From the NCBI GenBank assembly GCA_010093815.1, contig ML996569.1: a DNA stretch of 64,000 nt; one strand, 5' to 3'. How positions within the stretch are numbered: the stretch's first letter is position 1; each line of letters starts with the position of its first letter. Below the pieces are notes generated by a model. The model did no database searches. It had not been told where the DNA came from and saw nothing but the letters and a program-made list of their open reading frames with translations. The translations under genes and the position numbers were made by a program. Positions 1 through 64,000 of the stretch are shown piece by piece. Source of the stretch: Pseudovirgaria hyperparasitica. Lineage: Eukaryota.

Positions 1-9
1 AGCGGCCAC

Positions 10-510
10 TTGAATCAGACAGATCTCACAACCCGATTTACAAGGCCTGCACTTGCTTGTATAACCTACATTAGGGTCCATGTAGACATCGACATCGTTC
101 TAGAACACGGTCTAAGAAGGAACGGTGCCCCTTTCTTGGATCTAGGTCTTCTACCTACCCTCAAGCAAATAGCGGTGGTTGTCTACAAGTGGAGCTTCCA
201 AATGCCTTGGTTGGCGTTAGAGGCATCGGAAGAAGCAGTAAAGCTCAAATGGCTGATGCTGGATCTATTACGCACAGTCCCTTCATCTGTGAATCTTGCC
301 TTTGAGGCACCGGGAGTGAACGGACTTGTTCGAAATCCTGTCATGATCGACACAGAGGGAGCTCCGCATCATTTCTACGACCCAGCATACCTTGAGGAAC
401 TCTGTGATTTCTACAGAGCCGTAAAGTCAGGTTTAATGGACAATGAAAGGGCAATGCCGGAGGTGAGGGTACTACCCCGTATCAATAGGGTACGGATTAC
501 ATTACTCTAA
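10..510 (+). CDS. 3' part of a hypothetical protein, probable paralogue of the 2336-3058 F-box-like/DUF7730-type protein (5' end outside the window)
   Basis: Motifs align by eye with the 2336-3058 product: LACITYIRVHVD vs LNYITSLKVYGD; LGLLPTLKQIAVVV vs FQELGSLKKVVVAV; DLLRTVPSSVNLAFE vs RLLQSLPRNIDLSFE. Confidence 0.55.
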   Translation: MNQTDLTTRFTRPALACITYIRVHVDIDIVLEHGLRRNGAPFLDLGLLPTLKQIAVVVYKWSFQMPWLALEASEEAVKLKWLMLDLLRTVPSSVNLAFEAPGVNGLVRNPVMIDTEGAPHHFYDPAYLEELCDFYRAVKSGLMDNERAMPEVRVLPRINRVRITLL

Positions 511-778
511 GCACTCTATGTAATTGAACTTGACCACGTAGAAGTGGTTAGGAATCAGGGTCCCACGTTTGCAATCTAAATAAGTGTAGCTAGATTAGAA
601 TACACGTATTAACTATAAGATAATCTAAAGCTACTAGTGAATACATGCAAGGAGAAAGCTAGCCAAGTATCGTTTTCTATGAATATACTATTAGAAAGAG
701 GTCTCAAAGAGTAGTCTTAATTAACCACTATATAATTTACTAATATAAGGCGTCTATCACTCTAATAGCTTAGACAAG

Positions 779-1996
779 ATATAACCATTAGGTTTAGAAT
801 ATCTAGCTAAGGATCTTATAGATAGCTTAACATTTAAATAATTTCTCTTAGTATATAAGTATAAATACACGGTGCCTAGGTAAGATAAAGTAAGGACACT
901 TATTATATCTACTAAAATATCTTATAAGTAGTCTAAAATATAAATGATTTCTTTTTACTTAGAAGTAGAACTAAGGGTACCTAGATAAAGGTAAGATACC
1001 TTAGTAAATAAAGTCAATCTAAAACTCTCATAGGTAGTCTAACAATTTAAGGTTTTCTCTTAGCTTAAAGGCATGATTAAAAGATACTTAAATAATATAA
1101 AGCGATTTAATTCATGATACCTAGTTAAGAAGCATGTAGCTAGCTTAACTATATAATGTTTTCTCTTGACTTAGAAATACATTTTTAAAGCTACCTACTA
1201 ACGGTAACATAGTTGGAATATAGCTACCTACTTAGATTTATTATTACTATCCTAACTTAATAAGATTTCTTTTAGCTTAAGGAGCGTAATTAAAAGTATC
1301 TGGGTAATGAAAAAATAGTTAGATCTATGACACTAAGTTTAGAATCTTATAGCTATTCTAACTTTATAAGATTCTTCTTTAACCTAAACTATATAATTAA
1401 AGTTACTTTAGTAAATTAGAACCTTTAAATCTATAATACATATCTAGGGATCTTATAGTCTACTTAATTATTTAAAGTTCTTATTTAGTTTATAAACGTA
1501 ACTAATAGTATCTAGATAAGGTAAAATAGCTAGATTTATAGTACGAATCCGAGTATCTCGTAGTCTAGATAAGGTATAGTCGTTAGCTTCATAACATACA
1601 GCTAAGGATCTTATAGCTAGGTTAATTATCTATTGTTTTCCTTTAGTTCAAAAGCGTAAATAATGGTACATAGACGAGGTAACATGGTTATATTTATAAC
1701 ACATATTCAAGTTTCTTGTAGCCTGGGCAAGGTAAAATGTTTAGCTTTGGAGTATCTAGTTCAAGATCTTGTAGCCAGCTTAAGTATCCAAAGTTTTTTT
1801 CTTACTTTAGGAGCATACTTGATAGTGCCTATATAAGGTAAAATCGTTCGCTTTATGACACCTGCTCATGTATCTCATAGTCAAGACAAGGACAAATGAT
1901 AAGGTCAATAGCATGTACTCAAAAGATCTTGTAGCCAGCTCAACAATTCGATGTTTTCTCTCCTCTTAAGAGCGTAATTGAGGCTGTCTATGACAG
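779..1996 (+). repeat. RIP-degraded tandem array with 106-bp and 158-160-bp periods; probable micro-exon repeat pseudogene
   Basis: The motif (A/G)ATCTT(A/G)TAG recurs at 106/107 or 158/160 bp spacing. Units resolve into ~43-nt GT..AG segments plus 62-64-nt or 10-nt spacers. The tract is very AT/TpA-rich on the left and less mutated toward 1990. Confidence 0.8.
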
Positions 1997-2335
1997 GAAT
2001 ACGAAGCCATGAGAAGGTTCTAGAGTAGACCGCCAGCGTAAAAAGATAGCATTGTATCGCTTGATAGATCCAATCAGGCTCTGCTGATTTATACACTTTG
2101 ATGGCCTTAGGCAGGATGCTACCGTGCCTCCGCACACGCAATTTAGCGGGGTGAAATTGAGCTCCTGATTTTCTCTTCCCTGGATCTTTCCCTAAACTAC
2201 CTTTCATTCTTTGAGGCACTCCTATTCTCATCATTAGGGAGCTATCCATCTTTTTATAAACAAGCCTTGATCTTCTATCTACGTGTATAGCGACAGGTTC
2301 AACGCTCTCGACACGAGTCACTCTACCTCTAAAAC

Positions 2336-3058
2336 ATGAAGCGTTTCCAGCACTATCCAAGAGCCCTGCCGCCCAAGAGACCACGATTGAACGGGTGTCT
2401 ACATCCCTTCAAGGGGAGCATCCAAGATTGCGTCGAGCCCGCCCTGGAAGACTCGCCAAAGGACATTTTCAGATTCATGGATCTCCCCGCTGAGCTCCGA
2501 ATCCGGGTATATGAAGAGCTTTTTGGACCGTTTCCCGAGCCTATCTTCGTCATAAAGTGGGGGAGGTCGCCGCACAATGTACGAAAATACGTCAATGGAG
2601 TGTGTCTCCTGGCGACTTGTCGTATGATCAATACGGAAGCAACACCAATACTATACAAGAATACAATAGGGGTAGACGCCTATGTTTTCGACATACAACA
2701 CCTTTCGGGCTTCAAGTCTCGATCCCTTAACTACATCACGTCTCTAAAAGTCTATGGAGATTTATTCTGTTTCAAGAGAACAGTGGTACCGCTCTTTCCC
2801 TTCCAGGAACTCGGGTCTCTTAAGAAAGTCGTTGTAGCTGTTGCTCCTCATAAATTATATAATGATTCCGGACCTCAGATACAAGAGATGATGGTCAGAG
2901 CAGTCAGAAGACTGTTGCAGTCTCTGCCACGAAATATCGACCTCAGTTTCGAACTCGTAGAAAATGTACAAAGCAGCCAGGTGGCAGAATGCGTCCTTGA
3001 CCTTGCCCCGTGGAATGAGGAAATCAAACTCGTCAAAGCAGAGCTCGAAGGGAGTTGA
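2336..3058 (+). CDS. F-box-like / DUF7730-type fungal protein
   Basis: Intronless 240-aa ORF with the family motifs FRFMDLPAELRIRVYEELF and LLATCRMINTEATPILY. Confidence 0.75.
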   Translation: MKRFQHYPRALPPKRPRLNGCLHPFKGSIQDCVEPALEDSPKDIFRFMDLPAELRIRVYEELFGPFPEPIFVIKWGRSPHNVRKYVNGVCLLATCRMINTEATPILYKNTIGVDAYVFDIQHLSGFKSRSLNYITSLKVYGDLFCFKRTVVPLFPFQELGSLKKVVVAVAPHKLYNDSGPQIQEMMVRAVRRLLQSLPRNIDLSFELVENVQSSQVAECVLDLAPWNEEIKLVKAELEGS

Positions 3059-3741
3059 ACAGAAGGGCGAGAGAAGAGAGTTATGGTACTAAGGTGCCTT
3101 ATCAACGCCAAGTTAGGATCCCGTCAAGAACATCGTTAGGAGGCATGAGAAGCGGTCTGATGACATCATGACAGGCTGCTAGAACTGATTTCACCCCGAT
3201 TGAAGGCATTGTACATTATAGATATCGTCCATACATGAATCGTACCAAGGACCCTCACTTTTCGAATGAGTCTCGCAAAAGTGCTTGTTGTGCAAGGCGA
3301 TACGCATAACGAAGTTGTCTCATCCATGAAGCTACGCTAAAGAAGCCTGATATGTGCACCAATCACAGGCATCGTCCACCATCACCCGATTTAGACACTC
3401 CAGATGCACGACCGGCACGCAGCAATGCCTAATTAGTCCCCACCGCTAGATCAACCTTCATACGTATTTGTGGGATTCCAGCTTTGTTCATTGAGCGCCG
3501 CGCTGATCTTTGTGCCCCTAGATCTAAAATGCATCTATAGGTTAGCCTAATATCGTATAGTAGGTACATACTACGGCTACTAAGCCGCGAGCGGATCATA
3601 TCGATGCTGTACCAAGAATCTGACTAGTTGTTGCCATACGCTATGATCTCATAGTGTAACAATGGACCAAATGATAAATGGTACGCATGCCTCCGATGCT
3701 TTGTCACGTTTGCAGCATCCATTACTGACCTAAACCGCATC

Positions 3742-5769
3742 ATGCATGCATCCAAATCACTCACTGGATTGATTGCAGCCCTCGGCATAGCAAATATTTG
3801 CTGCGCGAGCCTGCTCAACCAATATCTCGCACCTGGAAAGCTTTCTGGAAACTCTTTCGGACTTCCGGGCGCGAACGCGACGTATGATTATGTTGTTGTC
3901 GGAGCAGGACTTGCGGGCTCGATTGTTGCAGCACGACTGGCAGAAAACCTCCCCGACGCGACGGTCGCAGTGGTGGAGGCTGGTTCGTTCTACGAGATCT
4001 CGAACGGCAACTACAGTCAAATGTGAACGGGATTCATGAACCTTCTTGGATCGCGCGCTTACTCGCTTGCAGACCGCACTACTCGCCGAGATTTGCTGGA
4101 TCGGATCCAGATGATTGGCATCCTTTGATTGACTGGGGTCTGGTGACAGAACCAGTCAATGCAGGTGCGGGACGACGTTTCCTCTATGCGCAAGGCAAGA
4201 CGTTGGGAGGTAGTTCCGCGAGAAACCAGCAGATCTATCATCGGTGCGTTATTCACGACCATGGCCGCATCCGCGCATCGAACTGATCACTAAGCAGGGG
4301 AACAAAGGGCTGGCACCAGTCTATCGTGGACGCCACCGGCGACGACGCTTGGAACTGGGAGAACATGTTTCCGTTCATGAAGACGTCGTTCTCCTTTACG
4401 CCTCCTGATGTACGCTTCCGCGCCGCCAACGCAACTGCGAATTTCAGTCTCGAGGCCTACGATATTCCAGGCGGACCTGCGCAACTCAGCTTTCCGAAAC
4501 ATGCTCAGCCGATCAGTTCGTATGGACCAGACGCGTATGCGGCTGCGGGCTTTAATGCTACTCCAGACTTTCTACAGGGAAATTTGCTAGGATATGGCTA
4601 CTGGTCGTTCACGTTGAACCCGGAGGACAGTACGCGCAGCTCAACGGAGACATCTTTCCTGAGCCCGGCTCTGGAAAAGACAAGCTTGAAAGTGTATCAG
4701 AGTTGCATGGCGCGAAACATATTGTTTGACGAGAACAAGAAAGCGACTGGTGTGAACGTCACCGTGCAGGGCATAAAGTCATTCATGCTGAGTGCGAGGA
4801 AAGAAGTCATTGTTTCCACTGGCGCCGTACGTCTCCTTTTTTGTATGTTTTTCTCTTACCGGATGGATACACTGACATTCGCAGATGCACTCTCCGCAAC
4901 TTTTGATGGTCTCAGGAGTCGGTCCCGAGTCCACCCTCAACCAATTCTCCATCCCAATCGTCGCAGCACTCCCACACGTCGGGCAAAACCTGCACGACAC
5001 CCCAAACCTAGGCGGCATCACCCATAGTATGAATGTTGACTCTGCATCAACATTCGAATCCAACCCCGCCACCTTCGCCGCCGCCTCCGAGCAATTCTTC
5101 ACAAACGGCTCCGGGCCTCTATCATCCCCATCCGGCGACTTTGCAGGCTGGGAAGTCCTCCCCAAATCCTCACGCACAGGACTGTCAAATTCGACACTGC
5201 AATGGCTAGACAGCATACCCTCCGATTGGCCCACTGCCGAGTACGTCCTTGGAGCGGGTAGCTCAAGTCTCCTCCAAGCCGGAAACACAAACACGCGTCT
5301 CGGAAACGTCGGTGTCCTTCTTACGGCCTCAAAAGCCCGCGGCAGCGTCACCCTTGCATCTGCATCCAACGCTGACCAGCCCATCATCAACATCCCCTGG
5401 CTTGCATCACCCGAAGACCGCGAGGTTGCCATCGCGGCATTCAAACGTGCGCGCACAATTGCAAGCCATGTAGCCGCGTTCGGTGACGAGGTACGGCCAG
5501 GTGCAAACGTTACGTCCGATGCGCAGATTCTAGATTACATCATGACGAAGGGGCTCAGTGCGATCCATCATGCGGCGTCAACGTGTCGGATGGGGAAGAG
5601 CGCGGAGGACGGGGTCGTGGACAGTCAGGGAAGGGTGTTTGGGGTGCAGGGGCTGCGAGTCGTGGATGCGAGTGTCTTGCCTTATAGTGCGCCAGGGCAT
5701 ACGCAGGGGGTCACGTATGCGGTGGCAGAGAAGCTTGTTGCGGACATTATACGGGATGGAATGGAGTAG
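3742..5769 (+). CDS. Secreted GMC oxidoreductase (AA3 family), 4 exons
   Basis: Signal peptide; YDYVVVGAGLAG FAD motif; GKTLGGSSARN; VGQNLHD; catalytic AIHHAASTCRMG and PGHTQG; GLRVVDASV. GT-AG introns near 4023, 4244 and 4828. Confidence 0.93.
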
Positions 5770-6626
5770 GTGTCGCAGATGATTAGCTGGACTGCTGTCT
5801 CTTCGCTGTGTCGTGGAAATTTGCAATGTTACTACGCCAAATTTTTGCATATGAAGATTGCGATCATAGTATAATCCCTATTTAGAAACCTGGGATTAGG
5901 ATCGATGCTATTGTACTTTCTTGACTAGATAATATACTACACTGATAACCTCTCAACGTAACCGGAATATCTCTAATATCACGTTTGAAATCCTCGAGTA
6001 GCGATGGAGCCTTCGCATCGAATGAAAACATGATTATGAATCACAAAAATCTTTTAGATAATGTATATACCATCGGGATCGCTTTTACGAAAGAGCTTAG
6101 GTTTTCCACTGCTGTGCATATGCATCACAGAACTACTGGTGAACAGAGGGATCGCATCAGCTAAGCCTATTTGAGGATCCCTTTGATCATTCTACTTCTA
6201 CTTACACGCCAATTCCTATCTGTTGGTACGTGACACTGCAGTACTAAGTATAGAGCGCAACGAGGACGAAGATTCGATGATATGGAGCTGTGCTGAGAGG
6301 GAACGATCAAGAGACGAGATGGGACGGTGGATGAGTGTAGGTTCGTGGTTAAGGGATGGGAAAGCCTAGTGCTGGAAGGTCGTATGCCTGCGGTCATTCA
6401 TGTCACTTGGCGTGCATACATCGTTGTTTGAAATAGATCTTGGATCCCTCTGTAGACAGATCACATTGCACAGAAATGCGTTTAAAGGTCGCGTAAGGAC
6501 CTGTCCGAAAGATGATAGCCATGTGGCTATCTTGACTCCATTCATGGGTCGAGATCCTGCCTGGCGCACCTCAACTTGGCAAGCTTGATATCTGTAATCC
6601 TGGATACAACTCTGAATACCAAAGCG

Positions 6627-8299
6627 CTACGTGATTAGTGCAGCAGCAAGCATCACAAGCGACCCAAGTCCATCCATACCCGAGCACCATTCCTCCCATT
6701 CACGCACCTGGCGAGAGCGTAGACCCGAGTCAGGCGACTTGCGCACCAATAGCTGATCACCGCAAAGCAAGGCGTCGTTGTCCAACTCCACCAAGTCACC
6801 ATTGGCTGCAAGTCCGTAGTCGATCTTCATTGGGGCAGACTCGTGCATCCATGTGACTTCATTGTTTGCTTCCCAAAGGGGTTTCTTCGAGGGTAGCGGA
6901 GCAATAGCGAGGTCGGTTTGGAGCTCGCAGATCGCGGCAGGCTCGAAGTAGACGAGCATGTTGACGACGCGGTATATTATACAGAGGCTAGGTGAGAAAC
7001 GTTAGTTTAAAATGAGAAAGACTGGGGGTGACGGACCGTCGGCGGGACTCTTCGAAGATCCAGTCCTTCCAGATCGCTTTAGGGTCGAATTCGGTAGTAC
7101 TGGATTCAAGGGCTGTGCCGGCAGAGATAGTGTTGAATCTTTTCGCAATCACCTGTGAGTTGTGAGTTTTCAATCTGTTGATAATGTTGACTAGAGCTTA
7201 CGATGGTGGCAGCGACTAAAAGAGCGTCGCAGTTGTTACTGTCAGTCTCTCCTTCTTCAAGCCTCACGATTATATATATCGATAGAGCCTGCATAGCTGC
7301 CAGTAGTTCCCATTTGTTTAGGTCCTGGTACTATGACAATGGTCAGCCGTACCCATTTCAATAGTGTCTTACTATACCACGTACTCTTGACCTCAAAGTT
7401 TCGCACTCTATCCGCACGTACTTCCAAAAAAGCTTCCGACAGTCCTTCATGCCACTGTTTGCCATATGCAGTAGGCTCATACAGGTATTTAGTGTACCAA
7501 GGGTGTCGTCTTCGTCACCAAAGCAAACCGAATGCTGATGGATGAATGGTGGAGGATTGCTCTGATGCAGCATCATGCGAGGATACGATTTCAGATTATG
7601 TAAAATCAAGCTAGCAATTCTCTGTGTGCCCTTTGTCATGGGTATTCGCTGTACGATCGAGCGAACATTGGTGCTTGGCTGAGCCGGGATGGAAACAATA
7701 TGGTTCCAGGCTTGTGTCTGTGGTAACAAGATCTCCGTACTACTAGCTGCTGTGATCGAACTTGGCGAAGTGGATGCGTCACCCTCGCTATCCATACCCA
7801 TCAGGTCACCAAAGTCCAGTATCGTGTCATTCCACTGACCCGGATCGATGCTAGGGTCGTCGAAGTCAATGTCCGCGATTGGTATTACGTCGGGCAGGTC
7901 CAAGGCAATACCGCTGCCACTGATGGATAGAATTTCCGTCGCTTTATCAGGGAGGGCTTGAGTTTGGTCGAGGTCCGAAAGCATACTAGGTGTGCCTGTA
8001 GTGCTGGCTGGAGATGGAAGTGCTCGTCCATTACCAGGCTTTGGTCTTTCGGCTTTGGTAGTGCGCTCGGGATATCGACACTCGACACCTTTCAAAATAC
8101 ACCTCGAGCATCTTGGACGTCGATTATCGCATTTCGTCTTATTCTGCGCGCATGCATGGCAAGATCGTACTCGAGTCTTTGCACCAAACTGCCTAGATCT
8201 ACAGTAGTAGCCATGCCTGTGCAACGTCGAAGGTTTCTCGAAAGTTTTAGTGCATAGGGTGCATCGAAGGACAGGAGGAGTGCCCTGTTCGTCAAGCAT
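6627..8299 (-). CDS. Zn(II)2Cys6 transcription factor with an N-terminal C2H(C)-type finger, 4 exons
   Basis: CHACAQNKTKCDNRRPRCSRCILKGVECRY zinc cluster preceded by CTLCTKTFEKPSTLHRHGYYC. Downstream exons give WELLAAMQALSIY, WKDWIFEESRRR and APLPSKKPLWEA, joined by GT-AG introns. Confidence 0.9.
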
Positions 8300-8786
8300 A
8301 TTGCAGAAACAAGGGGAAAAAGATCAGTCCAGAGTAAAGATGAAGTCAGGTCACATGTTAGCGGAGTTTCATGACCTTTGTCGTGGCCATCCATTTGTCA
8401 GCAACAGCTTCTGTGGTTTCGGCCCCCAAATCCTCGTAGGTATTTCTAGCGGCGGGCATTTCAGACTAATTAAATGTTGGCACTGCTGTGAAATGCCGAT
8501 ATATCGTTTAATCACGACCTGAAAATCATATCGGTATTTCACGATGATGCAACCCCTACGTGCTCCACGATAGCTTTTGCCGGAGTGCGTAGAAGATGCC
8601 ACTGGTTTGGTTCGTGAGTCGCATCTGCGACGTAACAAGAGATAGAGTGAGATGGAATTACACTTTGCATTCTCCGGTGCAAGATCGTGTATAAAGAGGA
8701 TCTGAAATCCTCGAGGTCCAGGCCAATTCAATCAACATTCGCACTTGAATCGTTTCAGCACCCACATTCATACCCATTCTCATACC

Positions 8787-9724
8787 ATGGCTCCGTTCAC
8801 GTCTCCGACAGCCAAGTTCCACTCGACCACCTACCCAACCCTGAACCCTGAGAGGCCGGAGCTCTCGGCGAAGGGCAAGTCGGTATTGATTACTGGAGGC
8901 GGTACGGGGATCGGTGCGGAGACTGCCAAATACTTTGCGGCAGCCGGCGCACCTAGAATCGCTTTGCTTGGTCGACGAGAGCAGCCACTTCTTGAGACCA
9001 AAGCCGCATTGGAGCAGAAGCATCCCGGGCTTGAAGTGTTCGTGGCCGCTACCGATGTGACCAAGAAGGACCAGGTTGATGAAGCTTTCCTAAAATTTGC
9101 CGGCAAGTCTGGACTTGATGTCGTGGTCAGCGGCGCAGCGATCATTGGGCCTCAAGACCCGGTAGCCAAAGCGGACAGCGAGAAGTTCTTGTATACAGTC
9201 CAGCAGAACATGGCTGGGGCTATACACACTGCACAGGCATTCATACGCCATGCTTCCAAAGGCGCGGTTGCGATCGATATCAACTCTTCTGCGGCACACC
9301 ATAACTTTGGAGACGGCTTCTCGTGCTACAACGTAGCGAAACTTGCAGTCTTCCGACTCTGGGACTCCTTGGCCGTCGGAAACCCTGAAATTAGCGTCTT
9401 CCATATCCAGCCTGGTGTTGTAAACACAGACATGAACAAGGAAGCCGGCGGAGTGGACATGATAGGCTACGAGGACCATGGTGAGTACCGGCTAAGATGG
9501 GACATCCCGAATACATATCTAATGCTATGCTAGTGTCTCTACCGGCAAGCTTTAACGTCTGGCTTGCGAGTCCTGAGGCACAGTTTTTGAAGGGCAAGTT
9601 TTTGTGGGTGAACTGGGATGTTGATGAGCTCAAAGCCAGGTCTAAGGAGCTTGAGAACAGCACACTGCTTACGATGGGCCTCGTGGGCTATCCGTTCGAC
9701 GGCAGCATCATGAAGCTTGGCTGA
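8787..9724 (+). CDS. Short-chain dehydrogenase/reductase, 2 exons
   Basis: TGGGTGIG Rossmann motif, YNVAK (YxxxK), QPGVVNT. Intron from about 9481 leads to LPASFNVWLASPEAQFLKGKFLWVNWDVDEL. Confidence 0.92.
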
Positions 9725-10048
9725 GTGTTCATTCCGGGGCAACAGCATTAGTAGAAGGCCGTGAATAAATCATCATGATTATAGAACGTCTCCTCGTGGT
9801 ATTTTCAGAGCACTAGATGAATATGTAGACTAAATCTAAGCCTGAAGTAGCTAGCGCTGTTCTCTTGGACCCTTTCCTTGGTTGCCGATTGGTGACGTCA
9901 TTTGGGAAGCCTTGTACGTATTATGGGAGCGACCCCTCGTCTTCTTCTTGATCTCAATCTGAAACCTCTCTCCTGTTGTGGTATCCCTGTTACATGTCAA
10001 CTCTCACATAACCTTGCTTTCGACTTATCACCCCTCAGAACAATAACC

Positions 10049-11228
10049 ATGTGAGTGAATCACACCATTTGACCGCCCGCAGAGCATCGACCTGTATATT
10101 CAAGACGGCAATACTAATAATTTGCTACCATAGGCATCGATCACTTTCAATCAAATCCGGCAGGGGTTCCGGCTCCAGCGCCGACAAGGGTCCATCCAAG
10201 CATCGCTTCACCATGGCGAGCCTTCGTGGCATACAGCAGCCGGACCTGAGCAAGAAGCTTTTTAAGCTCATCAAGACTGAGAACCATGCTATTGGTGCTG
10301 TCGAGACCGCTGGACGCGAGCGAGCCACTATTGCTGCCCAGCTCTCCGAGTGGGGTGAGGCCACCAACGACGATGCTGTTTCGGAGATCTCAGACAAATT
10401 GGGTGTGCTCATGGCCGAGATTGCGGAGCAAGAGGATATCTACGCACAGAACCTTGAGGATTCACGAGGTGTCTTGAAGCAGATTAGAAACACCGAGAGC
10501 TCTGTACAGCCAAGCAGAGACCACAAGGCCAAGGTATGCTTATATCAGACGCAAACACCGCAAACATTCACTTATTATTACACAGATCTCCGATGAGATT
10601 CAGAAGTTAAAGTATAAGGAGCCACAGAGCACTAAGATTGTGCAGTTGGAGCAGGAACTCGTCCGCGCTGAAGCGCAAAGCCTTGTCGCAGAGGCCCAGC
10701 TTACAAATATCGTACGTAGATACAGTCGCGATATGCTTAGCTGTGCTCACACGCCCATAGACACGACAAAAGCTCAAGGAGGCATACGACCTTCACTTTG
10801 CAGCGACTATTGAGCGCGCTGAGAAGCAGTTGATCTTGGCCAAGCAGGCTCGCCGCTTGATAAACGTTCTGGACGACACACCCATTGTTCCTGGTGACGT
10901 GCACCCAACATTTGACGGCAATGATGCAGTGCGCCAGATCCTCAATGATGCCGAAGATGAGCTCCGAAGCTGGCAGCCAACCGCTGAACCTATTCATAGC
11001 CAATCCGGCGTACTCAACTCTGGTATGCCCGGTACCACCACTACCCAAGGGCAAGGTCTGGAAATCCAGCAGTCGCCACAACAGTACCAGATTGCAGGTG
11101 CCGAAGAAAGTAACGTTGCGCACACCGTGTCTGACCCTGCAGCCTCTGAAGTTGGTACATCAGAAGTTGCACCTCATGCTGTATCAGATGAGCAAAGCAA
11201 CGCTTCTGCTGCGATTGCAGCAGCCTGA
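10049..11228 (+). CDS. Eisosome BAR-domain protein, Pil1/Lsp1 family, 4 exons
   Basis: QQPDLSKKLFKLIKTENHAI, QLSEWGE, LKQIRNTESSVQPSRDHK, LEQELVRAEAQSLVAEAQLTNI, LDDTPIVPG. The start codon is assembled as AT (10049-50) plus G (10134) across an intron. Confidence 0.93.
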
Positions 11229-11706
11229 GCTATGTGAAAATGGTAGGATGACGAGGTCGCGAGAGTGATTTTTGCAACTCCTGTTTTTCTTCATTCAATC
11301 AGTATGATATACCCGAGTCTGATATGAAGGTATTTGGTTAGTGGAGGTCATGTGGCGGACCGTTTTTCAGAGAAGTGCGCAGTCGATAATAGTTAATGAC
11401 AAATACCACCCGGTTAATTTCTCCCAAACAAGACTTGTTATCAGCCATGAGAAGCATATGGCTGTTACAGTGCTACTCGAAGAAACGTATATGTTCGAAG
11501 GCATACTACATGTTGCACTAGCAGCGAAGAACGCCACAAGTCAGAAACCCATTGCAAGAGGAATAATTATATTACACGATAGTAACCCTATCTTTCCATG
11601 GATATATGTACGACTTCAAAAACTCGATACAGGAAATATGCAACACGATCCCTCCTATGCTACGCTAAAGACTCGGAACTCCTTTATCGCCCCCTGCTGT
11701 GTCTAG

Positions 11707-11934
11707 CTAGACATACACAGTCTTGCTCTTCTTCCCACGCCCAAACATCCGCCCGAGAAAACTCGACTTTTGCGACTTGATCTTGGGACCCTGTGACGTG
11801 GTATGGGTGCGTGAGTCGCTGCTGGAGGCGCGAGCGCGCGATTGTGAGCGGCCTTGGGAGAGGCTGCGGCGACCGCTGCCAGTGCGACTGTTGAATGTGG
11901 ATGCGAAGTCGCGGCCGGCAGAGAAGTATGCCAT
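11707..11934 (-). CDS. Small basic Ser/Arg-rich hypothetical protein (75 aa)
   Basis: ATG in good context (CACAATGG) after a C/A-rich UTR-like tract. No recognisable domain. Confidence 0.4.
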   Translation of the reverse strand: MAYFSAGRDFASTFNSRTGSGRRSLSQGRSQSRARASSSDSRTHTTSQGPKIKSQKSSFLGRMFGRGKKSKTVYV

Positions 11935-13274
11935 TGTGAGTTGTGGTTTGAGGGTGTGTTGTGGTGGTGAGGCAAGTTATTTGTTTTGTGTTTGAGGAGA
12001 TGTGATGAGTGTTTGATATAGTGCTACTTTTGTTCCGATGTGGTGTGTGAGTGGTATGTATATTGTGTCTCTGGTATCTCCAATCAATGATAGGATGAAA
12101 TACTTGTTTGATGGTTCTCCCGATCACGGCATACCATCCCCTTTATATACCCATCCTAATCCAAACACCCTCCCACCTCCAAGCCACCACATCATACCCG
12201 AGATCTGGGCATCATGATGGCCAAGACCTAGCACCCGACATGTGCACGAATGCCCAGGGGCGCAGCACACTTGGCCAGCGGAGCGGAAGCCCGCCAGAGA
12301 TCATCCATGGACACTCACCAGAAAGGAGACGCGCTAGAATTACCCTATATGACGCCCGATACCTACAGCGCATGAACGCCGCCAAGCCATCCATATGCCC
12401 AGACTATAATAACATATTACGGGCGTCCCAAGAAAGCCTACCTCTTGGCCATGTCTACCCACATGACCTCCACACAGCCCACAAGTCCTAAAGGAGACAT
12501 GTATAAGAACTCAAGGGAACCGCTGACGCATGCCTAGCACGACGACAACGTGGCAAATAGCAACGAGTCCAGCCTTTCAACACACTATTAACCTTAACCT
12601 TCCAGGTAATCTGTCTCCCAAGACACACCACAGCGTGTCCAGTGGCGGGATATAGCAGTGGAGCAATTAAACTCCTGCTGCCAAGGCTTGGAATGAGCAC
12701 GGCACTGTTCGAATGATGGTTCTATGATGCGCTTTGAGATGAAGCGTGTAAATGCTCGGACGAGCAGGTCGAATCGAGAGTCTAGACTCAGTTCAAGAGT
12801 CTAAAAGCCGAGACCGGGTGTTCGGTGCCAAGACCCGGGGAGGATGTGGAATGGTATGATGTCATTCCGCAGGGCAAGATGTGGCGGGGCTAGTGTGGGT
12901 CACGGGACGAGTTCAGGCATTTATTTTTCAGAATTCTGGTGTTGCATTGTAGCCTGAGTCGTGTCTGGAAGGAGCGAGTGTGTATCTTGGAGCTCTCCTG
13001 ACTGGGCATGTGTTTGTTGTTGTTGTACGAAATGAGTGTATAGCGACAAGGGTATCAGACGTCACGTGTTTGACGATATTGATGGTCGAATTGAGATGCT
13101 CCACCATGACGGCATAGCAGGGGGGTCGTTTAACAGAGTGCTCTGCGGGGCATCTCATTCCATCTCATTATCTCTCCATCATCAGCACAATCTCTTTGTG
13201 ACAATTCACTCCCATACCACAATCAAACCCTCAAACCGTGCTCAATTGACAATTTACTATCATTAGCATTCATA

Positions 13275-14044
13275 ATGGCACCCAAGAAAGTCCTCGTCGT
13301 GCTCACATCCCACGACACAATCCCGTCCATCAACAAGCCCACAGGATGGTACCTCGTACGTCATATCATCACACAAACAATATCCAGCCCCGTCTTCCCA
13401 CTAGATATCTGTATGATTCTGACTTTGACATGACCAAACAGCCCGAATTCGCGCACCCATACGACGTGCTCGAGCCCGTTGCCGAACTCACAATCGCCTC
13501 CCCCAAGGGCGGCGTCGCCCCACTCGACCCGGCCTCTGTCGAGATGTTCAAAGACGACTCATCGCAGTCCTTCTTCAAGAACAAAAAAGCCGTATGGGAG
13601 AACACGACGCCGCTCAAGTCGTTCCTCGGCAAAGCGGGCGAGTACGACGCGCTGTTCTACCCAGGCGGCCACGGGCCGATGTTCGACCTCGCGACGTCTG
13701 CCGACAGCATTGCGCTGATCCAGGAGTTTTACAAGGCCGGGAAGCCGGTTGCTGCTGTGTGTCACGGACCGGCGGTGTTTGCGAATGTCGATGTTGATGG
13801 GAGTCCGCTGGTGAAGGGGAAGGAGGTGACTGGGTTTACGAATGTGGAGGAGGATCAGGTGCAGTTGAGCAAGGCGATGCCGTTCTTGCTTGAGGATGCG
13901 CTTGTTGCCAAGGGTGCGAAGTTTGTCAAGGCGGATGAGCCGTGGGGCGAGAAGGTTGTTGTTGATGGGTTGGTGATTACGGGGCAGAATCCCGCGAGTG
14001 CAAAGGGTGTTGGCGAGGCCATCAAGAAGGCCATCGGGGCTTGA
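13275..14044 (+). CDS. DJ-1/PfpI (Hsp31-like glyoxalase III) family protein, 2 exons
   Basis: MAPKKVLVVLTSH..TGWYL, intron, PEFAHPY; YDALFYPGGHGPMFDL; nucleophile AAVCHGP; ITGQNPAS. Confidence 0.95.
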
Positions 14045-14166
14045 GTTTTGAAGGCTTTGCAGATTTCTGTCTGTTAAGGACTATGTGTCATGACCGAAGT
14101 AAAAGCCATGTTCATTCCAACCAAGTCATTGCACCTGGCGTGATTTTTTCCAAGTAATCAGATCCA

Positions 14167-15930
14167 TCAGACAAGGATGAAATCCTGAACGTCGAAAGGT
14201 AACGGCCCCTCATGCAAATGTTCGAGCCATGCCCTATCCCTCTTATCATACTCAACACCCGGGTTCGCCTTCCTGCGAGCATACTCAAGAGCTTCGCCTT
14301 CCATATGACCCCTCACACAACATAATCCCACATAGCGATACTGGTCCTGCACTGCAGTTGGTCTCAGTACCACTGGAACGTCATGTCCGAGAATGATAGC
14401 AATAACGTCCCCTTGGCGCGCATTCGAAGAAGTCATGCCGAACCGCCCATACTCGGTTGTACATGCCCGAAGGCGGGCGAAAATCTCCACTCGCTTTCTG
14501 CCGAAGAAGCTTTCGGCAGCATTTGACTTTTGATATCGGGCATGGGTGAGGATTGCCAACGGATCCATGCACATGGCACTCATTGAAGCTGGATCATCCG
14601 GGTCAAAGACTTTGAGAGATCTGAAGAGGTTGAAGAGGTCGTTATACACCAATTCGGTGTCATTGGGAACGTAGGTCTCCTCTTCGTCATCGGAAATCCA
14701 GGGGACATCGAAGAGCTGGATACGGTCAAAGTAGACGCCCTTGACCGTGAGTTTCTCCATATTGGGGCAGATCTTGACGCTCAAAGATGACGAGCCAGAA
14801 GTGGTGAACTTAGTCCCCTCGTACCGGTGCATTGATGAGTCTTGGCCCTCCAGAGTCCAGTCTGGAACCCAGGACGGCAGGTCTGTGTTCTTGCGACGAG
14901 CCTGTTTGCCTGATATACACGACAGGATTTTCAAGCTTTGGGTGCGTAGAATATGAGACGCAGCCAGTCTTGAAAACACATGTCTGACCGGCAAAGAATA
15001 GTCTGGCAACACAAAGTCTTCGGGCTTGGCCATACCAAGAAGAGAATATACAATGTCAACTTGGTGCGTGCATGCAGCACCGCGTCGAGACTCAAGAAGC
15101 TTGACCAAGTCTGTTCCATCTCTATGATTTGAGTCTTTTCCTATGGCCAGAAACCCACCGAAGGTTGACAGGGCTCGGAGCTGTTTGTTGGAAAGTAATC
15201 GCAGGTAATGAGTTGCATTGTCAAGAAGGTAAAAGAGCGATACCCCAACAGACCAGAGACACCCTTCGACATGGTACGAACCACAATAGAATGTCTTCTC
15301 CTTGGCCAATATAAATTCTTGATATGTCCAGGCCCTGTAGAACCAAGGATGACTGAGCAGACGAGCAAGAGACTTATAAGCTGCGGCCGACGGCTCTGAC
15401 ACGCGCATCTTCCGAAGTGCTCCCCAGATCTCAGACCACTCCTCCGTTTGTCCACCAAGACGATCAAAGAACTCACTGAATTTCGGCCCTGCTGTGAGAG
15501 CAAATGCTTTTATCCAGACAAACGCCTCAGGGGCACCATACCAACGCTCACCGAGCCAAATCAGCACCCCCGAAGCCGACGAATACACCTGGCCCATCAA
15601 CCCAACCTGATGATTCCGCTCGCGTATGTTGCCCTGATCAATACAGATCTTGTCGACCCAGAGCAATCGCGAGCCGAGATCAGGTCGGAACTGGCGGAGC
15701 GCGGCAGCCAGGTTTGGCGTGATCTTCAGCTTTCTCCCGTTGCAGTAGAACGATGCCACGTCTTTCTCGTTTCCCCAGACATATGAGATCGCTTCATAGC
15801 TGGGCGGGTTTGCGAGATCGCATTGGCGCAATCGTGCGTGAATGGTTCTGTCGTTGGGGTGCTTGGGTGGGAGTAGCTCGATTAGTCTGGTCGAGGTGTT
15901 TGACCGTAGCGGCTCGTATGTGAACATCAT
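14167..15930 (-). CDS. HET-domain (heterokaryon incompatibility, HET-6-like) protein
   Basis: YEAISYVWG, LLWVDKICIDQ..ERNHQVGLMGQVYSSA, HPWFYRAWTYQE, DIVYSLLGM, LPSWVPDW, GDVIAIILGHDVPVVLR. Intronless, 587 aa. Confidence 0.93.
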   Translation of the reverse strand: MMFTYEPLRSNTSTRLIELLPPKHPNDRTIHARLRQCDLANPPSYEAISYVWGNEKDVASFYCNGRKLKITPNLAAALRQFRPDLGSRLLWVDKICIDQGNIRERNHQVGLMGQVYSSASGVLIWLGERWYGAPEAFVWIKAFALTAGPKFSEFFDRLGGQTEEWSEIWGALRKMRVSEPSAAAYKSLARLLSHPWFYRAWTYQEFILAKEKTFYCGSYHVEGCLWSVGVSLFYLLDNATHYLRLLSNKQLRALSTFGGFLAIGKDSNHRDGTDLVKLLESRRGAACTHQVDIVYSLLGMAKPEDFVLPDYSLPVRHVFSRLAASHILRTQSLKILSCISGKQARRKNTDLPSWVPDWTLEGQDSSMHRYEGTKFTTSGSSSLSVKICPNMEKLTVKGVYFDRIQLFDVPWISDDEEETYVPNDTELVYNDLFNLFRSLKVFDPDDPASMSAMCMDPLAILTHARYQKSNAAESFFGRKRVEIFARLRACTTEYGRFGMTSSNARQGDVIAIILGHDVPVVLRPTAVQDQYRYVGLCCVRGHMEGEALEYARRKANPGVEYDKRDRAWLEHLHEGPLPFDVQDFILV

Positions 15931-16872
15931 TCACAATGCGAAATGACAATCTGACAGCAAACACACTATACAGACTGTAAAGTCATGAGGAGTCATAACA
16001 AGTATAGAGGTGTGAGTTCCAAGTTGACGCCTGCCTGGACATGCCAAACATGACTAAGACGAATGCAGTAATGTTAGACGAAGGCTTGCACTGCCCCCTA
16101 GCATTTGTGGCTGCAGTGCTGCATACCTGTCAACCTCTCATATCCAACGCACACTTGTAGCTTTGTCCAGACCTTGGAGCATGATTCCCTGTATCAACAA
16201 ACTGACAAAACAGCCTCATCTCAGACCATATAGTCGAAAACCAACACAACCACCCAAAGAAACCACCATCGTCCGAGCCATTCTACCATATGGATACTAT
16301 GCCACCAGCTACAATTTCCTTCCTCTTCAAAAGACATACCATATAATCCCTATTAAAGCCCTGTCAATCCTCAGAACCGTGGACTGGCTATCAGATATTC
16401 GATATGTCCCGCACCAGGAAGTCTTAGAACTGTATGAATAGAACCCAATACTCTGTACACCTAGATCTATAGAGTACCAGGAGGGGCAGGAGGCATGCTA
16501 TTTTATGACATGCCTGTCAGAACAGAAGGTCAAGTTCTCAGAACAAGATATCAACATCAGGCGTCTCCAACACAACGTAACCTCTCACTTGCACACTTCC
16601 ATCACGATATTATTGCACAGAGACACAAGCAAACATCTCCAAACTCCATTCTCTACTCAAGACATGTCCTCCCGATGACCATATATCCCACAACCACCAA
16701 AACGCCCCCAAAGCACCTCTCCTTCAGACCCGCAGCCCCCAACCCGATGTACCTGAACATCCTAGCCAAGAAAGCAACATTAGCACGGTGTCAAATCCAC
16801 TCTCCCCAAAGAACCACAAACATACCTCACACCCCAAACACCACACCATCAAACAACCCCCTTCCACCACAA

Positions 16873-17277
16873 TCAAACAGCCCTCAGACCAACCCAGAGC
16901 AAACCTCCAACCCACACCAGCCCATCCGCCAGCGCGTATCCCAGGGTACGCAGACCCCGCTTGAGCATCCACTTGGCCCAAGTAACGCGGGCCCTTGCAT
17001 GCTGGGAGCTTGTAGGGCGGAATGGGGGACCAGGGGGCAGCACGGCTGCCAAGCGGCGGAAGTATTCTTCTTCTTCTTCCTCTTCCTCTCCTTCTCCGTC
17101 CCGGTCTTGGTCTCCGTCTTCGTCCTCGTTGTTGGAGGAGGAGTAGTATGGTGAGAGGAGAGATGGCGGTGCGGTGGAGGGGGTGGGCGCTGTCGAGGGA
17201 GGAGGGAGGGGGTGGATGACATCGTGAGGAGGGTATGCTGTGTGGAACATGTGGGGGAAGCCCACGAATGTGAGCAT
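16873..17277 (-). CDS. Hypothetical protein with Pro-rich and acidic tracts and a hydrophobic C-terminus
   Basis: ATG at 17277 after a C/A-rich leader; ends in LGYALADGLVWVGGLLWVGL. Low complexity, no known domain. Confidence 0.35.
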   Translation of the reverse strand: MLTFVGFPHMFHTAYPPHDVIHPLPPPSTAPTPSTAPPSLLSPYYSSSNNEDEDGDQDRDGEGEEEEEEEEYFRRLAAVLPPGPPFRPTSSQHARARVTWAKWMLKRGLRTLGYALADGLVWVGGLLWVGLRAV

Positions 17278-18504
17278 TGTAGAGGTGTGATGGTGAGTTG
17301 TGAGAGGTGGTGTCTGGTATGCAAAGGCTTTGAATGGTTGTGTTGAGTGTGTGTTGAATGAGGTTGAAGTAGGTCGAGAGTCAAAGCTTGCGGGAGTAGC
17401 AGAGAAGAGAATTGTGTGGTGCTGATGATCGATAGTGATGATGATGAAGGTCACAGGATAGCTATCGTCTGGTTTAGAGGATGATGTGCGCAGTCTCTGT
17501 TCATTCCTGTCCATGCCAAGACCTGAAATCACACAGTCCGAGCGCCAGTCTTCTGTGATGCCTTCGAATTGCAGCTCCAGCAGAGCATATCTTTCACTGA
17601 ACGACTTTGAACCAGCCTTTTCACAATATATTTCCCTACTCCATCATTCAAACCATTCACCTCCATGATGGCTTCTACACGAGCTGGCTTGAAACCCCCT
17701 GAGCTCGACCCAAATCCGGTCCAGTTCCTGGAGTGATCATACATCACACCTTCGACCTTCACAATTCCCCTATTCTCCCCAGTCGCACGCATTTATGCTG
17801 TTCATACTTGTCCAATGTAGTTCGAACTACGAAGCAGAGCTGAGCCCTCCCGAACCCAGCCTCACCTGTTCGCGTGGGATTCGTGGACAGCAGTGAATAT
17901 TAACAATGTCAAGGCTGACATGGGGATGAACTCACCCGCATACAACTACAGGAAGACCTACGAAGAAGCTGCTGAGACACTTGAAAAGGCCAGAATCCCC
18001 TCATCAAGATCAACGACAACTTCGGACACTCGAGGCGGTATGAAGACCTTATGCATCTGACTGATATGCTATATCCGGACGCAGGAGACAGGAGGATATA
18101 GATCAATATTCCACAGCACGTATAACTGACTCAATCAGTCCATGACCAGAGGAGAAAGAGGCCGTTCGCTATGGTTCTGAGCTTGACTCTGCTAATCGTC
18201 CACTCTAGATCCAGCTCCTACAGATTGCGCCTGAGAGGCCATACCTTGATTCTGGGTCCCACTTGACCCATAGAACGAAAGACCCAATAGACAGAGACAG
18301 AGAAAATGGTCATGTGAAAGAGAACTGAGAAGTGGTGGGAAAAATAGGACCGATCAAGCTCTGAAAAGCGAAAAGGAGCATGCTAGCTAGAAACAACGCA
18401 ACACAACTTAGACAAAGAAATGATCACAGCCACACAGTGATCTGGGGTTATCAGAATGACAATATAGCCGTAGAACCAAAGACGCTGTTCTTGGACAGGG
18501 TTGT

Positions 18505-19244
18505 TCAATGCAAAAAGAGTACATGTAAGAGCTGGTACAAGACACGCACCCTACTCACCGTGTGTGCGTTCTTTGTCACTATCGGGCTTATAGCTTTGAC
18601 ATTCCAGTCTCTTTGAGCGCCATATGTGCCTTCCTCTGTGACCTCATGGTCCGCATTGGAGTTGCAGGCAGACTGAGTGTGTGTGTCCACCAGAAAATCC
18701 TCTAGATTGATGGCCCGTGTCTCTTGCTGCAAAAAATCTGATCCAGTGCCATTCATACCATGATATACCCTATTTGAGACAGTGGAATATCGAAACTCTC
18801 CAGGGATTAGATTTGATATCCATGACATCAGGCGGGCGTAAATATGCTTTACAGAGCAGTAAAGCGCGTTTCCATGAGTCATTGTAGTCCAAGAAGCCGA
18901 GATACCCATAATTTCATTATACCGCATCCCCAACAGCCGCCCGTATTTCAAGAATACCAGTAAGATCATCGCAGGACCGCGTTCAGCGAGACAACTGTGA
19001 TGTCTGTATCGTGGAGGTGCGCAATGCCGCGGCTGAGATCGTTGAGAAACTCAAGTTTGAGATTATACCAGTCCCAAATTCCTCTTAATGGTCTCAAAAT
19101 CGAACCCCGATCCGTGTGAACCAAAATAATCATCCTGAGATATTCTGTATAATTCACTGCTGTCTGCAGCGACTCTTCAGAGATAAAAAAACGTGGTATG
19201 CCGGTGCTATACGGGCTATAAGGGCCCGTACGTATGCGTAGCAA
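18505..19244 (-). pseudogene. Degenerate protein-kinase-like fragment
   Basis: IILVHTDRGSILRPL..W..LKLEFLNDLSRGIAHLHDTDI resembles kinase subdomains V-VIa. The HRD-like motif is lost and the frame is broken. Confidence 0.4.
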
Positions 19245-19289
19245 AACGATGGCCCAGCCAGCAGAGTTGAACCCATGCCAAAAAACGTC

Positions 19290-19390
19290 AAAAAAATGTT
19301 GTACTCTCTTTGATTAAGCGTGTCATCCTTAGTGCAGGGGCCATGCTAATCTTCTCTGTAGTGTTTCGAATTGACCAAGTGCCCGAAGGC
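19290..19390 (-). ncRNA. U6: U6 spliceosomal snRNA, copy 1
   Basis: Minus strand reads GCCTTCGGGCACTTGGTCAATTCGAAACACTACAGAGAAGATTAGCATGGCCCCTGCACTAAGGATGACACGC...T7, containing the ACAGAGA box, AGC triad, ISL and a Pol III terminator. A B-box-like GGTTCAACTC lies downstream (about 19264-19273). Confidence 0.93.
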
Positions 19391-21928
19391 GAAGAAGCTC
19401 CCACTCGGGGAAACTATACTTTGCCCCTGAGTTGTTCACAGCAGCTTTACACAAGGCTTCAGTATGGGCAAATACCCCGCCCCTGCCCTACACCGCACTG
19501 CTTTTCACCCACACAACGATTTACATCTTCACTGAAGCCTGGAGCTGCACAGTCCATAGCCAGATATGGGTGTCACAGTGTAGCTGTAGACTGACTCTAC
19601 TACAACCCTGTCTACAGTGCATCGAGGGCTTGGACAAGGAGTCTTGATCGTAGATGACGGCGAGGACCGACTCTTGGGCTTATGAATCCCAATGAGCTTG
19701 TGTGGCACCTTGAGGCGGTCGCGTCATCACTGCCTTCATCCAGGTGGCTGTCCGGATCCGGTTTAGTTCACCCACAGGACGGGTACAAATTGCAGCTTCA
19801 GCGCAGGTTGACCGTCTCTTTCTTCTTCTCACTACATCCTTCTCTTGAATCAAAGCCCAACTGCCCGGTCTTATCAATTTTTTCCATACTCGGCCTCCCC
19901 TTGAACTCCTGCCATACACCAGACAAACTTGAAGATCGAGTGACCGGGGTTCGGGGGAGGCACAGACAGACAACCAATCTGTATCTGGATTTTCGATGCG
20001 CTCGCTAGGCCACTGCCATTTCAGGCCTGGAGAGTACATCAGGGACCAAGTGTCGACATCAGTTAAGCGGGCCCACTTGTAAGTCCAGCACATCCCTGGC
20101 TGGCGTGGGCCCCAATACATCGATACTCGCATCCGAAGTTGCGGTAAGTAAGTCACTTTGTATCTACACCACCCGGAGCTTGCTAACAAACGTCCGTGGA
20201 GAGATCGTGATCCGATCATCTATTCCTCTCGGATCCGAGCCCTCGACATATTCTGTGAGATCCAGAGTTGGAAAAAGAGCAATGGCGACAGGTCGCTGTC
20301 CAACTCTGGATCTTACAGAGGAATCTCCGTCAGGTTCCTCAACATTTTGAAGACTGTAAGTGACATGATAGTGATGAGATCTTGAACTCTTCACTGACGA
20401 GGATCATAGGAAGTGCCACTGATCAAAGTGTGTGCACTCACCACTCGTAGTAGCCATGGTGAGGGTCATGACAGAGAGACACCAGTATGAAGCTCCAAGA
20501 TCCTATGAATGCGGACGAGAGACTGACAAAGACTCAGCTTCCCCGACAATGAACAGTGTTGGAGGTGTCTCGGGACTCTATCGCAAACAAGCAAGTCGAC
20601 GACGTTCGGCTCACCCGATCCTAGTTCTCTCATATATGATCGACCAGGCGGAGATTGAAACAATCTCTGTCTGGTTGTCCAGCCATGTTTTTATGTGTGT
20701 TGAACAAAGGCGAGGCACTAGGGTCGGGTGAGCAGAGAAAATATGCCGTTGCAGAGTCCGGCGATTGCGACCACAGCGTACTTCAGAGAAAGTTACGATC
20801 TGTTGTTGCAGTCGCCGGACTCTGTACACTAGAGGAACAACTTGGTCATCTGTGAGGGAGACCGTGGTTATCCCTCACAGATGACCGTGGTCATGATATT
20901 AGCGAGGTCGAGAGAACTGTACTGATGACAGAAACTTCAGGTCTTGGCACCATCATATACGCAAACACCCGTCTCACACCAAGTGGGCGGGTATTTGCCC
21001 AATCGTCCTGTCTCTCGAGCGTGAGGAAGATTTCATATGACTCATGATATTTCCTCACGCCCGGGAGACCGATTTTACCACATGAGTCGGTGGCTATGCC
21101 ATTCGCCACAAATACTGGGCTGTTTAGGTGCTCTCAATATAATAATTTTTTACACTTTGTCTTCAATTCGTGGTACAGTCGTGAAGTTGATAGGTAGTGT
21201 GATTACTATGTTCTCCGTGCTGTGATGACTTCAGAAGGTCGTCAGCAGACCTTGCTCATGAAAATCCATCGGAGAATGAGTCGCCGCTAGCCTCAGCGCA
21301 CACAAATTTTGCGTATTCCTTTGTGAACTCCTAGGAACAGCGTGGCAACTTTGCGAGCTCAAAGATCGAGATGCTTCTTGTACTACACATTGCACGCATA
21401 GAATTCTTTTGTTCTCCAATCCCATAAGAAGACGAACACAGTGTAGAGATTTTGCAGATTTGAAGGACGATTGTGCAGATGCGACAGTCACCTCGAACGA
21501 ACGGCCACTGGTCATGTATAGACTTCGAAACCTGAGCGCGAATGCAAGCGGCTCAGTGAAAGCTCCCTTTCTGCTTGAGGTCTCAATATGATACCATGAT
21601 GTCAAGTTCAGAAGTTCAGGGGAAAAGTCATCCGAATCATTGATCAAACGATTGCAGACAGAGGTTCAGTCTGCTGTGAGGCTGTGGTATCTCAATAAAA
21701 CACATACCACAGCAAATTGCCACCTTCATATCCAGGAAACCCAAAATCTGATGCTGAGAAAAAGCCCTTTAAAGCCTCAGACCGAGTAGATGATGGGATC
21801 CCTGACCATATGGCCATTTTCAGTGAGCAAGAAAGACGTTGTCGTCCCCCAGAAAGAGAGCCTTTTACTCGTTGGCGGACAGTGTAAAAGACGATCACAC
21901 CTAGAGTCGAACCTTGGATGAAAATTCC

Positions 21929-22027
21929 AAAAAAAATGGCGGCAATCTCTTAATTGCGTGTCATCCTTGTGCAGGGGCCATGCTAATCTTCTCTGTGTTG
22001 TTTCAAATTGACCAAGTGCCCGAAGGC
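21929..22027 (-). ncRNA. U6: U6 spliceosomal snRNA, copy 2 (variant)
   Basis: Minus strand reads GCCTTCGGGCACTTGGTCAATTTGAAACAACACAGAGAAGATTAGCATGGCCCCTGCACAAGGATGACACGC...T8. TATAA lies about 25 nt upstream and a B box GGTTCGACTC downstream (about 21904-21913). Confidence 0.93.
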
Positions 22028-25000
22028 GAAGTAGGTCCAATTTTCAAAACTTATATTTTGTCTCTTCCGGGAATGATGGCCGTTTTCTGATGTGGTGGAG
22101 CCCCGAAGAGAAGGTTTAAGCGAATCCATTATCATGATCAAACGAATTGTCTGGCTGCATTGTGGATTGTGCAGACAATCCTCCACGTTCGGCCTGCACG
22201 TTTTCAGAATCTTAGGATTTCTAGAGAAAGTCTCAAGAAGCAAGTAGCCAGCCTTTGAACATTTCTCTAGCAGTGGAGTGCCATTTCGATGCTTTGCACT
22301 CGCACACTTGAAGCCATTCAGGTTAGGAACTTCGGCAGGAAGCCTTGAACCTTTACGCGCTGTGCATGAACAAAACAGCACGTTAACCTCGACGATCCAG
22401 GAGGTCACAGAGACTATGTCCTTGTTCGATCGATCCCACCAGTCCTTGGATGGATCTTGCAGGTTTCAGAAGATGCATCAGGACATTGTAGGCTTACAGT
22501 GTCAAATGCTTCTCAGAAGCATGGCACGGCCCCTTGGCGTGGTGAGAGTGTACCTTGGCTGGGTGTCTTTGTTCACACCCCACCACTCTTAAACCGATCC
22601 ACAACTACTACCTCTTCCTTTCAAGTGTATCACAAGATAGTCACTTACCCTCTTGGTATTTCCAAGCTCTTTCAACATCACCTCGACCGTCAGGGACATC
22701 ATGCTCTTCGAGGAACGGTCGATCTGGGACCTTTTCGATCGACAATAATGACCTCAATGACCAAGTTTCGCTTTCTCTTTCGTTCTTGACGGCTTTCACC
22801 GTCGTCTTTCCTCTCGCCACGACTCTCAAAGGAAAAAAGGGATAACTTCTCGTATAAGCTGTTCCAGCGGATCTGGACGAGAATCCTTCGAAAGATCATC
22901 AATTCATGACCGACAGGTAGGTTTGTCCTCCTTTAGGCAGTTTCCTGTTCCCATAGAGACACATCATCTTTACGAAGCTTCTCAAGGTATTTCATGACAT
23001 ACTTTGGGTTGAGCACTATGATCATCACTAACACCAAGCAAAGTAACCCAAATCGCTAATCCGAATAGCCGTATTTGAGTCGTTCACAACCTCAATCTTG
23101 CCACATATATGTCTGCAAGCTCGCTTCGGACCATGAGCACGAGAGTTGCTTGATTCTCAAAGTCACACAGAAAAGCTATCAAACAGGTCTCGCTCCAGCT
23201 TTTATGCGGTCAAGGCAACGTCCTGTTGCACTGAAAAGGCAATCGTCGTGACTCGAGGGAACAGTACCGAATTGTGAGCCGCCTCTCTTAGCTTGGACAG
23301 AAAATCTGACAGACGTCAACCAGTGATATCTATTGAAGTAACTCTGGTGTGTGGACGATGTAGTATCTCCCCTTAAGAGATATCCCCTTGGGTCAAGATC
23401 ACGAATTGAATGCCACGAAATAGTGCGACATATCCCGATATAAACACCCATGAGCGGCGAAGCAAATCTCAACATCTCGATTACTGGAAGACCACCCCGA
23501 TACCAGAGCGCAAGAATGGAGGCGTGGAGGCGCATAGATCCCATATCGAACATGCGGACGATCGTGGCGGCAATGATACTGAGCCTTACGAGACATCATA
23601 CCGAATTTCGCTCACTTGGAATGAGTGTCAGGGATACTCATGGATCCTCTGCTGGTATTGTACTATTGTTCATTTCCGGATGCGGCAAGCATAACTCTGA
23701 GGTCCATGGGATTGGATTTTGTGCTGCATAGCAATCTTGCAGACGACATGGTGATCCAAAGAAATTCCCGGATGCGGATGACCTCTAGAACCTTCAACAA
23801 AGATGAGTTTAACCATTCAGCTGACTACATGCAATAAGTTCGAGTTGTCTATAGCGAAGAAAAACTCGCAAGGGAGCTGGTAAAATTGGTTCCGACCAGC
23901 ATCGCAAACCGGGGTGGGTATCCAGGTCAGACTTCGTCTTTGACACGAAGGTATGGGAGTTCCTTGGATTGCCAGGGGAAAAAAGTGACCTGTATAACGT
24001 AAAGTATCAAGCTCCGAGTTTTTGGTGAGTTTACTGCATTCCCGTCATCAACGCAGCGTTGAAAGCTGATTTTATTCGTGTACAGTTTCGGGTGGGCTCA
24101 TATCGAATGCATCCATCTTTATACTGGAATAAGTGGTAGATTGGCATTCTAGGCGAATTCCAGACAAACGATCATATTGGATAAATTTGCTCGAACTGTC
24201 TGGCGAAAGAAAGAGCATAAGGAAACTATATGACGTGATCCTTCATGCCGAGAGGGTCTTCAGCGTCGACAAGATTGTCGAGAACCCGGCGAGGTGGTCG
24301 TAACAAAGCCCAGACGTCCATATGTAACGGAAAGCCATCATTAGATGACGCCTAATGGATGAATGGGAAACTCCATTCGATGACGCTTGATGAATAAATG
24401 AAAACTCTCATCGCCTACCATAGGAGCCGTGTCGGTCTTCTGAGCTCTTTGGGTCCTCAAGGTTACTTTGCTACGATGCTAGACAATACTAGCATCAACA
24501 TCGAAAGTATCTTAGGCCCATGGGCCTATAAAAGGCTCAGATGTCAATGATGGCCATCGACAGCTTGGGCGACTCCCATACTGATGATCTTAAGATCATA
24601 AATAAGAATGCGAATAGGACGAAGATGCGACAAACGAAATCATACGGAGTGACTGGTACCGAAAACACCAGTAACACCAGTAACACCCTTCAACCAGAGG
24701 GAATTTGATTGTTCCCAGTGAGAAAAGTCCGGGTGCGTTGATGAATGTGTTTCTTACATCGTTGTTGTCGAGATCCAGAAGCCTCCCTCAGGCTGGACGC
24801 AGAAGCCAAGTAAAGTTGCACGTTGAGACACTGTTGTAGCGAAAGAAACCACGAACCATGCGATCGATCCGCCAAAAAGACGGAGAAACAAAGGTTCAGT
24901 CGGGATTGAGGGCAGGGCGTTGTCCATAACAAGGACTTCTCTATGACAGTGTGAATATCGCAACACAGCTCAATTATCAGCTTGCACGTTGAATCGGAAT

Positions 25001-27083
25001 CTGGCGCTTACATACAGCCACTGACTAGGCGCCTGGGGCTGGGACAGTGCAGTATATGGTTTCTGAATGCCGATGCAAGACCTTATTGATATTACGGTCT
25101 CTGGATTTTTCAGATGATCCATGAAATCGAATCTACGAGACCAGCGAGCTCGATCCATCCCGGACAGGCTATGCAATGCTCGCCAGTTTGACCGCGATGT
25201 CAGAAGTGAGCCACGTTGAGGCATAGTTGCTAGGGTTGCGCTGAATGTGCACCAGTGCAACGAATTCGAGCGCTTTGCAAATGCTAGTTGTTCAAAGGAT
25301 GAAAGCGGGTCGATAACGAACGGCAGCACGACTCGTAGCATTGTTCGAAATATCCCCAGGCTGAAGAGTTTCTGAAGCCTCAACATCACTCGCGATGCCG
25401 GCGACCTCATACACAGGCTACGATATGCTTAATAGCTGGAGCATGACATATGGCGAGCGGTCTTGGAAGATGGAACCAAGGTCAATATCCTACCGCATGG
25501 TTGTCGAAGGACTCGAGTGGATGCTGCATCTCTATACCATAGCATCTCATATCCTGATGTTATCGGACATGCACCTGGCAGTCCGCCTCTTGTGGTGTCC
25601 ATTCCACTGTCGTGGGGCGTACGACATCAAGGAGGAGCCCACGAGCGGGCTCTACCGTGACGAACGTATCAGAAATCATTGCATGTCAATTTCCAGTCTA
25701 TCGACTGAATCTATGGTATGCTAGAAACCTGCGAGCTAGTGACTAGCAGATGTTTTGGTCGATGGACTTGGGTTGTACGAATCGAGGGATGGCATATGCA
25801 GCTAATATGCTAAATCGACGTTGTACTCTGGTGTAGCGACATCTTATGGGCAAGACTGAGTCGCCGTGTATCTCTTGCTTGAGCTACTGTCATCATCGAC
25901 GTGCTTCACCATTACGGGTATTGTGTCGATATTTCGATGTTCAATACCTTCGTTACAGCCCCCGAAATAGGCGAAATTGCCCACGGTCTGTGAGATCAGT
26001 GTTTGAACTTCGAATACACTCGCAACTCGAACCAGATTCGACTTCGAGATGTATGATATGCCGAGTGCGATTCGGGCTGTCAAGGTGGAGGTTTGACCTC
26101 ATCCGCCGCAAATGACGAGCGAATGGACCAGCAACATGCCGACTTCGCCGTTGAGCTGTAATGACTGGGATCAATGAGGAAGGAAAGATTCTGCTTGCTA
26201 GCAAGCTCAACAGAAATGTGAGTCAATGTTCGAAGAGAAAAAAAGCAGGCGTCGTTATTATCATTTGGGTCGAGCGGCGCAATGCCCATCGGAGCACCGC
26301 TTGAGGATCGCAGAAGATCGGGCTCATCAGGTTCAGAGCATATCCTGAATGCCTGTTCGACAAAGAAATATTCTGCAGGCCATCCCGAAGACACCTGGCG
26401 GTAGGTATGAGGCTGTTGTCGATCGGCGAAGGCAGAAGGGTGGTGAGGTGGATGTTGTTGAAGTTTCAGGAAAGACAAACCCACCAGCCAAGCAACCACC
26501 AACACCCGGCCCCGGCGTACGCCGCCGCGGATCACCGCCACTTTCAAACGGACTTGCAGCCCTGATTTCCAGCTCGAGCGGCAGGGAACGCCCTGCATAT
26601 AGCCCTTTGGTTCGCTCGTCCAGCGCAGAGACAGCCTGATTCTGACCACGGTCTGCTGATGTTCATGCCCTGGCTGTCCCAGCATGAAGCCTGTCCCGGT
26701 CGCTCCAGATGGCGCCGGTGACGAGATGCCCAAGGTCTTGGGCATCGTGTGGGCGGCAGTGCGGCAAAACGTCATCGCTCGAGTAGGGCATACATAAGAG
26801 CGACGCGGCGGACGGTGGTAATGGTACTATAACCCGGCGATCCAGGTCATCAACACTTCTCAGAGCTTATCTGCTTGACGCAGGAGGCATATAGGACGGG
26901 TCTCATCTCGTCCATCTGCAAAAAACACCACACGACCCCTCAATACCATCGTACGATCGGTCGACAACATCCACCAGCACCCCTGAACACTCTGTATATA
27001 CTGGTTCGCGGACACTCTCACACAAGTCCGAGCTATCTTCTCATCTCACTCCTCCTCCTCCTCCTCCTCCACCGACTCTCAGG

Positions 27084-27314
27084 ATGTGTCTCATAACCTC
27101 ACCACCCCGCCCTATCGCGGTCGTCGACACTGTCGGGCCCCGCTATGTATCAAACTATCATTCGGGCCCCGCTCGCAGCTCACGAACCTCCTACAGGAGG
27201 AGCAGTATCTCTCACTTGCCAAGGAACAGTACCACCAGCTACAAGAAGAGCGTGAGCAGTGTGCACGACGGGAATGGGTACGAGAGGAGGGAGGTGAAAT
27301 ATTATCGGGCCTAG
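27084..27314 (+). CDS. Small Ser/Arg/Tyr-rich hypothetical protein (76 aa)
   Basis: TATATA at about 26995 and a pyrimidine-rich leader precede the ATG. Composition is typical of small disordered fungal proteins. Confidence 0.4.
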   Translation: MCLITSPPRPIAVVDTVGPRYVSNYHSGPARSSRTSYRRSSISHLPRNSTTSYKKSVSSVHDGNGYERREVKYYRA

Positions 27315-27730
27315 GGCAGGCGGAGCGGGGAATAGCCTCTGAGATCTGAGGCTCCTAAAGAATTTGCTAGGGAAGGTGCATATAAATGAGGATCAGGATG
27401 GGACTTGGGTGGTGGAAGCGGTGCTATGGATGGAGTTACATAACTTCTGAATGTAACGTGCCCGCAGCCATGCAGGTAAACTCCAAGCAGCTTCTGTTGT
27501 GTGTAAGAACGTGTTGCCAGTATTAGTTGGATGTAGTTGGAAAACAGCAAATCTCCGCAGCGTCGTATATATCTGCCCCTTGATCACCGCACATCATTAA
27601 CGCCCGATAAATTCCAATATCATGTTACTTAGCCGCACTATTGCAAGTGAAACACGTAGCACAATTTGAAGCCAGAGCGCTGGTATAGTCACAATTCTAT
27701 TGCTACATAGGCCTGATCAGGCATCATGAT

Positions 27731-29065
27731 CTAGTCTTTCTTGAAGTCCACTTTGCCATCATTTCCCACATTAGCGAAACGAACAGTCTCCTTCAGCGGC
27801 GCGTCCTTCGCAACCTCATCCGAGGAGCCGTGTCCCGCCTCTTTATGGACAATATCATACACAACTCCAGGCGGGCTATCGCCAATCTCAATTACATCCC
27901 TCGTTGTCAGAACGTCCGTCAATCTTGATCCACGTGATTGTAATAGAATGCTCGTCGGTCCTGTGAACTGCAGAAATAATCGGTCACCCCAAATCGTCCG
28001 CCGCGCCCACGTTCGCAGTACGAAGAACATCGACCGGATATACCTCCACGTCGGTGATTCTCCGATAGTACGGAAAAATTTGTTATCAGGTACAAAGCGG
28101 CCAAGTGACGCGGTCGGGACTTGAAATCGCAGAATGTTGGATTTGAATCTATATGGCTGCGGCAAGTTGCGCGATACACTATAAGCGATTACGTTCGCTG
28201 GGTGCACGACATACTGCTCGCCGGCTTTGAGCTGAATTTGGTAAATGTTTCCGCTTCCTGCTAGCGCGAGAAGGCCTCGTCCGCTGATGTGTGAATTGCC
28301 CCAATGGGAAATGCTCTACGTTGTCTGAGTATATCGTTTGCTGTAGATCCGATCTTGACGTACCATTTTCGTATTGATCTTGGGCTTCACTGATAGGTCG
28401 TGCCCTGTCCATGCTATGAGTGCGTTCCTTTGCGCGACTATCCAGTCTCGTCTCCCATCCAGATGTATCACCGACGCCGAGGATATTGGCGATTTCGGGG
28501 ATATGAGGGCGGTAATTGGGGACGTAGAAGATATCTGTAATGTCAGCCACTTCTCGTGTAAGTCTTACTGTCGGCTCACTTTCTGGTAAAGAAAAGGAAT
28601 GCCAACGAGGGCACGTCTGAAAGGTTCTAATAGAGAAAGTGTTGAGACCGCCTGGACCTTAATGTCAGCTCCGTATCACTGAATCAGCGTTAAGATCATT
28701 CTTACATTTTCAGCCTGCCCTGTCACAGCTATCAGAGTCCCGCGTTGGGTGTAGAGATTCTGCGAAGCGGAGAGCTGTACGGATAGTAAAGAGTACGGTG
28801 CGCCGAGGACTTCGAAGCGTGCATCTAGAGATCTGATTAGCCCAGGAGCGAGCGAAATGATCTATGACTTGCCTGGTCCAGGCTCAGGAGAGAGTTGATA
28901 AGGTTGTGAAGGAAGCTCTGGCTCTGGAGACTGTCTTGTCGCGGGAGAGTCGGTGATCTGTATATATCGGCGACCAATTGAACTTGGGTGAGACAAGATG
29001 GGCCTCCGCTCAGCAGTTCCTAGAGCGCAAGAGGACCATATTGATCTAGCAGCGCTGATGCGCAT
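27731..29065 (-). CDS. AIM24: Mitochondrial biogenesis protein AIM24 (DUF124), 5 exons
   Basis: Mitochondrial presequence; exons [61 protein letters not shown] and [17 protein letters not shown]. Confidence 0.88.
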
Positions 29066-29466
29066 TGCTACGGACTGTGATTGTCTGAGCGCAGACTGGT
29101 CGTTGTATGAGCGCTATATGAATCTTGGTTGCGGAGAAGCTGGATGACCTCCGAAAGCTTGGACCACTAGTAAGGCTGAGCACAAATCCGGATGGATTGC
29201 ACAATTTGAGCTATATACAGTTGTGCAATCGTGCACAGTCCGTCAACGGATGATGCAATTGCTGTCCTGCAAGGTGTCAAGGCGTTCGAGCACCTTGATG
29301 TTGTCTTGTATGTTTGCAACTATCGATGGAACGATGATTGTTCTATACTGACTTGATCGCAGGATACCCCAAGCATCTACGATATCCGCCACGCGCGGAC
29401 GCCTCTACGAGTCAGAAGAAGATGCCGGTAGCTTCAATATATCACAGTGCAGCATAGGAAGCCAGT

Positions 29467-31734
29467 ATGCTGGCACAATACTTTGCCCGCCGAGCGGTCA
29501 GCAAGCGCTCTCCTCACCTGAAGGACTTTCGCAGTTGTGGTCCATTTCATGGCACCAAAATACCTATCATTTACCGATCAATTCGAATATATGCAACAAC
29601 CCCACCAGACGCGAAGCAGGCCAGCAACACGAAATTACAAGTGCAAGAGACCACCCGTCAAGAGACTATAGAAAAAGGTGAAAGCATAAAGCCGGAATCG
29701 TTTGAAAAGAAACAAAATGCAGACCAAGCAAGGTCCGGAGTTCTGCTGGCCGAGCAAACAGTCTCAAATAAAGAGCAGCGCAAGGCTGACTGGGCCATCA
29801 TAAAGGAAATGTCCGCGTACATTTGGCCAAAGGATAATCTAGGTGCGAGATTACGAGTCACATCAGCTGTTGGGCTGCTCATTGGAGCAAAGCTGCTCAA
29901 TGTTCAGATCCCTTTTTACTTCAAGAGCATAGTTGATTCGATGAACATCGACTTCTTGGCTGTGGGAGGGACTGCGTGGACTGTTGCAGGCTCCATAATA
30001 TTGGCATATGGAGTCACTAGAATTGGCGCCACGGTATTCCAAGAGCTACGGAATGCTGTATTTGCTAGTGTTGCACAGAAGGCGATTCGAAGAGTGGCAT
30101 GTGGTGTATACGAGCATCTGCTGAGATTGGATCTCAATTTCCATCTCACCAGGCAGACTGGTGGCTTGACAAGAGCCATTGATCGAGGCACGAAGGGCAT
30201 CAGCTTCCTCCTCACTTCTATGGTTTTTCACGTGATACCAACGGCGCTTGAAATCGCTCTTGTCTGTGGTATCTTGACGTATCAGTACGGTCCACAATTC
30301 GCTGCAATTACAGCTGCAACTATGATAGCATACACTGCATTTACTATTTCCACAACATCGTGGAGAACCAAGTTCCGGAAACAGGCCAACGCTGCAGATA
30401 ACAAAGCTGCCACAGTTGGTGTCGACGCTTTGATCAATTACGAAGCCGTCAAAGTAAGTATCGATGTCTCGACTGTGTCTTGTACCCACTCTGATTGCCG
30501 CTAGTACTTCAACAATGAGAAATATGAGGTGTCTCGGTATGATGCAGCGCTACAGCAATACGAGGGAGCCTCGATCAAAGTCGCTACATCTCTTGCCTTC
30601 CTCAATTCAGGCCAGAACTTGATTTTTTCAAGTGCTCTGACCGGTATGATGTATCTTGCTGCGAATGGTGTCGCGGAAGGCACACTGACCGTTGGTGATC
30701 TGGTCATGGTCAATCAACTTCTCTTCCAGCTATCGGTGCCCCTGAACTTCCTCGGATCCGTCTATCGCGAACTACGTCAGAGTCTATTGGATATGGAGAC
30801 CTTGTTCAATTTACAGAAAGTAAATATTTCCGTCAAGGAGAAGAAGGACGCGATGCCCTTGAAGCTCACAGGTGGTGAGATCAAGTTCGAGAACGTAACT
30901 TTTGGCTATCGGCAGGATCGGCCTATCCTTCAGAACCTGTCCCTAACTATCCCAGCTGGAAAGAAGGTGGCCATTGTTGGCCCGAGCGGGTGCGGCAAAT
31001 CCACCATTCTTCGTCTTCTATTCCGATCCTATGATGTCAAGGAAGGAAAGATTTTGGTCGACGGCCAGGACATACGAGATGTCGGTATTGACAGCTTGAG
31101 AAGAGCAATCGGCGTCGTTCCACAAGATACACCACTGTTCAACAACACCATTGAACACAATATCCGTTATGGTAACCTCAACGCAAGTCGTGAGGAGGTT
31201 GTCGCAGCTGCAAAACGAGCAAGAGTCCACGACACGATCGAGAAATTCCCGGATGCTTATAATACAATGGTTGGAGAGCGCGGTATGATGATATCTGGTG
31301 GAGAGAAGCAACGTCTGGCTATTTCCCGCATGTTACTGAAAGACCCGCCACTGCTATTCTTTGATGAAGCTGTACGTCTGCATGCAAAATCACACGCACC
31401 AGCCTGCTAATCAGACACAGACATCTGCTCTGGATACCCATACTGAACAGGGAATCATGAGCAATATTAACAGCATCCTGAAGGAGAAGGAGAGAACATC
31501 AGTATTCATTGCGCACAGATTGCGCACGATATACGACAGCGATCTGATTATTGTCCTCAAGGATGGCAAAGTTGCAGAGAGTGGAACACATGAGAAGTTG
31601 ATTGATCAAGGGGGTCTGTACTCGGAGCTGTGGAGTGGTATGTATCAGTCTGCTCTATACGACCAGATTCCCAAGCTGACAAAGTGACAGCGCAAGAGAC
31701 CATGTTCGTAGACGAAAGACCACCAGGAATCTAA
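29467..31734 (+). CDS. ATM1: Mitochondrial ABC half-transporter ATM1, 4 exons
   Basis: [33 protein letters not shown], Walker A GPSGCGKS, signature [13 protein letters not shown]-intron-TSALD. Last exon [14 protein letters not shown]. Confidence 0.97.
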
Positions 31735-32491
31735 ACACATGACCAAGGGATTTTGAAGGCGATGCATGCAACATGTGATCATTCCCAATCGGAATCTCGC
31801 AGCGCCGTCTGATGTATATACCACAATATTCAGACCACTTTCGATGAAAGCGTGGCAATGTCATTACTGTCTTACCGGCGTCTACCGATCCGTACCTTCA
31901 TGTCAACAAAATACCCTCGAAATGTCTTTCTTCATGACAGTATTGGCATTTAATACGATAATATGAAGATGTTTAGAAACATGCACAAGCTGACTGCATG
32001 CGGAAGGTGGTTCACTAAGCCCCCTAGTCTCCCCCACCTTAGCGAATCCATTTACAGGCATCCGATACTCATGATCGCCATCCTAGTAGCGACGGCGTCA
32101 ATATTCCGGCTCTCACATTCGCTGCGTCCCTGGACTTTCGGCAGCGATCAACACCTCATCCGCATCTCTTCACCCGCGCATCTTCTACTTTCACCACTTT
32201 TAAGCAGATGTCATGTGCTAAACAATTGCTCTCTTCGGACTCACCTGCCGATAGGAGCAAACAATCATCCTTCAACTGAATCTAAGACCGAAACGGGATG
32301 GTCGGATGACGACTCATCTCATGTTGTCGGTACGACACAAGCACAACGTCGGCTGCGTGGTTGTCGTCTTGAGTTGTCATTGCTCCGAATACCGGGTAGA
32401 TTCACCCAACCTTGTCGGCTCGTCTCCGAACTTGGTCATGCACGTAGCTCTAGCTCCAGTTGCTATCCTACTAATCATGTCGATCACCGCA

Positions 32492-34191
32492 ATGACTTAT
32501 AGGTACCTGCTTTTCGCTGTTTTGGCGATGGCGGGCTTTTGTTCGGTACGTCTTGGGTTCACATACACTGGAGACACATACCTATATCCTCAATAATAGG
32601 TCTGGGGGTTTGGTATCTGGATAGATCTCAAGTAATCCCTACAGGGTAATCACGATGGGTCAAGGTATATCTCCTTTCCATGTGTGAGAGCTTCCGCTGA
32701 TATGAACAGGCGGCTATCTCACACTTGTCAATGGGTCCCCCTTTGATTGGACCGTAGCAAGTCAGCATTCTTACCAGATGGTGACCTGGAACTGGCCGAC
32801 AGTACCAGCAGGCGAGGCTCGTTATACAGACATTTTAACTTTCGCTAATCCGACCAAGGCGAATCGAAGCAGGTTTATGTCGAATGGGGCGACTCGGGAA
32901 ATATCAAAGACAATTCCGCTGAAGCGTACTACTCTATTACCGGAACCGACCAAACTTTCCAGGTCCAGGCCCGGAGCAAGTCTTCTTTCCCTCCGGACTT
33001 CCATCTTTACATCTCTCTAGACAATCTCGACACCAAATCGAACAACAAAGGTGACGTCATTGATGAAGGCTGGCGCCACGATCGAAGCCTTAATTGGATT
33101 CTTTCTCAAGACGACCGGGGTGAGTTCTGGTCGAACTCTGCCCTGGGAATAGACTGGATGCACCAAAGTTTGCCTACGATTGGTAACCGCAAACTAAAGC
33201 ACATCTGCATGCCTGGTAGTCACGATGCGGCAATGTCAGAGTATCATCCTGGAACCATTGGTGCAAATTATCAGAATACACAGACCCAGCTCTTCAGCTT
33301 CTATGATCAACTCGTATATGGGTCGAGGTTTTTTGACTATCGACCTGTTATATCGAATGGTCAATTCGTTGCTGGTCACTACTCAGAAGTTGCCGATGTC
33401 TGGTTTGGGGGAAATGGTCAGAGCATGTCTAGCGTGATTGACCAAATCAACTCGTAAGTACTCTGGTGGATCAAGGCCTCGTAGCGTAATCTCACAGCCG
33501 CTTCAGCTTCACCCAAACCAATCAAGAACTCATCATAATCTACCTCTCCCACACTCTCGATACCGACAACAACTTTTCCGCTCTGACCCAAGACCAATGG
33601 AACCGCATGTTCTCCGAACTCACTCGCCTAAACCACCGCTTCATCCCGTCAACTATACCCTCCGACCTTACCAATCTCAAGCTTAACGACTACATCGCAT
33701 CCTCTGCCGCCGTTCTCATCCTTGCGGAGCTCCCTAACGGCATCTCGCTCGGCAACTACGCATCCCAAGGGATATACTCCTCCACTTCCTTTCCCCGCTT
33801 CGACGTCTACGCCAATTCCGACGATCGCACTACTATGGAAAATGACCAACTCGCCAAACTCCGTGCTCAGCGCCACGTATCCGCGACTGACACCAAAGAC
33901 ACATTTTTCAGTCTCTCCTGGACACTCACGCAGCAGAACCCATTTGGTGATGCGATTGTTAATTTAGCAGTGAGTGTATGGGACGACTTATTCGCAAAGG
34001 CGTATGCGGCTTTCACTCCAGAAAGCTATCCGAACGTGCTGTTCCTGGATGCATATGCGGCAAGGGATAGGGCTGGGTTTCCGGTGAGCGAGAAGCCGGC
34101 GAGTGTGCCTGCATATCCTGACGCTGCGGCACTGGCTGTGGCAGTCAACTTCGGAGTTGCGGGGAGGAATGGCTTTGTGACGGGAGAGTAG
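32492..34191 (+). CDS. Secreted PLC-like phosphodiesterase (PI-PLC X domain), multi-exon
   Basis: Signal peptide MTYRYLLFAVLAMAGFCS; LKHICMPGSHDAAMS; QLVYGSRFFDYRP; LSWTLTQ; YPNVLFLD. The 5' micro-exons are uncertain. Confidence 0.85.
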
Positions 34192-35081
34192 GTAGATATC
34201 GGGTCTCCGTGATTGGTAGTCTCGTGCAGATATGCTTTCACACGCAAATACCATTCAATCATACTGCCAATTCAATGTGCATACACGTCATTATCACATA
34301 AGTTGTTCCCCACCAACCCTGGACTGATACTTCTACCACTTTCCGAACCTCTATGACCTGCAAATCTATTGGAGCTGTTCTACGTCGGACACATCCTCCT
34401 CTCCTTATTGCCCATGCGCTCGCACCACCACAGTCCTCTCGTTCCGTGTATCTCCAAACCACCCGCTGACCTTCCAGCTAAATACAAATGACCGCATCGA
34501 CGCACAGCATACCACACACAGCCATCGCAACGTCTCCTCGAGGCCCAGGCTGAAAGTTTGCTCCGGTCAGGTCAGGCCAGGCCAGGCCAGGCCAGCACCT
34601 CTCGACTCACGAGTCGCGATTCGCGACTTACAAATCGCGCCTGCACTCTCGCTTCGACTTGGGTACCACCGACCTCCGAGGGAAACGCTACGCGCGCCTC
34701 ACATTGCTCACTCGTCTCACATACATATGAGAGATCTGTTTGCTCGCTGCCTGCTGCCTGTTGCTCAGGATGCTGTGAGAGCGCACCGAGTCCAATAGAC
34801 ATGTCGTTGGCGCTGCCTTTCGTGGCTACAGCTGCAGTTGTGGGGCGCGGTGGTGGGACGGCGGGGTGCTGATTGGGCGTTGAGGGGTGCATCGTGCTGC
34901 ATGGTGGTGTGCTGTAGTGTAGCGAGAGACGTTGCATGGGGATATGAGGCGGTGCATTGGGCGTGCGAGTGAGGAGGGGTTGTGCTGGGGGTGTCTAGAG
35001 CCTCGTCTTGTAGTTTTTGCATTGAAGTGTACGGTTCGAGTAAGCTGTTGTGAGTTTCTGAGCGAATCTTTGTCTGGCGAT

Positions 35082-36329
35082 ATGATGGTCGATATTGAGA
35101 AGCAGCAGGATGTGAGTTTGGAATTGGGTCTGTGTGTGTTTTGGTGCTGATATCACGATACAGACACACGCAGAGAATGCTGTTGTCGAGCAGATACCGG
35201 CTGGGACGCCGTCGAGTCCGGCTGGTCCTGCGGCGAATACGAAGAAGACTGCTACGAAGAAACTCACAAGGCTATTTCGAAACATGGTTCCAAAATCGGT
35301 GCTTCCGGAGAACGATATTCTAGTCAAAGAACTGAAGGCGAGGAGGGATTGTATGTCTGCCATTCCGCAGGAAAGTCTGCTCAAGGGATATCCAAGCGTT
35401 GCCGGTCATATGGGGCAAAAGCATACGTCCGCCATCTTTCGCCGATTCAGTACTCTCAACGCTCAGAATCTGTTGTATATGCAGGCCGAGCTAGTCGCTT
35501 TGGAGGGAGAGCTTCGTGATGTAGAGAAGGAGGATCATTCAAGCGATACATCGCCTAGTTTCGAGTACGTCAGAGACTGGCATTCGCTCAGTAAGTCAAA
35601 GAAAAATGGGGATGACATACAACTCAGACTTGTGATGCGAATAAGGAAGGCTTTAAAAAAATACAGTTAGATGCTCCAACGCAAGCGCCTCGAATGTCGA
35701 CTAACACTAAAGTCCAGATAAGGCTATGTTACAGACGTCAGCTATGCTAGCATTGAGTCCACCAGCTCCCTACGATATAAGCGTGGTTCAAGATTTTCTG
35801 TTCACTCAAGGAAACGACGCTTTGATGGGCCACGACTCAGGAGTTTGGGGTAGCGTTCACACACCTTTCACTCATGCTCCAGACTTGGTCGCCTTGAAGC
35901 CTCGTCAGACGGAGGATAGTTTCTCAGTTTGGGTAGCTGAGAAGGCATCCGGATACTGGCTACAACTCCGTAGTCGCTGGCATCGCATGACTACCAAGGA
36001 CACATCTGAAACGCCACAATTTCGAGTGACAGATGCAAGTCTTTTGAGAGCGACATACTGGATCACAAGCATTGTTGCAGCGCTTCTACCAGTTCTATCA
36101 ATAGTTATATTGATATATGTTGACAAGCTTCCCCAAAAGCTCGCTGTAATCGGGTGCTTGAATTTGGTAGTCTCGTTATGTCTGACCATATTCACCAGCG
36201 CCAAACGCACGGAGGTATTTTCCGTCACTGCTGCGTGAGTATATCAAGTGCAATGTCGTTAACTGTTGAACTAACCTTGTCCTTAGGTTTGCGGCCGTCC
36301 AAGTCGTCTTCGTTGGTGTGAATCAATGA
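35082..36329 (+). CDS. DUF6594-type membrane protein, copy 1 (exons 35082-35111, 35164-35665, 35718-36234, 36287-36329)
   Basis: GYPSVAGHM..IFRRFSTLNAQNLLYMQAELVALE; three C-terminal hydrophobic segments ending KRTEVFSVTAAFAAVQVVFVG. All introns are GT-AG with branch sites. Confidence 0.88.
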
Positions 36330-36611
36330 TTGGGTCGAACGCGATCCCCTCGTGTCCTCCATATCGCTTTGACTATTCGAATGCTGGTTCCGACGGTCTT
36401 CCATTCTTCCCTGGGCATTCTCATCGTCTAAAGCTTTCTGTCGAGCGATTACTTCCTCATGGGTAGCTTTGAAATTCCTGGCCGCTATGCTTTGATTAAG
36501 CAGCCATATGCCCTCAGAAGCCCCTCTTACGGACTCACCCTGGTCGATATCTTGAGTCTTCGTTGCCCGTACATCACCTTCGCTTGGACGTGTAGTATTT
36601 TTTCTAGCCAT
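36225..36611 (-). CDS. Small charged coiled-coil-like protein overlapping the 3' end of DUF6594 copy 1
   Basis: ATG at 36611 and a clean 54-nt GTGAGT..CTTAAT..TAG intron-like segment at 36485-36538. Antisense overlap of about 100 nt lowers confidence. Confidence 0.35.
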   Translation of the reverse strand: MARKNTTRPSEGDVRATKTQDIDQGESVRGASEGIWLLNQSIAARNFKATHEEVIARQKALDDENAQGRMEDRRNQHSNSQSDMEDTRGSRSTQSLIHTNEDDLDGRKPKDKVSSTVNDIALDILTQQ

Positions 36612-38043
36612 CACTAGTTGGTAGAAAGCGACTGAAGCTCGGCTGGTTATCGAACACATGGCTGCTCGATGGCATCCCAACTGCCATAATATACTAGAGC
36701 CATGGCCACTGCTGCGGTTCAAAGAGCACCTGGGTCACAAGAAGGACAAAGAGCAGTGAATCAAGCAGGTTCGCTGGCATGGAAATTCATCATTTGGCTG
36801 GAATCGAGCGTGTTCATTGCACGAGAGCTTACGGTTTTGCCCTCGGAATGCGGCAAAAAACCAGCCTTGAGCATGAGGAATGAAGGCAGTGTCTGAAAGA
36901 AACTTGGAAGGGACATTTAGATCCAGTGAGGTGAGATAGTTTGCCACCGCACTGTCTTGCCTGATTCATTGGGACTTGTGAATGTAGCGGTGTGAAGCGA
37001 GCTCAAACCCTCGTGAATAACCCTCTGTCATGTGGACATGGAATGTTCGGTGTTGTAAAGATCATTAACAGTAGATAGATATCAATATAAATGTACAGAT
37101 CTCATAGAATGGGTTACTTCGAAGAGGAGGTATTATAATAGAGGTAGTATGTGTGAAATTTTCGAACCAGGTTTTCTTTTCCTCTCTCCTTCATTAGATG
37201 CAAGTCTGTAATCAACGCTTGCATACGTCGAGTAAACTATCTTAAGTTATCATTACGTCGCTAATGCGTACGTCTAGTGTAGTATGTACTATGGTGTGTG
37301 GACGTAGAAGACCTCATGAACCATAAGAATAGAGAGAAATTACACGCGTAAGTACGAAAGCGCTGGGTAATCTATATATAACGCATTATGACAGTTACTA
37401 AGGAGCGCATCTCAGTATGAAATCAGGCAGAGACAATAGTAAAAACAGGTTTGTGCCGGTGTAGGGCTTACTGGCCCCCGAGGCTCGGTGGTGAATCTTC
37501 AAGTAAGACAACATCCTTCTGCCTTGCCCCGTTGGCACATTCACGAAACAAGGCGGAGCATGGAAACCCGGTAAAACATAGATACAGAGTGACAGAGAAC
37601 TGTCTTGACTGACCAGAGCCTGGATAGACGTCTTCCACGGATAGGCGAAAGATATATTATACCCGAGGAAATCGACTACTTAACGAAAGAAAGCAAGGAG
37701 AGTACACCCACGGCGCAGGGGCGGGACCAGCCGCTAAAACTCAGAACTAATACAAATTCGGTAATATTCTATATGCTTCTATCAACTTCAACTCTATTTG
37801 AACGATGATCAGCGGCAGGGGCAGATGCATACTGCGTCTGACAGGGCTGTGATACTATCTTACTGGCCTCTGCATGCTTCACGGCTGCTATTATGTGTGT
37901 GGTCAGAGAACCACCCGACATTTCTCTGAACTTGCAAGTATTATACTTAGCTGGGATAGCAGAGGTCTTGATTAATTATGGTTGCCTTCATTATGTTATT
38001 CCCGGTCACGCACAATGAGCATTTCAGTTTTTGTGCTGTGCTT

Positions 38044-38970
38044 TTAAACAAACTTTGACTTTGCTCTCGGCAATCTTGCACCGTCAAGCCAAACGTCAAC
38101 CTTCTCATTGTAGAAGCACGCATATCCAGCGATAGAAGCTACTTCTTGCTCGGGATACCTGTACCACCATATAAGATCCTTGATCGTGTGCTGTTTACCT
38201 TCGTGGTTTACTACCACGTCGAAGTATTCTGCGTCGCCTTTGTATGGACATTTCGTGATAGTCTTGCTAGGTCGCAACATTGAAGGGTCAATACAGGTCA
38301 TTGGTATGTAGAATCGTACAGGAAGATCGCCTTCAATGAGGCGATAGTACGAGGTTGATGTAGCGAGGACAAGACGGGTGTCTTGTAAGCAAAACGACAA
38401 TGGTCGAGTGGAAGGGAGGACAAAGATACGTTTCGTAGGGTCTTTAGGGTGTACGAAGATTGGAGATTCTTCCTCGTACCAAGCATCTATTGGTGCCAAT
38501 GTGAGCAGAAGTAAATTCGCGAGGAACGTAAGAAAGGTAATAAGCTCACCCATTTCACCAAAGGGCAGTCGGACGTATCCATTGAGAGAGCGACCTGCTC
38601 GCGAACAGTCCATCTCCCGGAAATGGATGACCTCAAACTTCTTCTTTCCAGTCTTCGAGGAGCTTACTTGCCATATGTCCGCGCTGTCAATCAAAACGTG
38701 AGTGCCTTCGTGCCAATGCTCGCCGGGGCGATCGCAGTCAAGCGTTTCCACGAGCTGCGCGTGCAGGTTGTCCCATTTCATGTCTACTTTGGGCACATAG
38801 AAGTATGGGTAGTAGGGATGTTCCCAAACGTATATCGCTTGGTTGGTGTCGCAAATGTAGTTTCCTTCGAAGACTACGCGTACACGTCGTTTCGCGTCCT
38901 GTGGGCGTGGCGTGACCGCATCTGGGCGCAGTAGAGCACGCACAACCTCTTTAGCATTGGAAGCTTGCAT
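38044..38970 (-). CDS. DUF427 (tandem-domain) protein, 2 exons
   Basis: YVWEHPYYPYFYVP, DAWYEEESPIFVHPKDP, TKCPYKGDAEYF, DLIWWYRYP, CFYNEKVD. Confidence 0.88.
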   Translation of the reverse strand: MQASNAKEVVRALLRPDAVTPRPQDAKRRVRVVFEGNYICDTNQAIYVWEHPYYPYFYVPKVDMKWDNLHAQLVETLDCDRPGEHWHEGTHVLIDSADIWQVSSSKTGKKKFEVIHFREMDCSRAGRSLNGYVRLPFGEMGELITFLTFLANLLLLTLAPIDAWYEEESPIFVHPKDPTKRIFVLPSTRPLSFCLQDTRLVLATSTSYYRLIEGDLPVRFYIPMTCIDPSMLRPSKTITKCPYKGDAEYFDVVVNHEGKQHTIKDLIWWYRYPEQEVASIAGYACFYNEKVDVWLDGARLPRAKSKFV

Positions 38971-39361
38971 TTCACGAGGCGCGAATGCGAAGTATCAATC
39001 AATTGACCGCTCTAGAAGTTCAGAGACAGAGCGGGAGTTCCACGAGGAGAGCCAAGGAGGTGGGGAAGGACGCTGAGTAAGCGAAGACGCCGGCAGAGCT
39101 TAAAGCTGAAATATAAACTATTATAGATGGCTTGATGGTGTCAACTATGTCCTGACATGCCGTATAAATCGAGCACTTAATGAGTGCTTATCAATGGCAA
39201 AAGTCGTTCAATACACATCACATCGCATACACGCACTCAATTGTGAACCCTGTTGAGCTGCGATATGAGAATTACATTTTCGCTCGTGCATATATGTCGT
39301 CTTTAACACCGCCAATTTTGAGTTTCGATATCGATGATTACGTTTTTCCTGGGGCACCAAC

Positions 39362-39866
39362 TCAGCCTTCCTGAGCAGCCGTACTCAACATGAAGTCCGG
39401 ACCCAGGACGATATCAAAGGGAGGATTCTTCTCTTCCACGACATAGAACCGCGAGCTAGCCGACGACAACTTCTTCGACTCCCCGACGGCCCAATGCAGG
39501 TCGATATAGCCCGTGCAACTGCTCCCGTCAATCTCGATCAGGCTACATGCCGCTCCATATTGCTCGCCAAAGGATGTGAACCCGACTTTCAAGGTCCTGG
39601 TCAGGAAATTGGGTGATATTAGGTTGTGCTGACGGGCATGGCTATGTACAGCTCTTCCGATCCGTACCTTGCCTGCCAAGGGCTGTGCACAGAGTTTGAT
39701 ATTGTATTCTGTGAGCCTGTCGTCACAATGCTTCAGGTATGTGATATCTGCTGGCATCTTGAAACTCGAAATAAGCATCTTTCCGTCACATATTCGTGGA
39801 ACATTATCTTACTTTAGTAGACCCAAAGTCTTGATTACGATAGTTATAACCAATTGCTTGAGTCAT
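39362..39866 (-). CDS. Retropepsin-fold protein lacking the catalytic D-T/S-G (putative pseudoprotease)
   Basis: GRAVHSHARQHNLISPNFL sits where ALxDTGxxxNxIS is expected, and the C-terminus FYVVEEKNPPFDIVLGPDFM matches the hhG.D strand. The upstream exon (ATG 39866) is tentative. Confidence 0.6.
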
Positions 39867-41635
39867 GAGGATCTTCCGCAGCGGCTCGTATATGGTAGAT
39901 CTTGTGATTATGATATGTTCTAACACGAAGAGGAATTACTCATTCGTGAAAGGGCCGATTGGGGCATTTAAAGGCGCCTGGATCGTCGTTTCGTGGTGCT
40001 TTTAGCATTTCTTAGACAATATTTGGGTGCTTTACTTGCTAGTTGCACTACAGCACGATATCGTTCGTCCATAGACTGCTTTCCTACAATAGTCGTCATG
40101 AACCCAGCGAAAAGGGCCCTGCTTATCGTGGACTCATTCCCGCTTCCCCGGCCAATTGTCTACGACTCTCCATATGAAGATTGACTTGGAGTGGAGTCTG
40201 TGCTGCTGATACGCCAATTACAATCTGATTGCATCTCATGGTGGGGAGCTCTGTGTCAGCAAAATATCAACCTTACGCACTACCCAAAGCGCCATAGCAA
40301 TGTGGGAACAGATGAGTCTCATTGTGTGGCCTGTACCATCATGCGAGGTAAGGGCTCAAGGTGAAAGATCCTCTGCCATAGCCATGCTCATGTCTAACGC
40401 AATCCCAGAAATAGTGGTGAAATGCCCCACTCATGGGCCATCTTCGCGTAACTGTGATGCAGGTAAACATGGACAAGGTAGCTGTGGTCTCTGCCGTGAC
40501 AAGGTTTGAGATAATCCTAGAGATGGTCACTCAGTGGTAAAGCTCGCGTTTAAACGAGGTCCAGGATAAGGCCTTCGTCATACCTAATGAGTGGCATATG
40601 ACAAGCTAGGGGAGAAATTGGAATTAGAATGGCAGGGAGCGAGAACGTTCCAAAGGTCGATGTACGACAACACCTCCTACCTGGTCACACGAGTTACTCC
40701 TTAGATTGTCACGTGAGTATCTATATCATTCATTGCCAACAAGAAGTTAATTCAGCACAGATGATATTTCGGCAAAGCTCCAGATTGAGTTTGACATTAC
40801 GAGGAGTTCTATACCGCAATTTTAGTTCTACTTCCCTCTTTATATCATCGTCAAACAAAGGACTATTACTCAAATTTGCCCTCAGAACATTGCTTCAGTA
40901 CTATTTCCGTGTTTTGGTGCCACTGCTATCCCAAAGACTTGACATATCGGCCCTCCAGATGCGGTATTCCGGTAGGTCTCACATGTGTTCATGTAGCAGT
41001 GGTACCTTTCCCCGTCTATCGATGCGACCGCCCTCTTCTACGTCATTTTACGAGTAAATGCAAGTGGCCGACTCCATTGTGACTCGGTGTCTCTTGGCTA
41101 CCCGTATATGCAGGCACAAGGACCAACAAGAAATGAGATTTTGTAGTCCGTTCGAGCATACATATGAACGAAACGTTCCGTGCTATACTCAAACGTGCTC
41201 GAGACCCACCTTTCTGCTTCAGTGACCGACCCACATGATCGGGCTTGAGAGAATCCGTGCAAAGTCATGCTTTCAACTATGCAAGTGTTTTGCCTCTTCT
41301 TGTGATAGTTTGACTTACCTGAACCAGGAAATGCTAGTGAAGGATGGCGCTGCCCTTTACATATGCCACAGTTATTCGCCACTTGGGTCTGCCCTATGTG
41401 ACGCACGAACGTCGGACAGATTGTTTGCTGTTATCTAAACAAGAAGTTCGTGCAGATTCATGCACATACGAAGATAGCATGATATATCCTGTGCCATGAC
41501 GGGTACTTGCGGAAACAACTGCGCCGTAGCAAGAGCCCTTGAATTGGAGACAGGTAATTGCGAATCTAGAGAGCTTCGTAGTACACTCTGAGAGATGTCA
41601 TTGAAAAGAAGTCAGTATCCGCCCATATCAGCACG

Positions 41636-42713
41636 ATGTTCCACTCAGGAACCCTCTGCACCAATATGGAGATGTCTGAAATACCTGACCAACCTCCTCC
41701 GAGCTTGATTACGGACTTAGAAAGCGGCAGTATAAAGAATGATTTGGCGGCTGGTTATCCACGCCTAGCACAAGAAATGAGTAACTTTCCTGAAACTACT
41801 ATTATTCGAAGCTTCTCATGCTTGGCTACGCGGATACTCCTCTATATGCAAGCTGAGTTGACGGGTCTCCATACTAGACTGCTTACCGTGGAAGACTGCA
41901 TCAGTAAGAATGAAGACCGACCATTGTATGCTGTTGATTGGGCATCAGCATTATCAGTAAGGATGGATCAGAGCACTGACGGAAGTTTTGAAGCTGAGCA
42001 TAGCGGCTTGGTCACGAAAATACGGCATGTTATGAAGGAATACTGTAAGTAAACAGAGCCATTATCGCCTAGAAGCTTCTAATGAGACTGTAGATAAGTT
42101 TGTCATTCTTACAAACAGTGTATATTCTCTCAAAGAGCCCAGCCAGTACGACCTTGCACACATACAGAGCTTACTTTCGAGCGACATGATGGGCCCCTGT
42201 GCGATGGTTGGAGACGATTTCAACACGTGGGGCTCCATAGAGCAACCAACAGCGGCCTCTCCGGATCTATTCGCTATGACTAGCCGAGAAACGATGGATC
42301 CTTTCTCAGAATTCTTCGTTGTTCGATTCGTTAGAACGCTTCTTCGATTTAACGGCTTTGGAATGTTCAAACCAAGCACCTTCGGAGGTTCGAAGGCCTA
42401 CAGAATCAAGACGATATCTCACATAGCAAGAGCAATCACAACTATGATAATGGCCTTCTTCACGAGTTCGGCGATCATCAGTCTATATTTCGTACAACGT
42501 AAAGACTTGAAGGTCGCTATGGCGGTTGTGTATATCTTCTTGGGCGCTACGTCCCTGAACTTCCTGGGACTACCAACCCACATTGAGATATTCATATTCA
42601 TTGCCACGTAAGACACCTAGCCTGATGCATATCAACATCACTAATTACGCAGACTTTCCGCTGTATTTGTCACGCTTATCTTAAATCAGGGTACTCTCGA
42701 CAATATCTTATAG
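41636..42713 (+). CDS. DUF6594-type membrane protein, copy 2 (introns 42045-42093, 42608-42652)
   Basis: GYPRLAQEM..IIRSFSCLATRILLYMQAELTGL; P..YDL..IQ; WGSI....PDL; three C-terminal TM segments. Both introns match the position and phase of introns in copy 1. Confidence 0.85.
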
Positions 42714-43093
42714 ATGCAAGCCTGACACAAAGTCTCTACTCTGAGTCACTGAAGTCATCAATCCGTGGAGGCTTTTCAACGATGGTCAACTTTAAGCAAT
42801 CTTTGTGTTTCGTTGCCTACTGTGGCTGAATGAGCATCGACCTCAAAGGAATATATTATGCATCAGTGCTCTTGATATCATTACGTTAGCCCTCCTTCAT
42901 AGAAGATTTCATACTATTGTTTTTGACTTAAAACCCTGAATGAAGATAAGTTACTCTTTATGGTAGTAAAGCATATGAAGATGTGATAAATTCTGCATCA
43001 ATATCATCGATCGTCACTTGAATACAACATACTGCTTAGCCAACAAATACAGATCGCTCAGAAAGCAGCGAGACGGGCTATCTTAAATCGATG

Positions 43094-44091
43094 TCAGCTC
43101 TGCTGGCCTTGCGTGCTTTGTGTATTTTGAGTGCTCTGTCTGTTCGATGTGTTGGGCGTGTTTTGTGCGTTTTGCCCCAGTTGCGCCATTCGCGCGTTAT
43201 GACGAGCGTTGTTCTGAGCTCTGCTCTGCTGTACATTGCGTTCCTGCTCATTGCGAGCCTGCTCATAGTTCGGAGCTATTGTATCTAATCAGTCGCATTA
43301 GAGCCGATTGGATGAGAAGTACGTACATTTGGTGTAAGACTGCATGTAGTAACCTTGCGTCATCAACAGTTGAGGATGCGGCCTGTATAGATCATGCTCA
43401 TTCATCGTATCCGACCCAATGATGACCTCAATTGACCTTGATTGAGCTCGTCCATTTTGAATATTTTCGTCTCCGTCATACAAGACAAAAAAGTCTCCAT
43501 ACCAGAATTTAGAAAGTAAATGCAAGGCAGTCCCTTCCGAGTCCAATACTTCGCGCTGACTCGGTGACCGGCTGAAACGAACATCTTTGATCTCTCCAAG
43601 AGCGTATACTGGACAGCCTTGGATAGACTCTGCAACTACGCGCGGCCCATCTTCGTAGTTCATGTATGGAATATGGTTGTTGTGAAGCCATTCCAAGGTA
43701 ACATAATTATATGTGCTCCCGGTGTCGAATATTGCAACGCCATAGCGTAGCAGATCGTCATCCCCTTCGGTACTACAGATGAACTGGAGTGTCCTTTCGA
43801 AAGCATTGCTCTCTGGCAGTGAATAATTTGCGTTCTGCCCTTCCGTAGGAATCACAGAACTCTTTGTACATGGTTCCGGATATGGATCTGCCAAAGTAGA
43901 AGTCTCGCTCTAAGACTTTGTCAGTTCCGCTGTGAACGCGAATTGAGCTTGCGAAAGTAGTGAGATTGAGGCGCTTCGAGGGGTAGGTTGTAATTGGACT
44001 CTATAGCTCCTACCTCACTCTGATGGCTCACTACACCGCAACACAAAGTTCTCACGGCTCTCCGGAGATGATAACGGGTAAGAAGCTTCAT
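43094..44091 (-). CDS. Retroviral-type (retropepsin) aspartic protease with a Q/N-rich tail (exons 44014-44091, 43327-43909, 43094-43284)
   Basis: VAIFDTGSTYNYVT catalytic motif and IEVIIGSD strand. A 42-nt GT-AG intron leads to NYEQARNEQERNVQQSRAQNN...QGQQS*. Exon 1 (MKLLTRYHLRRAVRTLCCG) is in frame but tentative. Confidence 0.8.
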
Positions 44092-44600
44092 TTCGTGCCG
44101 GTTATCTTCTTCTACTGTGGCTATTGGTCTAGTGTTTGTTTGAGGGATATATTATTTCACTCACTTGACTCAAGAGACTTCACGCTGTCGTACCGTATAA
44201 TGTAGCAAGGCTGGCAAGTCTTGAATGCAGATGAAGTGAGTTTGAGCTTTGCCCCTAGATTTCAGAGATTATCAAACGAGATGTAGAGAATATGGTTGCC
44301 TGGATCAATGGAAGATCAAGAACGTCAGTAATCTTTTTGCTTTCATTAGAACTTGAGCATAGCAGCCCACGGTAGGATAGGTTTTAACCTGATTTATGAT
44401 ACAACAGAAACGAGTGGGGGTCTACACGTGCGGCGTTGAATAGTCTCTCCTGATTGGAGTACTTTGCCCCTGAGATCAGACGACATAGCGAACTGCACGA
44501 AAAGGCGACTCATGACGCCTTACGCCATTTTCCAGATCATATAAAGACGCGCAGTGATGCTTATGCCGAGGCGTCCTTCGCATTCAAGTCTCATCGTCAC

Positions 44601-45062
44601 CAGACGTGAGCATATACAATCGGATACAATCCAAGGTCCTAGATTAGGATTGTATGATTAGTCACTCTAAAAGTACGGATTAAGCTTGGAATCTATACCA
44701 AGGGATTGAGATTGATTGTGTTAGATTGAATAAAGTAGGGTATATACCTATATATAGCCCGGGGCCCTATCTTAGGCCATATTCAGGCATCATTTCTGCC
44801 TAAGGCCTGTACTTTAGCCTTAGGCTCTAATATAGTAGCCTTAGGCAGAAATGATGCCTGAATATGGCCCAAGATAGGGCCCGCGGCTATATATAGGTAT
44901 ATATCCCACTTTATTCAATCTAACACAATCAATCTGACAAATCGGATTGAGATTGTACCGTCTTGGCAATCATTTTGAGGCGTGGATTGAGCTTGTATTC
45001 TCTATTAAAATTTTGGCCCAGATTGAGATTGCACAGATTCGGATTGTATATGCCCATCTCTG
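44601..45062. mobile_element. Non-autonomous hAT-type DNA transposon (MITE), 462 bp
   Basis: Perfect 8-bp TSD ATCGTCAC at 44593-44600 and 45063-45070. Imperfect TIRs CAGACGTGAGCATATACAATC / CAGAGATGGGCATATACAATC. Subterminal GGATTGAG(A/C)TTG repeats. Confidence 0.9.
44709..44935. repeat. 98-bp inverted repeat (foldback) inside the hAT element
   Basis: Arms 44709-44806 and 44838-44935 are near-perfect reverse complements around a 31-nt loop. Confidence 0.92.
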
Positions 45063-46299
45063 ATCGTCACGAAACTTAGCCTTTTTGGTTCAAGCGGACG
45101 TGATCTGGCATAGCATTCGGGCCTTTGTCGACGACTATATCGGGATATCACGGAAAACAGCAAAGGCAAATCTAGGAAGCTGCCAGGAAGAGATCCGACT
45201 GTTGGCTGCGAAGCATGCTGTGTCGATTCCAGATCAGTGAGCGATTCCTAGGACTACTCAACTACGTAGTCTCCTAGGGTCACAGTACGGTCGAGACTCT
45301 CAATGTAGACAGCCAGAGTCTTCGTCAGGAAGGGAGCGTCGAAGCCTAGCGTGGCACATACATGTTGTGAGCATGCGTTGGACGTATGAGTTGAGCGGCA
45401 AGCGCGTTATTCCAGGGCTGTCGGAGCCCCCACGCTTTTGTACTGACCGCATCCACCGTACTAAACACTCATCAGCACTGGTCGGATAAATGAGGACTCA
45501 AGAAATTCCTCCCAGCAAACGTGGGGTATATTTCTCACCTTCCAGGGATTCGTTAGACTGTGCTTCTGATATATTAGATGCTTGAATGGAAGAAAGCCAC
45601 AAAGACTCCCTCTCGATCGACCGGTGGCTACGTAAACCATCCTTTGGAGAGGATAACTTCTCCATGGGTAGGCAACTCGAAGGGCTGTATAAATTTTGAT
45701 TCTATAGGTCGAACAGGTCAGTTCTTATAGAGAAGAGGTTCTAAATTTGTTATGTTGACTTGGATCTTTTGCGTAGCAACTGTAGGATCTCTGGGTCCCA
45801 TGCAATTGCACATGCCATATAGAACCATTGGCGCCACGTCGGTATGCTGTGCAATGCCTCTCACATTAGCGATGCCAGAGCTAAGAGAGTATCGAAGCCT
45901 GACTATATGGCCATGGATGCATACATCCATGCTTATTTGCCGAACAAATGCGGGGAAATCTCGAAAGCGCCTGTAGCGCTTGAAGATACAACCAACCTTG
46001 GAAAAGTTCAAGTGACACAATGCTGGTAGAGAGCGAGAGGTTACGAGGTATCGTCAAAGCTAGAATAGGATGATGTATTCGGGTTCAAAGATCTGACATA
46101 TCAAACTATGTGGACATGAATCACACTAGGCACCTGCTGTTAACAAAGGTTATAGGGACCCTTCCCGACGCAAGCAGACAAACCCTTGTCTATATGAGTT
46201 CTGGAGCTAGTCCATCCGTGGAAACCAACATATCGGATTGTTCTGCACCTCGAGTCATCTATATGTTTAGAGACAATTTTGTGCCATTATACATGACTA

Positions 46300-46949
46300 G
46301 CAACTAATGATAGTGTTTTAAGGTGTAGAAAGTAGTAGACCCGTTAAAATTTTAATGAGATCTCTATCTGGGTCATATATATAAATCTGTAACATTATCT
46401 TTGGTCCTACATACTTCTTCGTATTAGTAAATAAGCATCTACTATCTGTGTTATATAGATCTTTGTATATATATATATATATAGTTTTCTTAGCTAAAGT
46501 ATCTTCTAATTCATGATTCTCTACTAACTTATGAAATGAATCCAATGTATATACTAAAGTCAAGATGGGTTGACATATATTTCGATAAATAGTATCCTTT
46601 TATGTATAATTAGTAACTTCAGTGGATATCACATCCGACTATATCTTTACCTAGGGAGCCTAACCGCCTGTTTATCTAGAACCTTCTTCTGTTGATTGAT
46701 GATTAATATAATACTCAAAGTATTGTAAGCTGGTATCGTTTGTATAATCATGATATAGGAGTAACGTTTCAAGTCTACCTTGGAAACCGCTAGCTAGTTT
46801 TGAATAACAACTCGTTGATAGTTCCTATTAGAGGTAAGTTCTCTATAATATTTCCTCTATTCTTTTATCGATAACATATTGTTTATAGACAGGATATACT
46901 ATCTTGTCTGACTATCTCGAGGTATTACCTATCAATTAACGAGTTCTAT

Positions 46950-46950
<1 letters not shown>
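46300..46950. other. AT/TpA-rich RIP-like degraded tract of unknown origin
   Basis: Abrupt drop in GC, many TA dinucleotides, no credible ORF. Confidence 0.55.
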
Positions 46951-47044
<94 letters not shown>

Positions 47045-47054
47045 NNNNNNNNNN

Positions 47055-47148
<94 letters not shown>
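46951..47148 (+). repeat. (CAGA)n microsatellite spanning a 10-N assembly gap
   Basis: Directly visible; Ns at 47045-47054. Confidence 0.98.
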
Positions 47149-47149
<1 letters not shown>

Positions 47150-48230
47150 TAGAGTATACAGTCAAACTACCAAACACAAGACTCCCATAAAAGCCTAGAA
47201 GCGCCCAAGAAAAATGTCTATCGTGCTGCGAGGAAACAAAACTACATAATCTCCAGCTTGGTGCAAGCAAACTGAGAGGAGACAAAGGACGCGATACGAC
47301 AAACTACACATCACATCACATCACATCACATACGACACATTCCTAGCCGTGAGGCATGTCCAAATGCCTCTTATTTACCCCCATCCATTCATTCCAGAGA
47401 ACTGCACCCATCATGAATCCATCCACGCACATTCGCAATCATTCATCACCAGAAACACACAACACGCACACAATACAAAGACCAGTACTTTGGAATTTAC
47501 ATACGTACATAGTACAGAAAAGCCAGGCCCAAGACTAGAACGAATACTAATACGCGGATAAAACTAGAAAAAGACAAAAAAAACTCAAAACAGGTGAAAA
47601 AGTGTCCGAAGGTGAATGTCGCTCTCTCCACATGCCGCCGGGGGACGTACGTACAAGACAACCAAAGAAAACAAAAACAGGACAGAAGACCCACGTATAA
47701 GACAACAAAAGAACACCGAACAAAAAGCAAAGCGAGAAGAACACAAAAAGATGCAAAACGCTGATGTTGTAGTTGTTGTATGCAATGATGTGCGGATCCA
47801 GATGCACTTATGCGGTTGAGCAACGCCATGTATGCCATGCCAGATGACGGTTCGCTGGCCGGCCGGCTCAGATGCGCCACGCATCCGGTAAACAAGAACA
47901 AAGAGACATGGATGAACGCCGGACAGATGCGCCGATAAAGACGCCTATGCTATGCAGATAGCAGAACGAAACAATGAGATGTGCGCTGGTTGGGAGACAT
48001 AGAAGCCGGTTGTATGTCCATGGAAATGCAAGAAAAGTGCGAGACGCCGGGTATCATTTGGGTGGTTTTGGTGGCGATACAATGAGATGCGAAGATGCGA
48101 TTGAAGCAAAGAGCAGTGTTTTACGGTGGGTCACTTGAACAAAGGACGGCTTGCGAGTGACAAGATGCGATGTTGTTGACGTTCCTGGTTAGACTGATGG
48201 ATCGCCGTGTAAGCGTACCGAACCATGCTT

Positions 48231-49904
48231 TCAGCTTCTTCTTCGCCGACGTGGTGGCTGGGCGTCTGGGAGTGGTGGCAGAACGGTGTCTTCCGGGCCC
48301 AGCTCACCCGTCAACCACTGGCCCATGAATGTCTGCCATCTCCTCAAGTCCTGATCTTTCGTACGCTCTCGCTCTCGTCGATGTCGCACGAGCTTTTCTG
48401 CTGTTTGTATCAGCATTGTCCGCGGAGGCGCGTACGTGTCATGGTCGTGGTCGAAATCTCGGTTCAGGTACTTTTCAGTCACCTCTTCCATTCTCCGCAG
48501 ACTCGCGCCACCGGGAACAATGATCTCCATGTTCGTCTCTGGATCGATCCAAGGCCCTTTCTCCCAGTTGTCGAGCTTCATCGTTTCCAGACCGCTTGAG
48601 ACGTTGAGTCTCTTGTACCACTTATGCTGTCCTCTGGCAGTGCTAAGCATAGTGCGGTGCGTTTGTTCACCTTCCGTGTACTTGACCATGAGGTTCTTGA
48701 CGACAGCAAATTTCTCGGACGCAGTCTTCATGACCTTCAATTGGCCCAAAGGTCCAGGCCATGCACTGGCAAACCCATCATGCGCCTCGTTTGGCTTTCC
48801 AGTGCCGACCGAAAGAAGCAGGCTTGGTTCTTGATCCTCGCCATACATGCTGAGGAACTCAGACCACGCTGCGGACGCGGGATTATTTTCACGGATTCCG
48901 CCATCCTTGAAGCTCTTGACCTCCCCTCTGATGTCTGCCTCGAGAGCTTTGAAATAGAACGGCGCGGCTGAAGTGGCACGAGTAACTTGCCAGATTCGCA
49001 GTGGGTCAGCGCCCTCGTTGTATTTAATGAGCCAGTCGGCAAACTGGACTCGGGTGTTGTATCGGTGGTTGTAGGAGCGAAGAAGGTAGGCCTCGTCGAT
49101 CTTGCCAGAGTGCGTTGCGGTCAAGCATATACTACTAGAATGAGCATGATTCTCAGTGAATGGTATGCAAAACGTACCTTTGACAGATGCGCTCTTCAGA
49201 AATATCAGGTACCCAGGGGTCGTCTGGATTGCGACCTTTTGTCTCGAGATTCCAAGGATGCCAATCCTGGCCATCACATTGCCCTCGCGGATGTGTCTTG
49301 CAGTACGTTTTGACTATTCGCTGTACAGCAGTCTCTAGCGGCCGGTGGAAGTACTTCGTGGCTAGCGGCACGCGAGTCCTTCTGTGGCCAAACAGATCGT
49401 TTCCAACCTCTCGGTAAATCTTCAGGCATTGCGGGACGCTCATTCGCAGTCTTCCTAGCATAGTGGCGATGAGGCCACCTGTACTCGTTCCATACATGTA
49501 ATCGAAGTAGTGGCACGGTAGAAGCTCGTTTACCGCGTAGGACCGCGAAGTCGCGCCAGGAATTGGACCCTCTTCTCTTTCTAGTTTGCGTTCCCATGTT
49601 GATATCTCGCGCATGAGCTGGAGGAGTATGAGGAGAGTCGAATAACCACGGATACCTCCGCCATCTGCATGATTGTCAGCTTAGATCGCATGCATGACAG
49701 CGCACTAGTTAAAGCGTGCGCGAGGAGGATGCTGAGCTTACCAAGGGTGAGTATCAAGGGGTCCCACGCATCAACGACTCTGCGCGACCAAGCACGACCT
49801 GAAGTGACGTCCTCGTTCTCGGAGTTGTTTGTAATGACGCTTAGTGGACGACTCGAGGAGAGGTTCGGGGATAGTCCCTGGGAGAGTGAAGCTTGAAGCG
49901 ACAT
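48231..49904 (-). CDS. Patatin-like phospholipase (iPLA2-like), catalytic motifs intact, 3 exons
   Basis: LILTL-intron-DGGGIRG; GTSTG nucleophile elbow; RATSAAPFYF; KDGG. The second intron (49135-49177) is 43 nt with a NAGNAG acceptor. Confidence 0.92.
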
Positions 49905-51531
49905 GTGGAGGAGCTATGAATGACGCGCAGTAGTAAAAGGTGTGTTTCGAGGTAAGGATTCGGATGAATGATGAGGGCCGCAGCGAGTTTTGTAGGCCGC
50001 AGGACAGCCTTGGAGTGTATTAGGTACAGGAGAGGCCTCTCCTCTGAATAGTTGACGTATGCCGGCTGTGGAAGTCGCAAATCGGTGAGAGAGAGCACGC
50101 TGCACACCTTTAACTACGCAGCAGACTCAAAACGGTCAGTCTGAGATTGATAGAGGAAAGAGCGCACATCGCACACTTAAGCTTCACACGAGTCAAGCCT
50201 CATGATGAGGGTGGATACTGGACTACCTATTTCTGGGGTGGACCAGATGCTGTGATTAGCAGTCTATTGCGATCAGCCACCCCCGGTGCCTAAACCCAAC
50301 ACTGCCTCGCGCTGTCGATCAAAGCCTTGCGCGTATAAAAGCATTTCACCGCGGACCGACCCATGATTGCTGCAAGCATCGCTGCGATGGGACGAGAATT
50401 CTGCACTCTTTGTCCCCATGGCATGCGGTCAAAGAGGATGATAACCTTGTGGTGTCATGGCCCACCACTCTCTTGTGTACTCGTGTGTACTCGTGTTGCA
50501 CAGATGTTAGTGATTGCTAGTATATATTCGTTAGTTCCAGGGACCGCGGGCTCTTCCATGCACACTATACGGCACAGCTGACAGCCTTGTAACGGTGACT
50601 TTCGACGGGACTTAGGAGGTAGTATTGTGGGTTTGCGAACAAAGACCCGATGACTGACTGACTGCTGCTCGCTACGACGTCTGTCCATATCCAAAACAGA
50701 CTAATAACGAGCTCATCGGTCTATTTCACTGCTTGCTGAACTGCTCACCTCGTATCTCCGGATTCGACTAATTCGACTATGCGTGAGGTTGTCTCGGCAC
50801 ACAGCCGTTCAGCTGCCATGTCTCACCGGGGCGCGAGGCTTGCTATTGCTGCTGCCGCTCATGCGACCAATAGGCGGAGTAAGAGTGCGCCATGAGAGCA
50901 GCCGACCGCCTCTTGCATCATTCGAAAGACATTGATCTCGTGTCTTGCGGATGTTGTTGCCCATATTCTCCTTGGGTATAGGCTGATGAATATAAAGCAT
51001 TTCCAAAAAGTGCCTAAGGCGTCAAGGCTGAAGCTTGGGGCTGCAAACCTGTGCCAAGCACGCCCTCGTGGCTGAGCAACGTGGCGCGTAGCAAAACAAG
51101 CCAATGAGAACAGCCTGAGCCACAGTTTGTGGCTGTAGTGGCTGGGCACTTGTCATCATCATCGGCCCTTCCAGCTTCCGCCCGCGTGTTCACACTTGAC
51201 TTGACCGATCCGTTCGCTGTCTCTCTCCCTCTCCGCAGAACACAACCACAACTACAACCAGCCAGCACCACCATCACGCCACTACCTCTTCCTTGGCCGA
51301 GTTGGTTTCTTGTTGCCTACAAAACCACTCTGACTGTCCTGAAATATCCTCTTTCCCCGTACAACGCTATCGCCCAAGGTAACTGATTGCGATCGCTCAA
51401 ACGCGCCCTTCACCTCTTCACCTCGCGCTCACAGTCTCACACTCCCACTCCCACCACTCCTCTCACCGCCGTGCGAGTGGAGGTTACCTCATCTGTCGAA
51501 CATACCTGTCGCTCACTTTCACAAACGCACC

Positions 51532-52162
51532 ATGACCGCTACGTGGAACAGCACAAAGACTGGCTCTTCGTCCAGCAGCGAAAAGTACAATCTGGACCCT
51601 AATGACAAGAGCGGTATCTTAGTGTACAAGTATCGTGCCGGCTTGCCAGAGCCTGAGATAACTACACAGGCGAAACTATGCGAGGAACTGGACAAAGGTA
51701 TGTTCTGCAGACTCCCTCATGCACAACCTTGATACACACCAGCCTTACATCCCTTTCGCAGCATCCTACAACTTGTCCACCCTATCCTTCGGCTCGAAGG
51801 ACTCCTCAAGCACCTCCAAGTCTGACGCGCTCTCCATTCTAGCCCCGCAGTGCCGTGTATCTCGCAAGAGCATACCTCGCGGCGACTCGCGCGTCGATAT
51901 ACGCATGGAAGATCTCTGGACGGAGGAAGAGCGTGCTCTCTACTGCGACAAGCCCACAGCAAAGAACTCTGTTGCGTCTGTCGGTCTTCCTCGCATCGCG
52001 TACTACAAAAGACTACTCCTCAACTCCTACCCTGAACTCTACATTGTGTCGCCGGCATCATCGCCAAACAGCAGCGCCAACACCTCGCCGGAAAGCAGTC
52101 AGCACGTCAGCCCGCAGAGCACATTCCCAAAGGAGCCTAGGGAAAGTCCGGCAGATCAGTGA
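51532..52162 (+). CDS. Ser-rich hypothetical protein, about 3 exons
   Basis: ATG in CACCATG context; GT-AG introns near 51613 and 51697; continuous spliced frame through RIAYYKRLLLNSYPELYIV. Confidence 0.6.
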
Positions 52163-53478
52163 TGAAGATAATGGATCGTGGATCGTGGGGCGTGGATCAA
52201 CTAATACGTCTGCGAGGAGGCCGCCTTCTTCTGCGCTAGCGGCTGTGCAGCTGATGACTCCTCACCAACACCGAGTCACTGAGCGCTCAGCAATCCTATG
52301 ACTATACGCTTGCTCCTACTACTGTTCGCCGTCCTTGACGCACACCGTCTCCCTAGTCCCCTTTGCCCTGCCTGACACCCTCACGTCGGCAACACGACGG
52401 TCACTCATTCTTTCCCTTTCTTGTGTATTGTTTTGTCAGTAATTCAGCGGGTGGCGTTGTGAACAGGCGTTTTCCCCGGTGGCGGCCTCCTTGGAAAATA
52501 CCCGGACAATGTCACTACTGTTCGTTTGTTTTGGGAGGGGCTTTTTCACAACAGAAACACACACAGCCACAACAACAACGACGGATAACAACGAATAACA
52601 GCAACAACACAACACGTCAGTATGTGTTGCGGTGATGCCGAAGGAGGTTTCTTTTTTTTGGTTTTGTTTTTGTTAATTTTTGGGAGATATCATGTACCCC
52701 CAAAGCAATGTCTCTGCAGTAGACGAGTTGCGGGGAATGTTAGCGATATTATTAGCAGCCCTCCCGTTTGGAGTGTATCTTTGCTGAGTTTGAAGAAAAG
52801 AAAATCATGGTGGCGGTGTTGTGGCGAAGATGCCATACCTAAGTCTCTTTTAACAACAGGCTGTCTGTCTCACAACTCGAAACTGCTAATGGTAAGTACC
52901 TTTTGACGTCCCGTGTTAGTCAATACGTGAAACCATGTAATTAATGCTCTCACGACACCGATACGATCAAACAACGATAGTTCCTCGCTAGATATCACAC
53001 ATATCTTTACCTACGAATGGGTAGAATCCAACGAAGCTATAATTATTATTGGAAAATAAACCGGTATATCATGGTCGTGCCTCTGTTATTTTGCAGTCTG
53101 TGCGAGAACATACAAACAGCCATGCACACATACTACTACGTAAATGCTAGACGAATATTACCCGGGAATTCGTGACAATGCATTAAACTTCTGATGCATG
53201 CTTCTTGCTCTTGCTCTCGCTGATCTGAATATTGTGTTTCCCCGCTTTTGCAAAACAAGATAGATCGACGCCACGCCAACGTGAGGGGATATCTCAAAAA
53301 AGATAAAAATAAAACAAATCACAGACTCATAAACACGCACACGTACGCGCGCGCTCCAGGACACTCAATGGCCCCAATCTAAACGCCAATTACTCAATCG
53401 CCAAAAAAAGAACGCCCAATTCGCACATCTACGTACGCAAAAACACACATACTCTCTCTCTCTCTCTCCCTCAATCCC

Positions 53479-55411
53479 TCACCGCACGCCATACTCCGGC
53501 TTCCGAGCCATATTGACAGGCGGCGGACCATCGGTATCGGGATACGGCAAGGCAGCACCAGCACCAAGACCAGGAGGCACGAGCGGCACAGGACTGCCCG
53601 GATTGCGAATCGGGCTCTTAGGCGGCAACGGCGGTGGGGTACGCGGGACATCTGCGCTTCTGCGGGGGCTGGGATTGTAGCTCCGTTCGGAGCCGGAGGG
53701 GAACTGGTCGTGGGAGCGGCGGTAGGGGTTCATTTGCGGGTAGTCTGCGCTGGGGCGAGACGGCGGGTGGTGGGAGACGTAGAGGGGTTGTGGGTATGAG
53801 GAGTCGTCGTGGGCGTCGTCAGCGGAAGAGATGGCGATTTTGTCGTCTGGGTAGGAGGGGTAGGAGAAGGTGCTTGCGTTGGAAGGGGTGAGGTAGTCGG
53901 AGGGGTTGTATGGGATGTCGTCGGCTGGGAGCTCCACAGCCATTGGGTTTGAGGGAGAGGTGTATTGTGCGTTGGACGAGGACATTTGCATACGCATGGA
54001 TGGGTCGCCGCCAGCTCGGAGTTGGCGCTCCCAGCGCAGCTTTGCGCGGTGGATGCGCGCGATCTTGCCAGCTGCGTCGAGGTTGATGTTCTGGACTTCG
54101 CTGCGGGCCAGGTACATGCGAGTATTCGTGCTGATTTCGGCGAGACGGTTCCATTCGTTCATGCCAAATTCACCGACGCCCACCTCGACGTTGAGACGAT
54201 AGTAGTTCTCAGGATTGACGTTGCGCTTCGAGATGTGCTCTTTCAGCATGTACTGGTGAGTTTCCTCGCAGCCTTCGATTTTGGCAATCAGACGGCGACG
54301 GGCCTCTGCAAAGTCACCCATACCACTCGACACAAACCCTTCCCACCACAGGTGTTGTTGCTGGTTTGTGCCTTTCGGTCGTTTGCCTGTGCCGATACTT
54401 ATGAATACGCCGACTTCGCGGCCAGGCCACTCGTTTTGGACGGCCTCGTCAAGAATTTGAGGAGCCGGGTTGTACTTTCCTGCCCCCTCGTCGATGAAAA
54501 CATGTTGGCCAACTTGTATGGGCTTGAAGGCCAGACCAGTAGCTGCAGTAGCTCTTCCAGCTTGCCAGATTGTGCAGTTAAATTCCGGCGCCGGTTCTTT
54601 CCGGGAGTCGTAGGACCGCAGCATTGTGGAAGATCCGCTTTTCGGAGTGCCCTTGTAGACCGCTGTGACTGCACTGGGACAAGGTCAGCATACTGAGACA
54701 AGCATTTATTCACGAGTTGACGTACGTCTTGGTCCTGTTTTCCCTCGAATCGTATAATAGTGCGTTTGGATTGCCAAAACGCATGGACCCATACGGGCCT
54801 CGCGGGTTGACAGGCGTTGATCCAATCTGGCTGTAGCGGCTTGAGCTGCTGGGACTCCTGTGCGGCGCTATGGAGGTTCCAGGAGTCAATGGAGACTTGA
54901 GGTCCATGGACGACTCCGCAGCATGTGAATCATTTCCCTCATGTTCCGATATGGTATGCTCACGCACGCAGTCCCTTATAGCGTCTTCTAGCTTCGAGGC
55001 TTTGAACAGTGTGCTTCTATACGGTATGCCTGCAAATGTCTTGTCTGTCTCGAACACTCTCTTCGTCATGCGTACGTATACATCTTTTGACGTCTCGATA
55101 TCAAGCCGTAAGCGTCCCAGCATAATGGCGATCAAGCCGCCAGTACCGGTACCAGCGATGAGGTCGAAGTGGTCGCATGGCTTAGGAGTCTCGTGTCGCT
55201 TCGGTGCTCTGCCTTCAATCTCGACGAAGGTGCGGTGCATGAGTTCTTGTAAGAGGATAAGCATGGAGTAGCCTCTGACTCCTCCTCCATCTGTCGATCG
55301 TAGTTAGTCTTGTTCCACAAGAAAAGCCATGGAAGCTGGCGTACCAAGGGAGAGGATACGCAAGGGAGGACCCTTTGTGGTGTCCTTCCGTCTGAGTCCC
55401 TGACTATCCAT
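53479..55411 (-). CDS. Patatin-like protein with altered catalytic motifs and a Pro-rich C-terminus, 3 exons
   Basis: LRILSL-intron-DGGGVRG; GTGTG in place of GxSxG; IDEG in place of DGG/DGA; tail contains PPPLPPKSP. Confidence 0.92.
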
Positions 55412-56795
55412 GGTGAAGTGTAGAGGAGAGGCGATGGGGGCTAGTGTGGTTGTGGGGTATATATGTTGGTGAGGCTAAGTGGCCTTGCTTGGCTGGCGAG
55501 TTCACCTGCTCTTACAGGAAACGTGCGAAAGGCCCGAGGAGCAGTATGGGACGTCCGACTATGTGATATGCCGCTGATCAAACAATCTGTGGGCTCGAGG
55601 CAGGCGCTTAGGTAGCAGTTCCGAGTGTGTGTATATGCAGGCAGACTGGCGATGTGCGCCGTTTGACAAGAGTAGTAGGGCGGAGCAGACTGTGGCAGTG
55701 TAGCGGTAGGTAGGTGGGTAGGTGTAGGTATGGATGTCGTTGTCGCGCTGTGAAGGGATGAATGCTTCGTGAGAGAGAGAAGGAAGATGGTGAATGAATG
55801 TAGGAGAGACAGACGGCCTGCCACGAGACTGACGAACTTTTTTCTTGGTGAGCGGCGGCAAGTTGCGGATTGAGGCTCGAGATGGCGGAGTGAGTGACCA
55901 GTTTCTGGTTCCAGTTACAGTTCCAGTGACCTCTCCACTGTGGAATGGATCGTGCTGGGTGCTGCGGGCCCAACGTACTCTGATTGGCGCTGGCCGTGAT
56001 GACGTATGCGTATGCTTGGGCCCCCGAAATCGCCCAGTCCGACGCTTGAGGGGCTGCCCAGCGTGACTTTGCAGGGTTATGCCGGCCTCTACTGGGTTGT
56101 GTGGCCGTTTCGTGGCCGTTCTGTGGCTGCTGTGTGGCGCGCTAGATGCTATTCGATCGTGGCTGTGCATCTCCTCGTCTGCACCCTGTCAGCCAATCAG
56201 ACCGTCTGGAGTCGCCTCCTTTAACACCTTCAGCTTGCTCGTCTTTTCTTCTTCGTCGTCCTATATGAAGAGAGAATAACAAATACCCCAGATCATCAGA
56301 CGCCGTTTGATGGATCAACGTTCATCATGCAACGGCTGTGGCGTTCCCGCATCACCGCTCCTCTGGTACCTGTACCTGAGAATCCTGCTGACCACTCTTC
56401 TCCGCTCTACTGACTCAACACTTGACTGTTGTCTCCGGCATTCAACACTCAACACCCAACCTCAACCTCTACCCTCAATTGAGCTGACAGTCATTGATGA
56501 CACGTGATGGACGCTGAATGAAGAATATGATGATTTCACATGTGCATGCTGATTGATGAATAACACAGATTATCGCAGTGCCCTGACGGCAGCATGGATA
56601 TCTCCTTACCCTTCACATGTGTCATGCCCTAGAATAGCTCGACTTCGGCTTTTGTGCCATGCCGTCGGCCGACACCTTGGTCGTGTCTGACTCACTGATC
56701 CTTCCCTGTATCTAATGTACTTCTATAACACCGATATTTGTTCTTTCTTCTACATCCATGCATTATCGGCTGTGAATTGCCAAGCTTCAATCAAC

Positions 56796-57970
56796 ATGAA
56801 GGTCAAGCAGGTGAGTTGCGGATGCATGGATTGGTGGGTCTCTGAATTCGCCGCTAATTAACGTGCGAGTATGAACGCAGATTCTAGCCTATCCCATCAA
56901 ATCCCTACGCGGCGTATCACTGCCAGACGCTGTCGTCACCAAATATGGCCTATCCTGGGATCGCCGCTTCATGCTCGTCAAGATCGACGAGAATGCTCCG
57001 ACACCAGCAGACTGGAAGGTCCAAAACATGGCCGTCTCCATCTTTTCTGCCATGTGCTTGTTCACTGTTGAGCTCAAAGTACCCAACAACGAGGATGAGC
57101 AGTCCGCGTACATTATAGTCACCTTTGACGCCGCTCGAAGCGAGAAGCCAAGAACTCTCAAGATACCCATGTTTCCAAACACTGCTGATCTCGACACAAA
57201 ACCTGTCAACCTGCACGGGGCCAAGACCACAGGCTTCGTTATGGGTCAGAAGTACCGCGATTGGTTCTCGGACTGCTTTGGCTTTGATACTGCCCTGATC
57301 TATGTTGGTGACAACAGCAGACATGCGCTTTGCTCCAATCCGGCCAGGAATTCCTCCACCTGGCTGTCATCCTTTACTAGAAACCTCCCAGCCTTCATTG
57401 TAGGTGAGGATCAGATTAGATTCCAAGACTGTGTGCCATATCTCGTAGTTTCCGATACATCGTGCAATGAGATGTCCGACCGTCTACCCGAGGGCGTCGA
57501 GATGGACATCACCAAGCTAAGACCAAACATTGTAATTGAAGGTGCTGAGGAGCCGTGGGAAGAGGACTACTGGGCTGAACTGGCTGTTGGCAACGTCAAG
57601 ATCATTACTGCGCACAACTGCGGACGGTGCCAAAGCATAAGTCGGACACGTCGCTCTCTGCTTGTACGCACTGCTGACTGGAATAGATGTCAACTATGAG
57701 GATGGCCGATTCAGGACCGGCCCGGCTGGAGCAGCCTTGAAGACGCTCATGAGGGACCGACGTATAGACAAGGGCCATGGATATGCACCCGTCTTCGGGC
57801 GATATAGCTATCTCGACAACAGAGATGACGGAAAGATGATCAGGGTTGGTGACGACGTCAAGGTTCTCAAGACTAACATTACCAACACTACTTTTGGTAT
57901 GCCCTAGTATTCATCCCGGTGCTACAAACGTTGACGCTTCTTCCTAGACTTTACAGGTAGTTTCGCTTGA
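56796..57970 (+). CDS. MOSC-domain (mARC-like molybdenum cofactor) protein, 4 exons
   Basis: MKVKQ-intron-ILAYPIKSLRG; DRRFML; FQDCVPYL; KLRPNIVIEGAEEPWEEDYW; NCGRCQS. Confidence 0.92.
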
Positions 57971-58666
57971 GCACCTGTCTCCTGCAGATGGCGTTTAGGA
58001 GTCTTTGTTGCTTGACAGAAACATCTCATCTGTGTGCATCTCGGCGTTGGAGTTTGCCATATTTTACAAAAGTTTACAGAACAGTTCATTCCTCAGTATA
58101 GCTCAACCTCATTCAATCTTGCCGCGCTGCTTCTTCAACATGCACAATGACATGAAGTGCAAGGCGCACGACAAAGCCAACTCGTCACGACAATGCTATC
58201 CTTGTGATGCATCCAACCTATAACCATGGTCGGCACATGTTACTCCAGACGTCCCATACCAGGTCGCGGGACTCCACAGTCGTCTTCAATGTGATACTTA
58301 TCAGATGATAGATGGATATTGCCGTTTATCAAAAGCACTACCATAATATCATTGCTTTGTCCCTAGGACCAAGAAGATTTCTATGCAATTCTAGTACCGT
58401 GGTACGTGAGCTCTTTGTCCAGTGAAGGAAGTGACGTTATACAGGATGAATACCACAACAGTGCTACAGCTACCCCGCCAGCTCTCTCTACAGCTCTAGC
58501 TCTATTGCGCTCTAAAAGCTCATACATTCTCCACTTCAATCACCAAGTCTTCATATCCAACACCGATTCTGAGTCCACAACCTACTTTCATTGCACCAAC
58601 ATCCCAATTCCCATCCTCACCACTCACTCGCCCACATCCCCAAACACCATCCCCACCTCATCAACC

Positions 58667-59380
58667 ATGTCATCCTTCGTCCCGCACGAACTCCGCGAGC
58701 AAGTCACAGCAATATCAAAGCTCCTCAAAGACAAAGGCGAGACAATCTCCGTCGCCGAAACCGTGCGTCAACACCTCCATCCCGCCTCCCTCATCCCTTA
58801 ATCTCCAAACTAACACCCACCACCAAAGGCCGCCGGCGGCCTCATATCCGCCTCCCTCCTCTCCATCCCCGGCGCAAGCAAATTCTACAAAGGCGGTGTC
58901 ACAGCACGTGTTCCCTCTCTATATCCACCCCCTTCAATCTAACACCACCAGCTCTACACCCTCCCTTCCCGCATCGCATACGCCGGCTGGACGGAATCCG
59001 ATATCAAGACCTACAACGGGCCCACGCCTGCCCTCGTTGCCGGTCTGGCAGAGCACACGCGTGTGAAGCTCGGGAGCACGGTTTGTGTGGCTGAGAGTGG
59101 GACTGCGGGGCCGGAGGGGAGTGGGAGGGGGTCGAACAGGCAGCCGTGAGTTTTGACCTTTGTTTGTTTGTGTGTGGAGGGGGTGATGCTGATGATGTGG
59201 GTGGGTAGGGGATATGTGGCGGTTGCGGTTGCGGTGGTGGATGGTGAGACTGTGAGTAGGGAGGTGTGTACTGGGGTGGTGGATCGGGAGGGGAATATGG
59301 TGAGGTTTGCGGTCGAGGCGTTGGGGTTGGTGAGGGAGGTGCTTGAGGGGAGGAGTGGTGGTGGTGATGGGAGGCTCTGA
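58667..59380 (+). CDS. CinA C-terminal (PncC-like) domain protein, 4 exons
   Basis: TISVAET-intron-AAGGLISASLLSIPGASKFYKGGVT; ESGTAGP; GYVAVAV; DREGNMVRFAVEAL. Confidence 0.88.
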
Positions 59381-60039
59381 GGGGCTACTGGTGTGGACGT
59401 GGGCGTAAAGGTTATGGTGGATGTGGATGTATCCAGTCGAGTAGAGGTATAATTTTGTATCAGAACTCTTCGGTTTACTGTGTATATATACCAATACCAC
59501 ATGCTACGCAAGACCAGATGGTCGCTGGTGTTCTTAGGCATGGCGATGTCACGTATTTCTGATGAAACTTTAGTATGTTCAATGACTCTCACCTGCGTCT
59601 CGCATTATACCCACATAATCCACCTAAGAACACATGTCTCGATGAGTACGTCGTACTAGACGTATAACACATTCCCCCCTTACTATAGTGTAATATGGCT
59701 ACGTATATCAAGATATACAACGTATCCTTCAATAGCCCTACCATCCAACAGCCCTCTTCTTATACTCGTCCTATACGTAAGTATACCCATCGGTTCATAT
59801 GAATCTAAACTAGAAATCAACATCTAGTTGGTTACTTACATACTCAACTCTCAGTCCTACTCGTCCAATGCCTCTGTAACTTCTACACTTGGTCTGACAT
59901 AGGTTATATCCTAAGTATATTGCTTGTGTGTATAGATGGATGTGTTGGATGGTAGGCGATAGGGTGGTGGAGCATATGCTAGCTTGGATATGCTGGGCTT
60001 GGTTTGCGTTGGTTGTTGGATATGATTCAGTCTGGTACG

Positions 60040-60142
60040 TTTATTAGGTCTGTTAGGTTTATTTGGTCTATTAGGTCTACTAGGTCTATTAGGTCTATTA
60101 GGTCTATTAGGCTTATTGGGTCTATTGGGTCTATTAGGTCTA
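60040..60142 (+). repeat. Degenerate 9-bp minisatellite (ATTAGGTCT)n within a RIP-like AT-rich tract
   Basis: About 11 units; variants such as GTTAGG and ATTGGG differ mainly by transitions. Confidence 0.8.
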
Positions 60143-60434
60143 CTACTTCTATCCGTAGCTCTCTTCCAAGGTCTCTTTTCAAGACTAGAATACTATATGC
60201 ATATCTATTTAACCTAGAAGAGTGGGTATAATATCTTTAGTCTAGCAAAACATTTAGCCTAGAAACAGATGATATAATTGAGGTTTTAGGTAACTAATGA
60301 ATAGATTTTATATAGAGTAAAAGAGAGAAGCAGGAAGCTTAAGCAGTTAGATAGAGCGTAGCACAACACATAATTAGCCATCTAATCCACCCACCCACAT
60401 CCTCCCTACCAACCCTCCACACACATTCCACACA

Positions 60435-60965
60435 TCAATCCCAATACCCCACTCTCATAACATCTCTCGACGTACTACTCATCTCTTTTCCCCCCTCCTC
60501 CCGTTTCTCACCATCCCCCCCAACCCCAAAACTAACACCCACCCGCCCAATCAAAAACCCAACCTTCTCCCTCCCCGTATCCAGAAACACCTCCTCATCC
60601 CTCCTCATCTCCGCCTGCACCTCCTCCCGCATGAACACGTCCATAAACCGCCTGAACGCACCCTCGTCCCGCCATTGCATCACCGTGTATGCGTCTGGAT
60701 CGCTGGGATCACCTGTGCCGCGGAGGATTATGGGGGGGTATGCTTGTTCTGGGGATCCTGGCGGTGGGGATCCTGGCGGTGGGGAGGATTGGTTTGATGG
60801 GGAGGAGGGTTCACGGCGCGCGACGTAGTGGCGGGTGTGCGTGAGGGGGAATGTATCGCCCACTAGGCGTTGGAGGAGCGGGATGTGGACTGTGTCGTAG
60901 TGGGTTTGGAAGAAGGTGGGGGTTGTGCCGGGTTTGCGCCAGATTAGGGCCATGGCGGTGTACAT
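60435..60965 (-). CDS. EthD-family (dimeric alpha-beta barrel) protein
   Basis: IWRKPGTTPTFFQTHYDTVHIPL..FPLTHTRHYV; D.DAYTVM.W; DEEVFLD. Confidence 0.85.
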   Translation of the reverse strand: MYTAMALIWRKPGTTPTFFQTHYDTVHIPLLQRLVGDTFPLTHTRHYVARREPSSPSNQSSPPPGSPPPGSPEQAYPPIILRGTGDPSDPDAYTVMQWRDEGAFRRFMDVFMREEVQAEMRRDEEVFLDTGREKVGFLIGRVGVSFGVGGDGEKREEGGKEMSSTSRDVMRVGYWD

Positions 60966-61929
60966 TTTGTGATTTTTTTTTCTTTTTTTTTGGAGGGTTT
61001 CAGGTTAAGGTGGGAGGTGGTGGGGTGGTGAGATTTGTGTTCAAGGTATAAGTAGTAAATTAAGGGTATGGCAGACGGTTGGAGGGGTGGATTGAGGGTT
61101 TATAGTGTCTGTATTTGAGGGTGAGGAGGATTGAGTGTGTGGTTTGGAGATGTGGGGTTGACTGTTGGGATACGGTGTATATGTAGTGTGTATGGGACGG
61201 GGCTAGCTGATGTGAGTTTATCTGCGTCACGTTACGGAAGGTGGGGATCCTTGCTCTTCTGGCCTTGTTGTGGGACTGCTAGTCTGGGAAGTGGATGGGA
61301 GTGGTAGTGAGCTGGCTATCATTTGCAAAACTATGGATATAGGCTTCCGAAAGTCATTCTGCTCGGTCGTCTAAGTCATATAAGCTATTTCCTGCTCTGT
61401 TCTTGCTTAGTTTCGGGTGCGTCTAGTCATGTGTAATTCGTGCTCTAGTCTCTCGCGTTTCTGCTTGTATCTGTTAACCTTCCTTTTTATCGAGGCCGCT
61501 GTTCTATACATAGGTAATATGAACACTATCGTTTGTCGCTCGGAATTCCTCAGGTCAATGATCGTCGACCAGAGTCATACATACGTCTGGACCCAGATCT
61601 TGGTATAGAGAGTACCTTTTGACTCAGATGACTGACAGCCTGTGAACAAGAGCCCTCTGCATAGGTCGTGAAACACAATGCATCTGAAATATACGCATTG
61701 TCCGGTCCATGGACTGGAGCAATACAGCTCTCCGCTGCCTGTTAGTCTTGATCATAGAAACATGGTAAATCTCCTTGCCCTGGAATACATTGCATTAGTG
61801 GACCTGAATTGTCAATAATGAGGTTAAATCCTGCTACGGAGACTTGCCCATATATTTCATTCAGGGACTGACGGTGATCTGTTAGGCTTCGTTAGATTTT
61901 ATGTGTATATTCTATCAATGCCGCATCCA

Positions 61930-63765
61930 TCAAGCTCCAACGTCTAAACTCCGACAGAGTCTACCATCATTTGCCTCTGTCCATACCTCACTGCCAACAG
62001 CTGTCCGAGCATAAAATAGGCCAGTGGGATCATACTTCTGCTTTACTTGAAGCAACTGCCCATAGTTTTCGCCGTAGAAGACGCTCTGCCACTCTGGCTC
62101 GAAAGGATCTCCCTCGTTGCCGTAAGCATACTTACTGTCAGGCATAAGAAGATCTATCTCAGGTATAATATCATTCGTCATCAGTGCGAGGTTTTGAGTA
62201 TTAAGGACTCTGTTTGTTCGGTCGTGGAAGCTTTTCTTGCTGTTAGTAATTGCAACGATTTGTTGTTCATCTCGAGTCGACTTACGTTCCAACGACCAGA
62301 CTCACGTACGATTCTCTCCACGCTTGATTCACGGCATTTGGTGATTTTGAGGGCTTTGATACGTTGAACGACACGCCTGAGAAGACTATCCCGTATCTCT
62401 GAAGTGATTGCATAGTTTCCGCGATGCCGCTCGGATTATCCCTCAAGACCCTGCGAGGTATCAGTCGACTTCCAATGTCGAAAGATGAGGTCTCGGTGAG
62501 TGGATTCATGGCCTCATACATGTCCAAGAATGTAGGGAATTCTCGAGACAGGTATGCTGAAAATGATGAGCATCTGCTATACAAGACCATGGCACAGGCC
62601 ACTTACTATAGTTGATTCCAACACCACTCAAGTCTTGCAGAAGCGTACTATGCAAAGCATCCATCCCGGCTTTGCCCATCCCATGCCCAACTGCAGGGGA
62701 AACGATAAAGGTCGAATTCGTGCTTAGCCAGTTGCACGAAATGCCAGCATCGAGAAGTGTCGGAAGGTGCTCAAGATAGATTTCCACCCCCTTGTAGAAT
62801 GTTGCCTCATCGACGCCTACCATGCTCCAGGTCAGATTTGAGGCCGATGTTATGTCGTCCGGATGCACCTGGAGCGTCAATGACCAGACCGCGCCGTACG
62901 ATGCAGCCCCTCCCCCTGACAGTGCCCAATAAAGATCTGCATTCTCTGCCGGCGAAGCAACGATGAAGTCACCAGATGCAGTGACAACCTCCCATTCCAG
63001 AGCCTGGTCGGCGCCTAGCCCAAATTTGGACGCAAGTAGTCCATGGCCGGTCCCTTGGACATAACCTCCAGCAAGACCAACGCTAGGACATGTCCCTCCG
63101 ACAGTCACTAGCCCTTCGTCGTGCGTAACACGAAACGCGTCCATGAGCTGGACACCTGCGCCGACTTTAAGTGCTTTCCCCGTGTAGTAATCAGACTCGT
63201 AGTCGAGAATCTCGGTATACTTGAGATGGTGCGTCCAGAGACCCAATGCACCGGCACCCGTCGACTTTCCAAGCCAATCATGACCCGTGTTTCGAATCAC
63301 AAGCCGGACATTATGTCTGTTTGCAAACCGAATTGCCGCTTTATAGTCGAACATTTCACGAGCATCAATCGCATACTGGATGTACGTTCCAAGGATACAT
63401 GACTGTTCTCGCGGCGTAAATGGATCGCAGCTTTGATTGGCAAAGGTCGGTGCCATGATCGACGAACTTGAGTTGATGTGCGTCTCTGGGAGTGTCCAGG
63501 CTTCCTGGATGGCCTGGCAGGCATCTTCATCGTAGGGACCAAACTCGCTGTCGTGGCAGGGGCTGGCCAGGGGTACTGTGGATATGAGACGACCGTTTAC
63601 TGTGGTGTTGAGTTCGTGCCATTTATCTGATGTTGGCCAGCACGCATCACCGGGGAAACATCGACAGGTGTTCGTGGGTGCACTGTATGTGCCAGGCACT
63701 GAAGATGCTAAGTAAATGAATAACACAAAGTGTAGAGCCTCGGATATGAGCCCTAGAAAGTACAT
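61930..63765 (-). CDS. Secreted FAD-linked oxidoreductase (berberine-bridge-enzyme-like), 3 exons
   Basis: Signal peptide; CRCFPGDACWP; RNTGHDWLGKS; GGTCPSVGLAGGY; DLYWALSGGG; BBE tail AYGNEGD..FYGENYGQLLQVKQKYDP. Confidence 0.93.
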
Positions 63766-64000
63766 TATTCTTGCTGGATATACGATAATATCGAGATCGA
63801 GGATCGCATTAAATGCACGGGATAGCCAGCATATTCGACAAGCATCCCATCTTGGTCATATTAACTTCAGTACTATTTCATCAGCATTCTGTTATTCTGT
63901 AAATATTGAAAAGTTACCGGACACGAGCATTCCGACTATCCTCTTGGCAAGGGACTTACATGGTAAGGGGCGCATGGGATTAGCCGTACCCTGCTGTGAC

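Follow-up and report, generated by a model that had tools for sequence, protein, structure and literature searches.

A small family of host genes with a predicted retropepsin fold beside two DUF6594 genes in Pseudovirgaria hyperparasitica

Ddi1 and similar stand-alone host proteins with a retropepsin fold act in protein turnover, and animals possess SASPase/ASPRV1, a stand-alone domesticated retropepsin. A comparable gene arrangement in fungi is het-Q1/het-Q2 of Podospora anserina. According to PMC8851545, a protease gene lies within 10 kb of 80% of 1,884 fungal het-Q1 homologues, so that the protease/pore-former precedent invoked by the initial annotation of the locus described here is real. 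This locus lies in a window of 64,000 nucleotides (contig ML996569.1, assembly GCA_010093815.1) from Pseudovirgaria hyperparasitica, a fungus parasitic on rusts, and comprises two DUF6594 genes (copies 1 and 2), each of which is the neighbour of one gene of a retropepsin-like family (P0003 and P0001, respectively). Our best explanation of the whole, to which we assign a probability of roughly 60%, is that old DUF6594 paralogues and members of a host gene family with a retropepsin fold were doubled by a tandem block duplication, P0001 being an active protease and P0003 a dead or decaying one. The features are as follows:

35082..36329, plus strand: DUF6594 copy 1, 363 aa (exons 35082-35111, 35164-35665, 35718-36234, 36287-36329)
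38044..38994, minus strand: DUF427 gene between copy 1 and P0003 (Pfam PF04248, E 5.2e-34; intron 38487-38549)
39140..41790, plus strand: spliced RNA antisense to P0003 and reaching into the 5' end of copy 2 (one 2,424-nt contig of run X1; joints in run X2 match)
39362..39866, minus strand: P0003, 149 aa, retropepsin family, without the catalytic Asp (exons 39866-39813, 39757-39362)
41636..42713, plus strand: DUF6594 copy 2, 327 aa (exons 41636-42044, 42094-42607, 42653-42713)
43094..44091, minus strand: P0001, retropepsin family, FDTGS and VIIGSDT intact (exons 44091-44014, 43909-43327, 43275-43094)
44586..45077, no strand assigned: MITE-like repeat upstream of P0001 (39-nt terminal inverted repeats, inner 109-nt palindrome)

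Nearly every detail that had been observed at 35082..44091 (domains, introns, DTG state, gene order) was borne out. The claim of two DUF6594 genes was confirmed by Pfam: PF20237 (model length 238 positions, gathering score 30 bits) matched copy 1 with 67.5 and 86.5 bits and copy 2 with 48.1 and 40.3 bits, thus exceeding 30 bits in both exons of each gene and covering profile positions 1-85 and 87-232. The two copies, rightly called diverged, share 30.5% identity across 311 aligned columns and match each other by BLASTP in each exon (E 4e-13 and 2e-14). According to both sequence reading and spliced contigs they also have two introns in the same place and phase, namely a middle intron (phase 1) directly after K-x-Y and a last intron (phase 2) within the last hydrophobic segment. 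The GT..AG joints appear in contigs of both runs for copy 1 (35112-35163, 35666-35717, 36235-36286) and in spliced contigs for copy 2 (42045-42093, 42608-42652); the additional, contig-supported 5' intron of copy 1 has no counterpart listed for copy 2. In both copies the spliced reading frame is open, and for copy 1 the annotated frame ranks first among the six in codon usage. Only about the final 80 residues contain hydrophobic 19-residue windows (residues ~286-362 in copy 1 and ~247-323 in copy 2). Judged from their sequences, the copies are best explained as old paralogues in which a soluble N-terminal part is followed by hydrophobic helices at the C-terminus. A PDB sequence search with the DUF6594 proteins found no relative, and a full-text literature search for 'DUF6594' and 'PF20237' found no paper.

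Classification of the neighbouring retropepsin-like genes relied on a family alignment of 12 rows, comprising P0001, P0003, and 10 rows from outside Pseudovirgaria. A leave-out profile built from the latter 10 rows only had exactly two matches among the 1,319 ORFs of the window, P0001 (E 1.3e-9) and P0003 (E 2.8e-5), and the family profile search yielded five proteins at E<=0.01 among 1,165 candidates. Within the searches made, members turned up in three genera (Pseudovirgaria, Glonium, and Cenococcum) and in two soil contigs, and nowhere else. At E<=10, Pfam searches with the two retropepsin ORFs and with all 12 members gave no match, and this includes the curated models PF00077, PF13650, PF13975, PF08284, and PF09668. 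As no member matches Pfam, the genes are filed as a new family with a retropepsin fold; it is small, stand-alone, and previously unclassified, and sequence models miss it as a whole. The Glonium and Cenococcum members carry a long low-complexity N-terminal extension, and the family has a conserved Q/N-rich C-terminal helix. In the family tree none of the nine inner branches is supported, and the branches of P0001 and P0003 are very long.

The fold was assigned by structure prediction. An AlphaFold model of P0001, computed with the 12-row alignment, reached a pTM of 0.55 with pLDDT values of 70-87 in the core. When this model was used with Foldseek, the matches listed at ranks 1-50 were all Ddi1 RVP domains or HIV/SIV proteases (best E 5.4e-4; TM by target 0.5-0.68 among the listed matches). 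With VIA-align, the first 12 rows were all retropepsins, and four of 48,161 chains, the proteases of RSV, EIAV, and FIV and the Ddi1 of Toxoplasma, had Z>=8, their values of 8.3-8.8 to be read against the best Z of 7-8 that models often reach even when no true match exists. The ESM Atlas returned the same retropepsin families for P0001 and P0003, and the clusters nearest to P0003 were all retropepsin-like. The Atlas also holds a cluster of 470-aa Ascomycota proteins, automatically named 'Fungal N-terminal domain-containing', that structurally resembles P0003 (TM 0.62). PDB sequence searches with proteins of the family found nothing related. The retropepsin call of the initial annotation thus stands as a statement about fold, by AlphaFold, Foldseek, and VIA-align, but not at the level of sequence models, as the Pfam retropepsin models match none of the 12 members. 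Because neither Pfam nor PDB gave a sequence match, the call depends on structure predictions that are themselves only moderately confident, and it is with moderate confidence that we assign the P0001/P0003 family a retropepsin fold.

P0001 corresponds to an annotated protein, whose public model places its first exon (45057-44959) inside the MITE-like repeat. Position 44091 is the first in-frame ATG downstream of a stop, and intron 44164-44115 is preceded by a 5' leader exon. CT..AC joints are present in X1 contigs at 43910-44013 and 44115-44164; the 3' intron (43326-43276) lies outside contig coverage and is based on annotation and sequence reading. The FDTGS motif is encoded in ORF 43298-43909 on the minus strand, codon usage of the annotated frame is coding-like, and the protein carries an insertion of ~11 residues. 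Among 1.84 billion representatives its sole relative is P0002 from Glonium (E 5.9e-6; BLASTP E 9e-14). On the basis of its motifs and modeled fold, P0001 would most probably be an active aspartic endopeptidase. Since the fold has one Asp per chain, a dimer is implied, and P0001 would need a second chain as its partner in a two-Asp active site, as in one-lobed retropepsins.

The second gene differs in the way first noticed, with one protease retaining DTG and the other lacking it: FDTG is kept in 11 of the 12 family rows, and the exception is P0003, which has HSHA aligned under DTGS. P0003 lacks a 12-residue segment in addition to the Asp. It is identical to an annotated hypothetical protein, codon usage favours its annotated frame over the other five, and it matches Glonium P0002 with a BLASTP E of 2e-7. 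The intron joint at 39758-39812 was seen in one small contig, in run X2 only. The plus-strand RNA antisense to it has introns at 39735-39818, 40359-40406, 40713-40760, and 41281-41327, the last of which is GC..AG; its joined exons contain no long ORF before the start of copy 2 (the largest has 126 aa) and gave no Pfam match. Because of this overlapping antisense RNA and the appearance of the sense intron in one small contig, P0003 may not be a working gene. In our view it is a pseudo-protease that is dead, or else a gene in decay.

The arrangement of the genes is as first described. Copy 2 and the intact protease converge, with their stops (42713 and 43094) 380 bp apart, and the DTG-less P0003 and copy 2 are transcribed away from each other. 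Relative to copy 1, P0003 sits 3 kb downstream and is convergent as well, and thus the order DUF6594 followed by a convergent retropepsin gene occurs twice. Between the members of the first pair lies the DUF427 gene, whose intron shows a CT..AC joint in both runs; it probably stands outside any system. Most simply, the doubled order would reflect an old tandem duplication of a DUF6594-retropepsin block, with the DUF427 gene arriving later within the first pair. As one block duplication would explain both pairs, they count as a single adjacency event. The doubled pairing could instead result from selection for linkage. Since the convergent order recurs within 9 kb in pairs whose identity has fallen to at most ~30%, the neighbours have been together for a long time, and a functional link between them is possible. 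Two related metagenome loci comprise 1,245 and 1,171 bases, and none of their 12 flank ORFs matches a relevant family.

Among the functional interpretations, the one proposed initially regards DUF6594 as a latent membrane-damaging effector that is cleaved by the dimerised retropepsin, leading to cell death or allorecognition by analogy to HET-Q2/HET-Q1; in that case P0003 could serve as a brake by way of inactive heterodimers. The repeated convergent order in strongly diverged pairs is mildly in its favour, as are the het-Q precedent and the Atlas cluster resembling P0003. One HET-domain gene and two patatin-like genes were also found in the window. These families occur at fungal incompatibility loci, and their presence speaks for the model as well. 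Several observations, however, argue against it. Firstly, it draws on adjacency at a single locus, where the two pairs probably represent one duplicated event, and the DUF427 gene splits the first of them. Secondly, DUF6594 is a curated Pfam family, whereas searches recovered the protease family from just three genera and two soil contigs, and it therefore cannot be a general DUF6594 partner. Thirdly, P0003 is catalytically dead, and in neither protease did Pfam find sensor, NACHT, TPR, WD40, or repeat parts, unlike in many HET-Q2-like proteins. Furthermore, DUF6594 has neither a PDB relative by sequence nor a paper in the full-text search, the C-terminal hydrophobic helices are the only membrane-effector feature seen in the sequences of the copies, and a review from 2025 on regulated cell death in fungi does not contain 'aspartic', 'aspartyl', 'retropepsin', or 'DUF'. 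We therefore consider the model unlikely. Its full extension, a new fungal two-gene death or defence module in which a dimerisation-gated protease would cleave a three-helix effector, P0003 would brake, and the pairs would have been duplicated and kept linked, appears very unlikely. Of the initial interpretation, the domain and fold calls, the one kept and one lost DTG, the spliceosomal introns, and the host-gene status stand.

Alternatively, the neighbours might be linked outside cell death, for example because the protease, through processing or turnover, serves the routine maturation or quality control of the membrane protein, or because the membrane protein anchors the protease. The doubled convergent linkage of such diverged pairs would suit this interpretation, and so would Ddi1 as the top Foldseek match of the P0001 model, but the family is narrowly distributed and only one locus is involved, both of which argue against it, and we regard it as highly improbable.

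The preferred reading of old paralogues beside a host gene family also holds that the retropepsin genes do not derive from a mobile element. No Pfam match to gag, RT, RNase H, or integrase was obtained from the 186 stop-to-stop ORFs of at least 90 aa in the window, nor from 88 ORFs of 40-89 aa in the intergenic stretches, and long direct repeats at 30-50 kb were absent except for one microsatellite. The intact protease has spliceosomal introns, as had been claimed, with the CT..AC joints of this minus-strand gene seen in contigs, and the intron just after the retropepsin domain falls at one shared alignment column in both Pseudovirgaria and Cenococcum. Past this intron, spliced family forms continue into the conserved helix, unspliced metagenome ORFs into unrelated residues; for Cenococcum, records of full-length spliced forms come from as many as 34 contigs. 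Because of these introns, one of them common with Cenococcum, and the lack of gag, RT, and integrase in all 274 ORFs, the retropepsin genes are host genes, as the initial annotation had it, and in the preferred reading the family is vertically inherited. The MITE-like repeat shows several different contig loose ends at 44600/44601 and 45063/45064, which point to many copies in other places. That the two ORFs represent remnants of pol genes from LTR retrotransposons, as the retroelement-typical fold, this repeat 500 bp upstream of P0001, and AT-rich stretches in the window might suggest, is barely credible and already largely refuted by the absent element genes and repeats, the introns, the equally stand-alone Glonium and Cenococcum members with their conserved C-terminal helix, and the active-site motif kept in 11 of 12 members.

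As it stands, the locus is a lead short of a discovery, because the link between DUF6594 and the retropepsin family amounts to one adjacency event. The analysis nevertheless brings to light a family of host genes with the fold of retrovirus-type proteases. Current sequence models miss all of its members, and within the searches made it is limited to a small number of Dothideomycetes, among them Cenococcum, a widespread ectomycorrhizal fungus. With this family, fungi have another stand-alone retropepsin besides Ddi1, and P0001 and P0003 constitute a predicted natural pair of active and dead paralogues. DUF6594, a fungal membrane-protein family for which the full-text search found no literature, gains a concrete and cheaply testable hypothesis. 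If protease and effector truly were a pair, fungal protease-gated membrane effectors would no longer be limited to gasdermins, nor their proteases to the serine and cysteine types.

Compared with het-Q1/het-Q2 of P. anserina, a protease gene likewise lies beside the gene of a membrane-associated protein in a fungus, here adjoining each effector candidate (at 380 bp and 3 kb). The proteases described in PMC8851545 are S8 subtilisins or CHAT proteases, often with NLR or repeat domains, whereas P0001 and P0003 belong to neither type, have an aspartic retropepsin fold, and contain no repeat, NLR, or sensor domains. The partner is a DUF6594 protein with predicted transmembrane helices and not a gasdermin; as matches to almost the whole 238-position PF20237 model above the gathering score, both copies are ordinary members of DUF6594. 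SASPase/ASPRV1 is also a host gene with little beyond the retropepsin domain and low-complexity flanks, but belongs to another kingdom and has no detectable sequence relationship to the family. From Ddi1 the family differs in that Pfam detects no UBL, HDD, or UBA parts, from retroviral proteases in lacking a gag or pol context, and from both in its long insertions, the N-terminal extension in Glonium and Cenococcum, the C-terminal helix, and its occurrence in few Dothideomycetes only. With both Ddi1 RVP domains and the retroviral proteases of HIV, SIV, RSV, EIAV, and FIV, however, it shares one Asp per chain, the hydrophobic-D-T-G-S loop and the later hydrophobic-I-G-S motif in their usual places, and, by the predicted structure of P0001, the same single-lobe fold.

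The locus combines two DUF6594 genes, here called copy 1 and copy 2, with two genes of a retropepsin family, P0001 and P0003. The minus-strand ORFs of these two encode the same sequences as hypothetical proteins annotated in Pseudovirgaria hyperparasitica, a Dothideomycete described as a mycoparasite on rust sori (PMC3317363). The features are:

35082-36329, plus strand: DUF6594 copy 1 (Pfam PF20237)
38044-38994, minus strand: DUF427 gene, between copy 1 and P0003
39362-39866, minus strand: P0003, retropepsin family
41636-42713, plus strand: DUF6594 copy 2 (Pfam PF20237)
43094-44091, minus strand: P0001, retropepsin family
44586-45077: MITE-like repeat
14170-15930, 48234-49680 and 53482-55303, all minus strand: HET-domain gene and two patatin-like phospholipase genes

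Downstream of each DUF6594 gene, and convergent with it, comes one retropepsin gene. P0001, the gene with the intact DTG, and copy 2 are separated by 380 bp from stop to stop, matching the approximately 380 bp given in the initial annotation; the DUF427 gene falls within the gap of about 3 kb between copy 1 and P0003. Directly upstream of copy 1, a two-ORF gene (32849-34191, plus strand) has no significant Pfam match, CBM87_Agd3 staying below threshold at E = 0.023. A 10-N assembly gap interrupts an (ACAG)n microsatellite of roughly 200 bp (46950-47150), next to which lies a low-GC stretch (46001-47000, GC 0.35); a second AT-rich stretch is located at 1001-2000 (GC 0.30).

Gene structures were compared with contigs assembled from two public sequencing runs, X1 and X2, both of unstated kind. 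Fifteen short genomic segments with GT..AG/CT..AC ends are missing from these contigs, which were for this reason taken to derive from transcripts; the RNA strand was inferred from the intron ends. The contig joints agree with the modeled splicing of both DUF6594 genes and of P0001; the 3' intron of P0001 has no read support, since the contigs leave 42822-43623 uncovered. The public P0001 model places its first exon at 45057-44959, inside the MITE-like repeat; the contigs instead connect 43909 with 44014 and 44114 with 44165, which yields minus-strand introns at 43910-44013 and 44115-44164. With this contig-based model, the earliest in-frame ATG following the upstream stop is at 44091, in agreement with the start assumed initially, and the public first exon is probably wrong. 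The MITE-like element itself is bounded by terminal inverted repeats of 39 nt (72% complementary) and has a palindrome of 109 nt in its interior. Contigs carrying several different flanks stop at its borders; the element is therefore multi-copy and transcribed. On the plus strand, a 2,424-nt contig joined across four introns, one of them GC..AG, represents an RNA (39140-41790) that is antisense to the entire P0003 gene and extends beyond the start codon of copy 2. Upstream of this start it contains no ORF longer than 126 aa, and it may serve copy 2 as a long alternative leader or be a non-coding antisense transcript.

PF20237 matches the two large exons of each DUF6594 gene (67.5 and 86.5 bits in copy 1, 48.1 and 40.3 bits in copy 2; cutoff 30 bits), and Pfam found no further DUF6594 match among the 186 ORFs of at least 90 residues in the window. 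Compared exon by exon, the copies match each other with BLASTP E-values of 4e-13 and 2e-14, and an alignment of their spliced products (363 and 327 residues) has 30.5% identity across 311 columns, values that point to a clear but distant relationship. As read from the sequence, the middle intron of both copies is in phase 1 immediately 3' of a K-x-Y motif, and the last is in phase 2 within the final hydrophobic segment. Exactly these introns, with GT..AG ends, are omitted in the contigs, as is the extra 5' intron of copy 1, which likewise has GT..AG ends. The domain scores, the sequence identity and the matching phases bear out the earlier description of two diverged DUF6594 genes with common intron positions. 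Hydrophobic windows of 19 residues are confined to roughly the last 80 residues of both proteins, a pattern that fits two to three transmembrane helices.

Pfam recovered the DUF6594 domains of the initial annotation but not its retropepsins: neither the ORFs of P0001 and P0003 nor any of the 12 rows of the family alignment (from Pseudovirgaria, Glonium, Cenococcum and soil contigs) matched a Pfam model, even at E ≤ 10. Word-indexed sequence searches with P0001 and P0003 returned the proteins themselves only, and neither the family profile nor P0003 retrieved anything related by sequence from the PDB. An exhaustive HMMER search of 1.84 billion representatives identified one relative of P0001, the Glonium stellatum protein P0002 (E = 5.9e-6; 9e-14 in pairwise BLASTP), which is also matched by P0003 (E = 2e-7). 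A profile of these three proteins led to proteins of Cenococcum geophilum, and a metagenome scan, in which at least 594 stretches matched the search pattern, led to two soil contigs with family members, these being the two loci confirmed among the matches listed. Public records of the family include G. stellatum OCL04674.1 and C. geophilum XTI94537.1. At the soil loci (1,245 and 1,171 bases long), none of the 12 flanking ORFs matches DUF6594 or anything relevant; contigs this short speak neither for nor against adjacency elsewhere. A leave-out profile of the ten rows not from Pseudovirgaria matched exactly two of the window's 1,319 stop-to-stop ORFs of at least 30 residues, namely the exons of P0001 (E = 1.3e-9) and P0003 (E = 2.8e-5). 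A direct BLASTP alignment of P0001 and P0003 (E = 0.024), with DTG opposite DGS, was dropped because the multiple alignment and the stronger match of P0003 to P0002 put DTG opposite HSH. The Glonium and Cenococcum members (P0002, P0004, P0011) carry a Ser/Pro-rich low-complexity N-terminal extension of 230-250 residues that the Pseudovirgaria genes do not have, and a conserved Q/N-rich helix terminates every full-length family member.

The assignment to retropepsins is based on predicted structure and on motifs. An AlphaFold model of P0001 from a two-row alignment (mean pLDDT 33) was set aside for fold searches; the model from the 12-row alignment has pLDDT 70-87 in its domain core (pTM 0.55). 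Foldseek ranks 1-50 against the PDB are occupied exclusively by Ddi1 retroviral-protease-like domains and HIV/SIV proteases (best E = 5.4e-4; TM by target 0.5-0.68). VIA-align, which is independent of Foldseek, placed the RSV, EIAV and FIV proteases and Toxoplasma Ddi1 on top (Z 8.3-8.8), with only 4 of 48,161 chains reaching Z ≥ 8; retropepsins also fill the next eight rows, after which come lobes of pepsin-like enzymes. Z values of 7-8 are common in models without a true match, and what carries weight is therefore that the top rows are all of one kind, together with the motifs. F-D-T-G is present in 11 of the 12 alignment rows, while P0003 has H-S-H-A at this site and misses a 12-residue segment. 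Nearly all rows share a hydrophobic-I-G-S motif further along. Independently, the ESM Atlas sets P0001 and P0003 beside retropepsin clusters, both by features and by the models of the Atlas itself (TM 0.54-0.62). The predicted model thus shows a retropepsin fold with its active-site loop in P0001, consistent with the proposal of two stand-alone retropepsin-fold genes, one with and one without DTG. A further ESM Atlas cluster, made up of Ascomycota proteins of 470 aa and given the automatic name 'Fungal N-terminal domain-containing', resembles P0003 structurally (residues 5-149, TM 0.62 by query), which hints at possible fusions between a retropepsin-like fold and a STAND-type N-terminal domain elsewhere among fungi.

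P0001 and P0003 are host genes, not transposon relics. Besides the minus-strand introns of P0001 given above, the contig joints show one in P0003 (39758-39812), seen in one small contig only. Pseudovirgaria and Cenococcum have the intron directly after the domain at an identical alignment column. Annotated or transcript-derived forms proceed past the shared intron into the Q/N-rich helix, and gene calls from unspliced metagenome DNA run into unrelated residues at exactly this point. Full-length spliced forms from Cenococcum were recorded from up to 34 contigs. As the initial annotation had noted for the intact protease, spliceosomal introns coincide with a lack of gag, RT or integrase nearby: Pfam found no match to these or to RNase H in the window's 186 long ORFs or in 88 short ORFs from intergenic stretches. 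The 30-50 kb region has no long direct repeats besides a microsatellite, and a simple codon-usage score, with 15 confident window ORFs as its training set, ranked the annotated frame first of six for both genes. With moderate confidence, we regard these stand-alone retropepsin-fold genes as a new family that is invisible to Pfam. One-lobe aspartic proteases require dimerization for activity. P0001 would likewise need to dimerize, possibly aided by the conserved helix at the C-terminus (pLDDT 73-76 in the two-row model), and P0003 may be a dead subunit or a decaying gene.

The simplest history of the locus is a single tandem duplication of a two-gene block. The family tree, with long branches and none of nine inner branches supported, does not date the split of P0001 and P0003. 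Despite divergence to 30% identity in DUF6594 and to near the detection limit in the retropepsins, the paired genes are still together; such long-kept pairing is mildly suggestive of selected linkage, yet it counts as a single adjacency event. The same 64-kb window also holds the HET-domain gene (Pfam E = 1.4e-29) and the two patatin-like phospholipase genes; both families are often found at incompatibility and NLR loci of fungi.

The locus is confirmed as initially described. The functional model attached to it, in which the protease cuts the adjoining membrane protein and thereby causes cell death, has the het-Q precedent and, at this locus, nothing more than the adjacency of the genes in its favor, and is unlikely. 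Against a general system, the protease family is narrowly distributed, Pfam detects no sensor domains in its proteins, one copy is dead, and the DUF427 gene lies inside the first pair. The membrane damage ascribed to DUF6594 is hypothetical as well, a further point against: sequence searches with its exons found no PDB relatives, and a literature search found no paper naming DUF6594 or PF20237. Searches for retropepsin-like proteins in fungal programmed cell death gave unrelated papers only, and in a word search of a 2025 review on fungal regulated cell death, 'aspartic', 'aspartyl', 'retropepsin' and 'DUF' were all absent. That the neighbors are functionally linked in some other way seems less probable still. 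We treat the proposed protease-effector system as a lead. A search for aspartic proteases with fungal NLR N-terminal domains gave the het-Q work alone (PMC8851545), and the precedent set by fungal het-Q1 genes with nearby protease genes is genuine: in the account given there, 80% of 1,884 fungal het-Q1 homologs have a protease gene within 10 kb, the proteases being of type S8 or CHAT.
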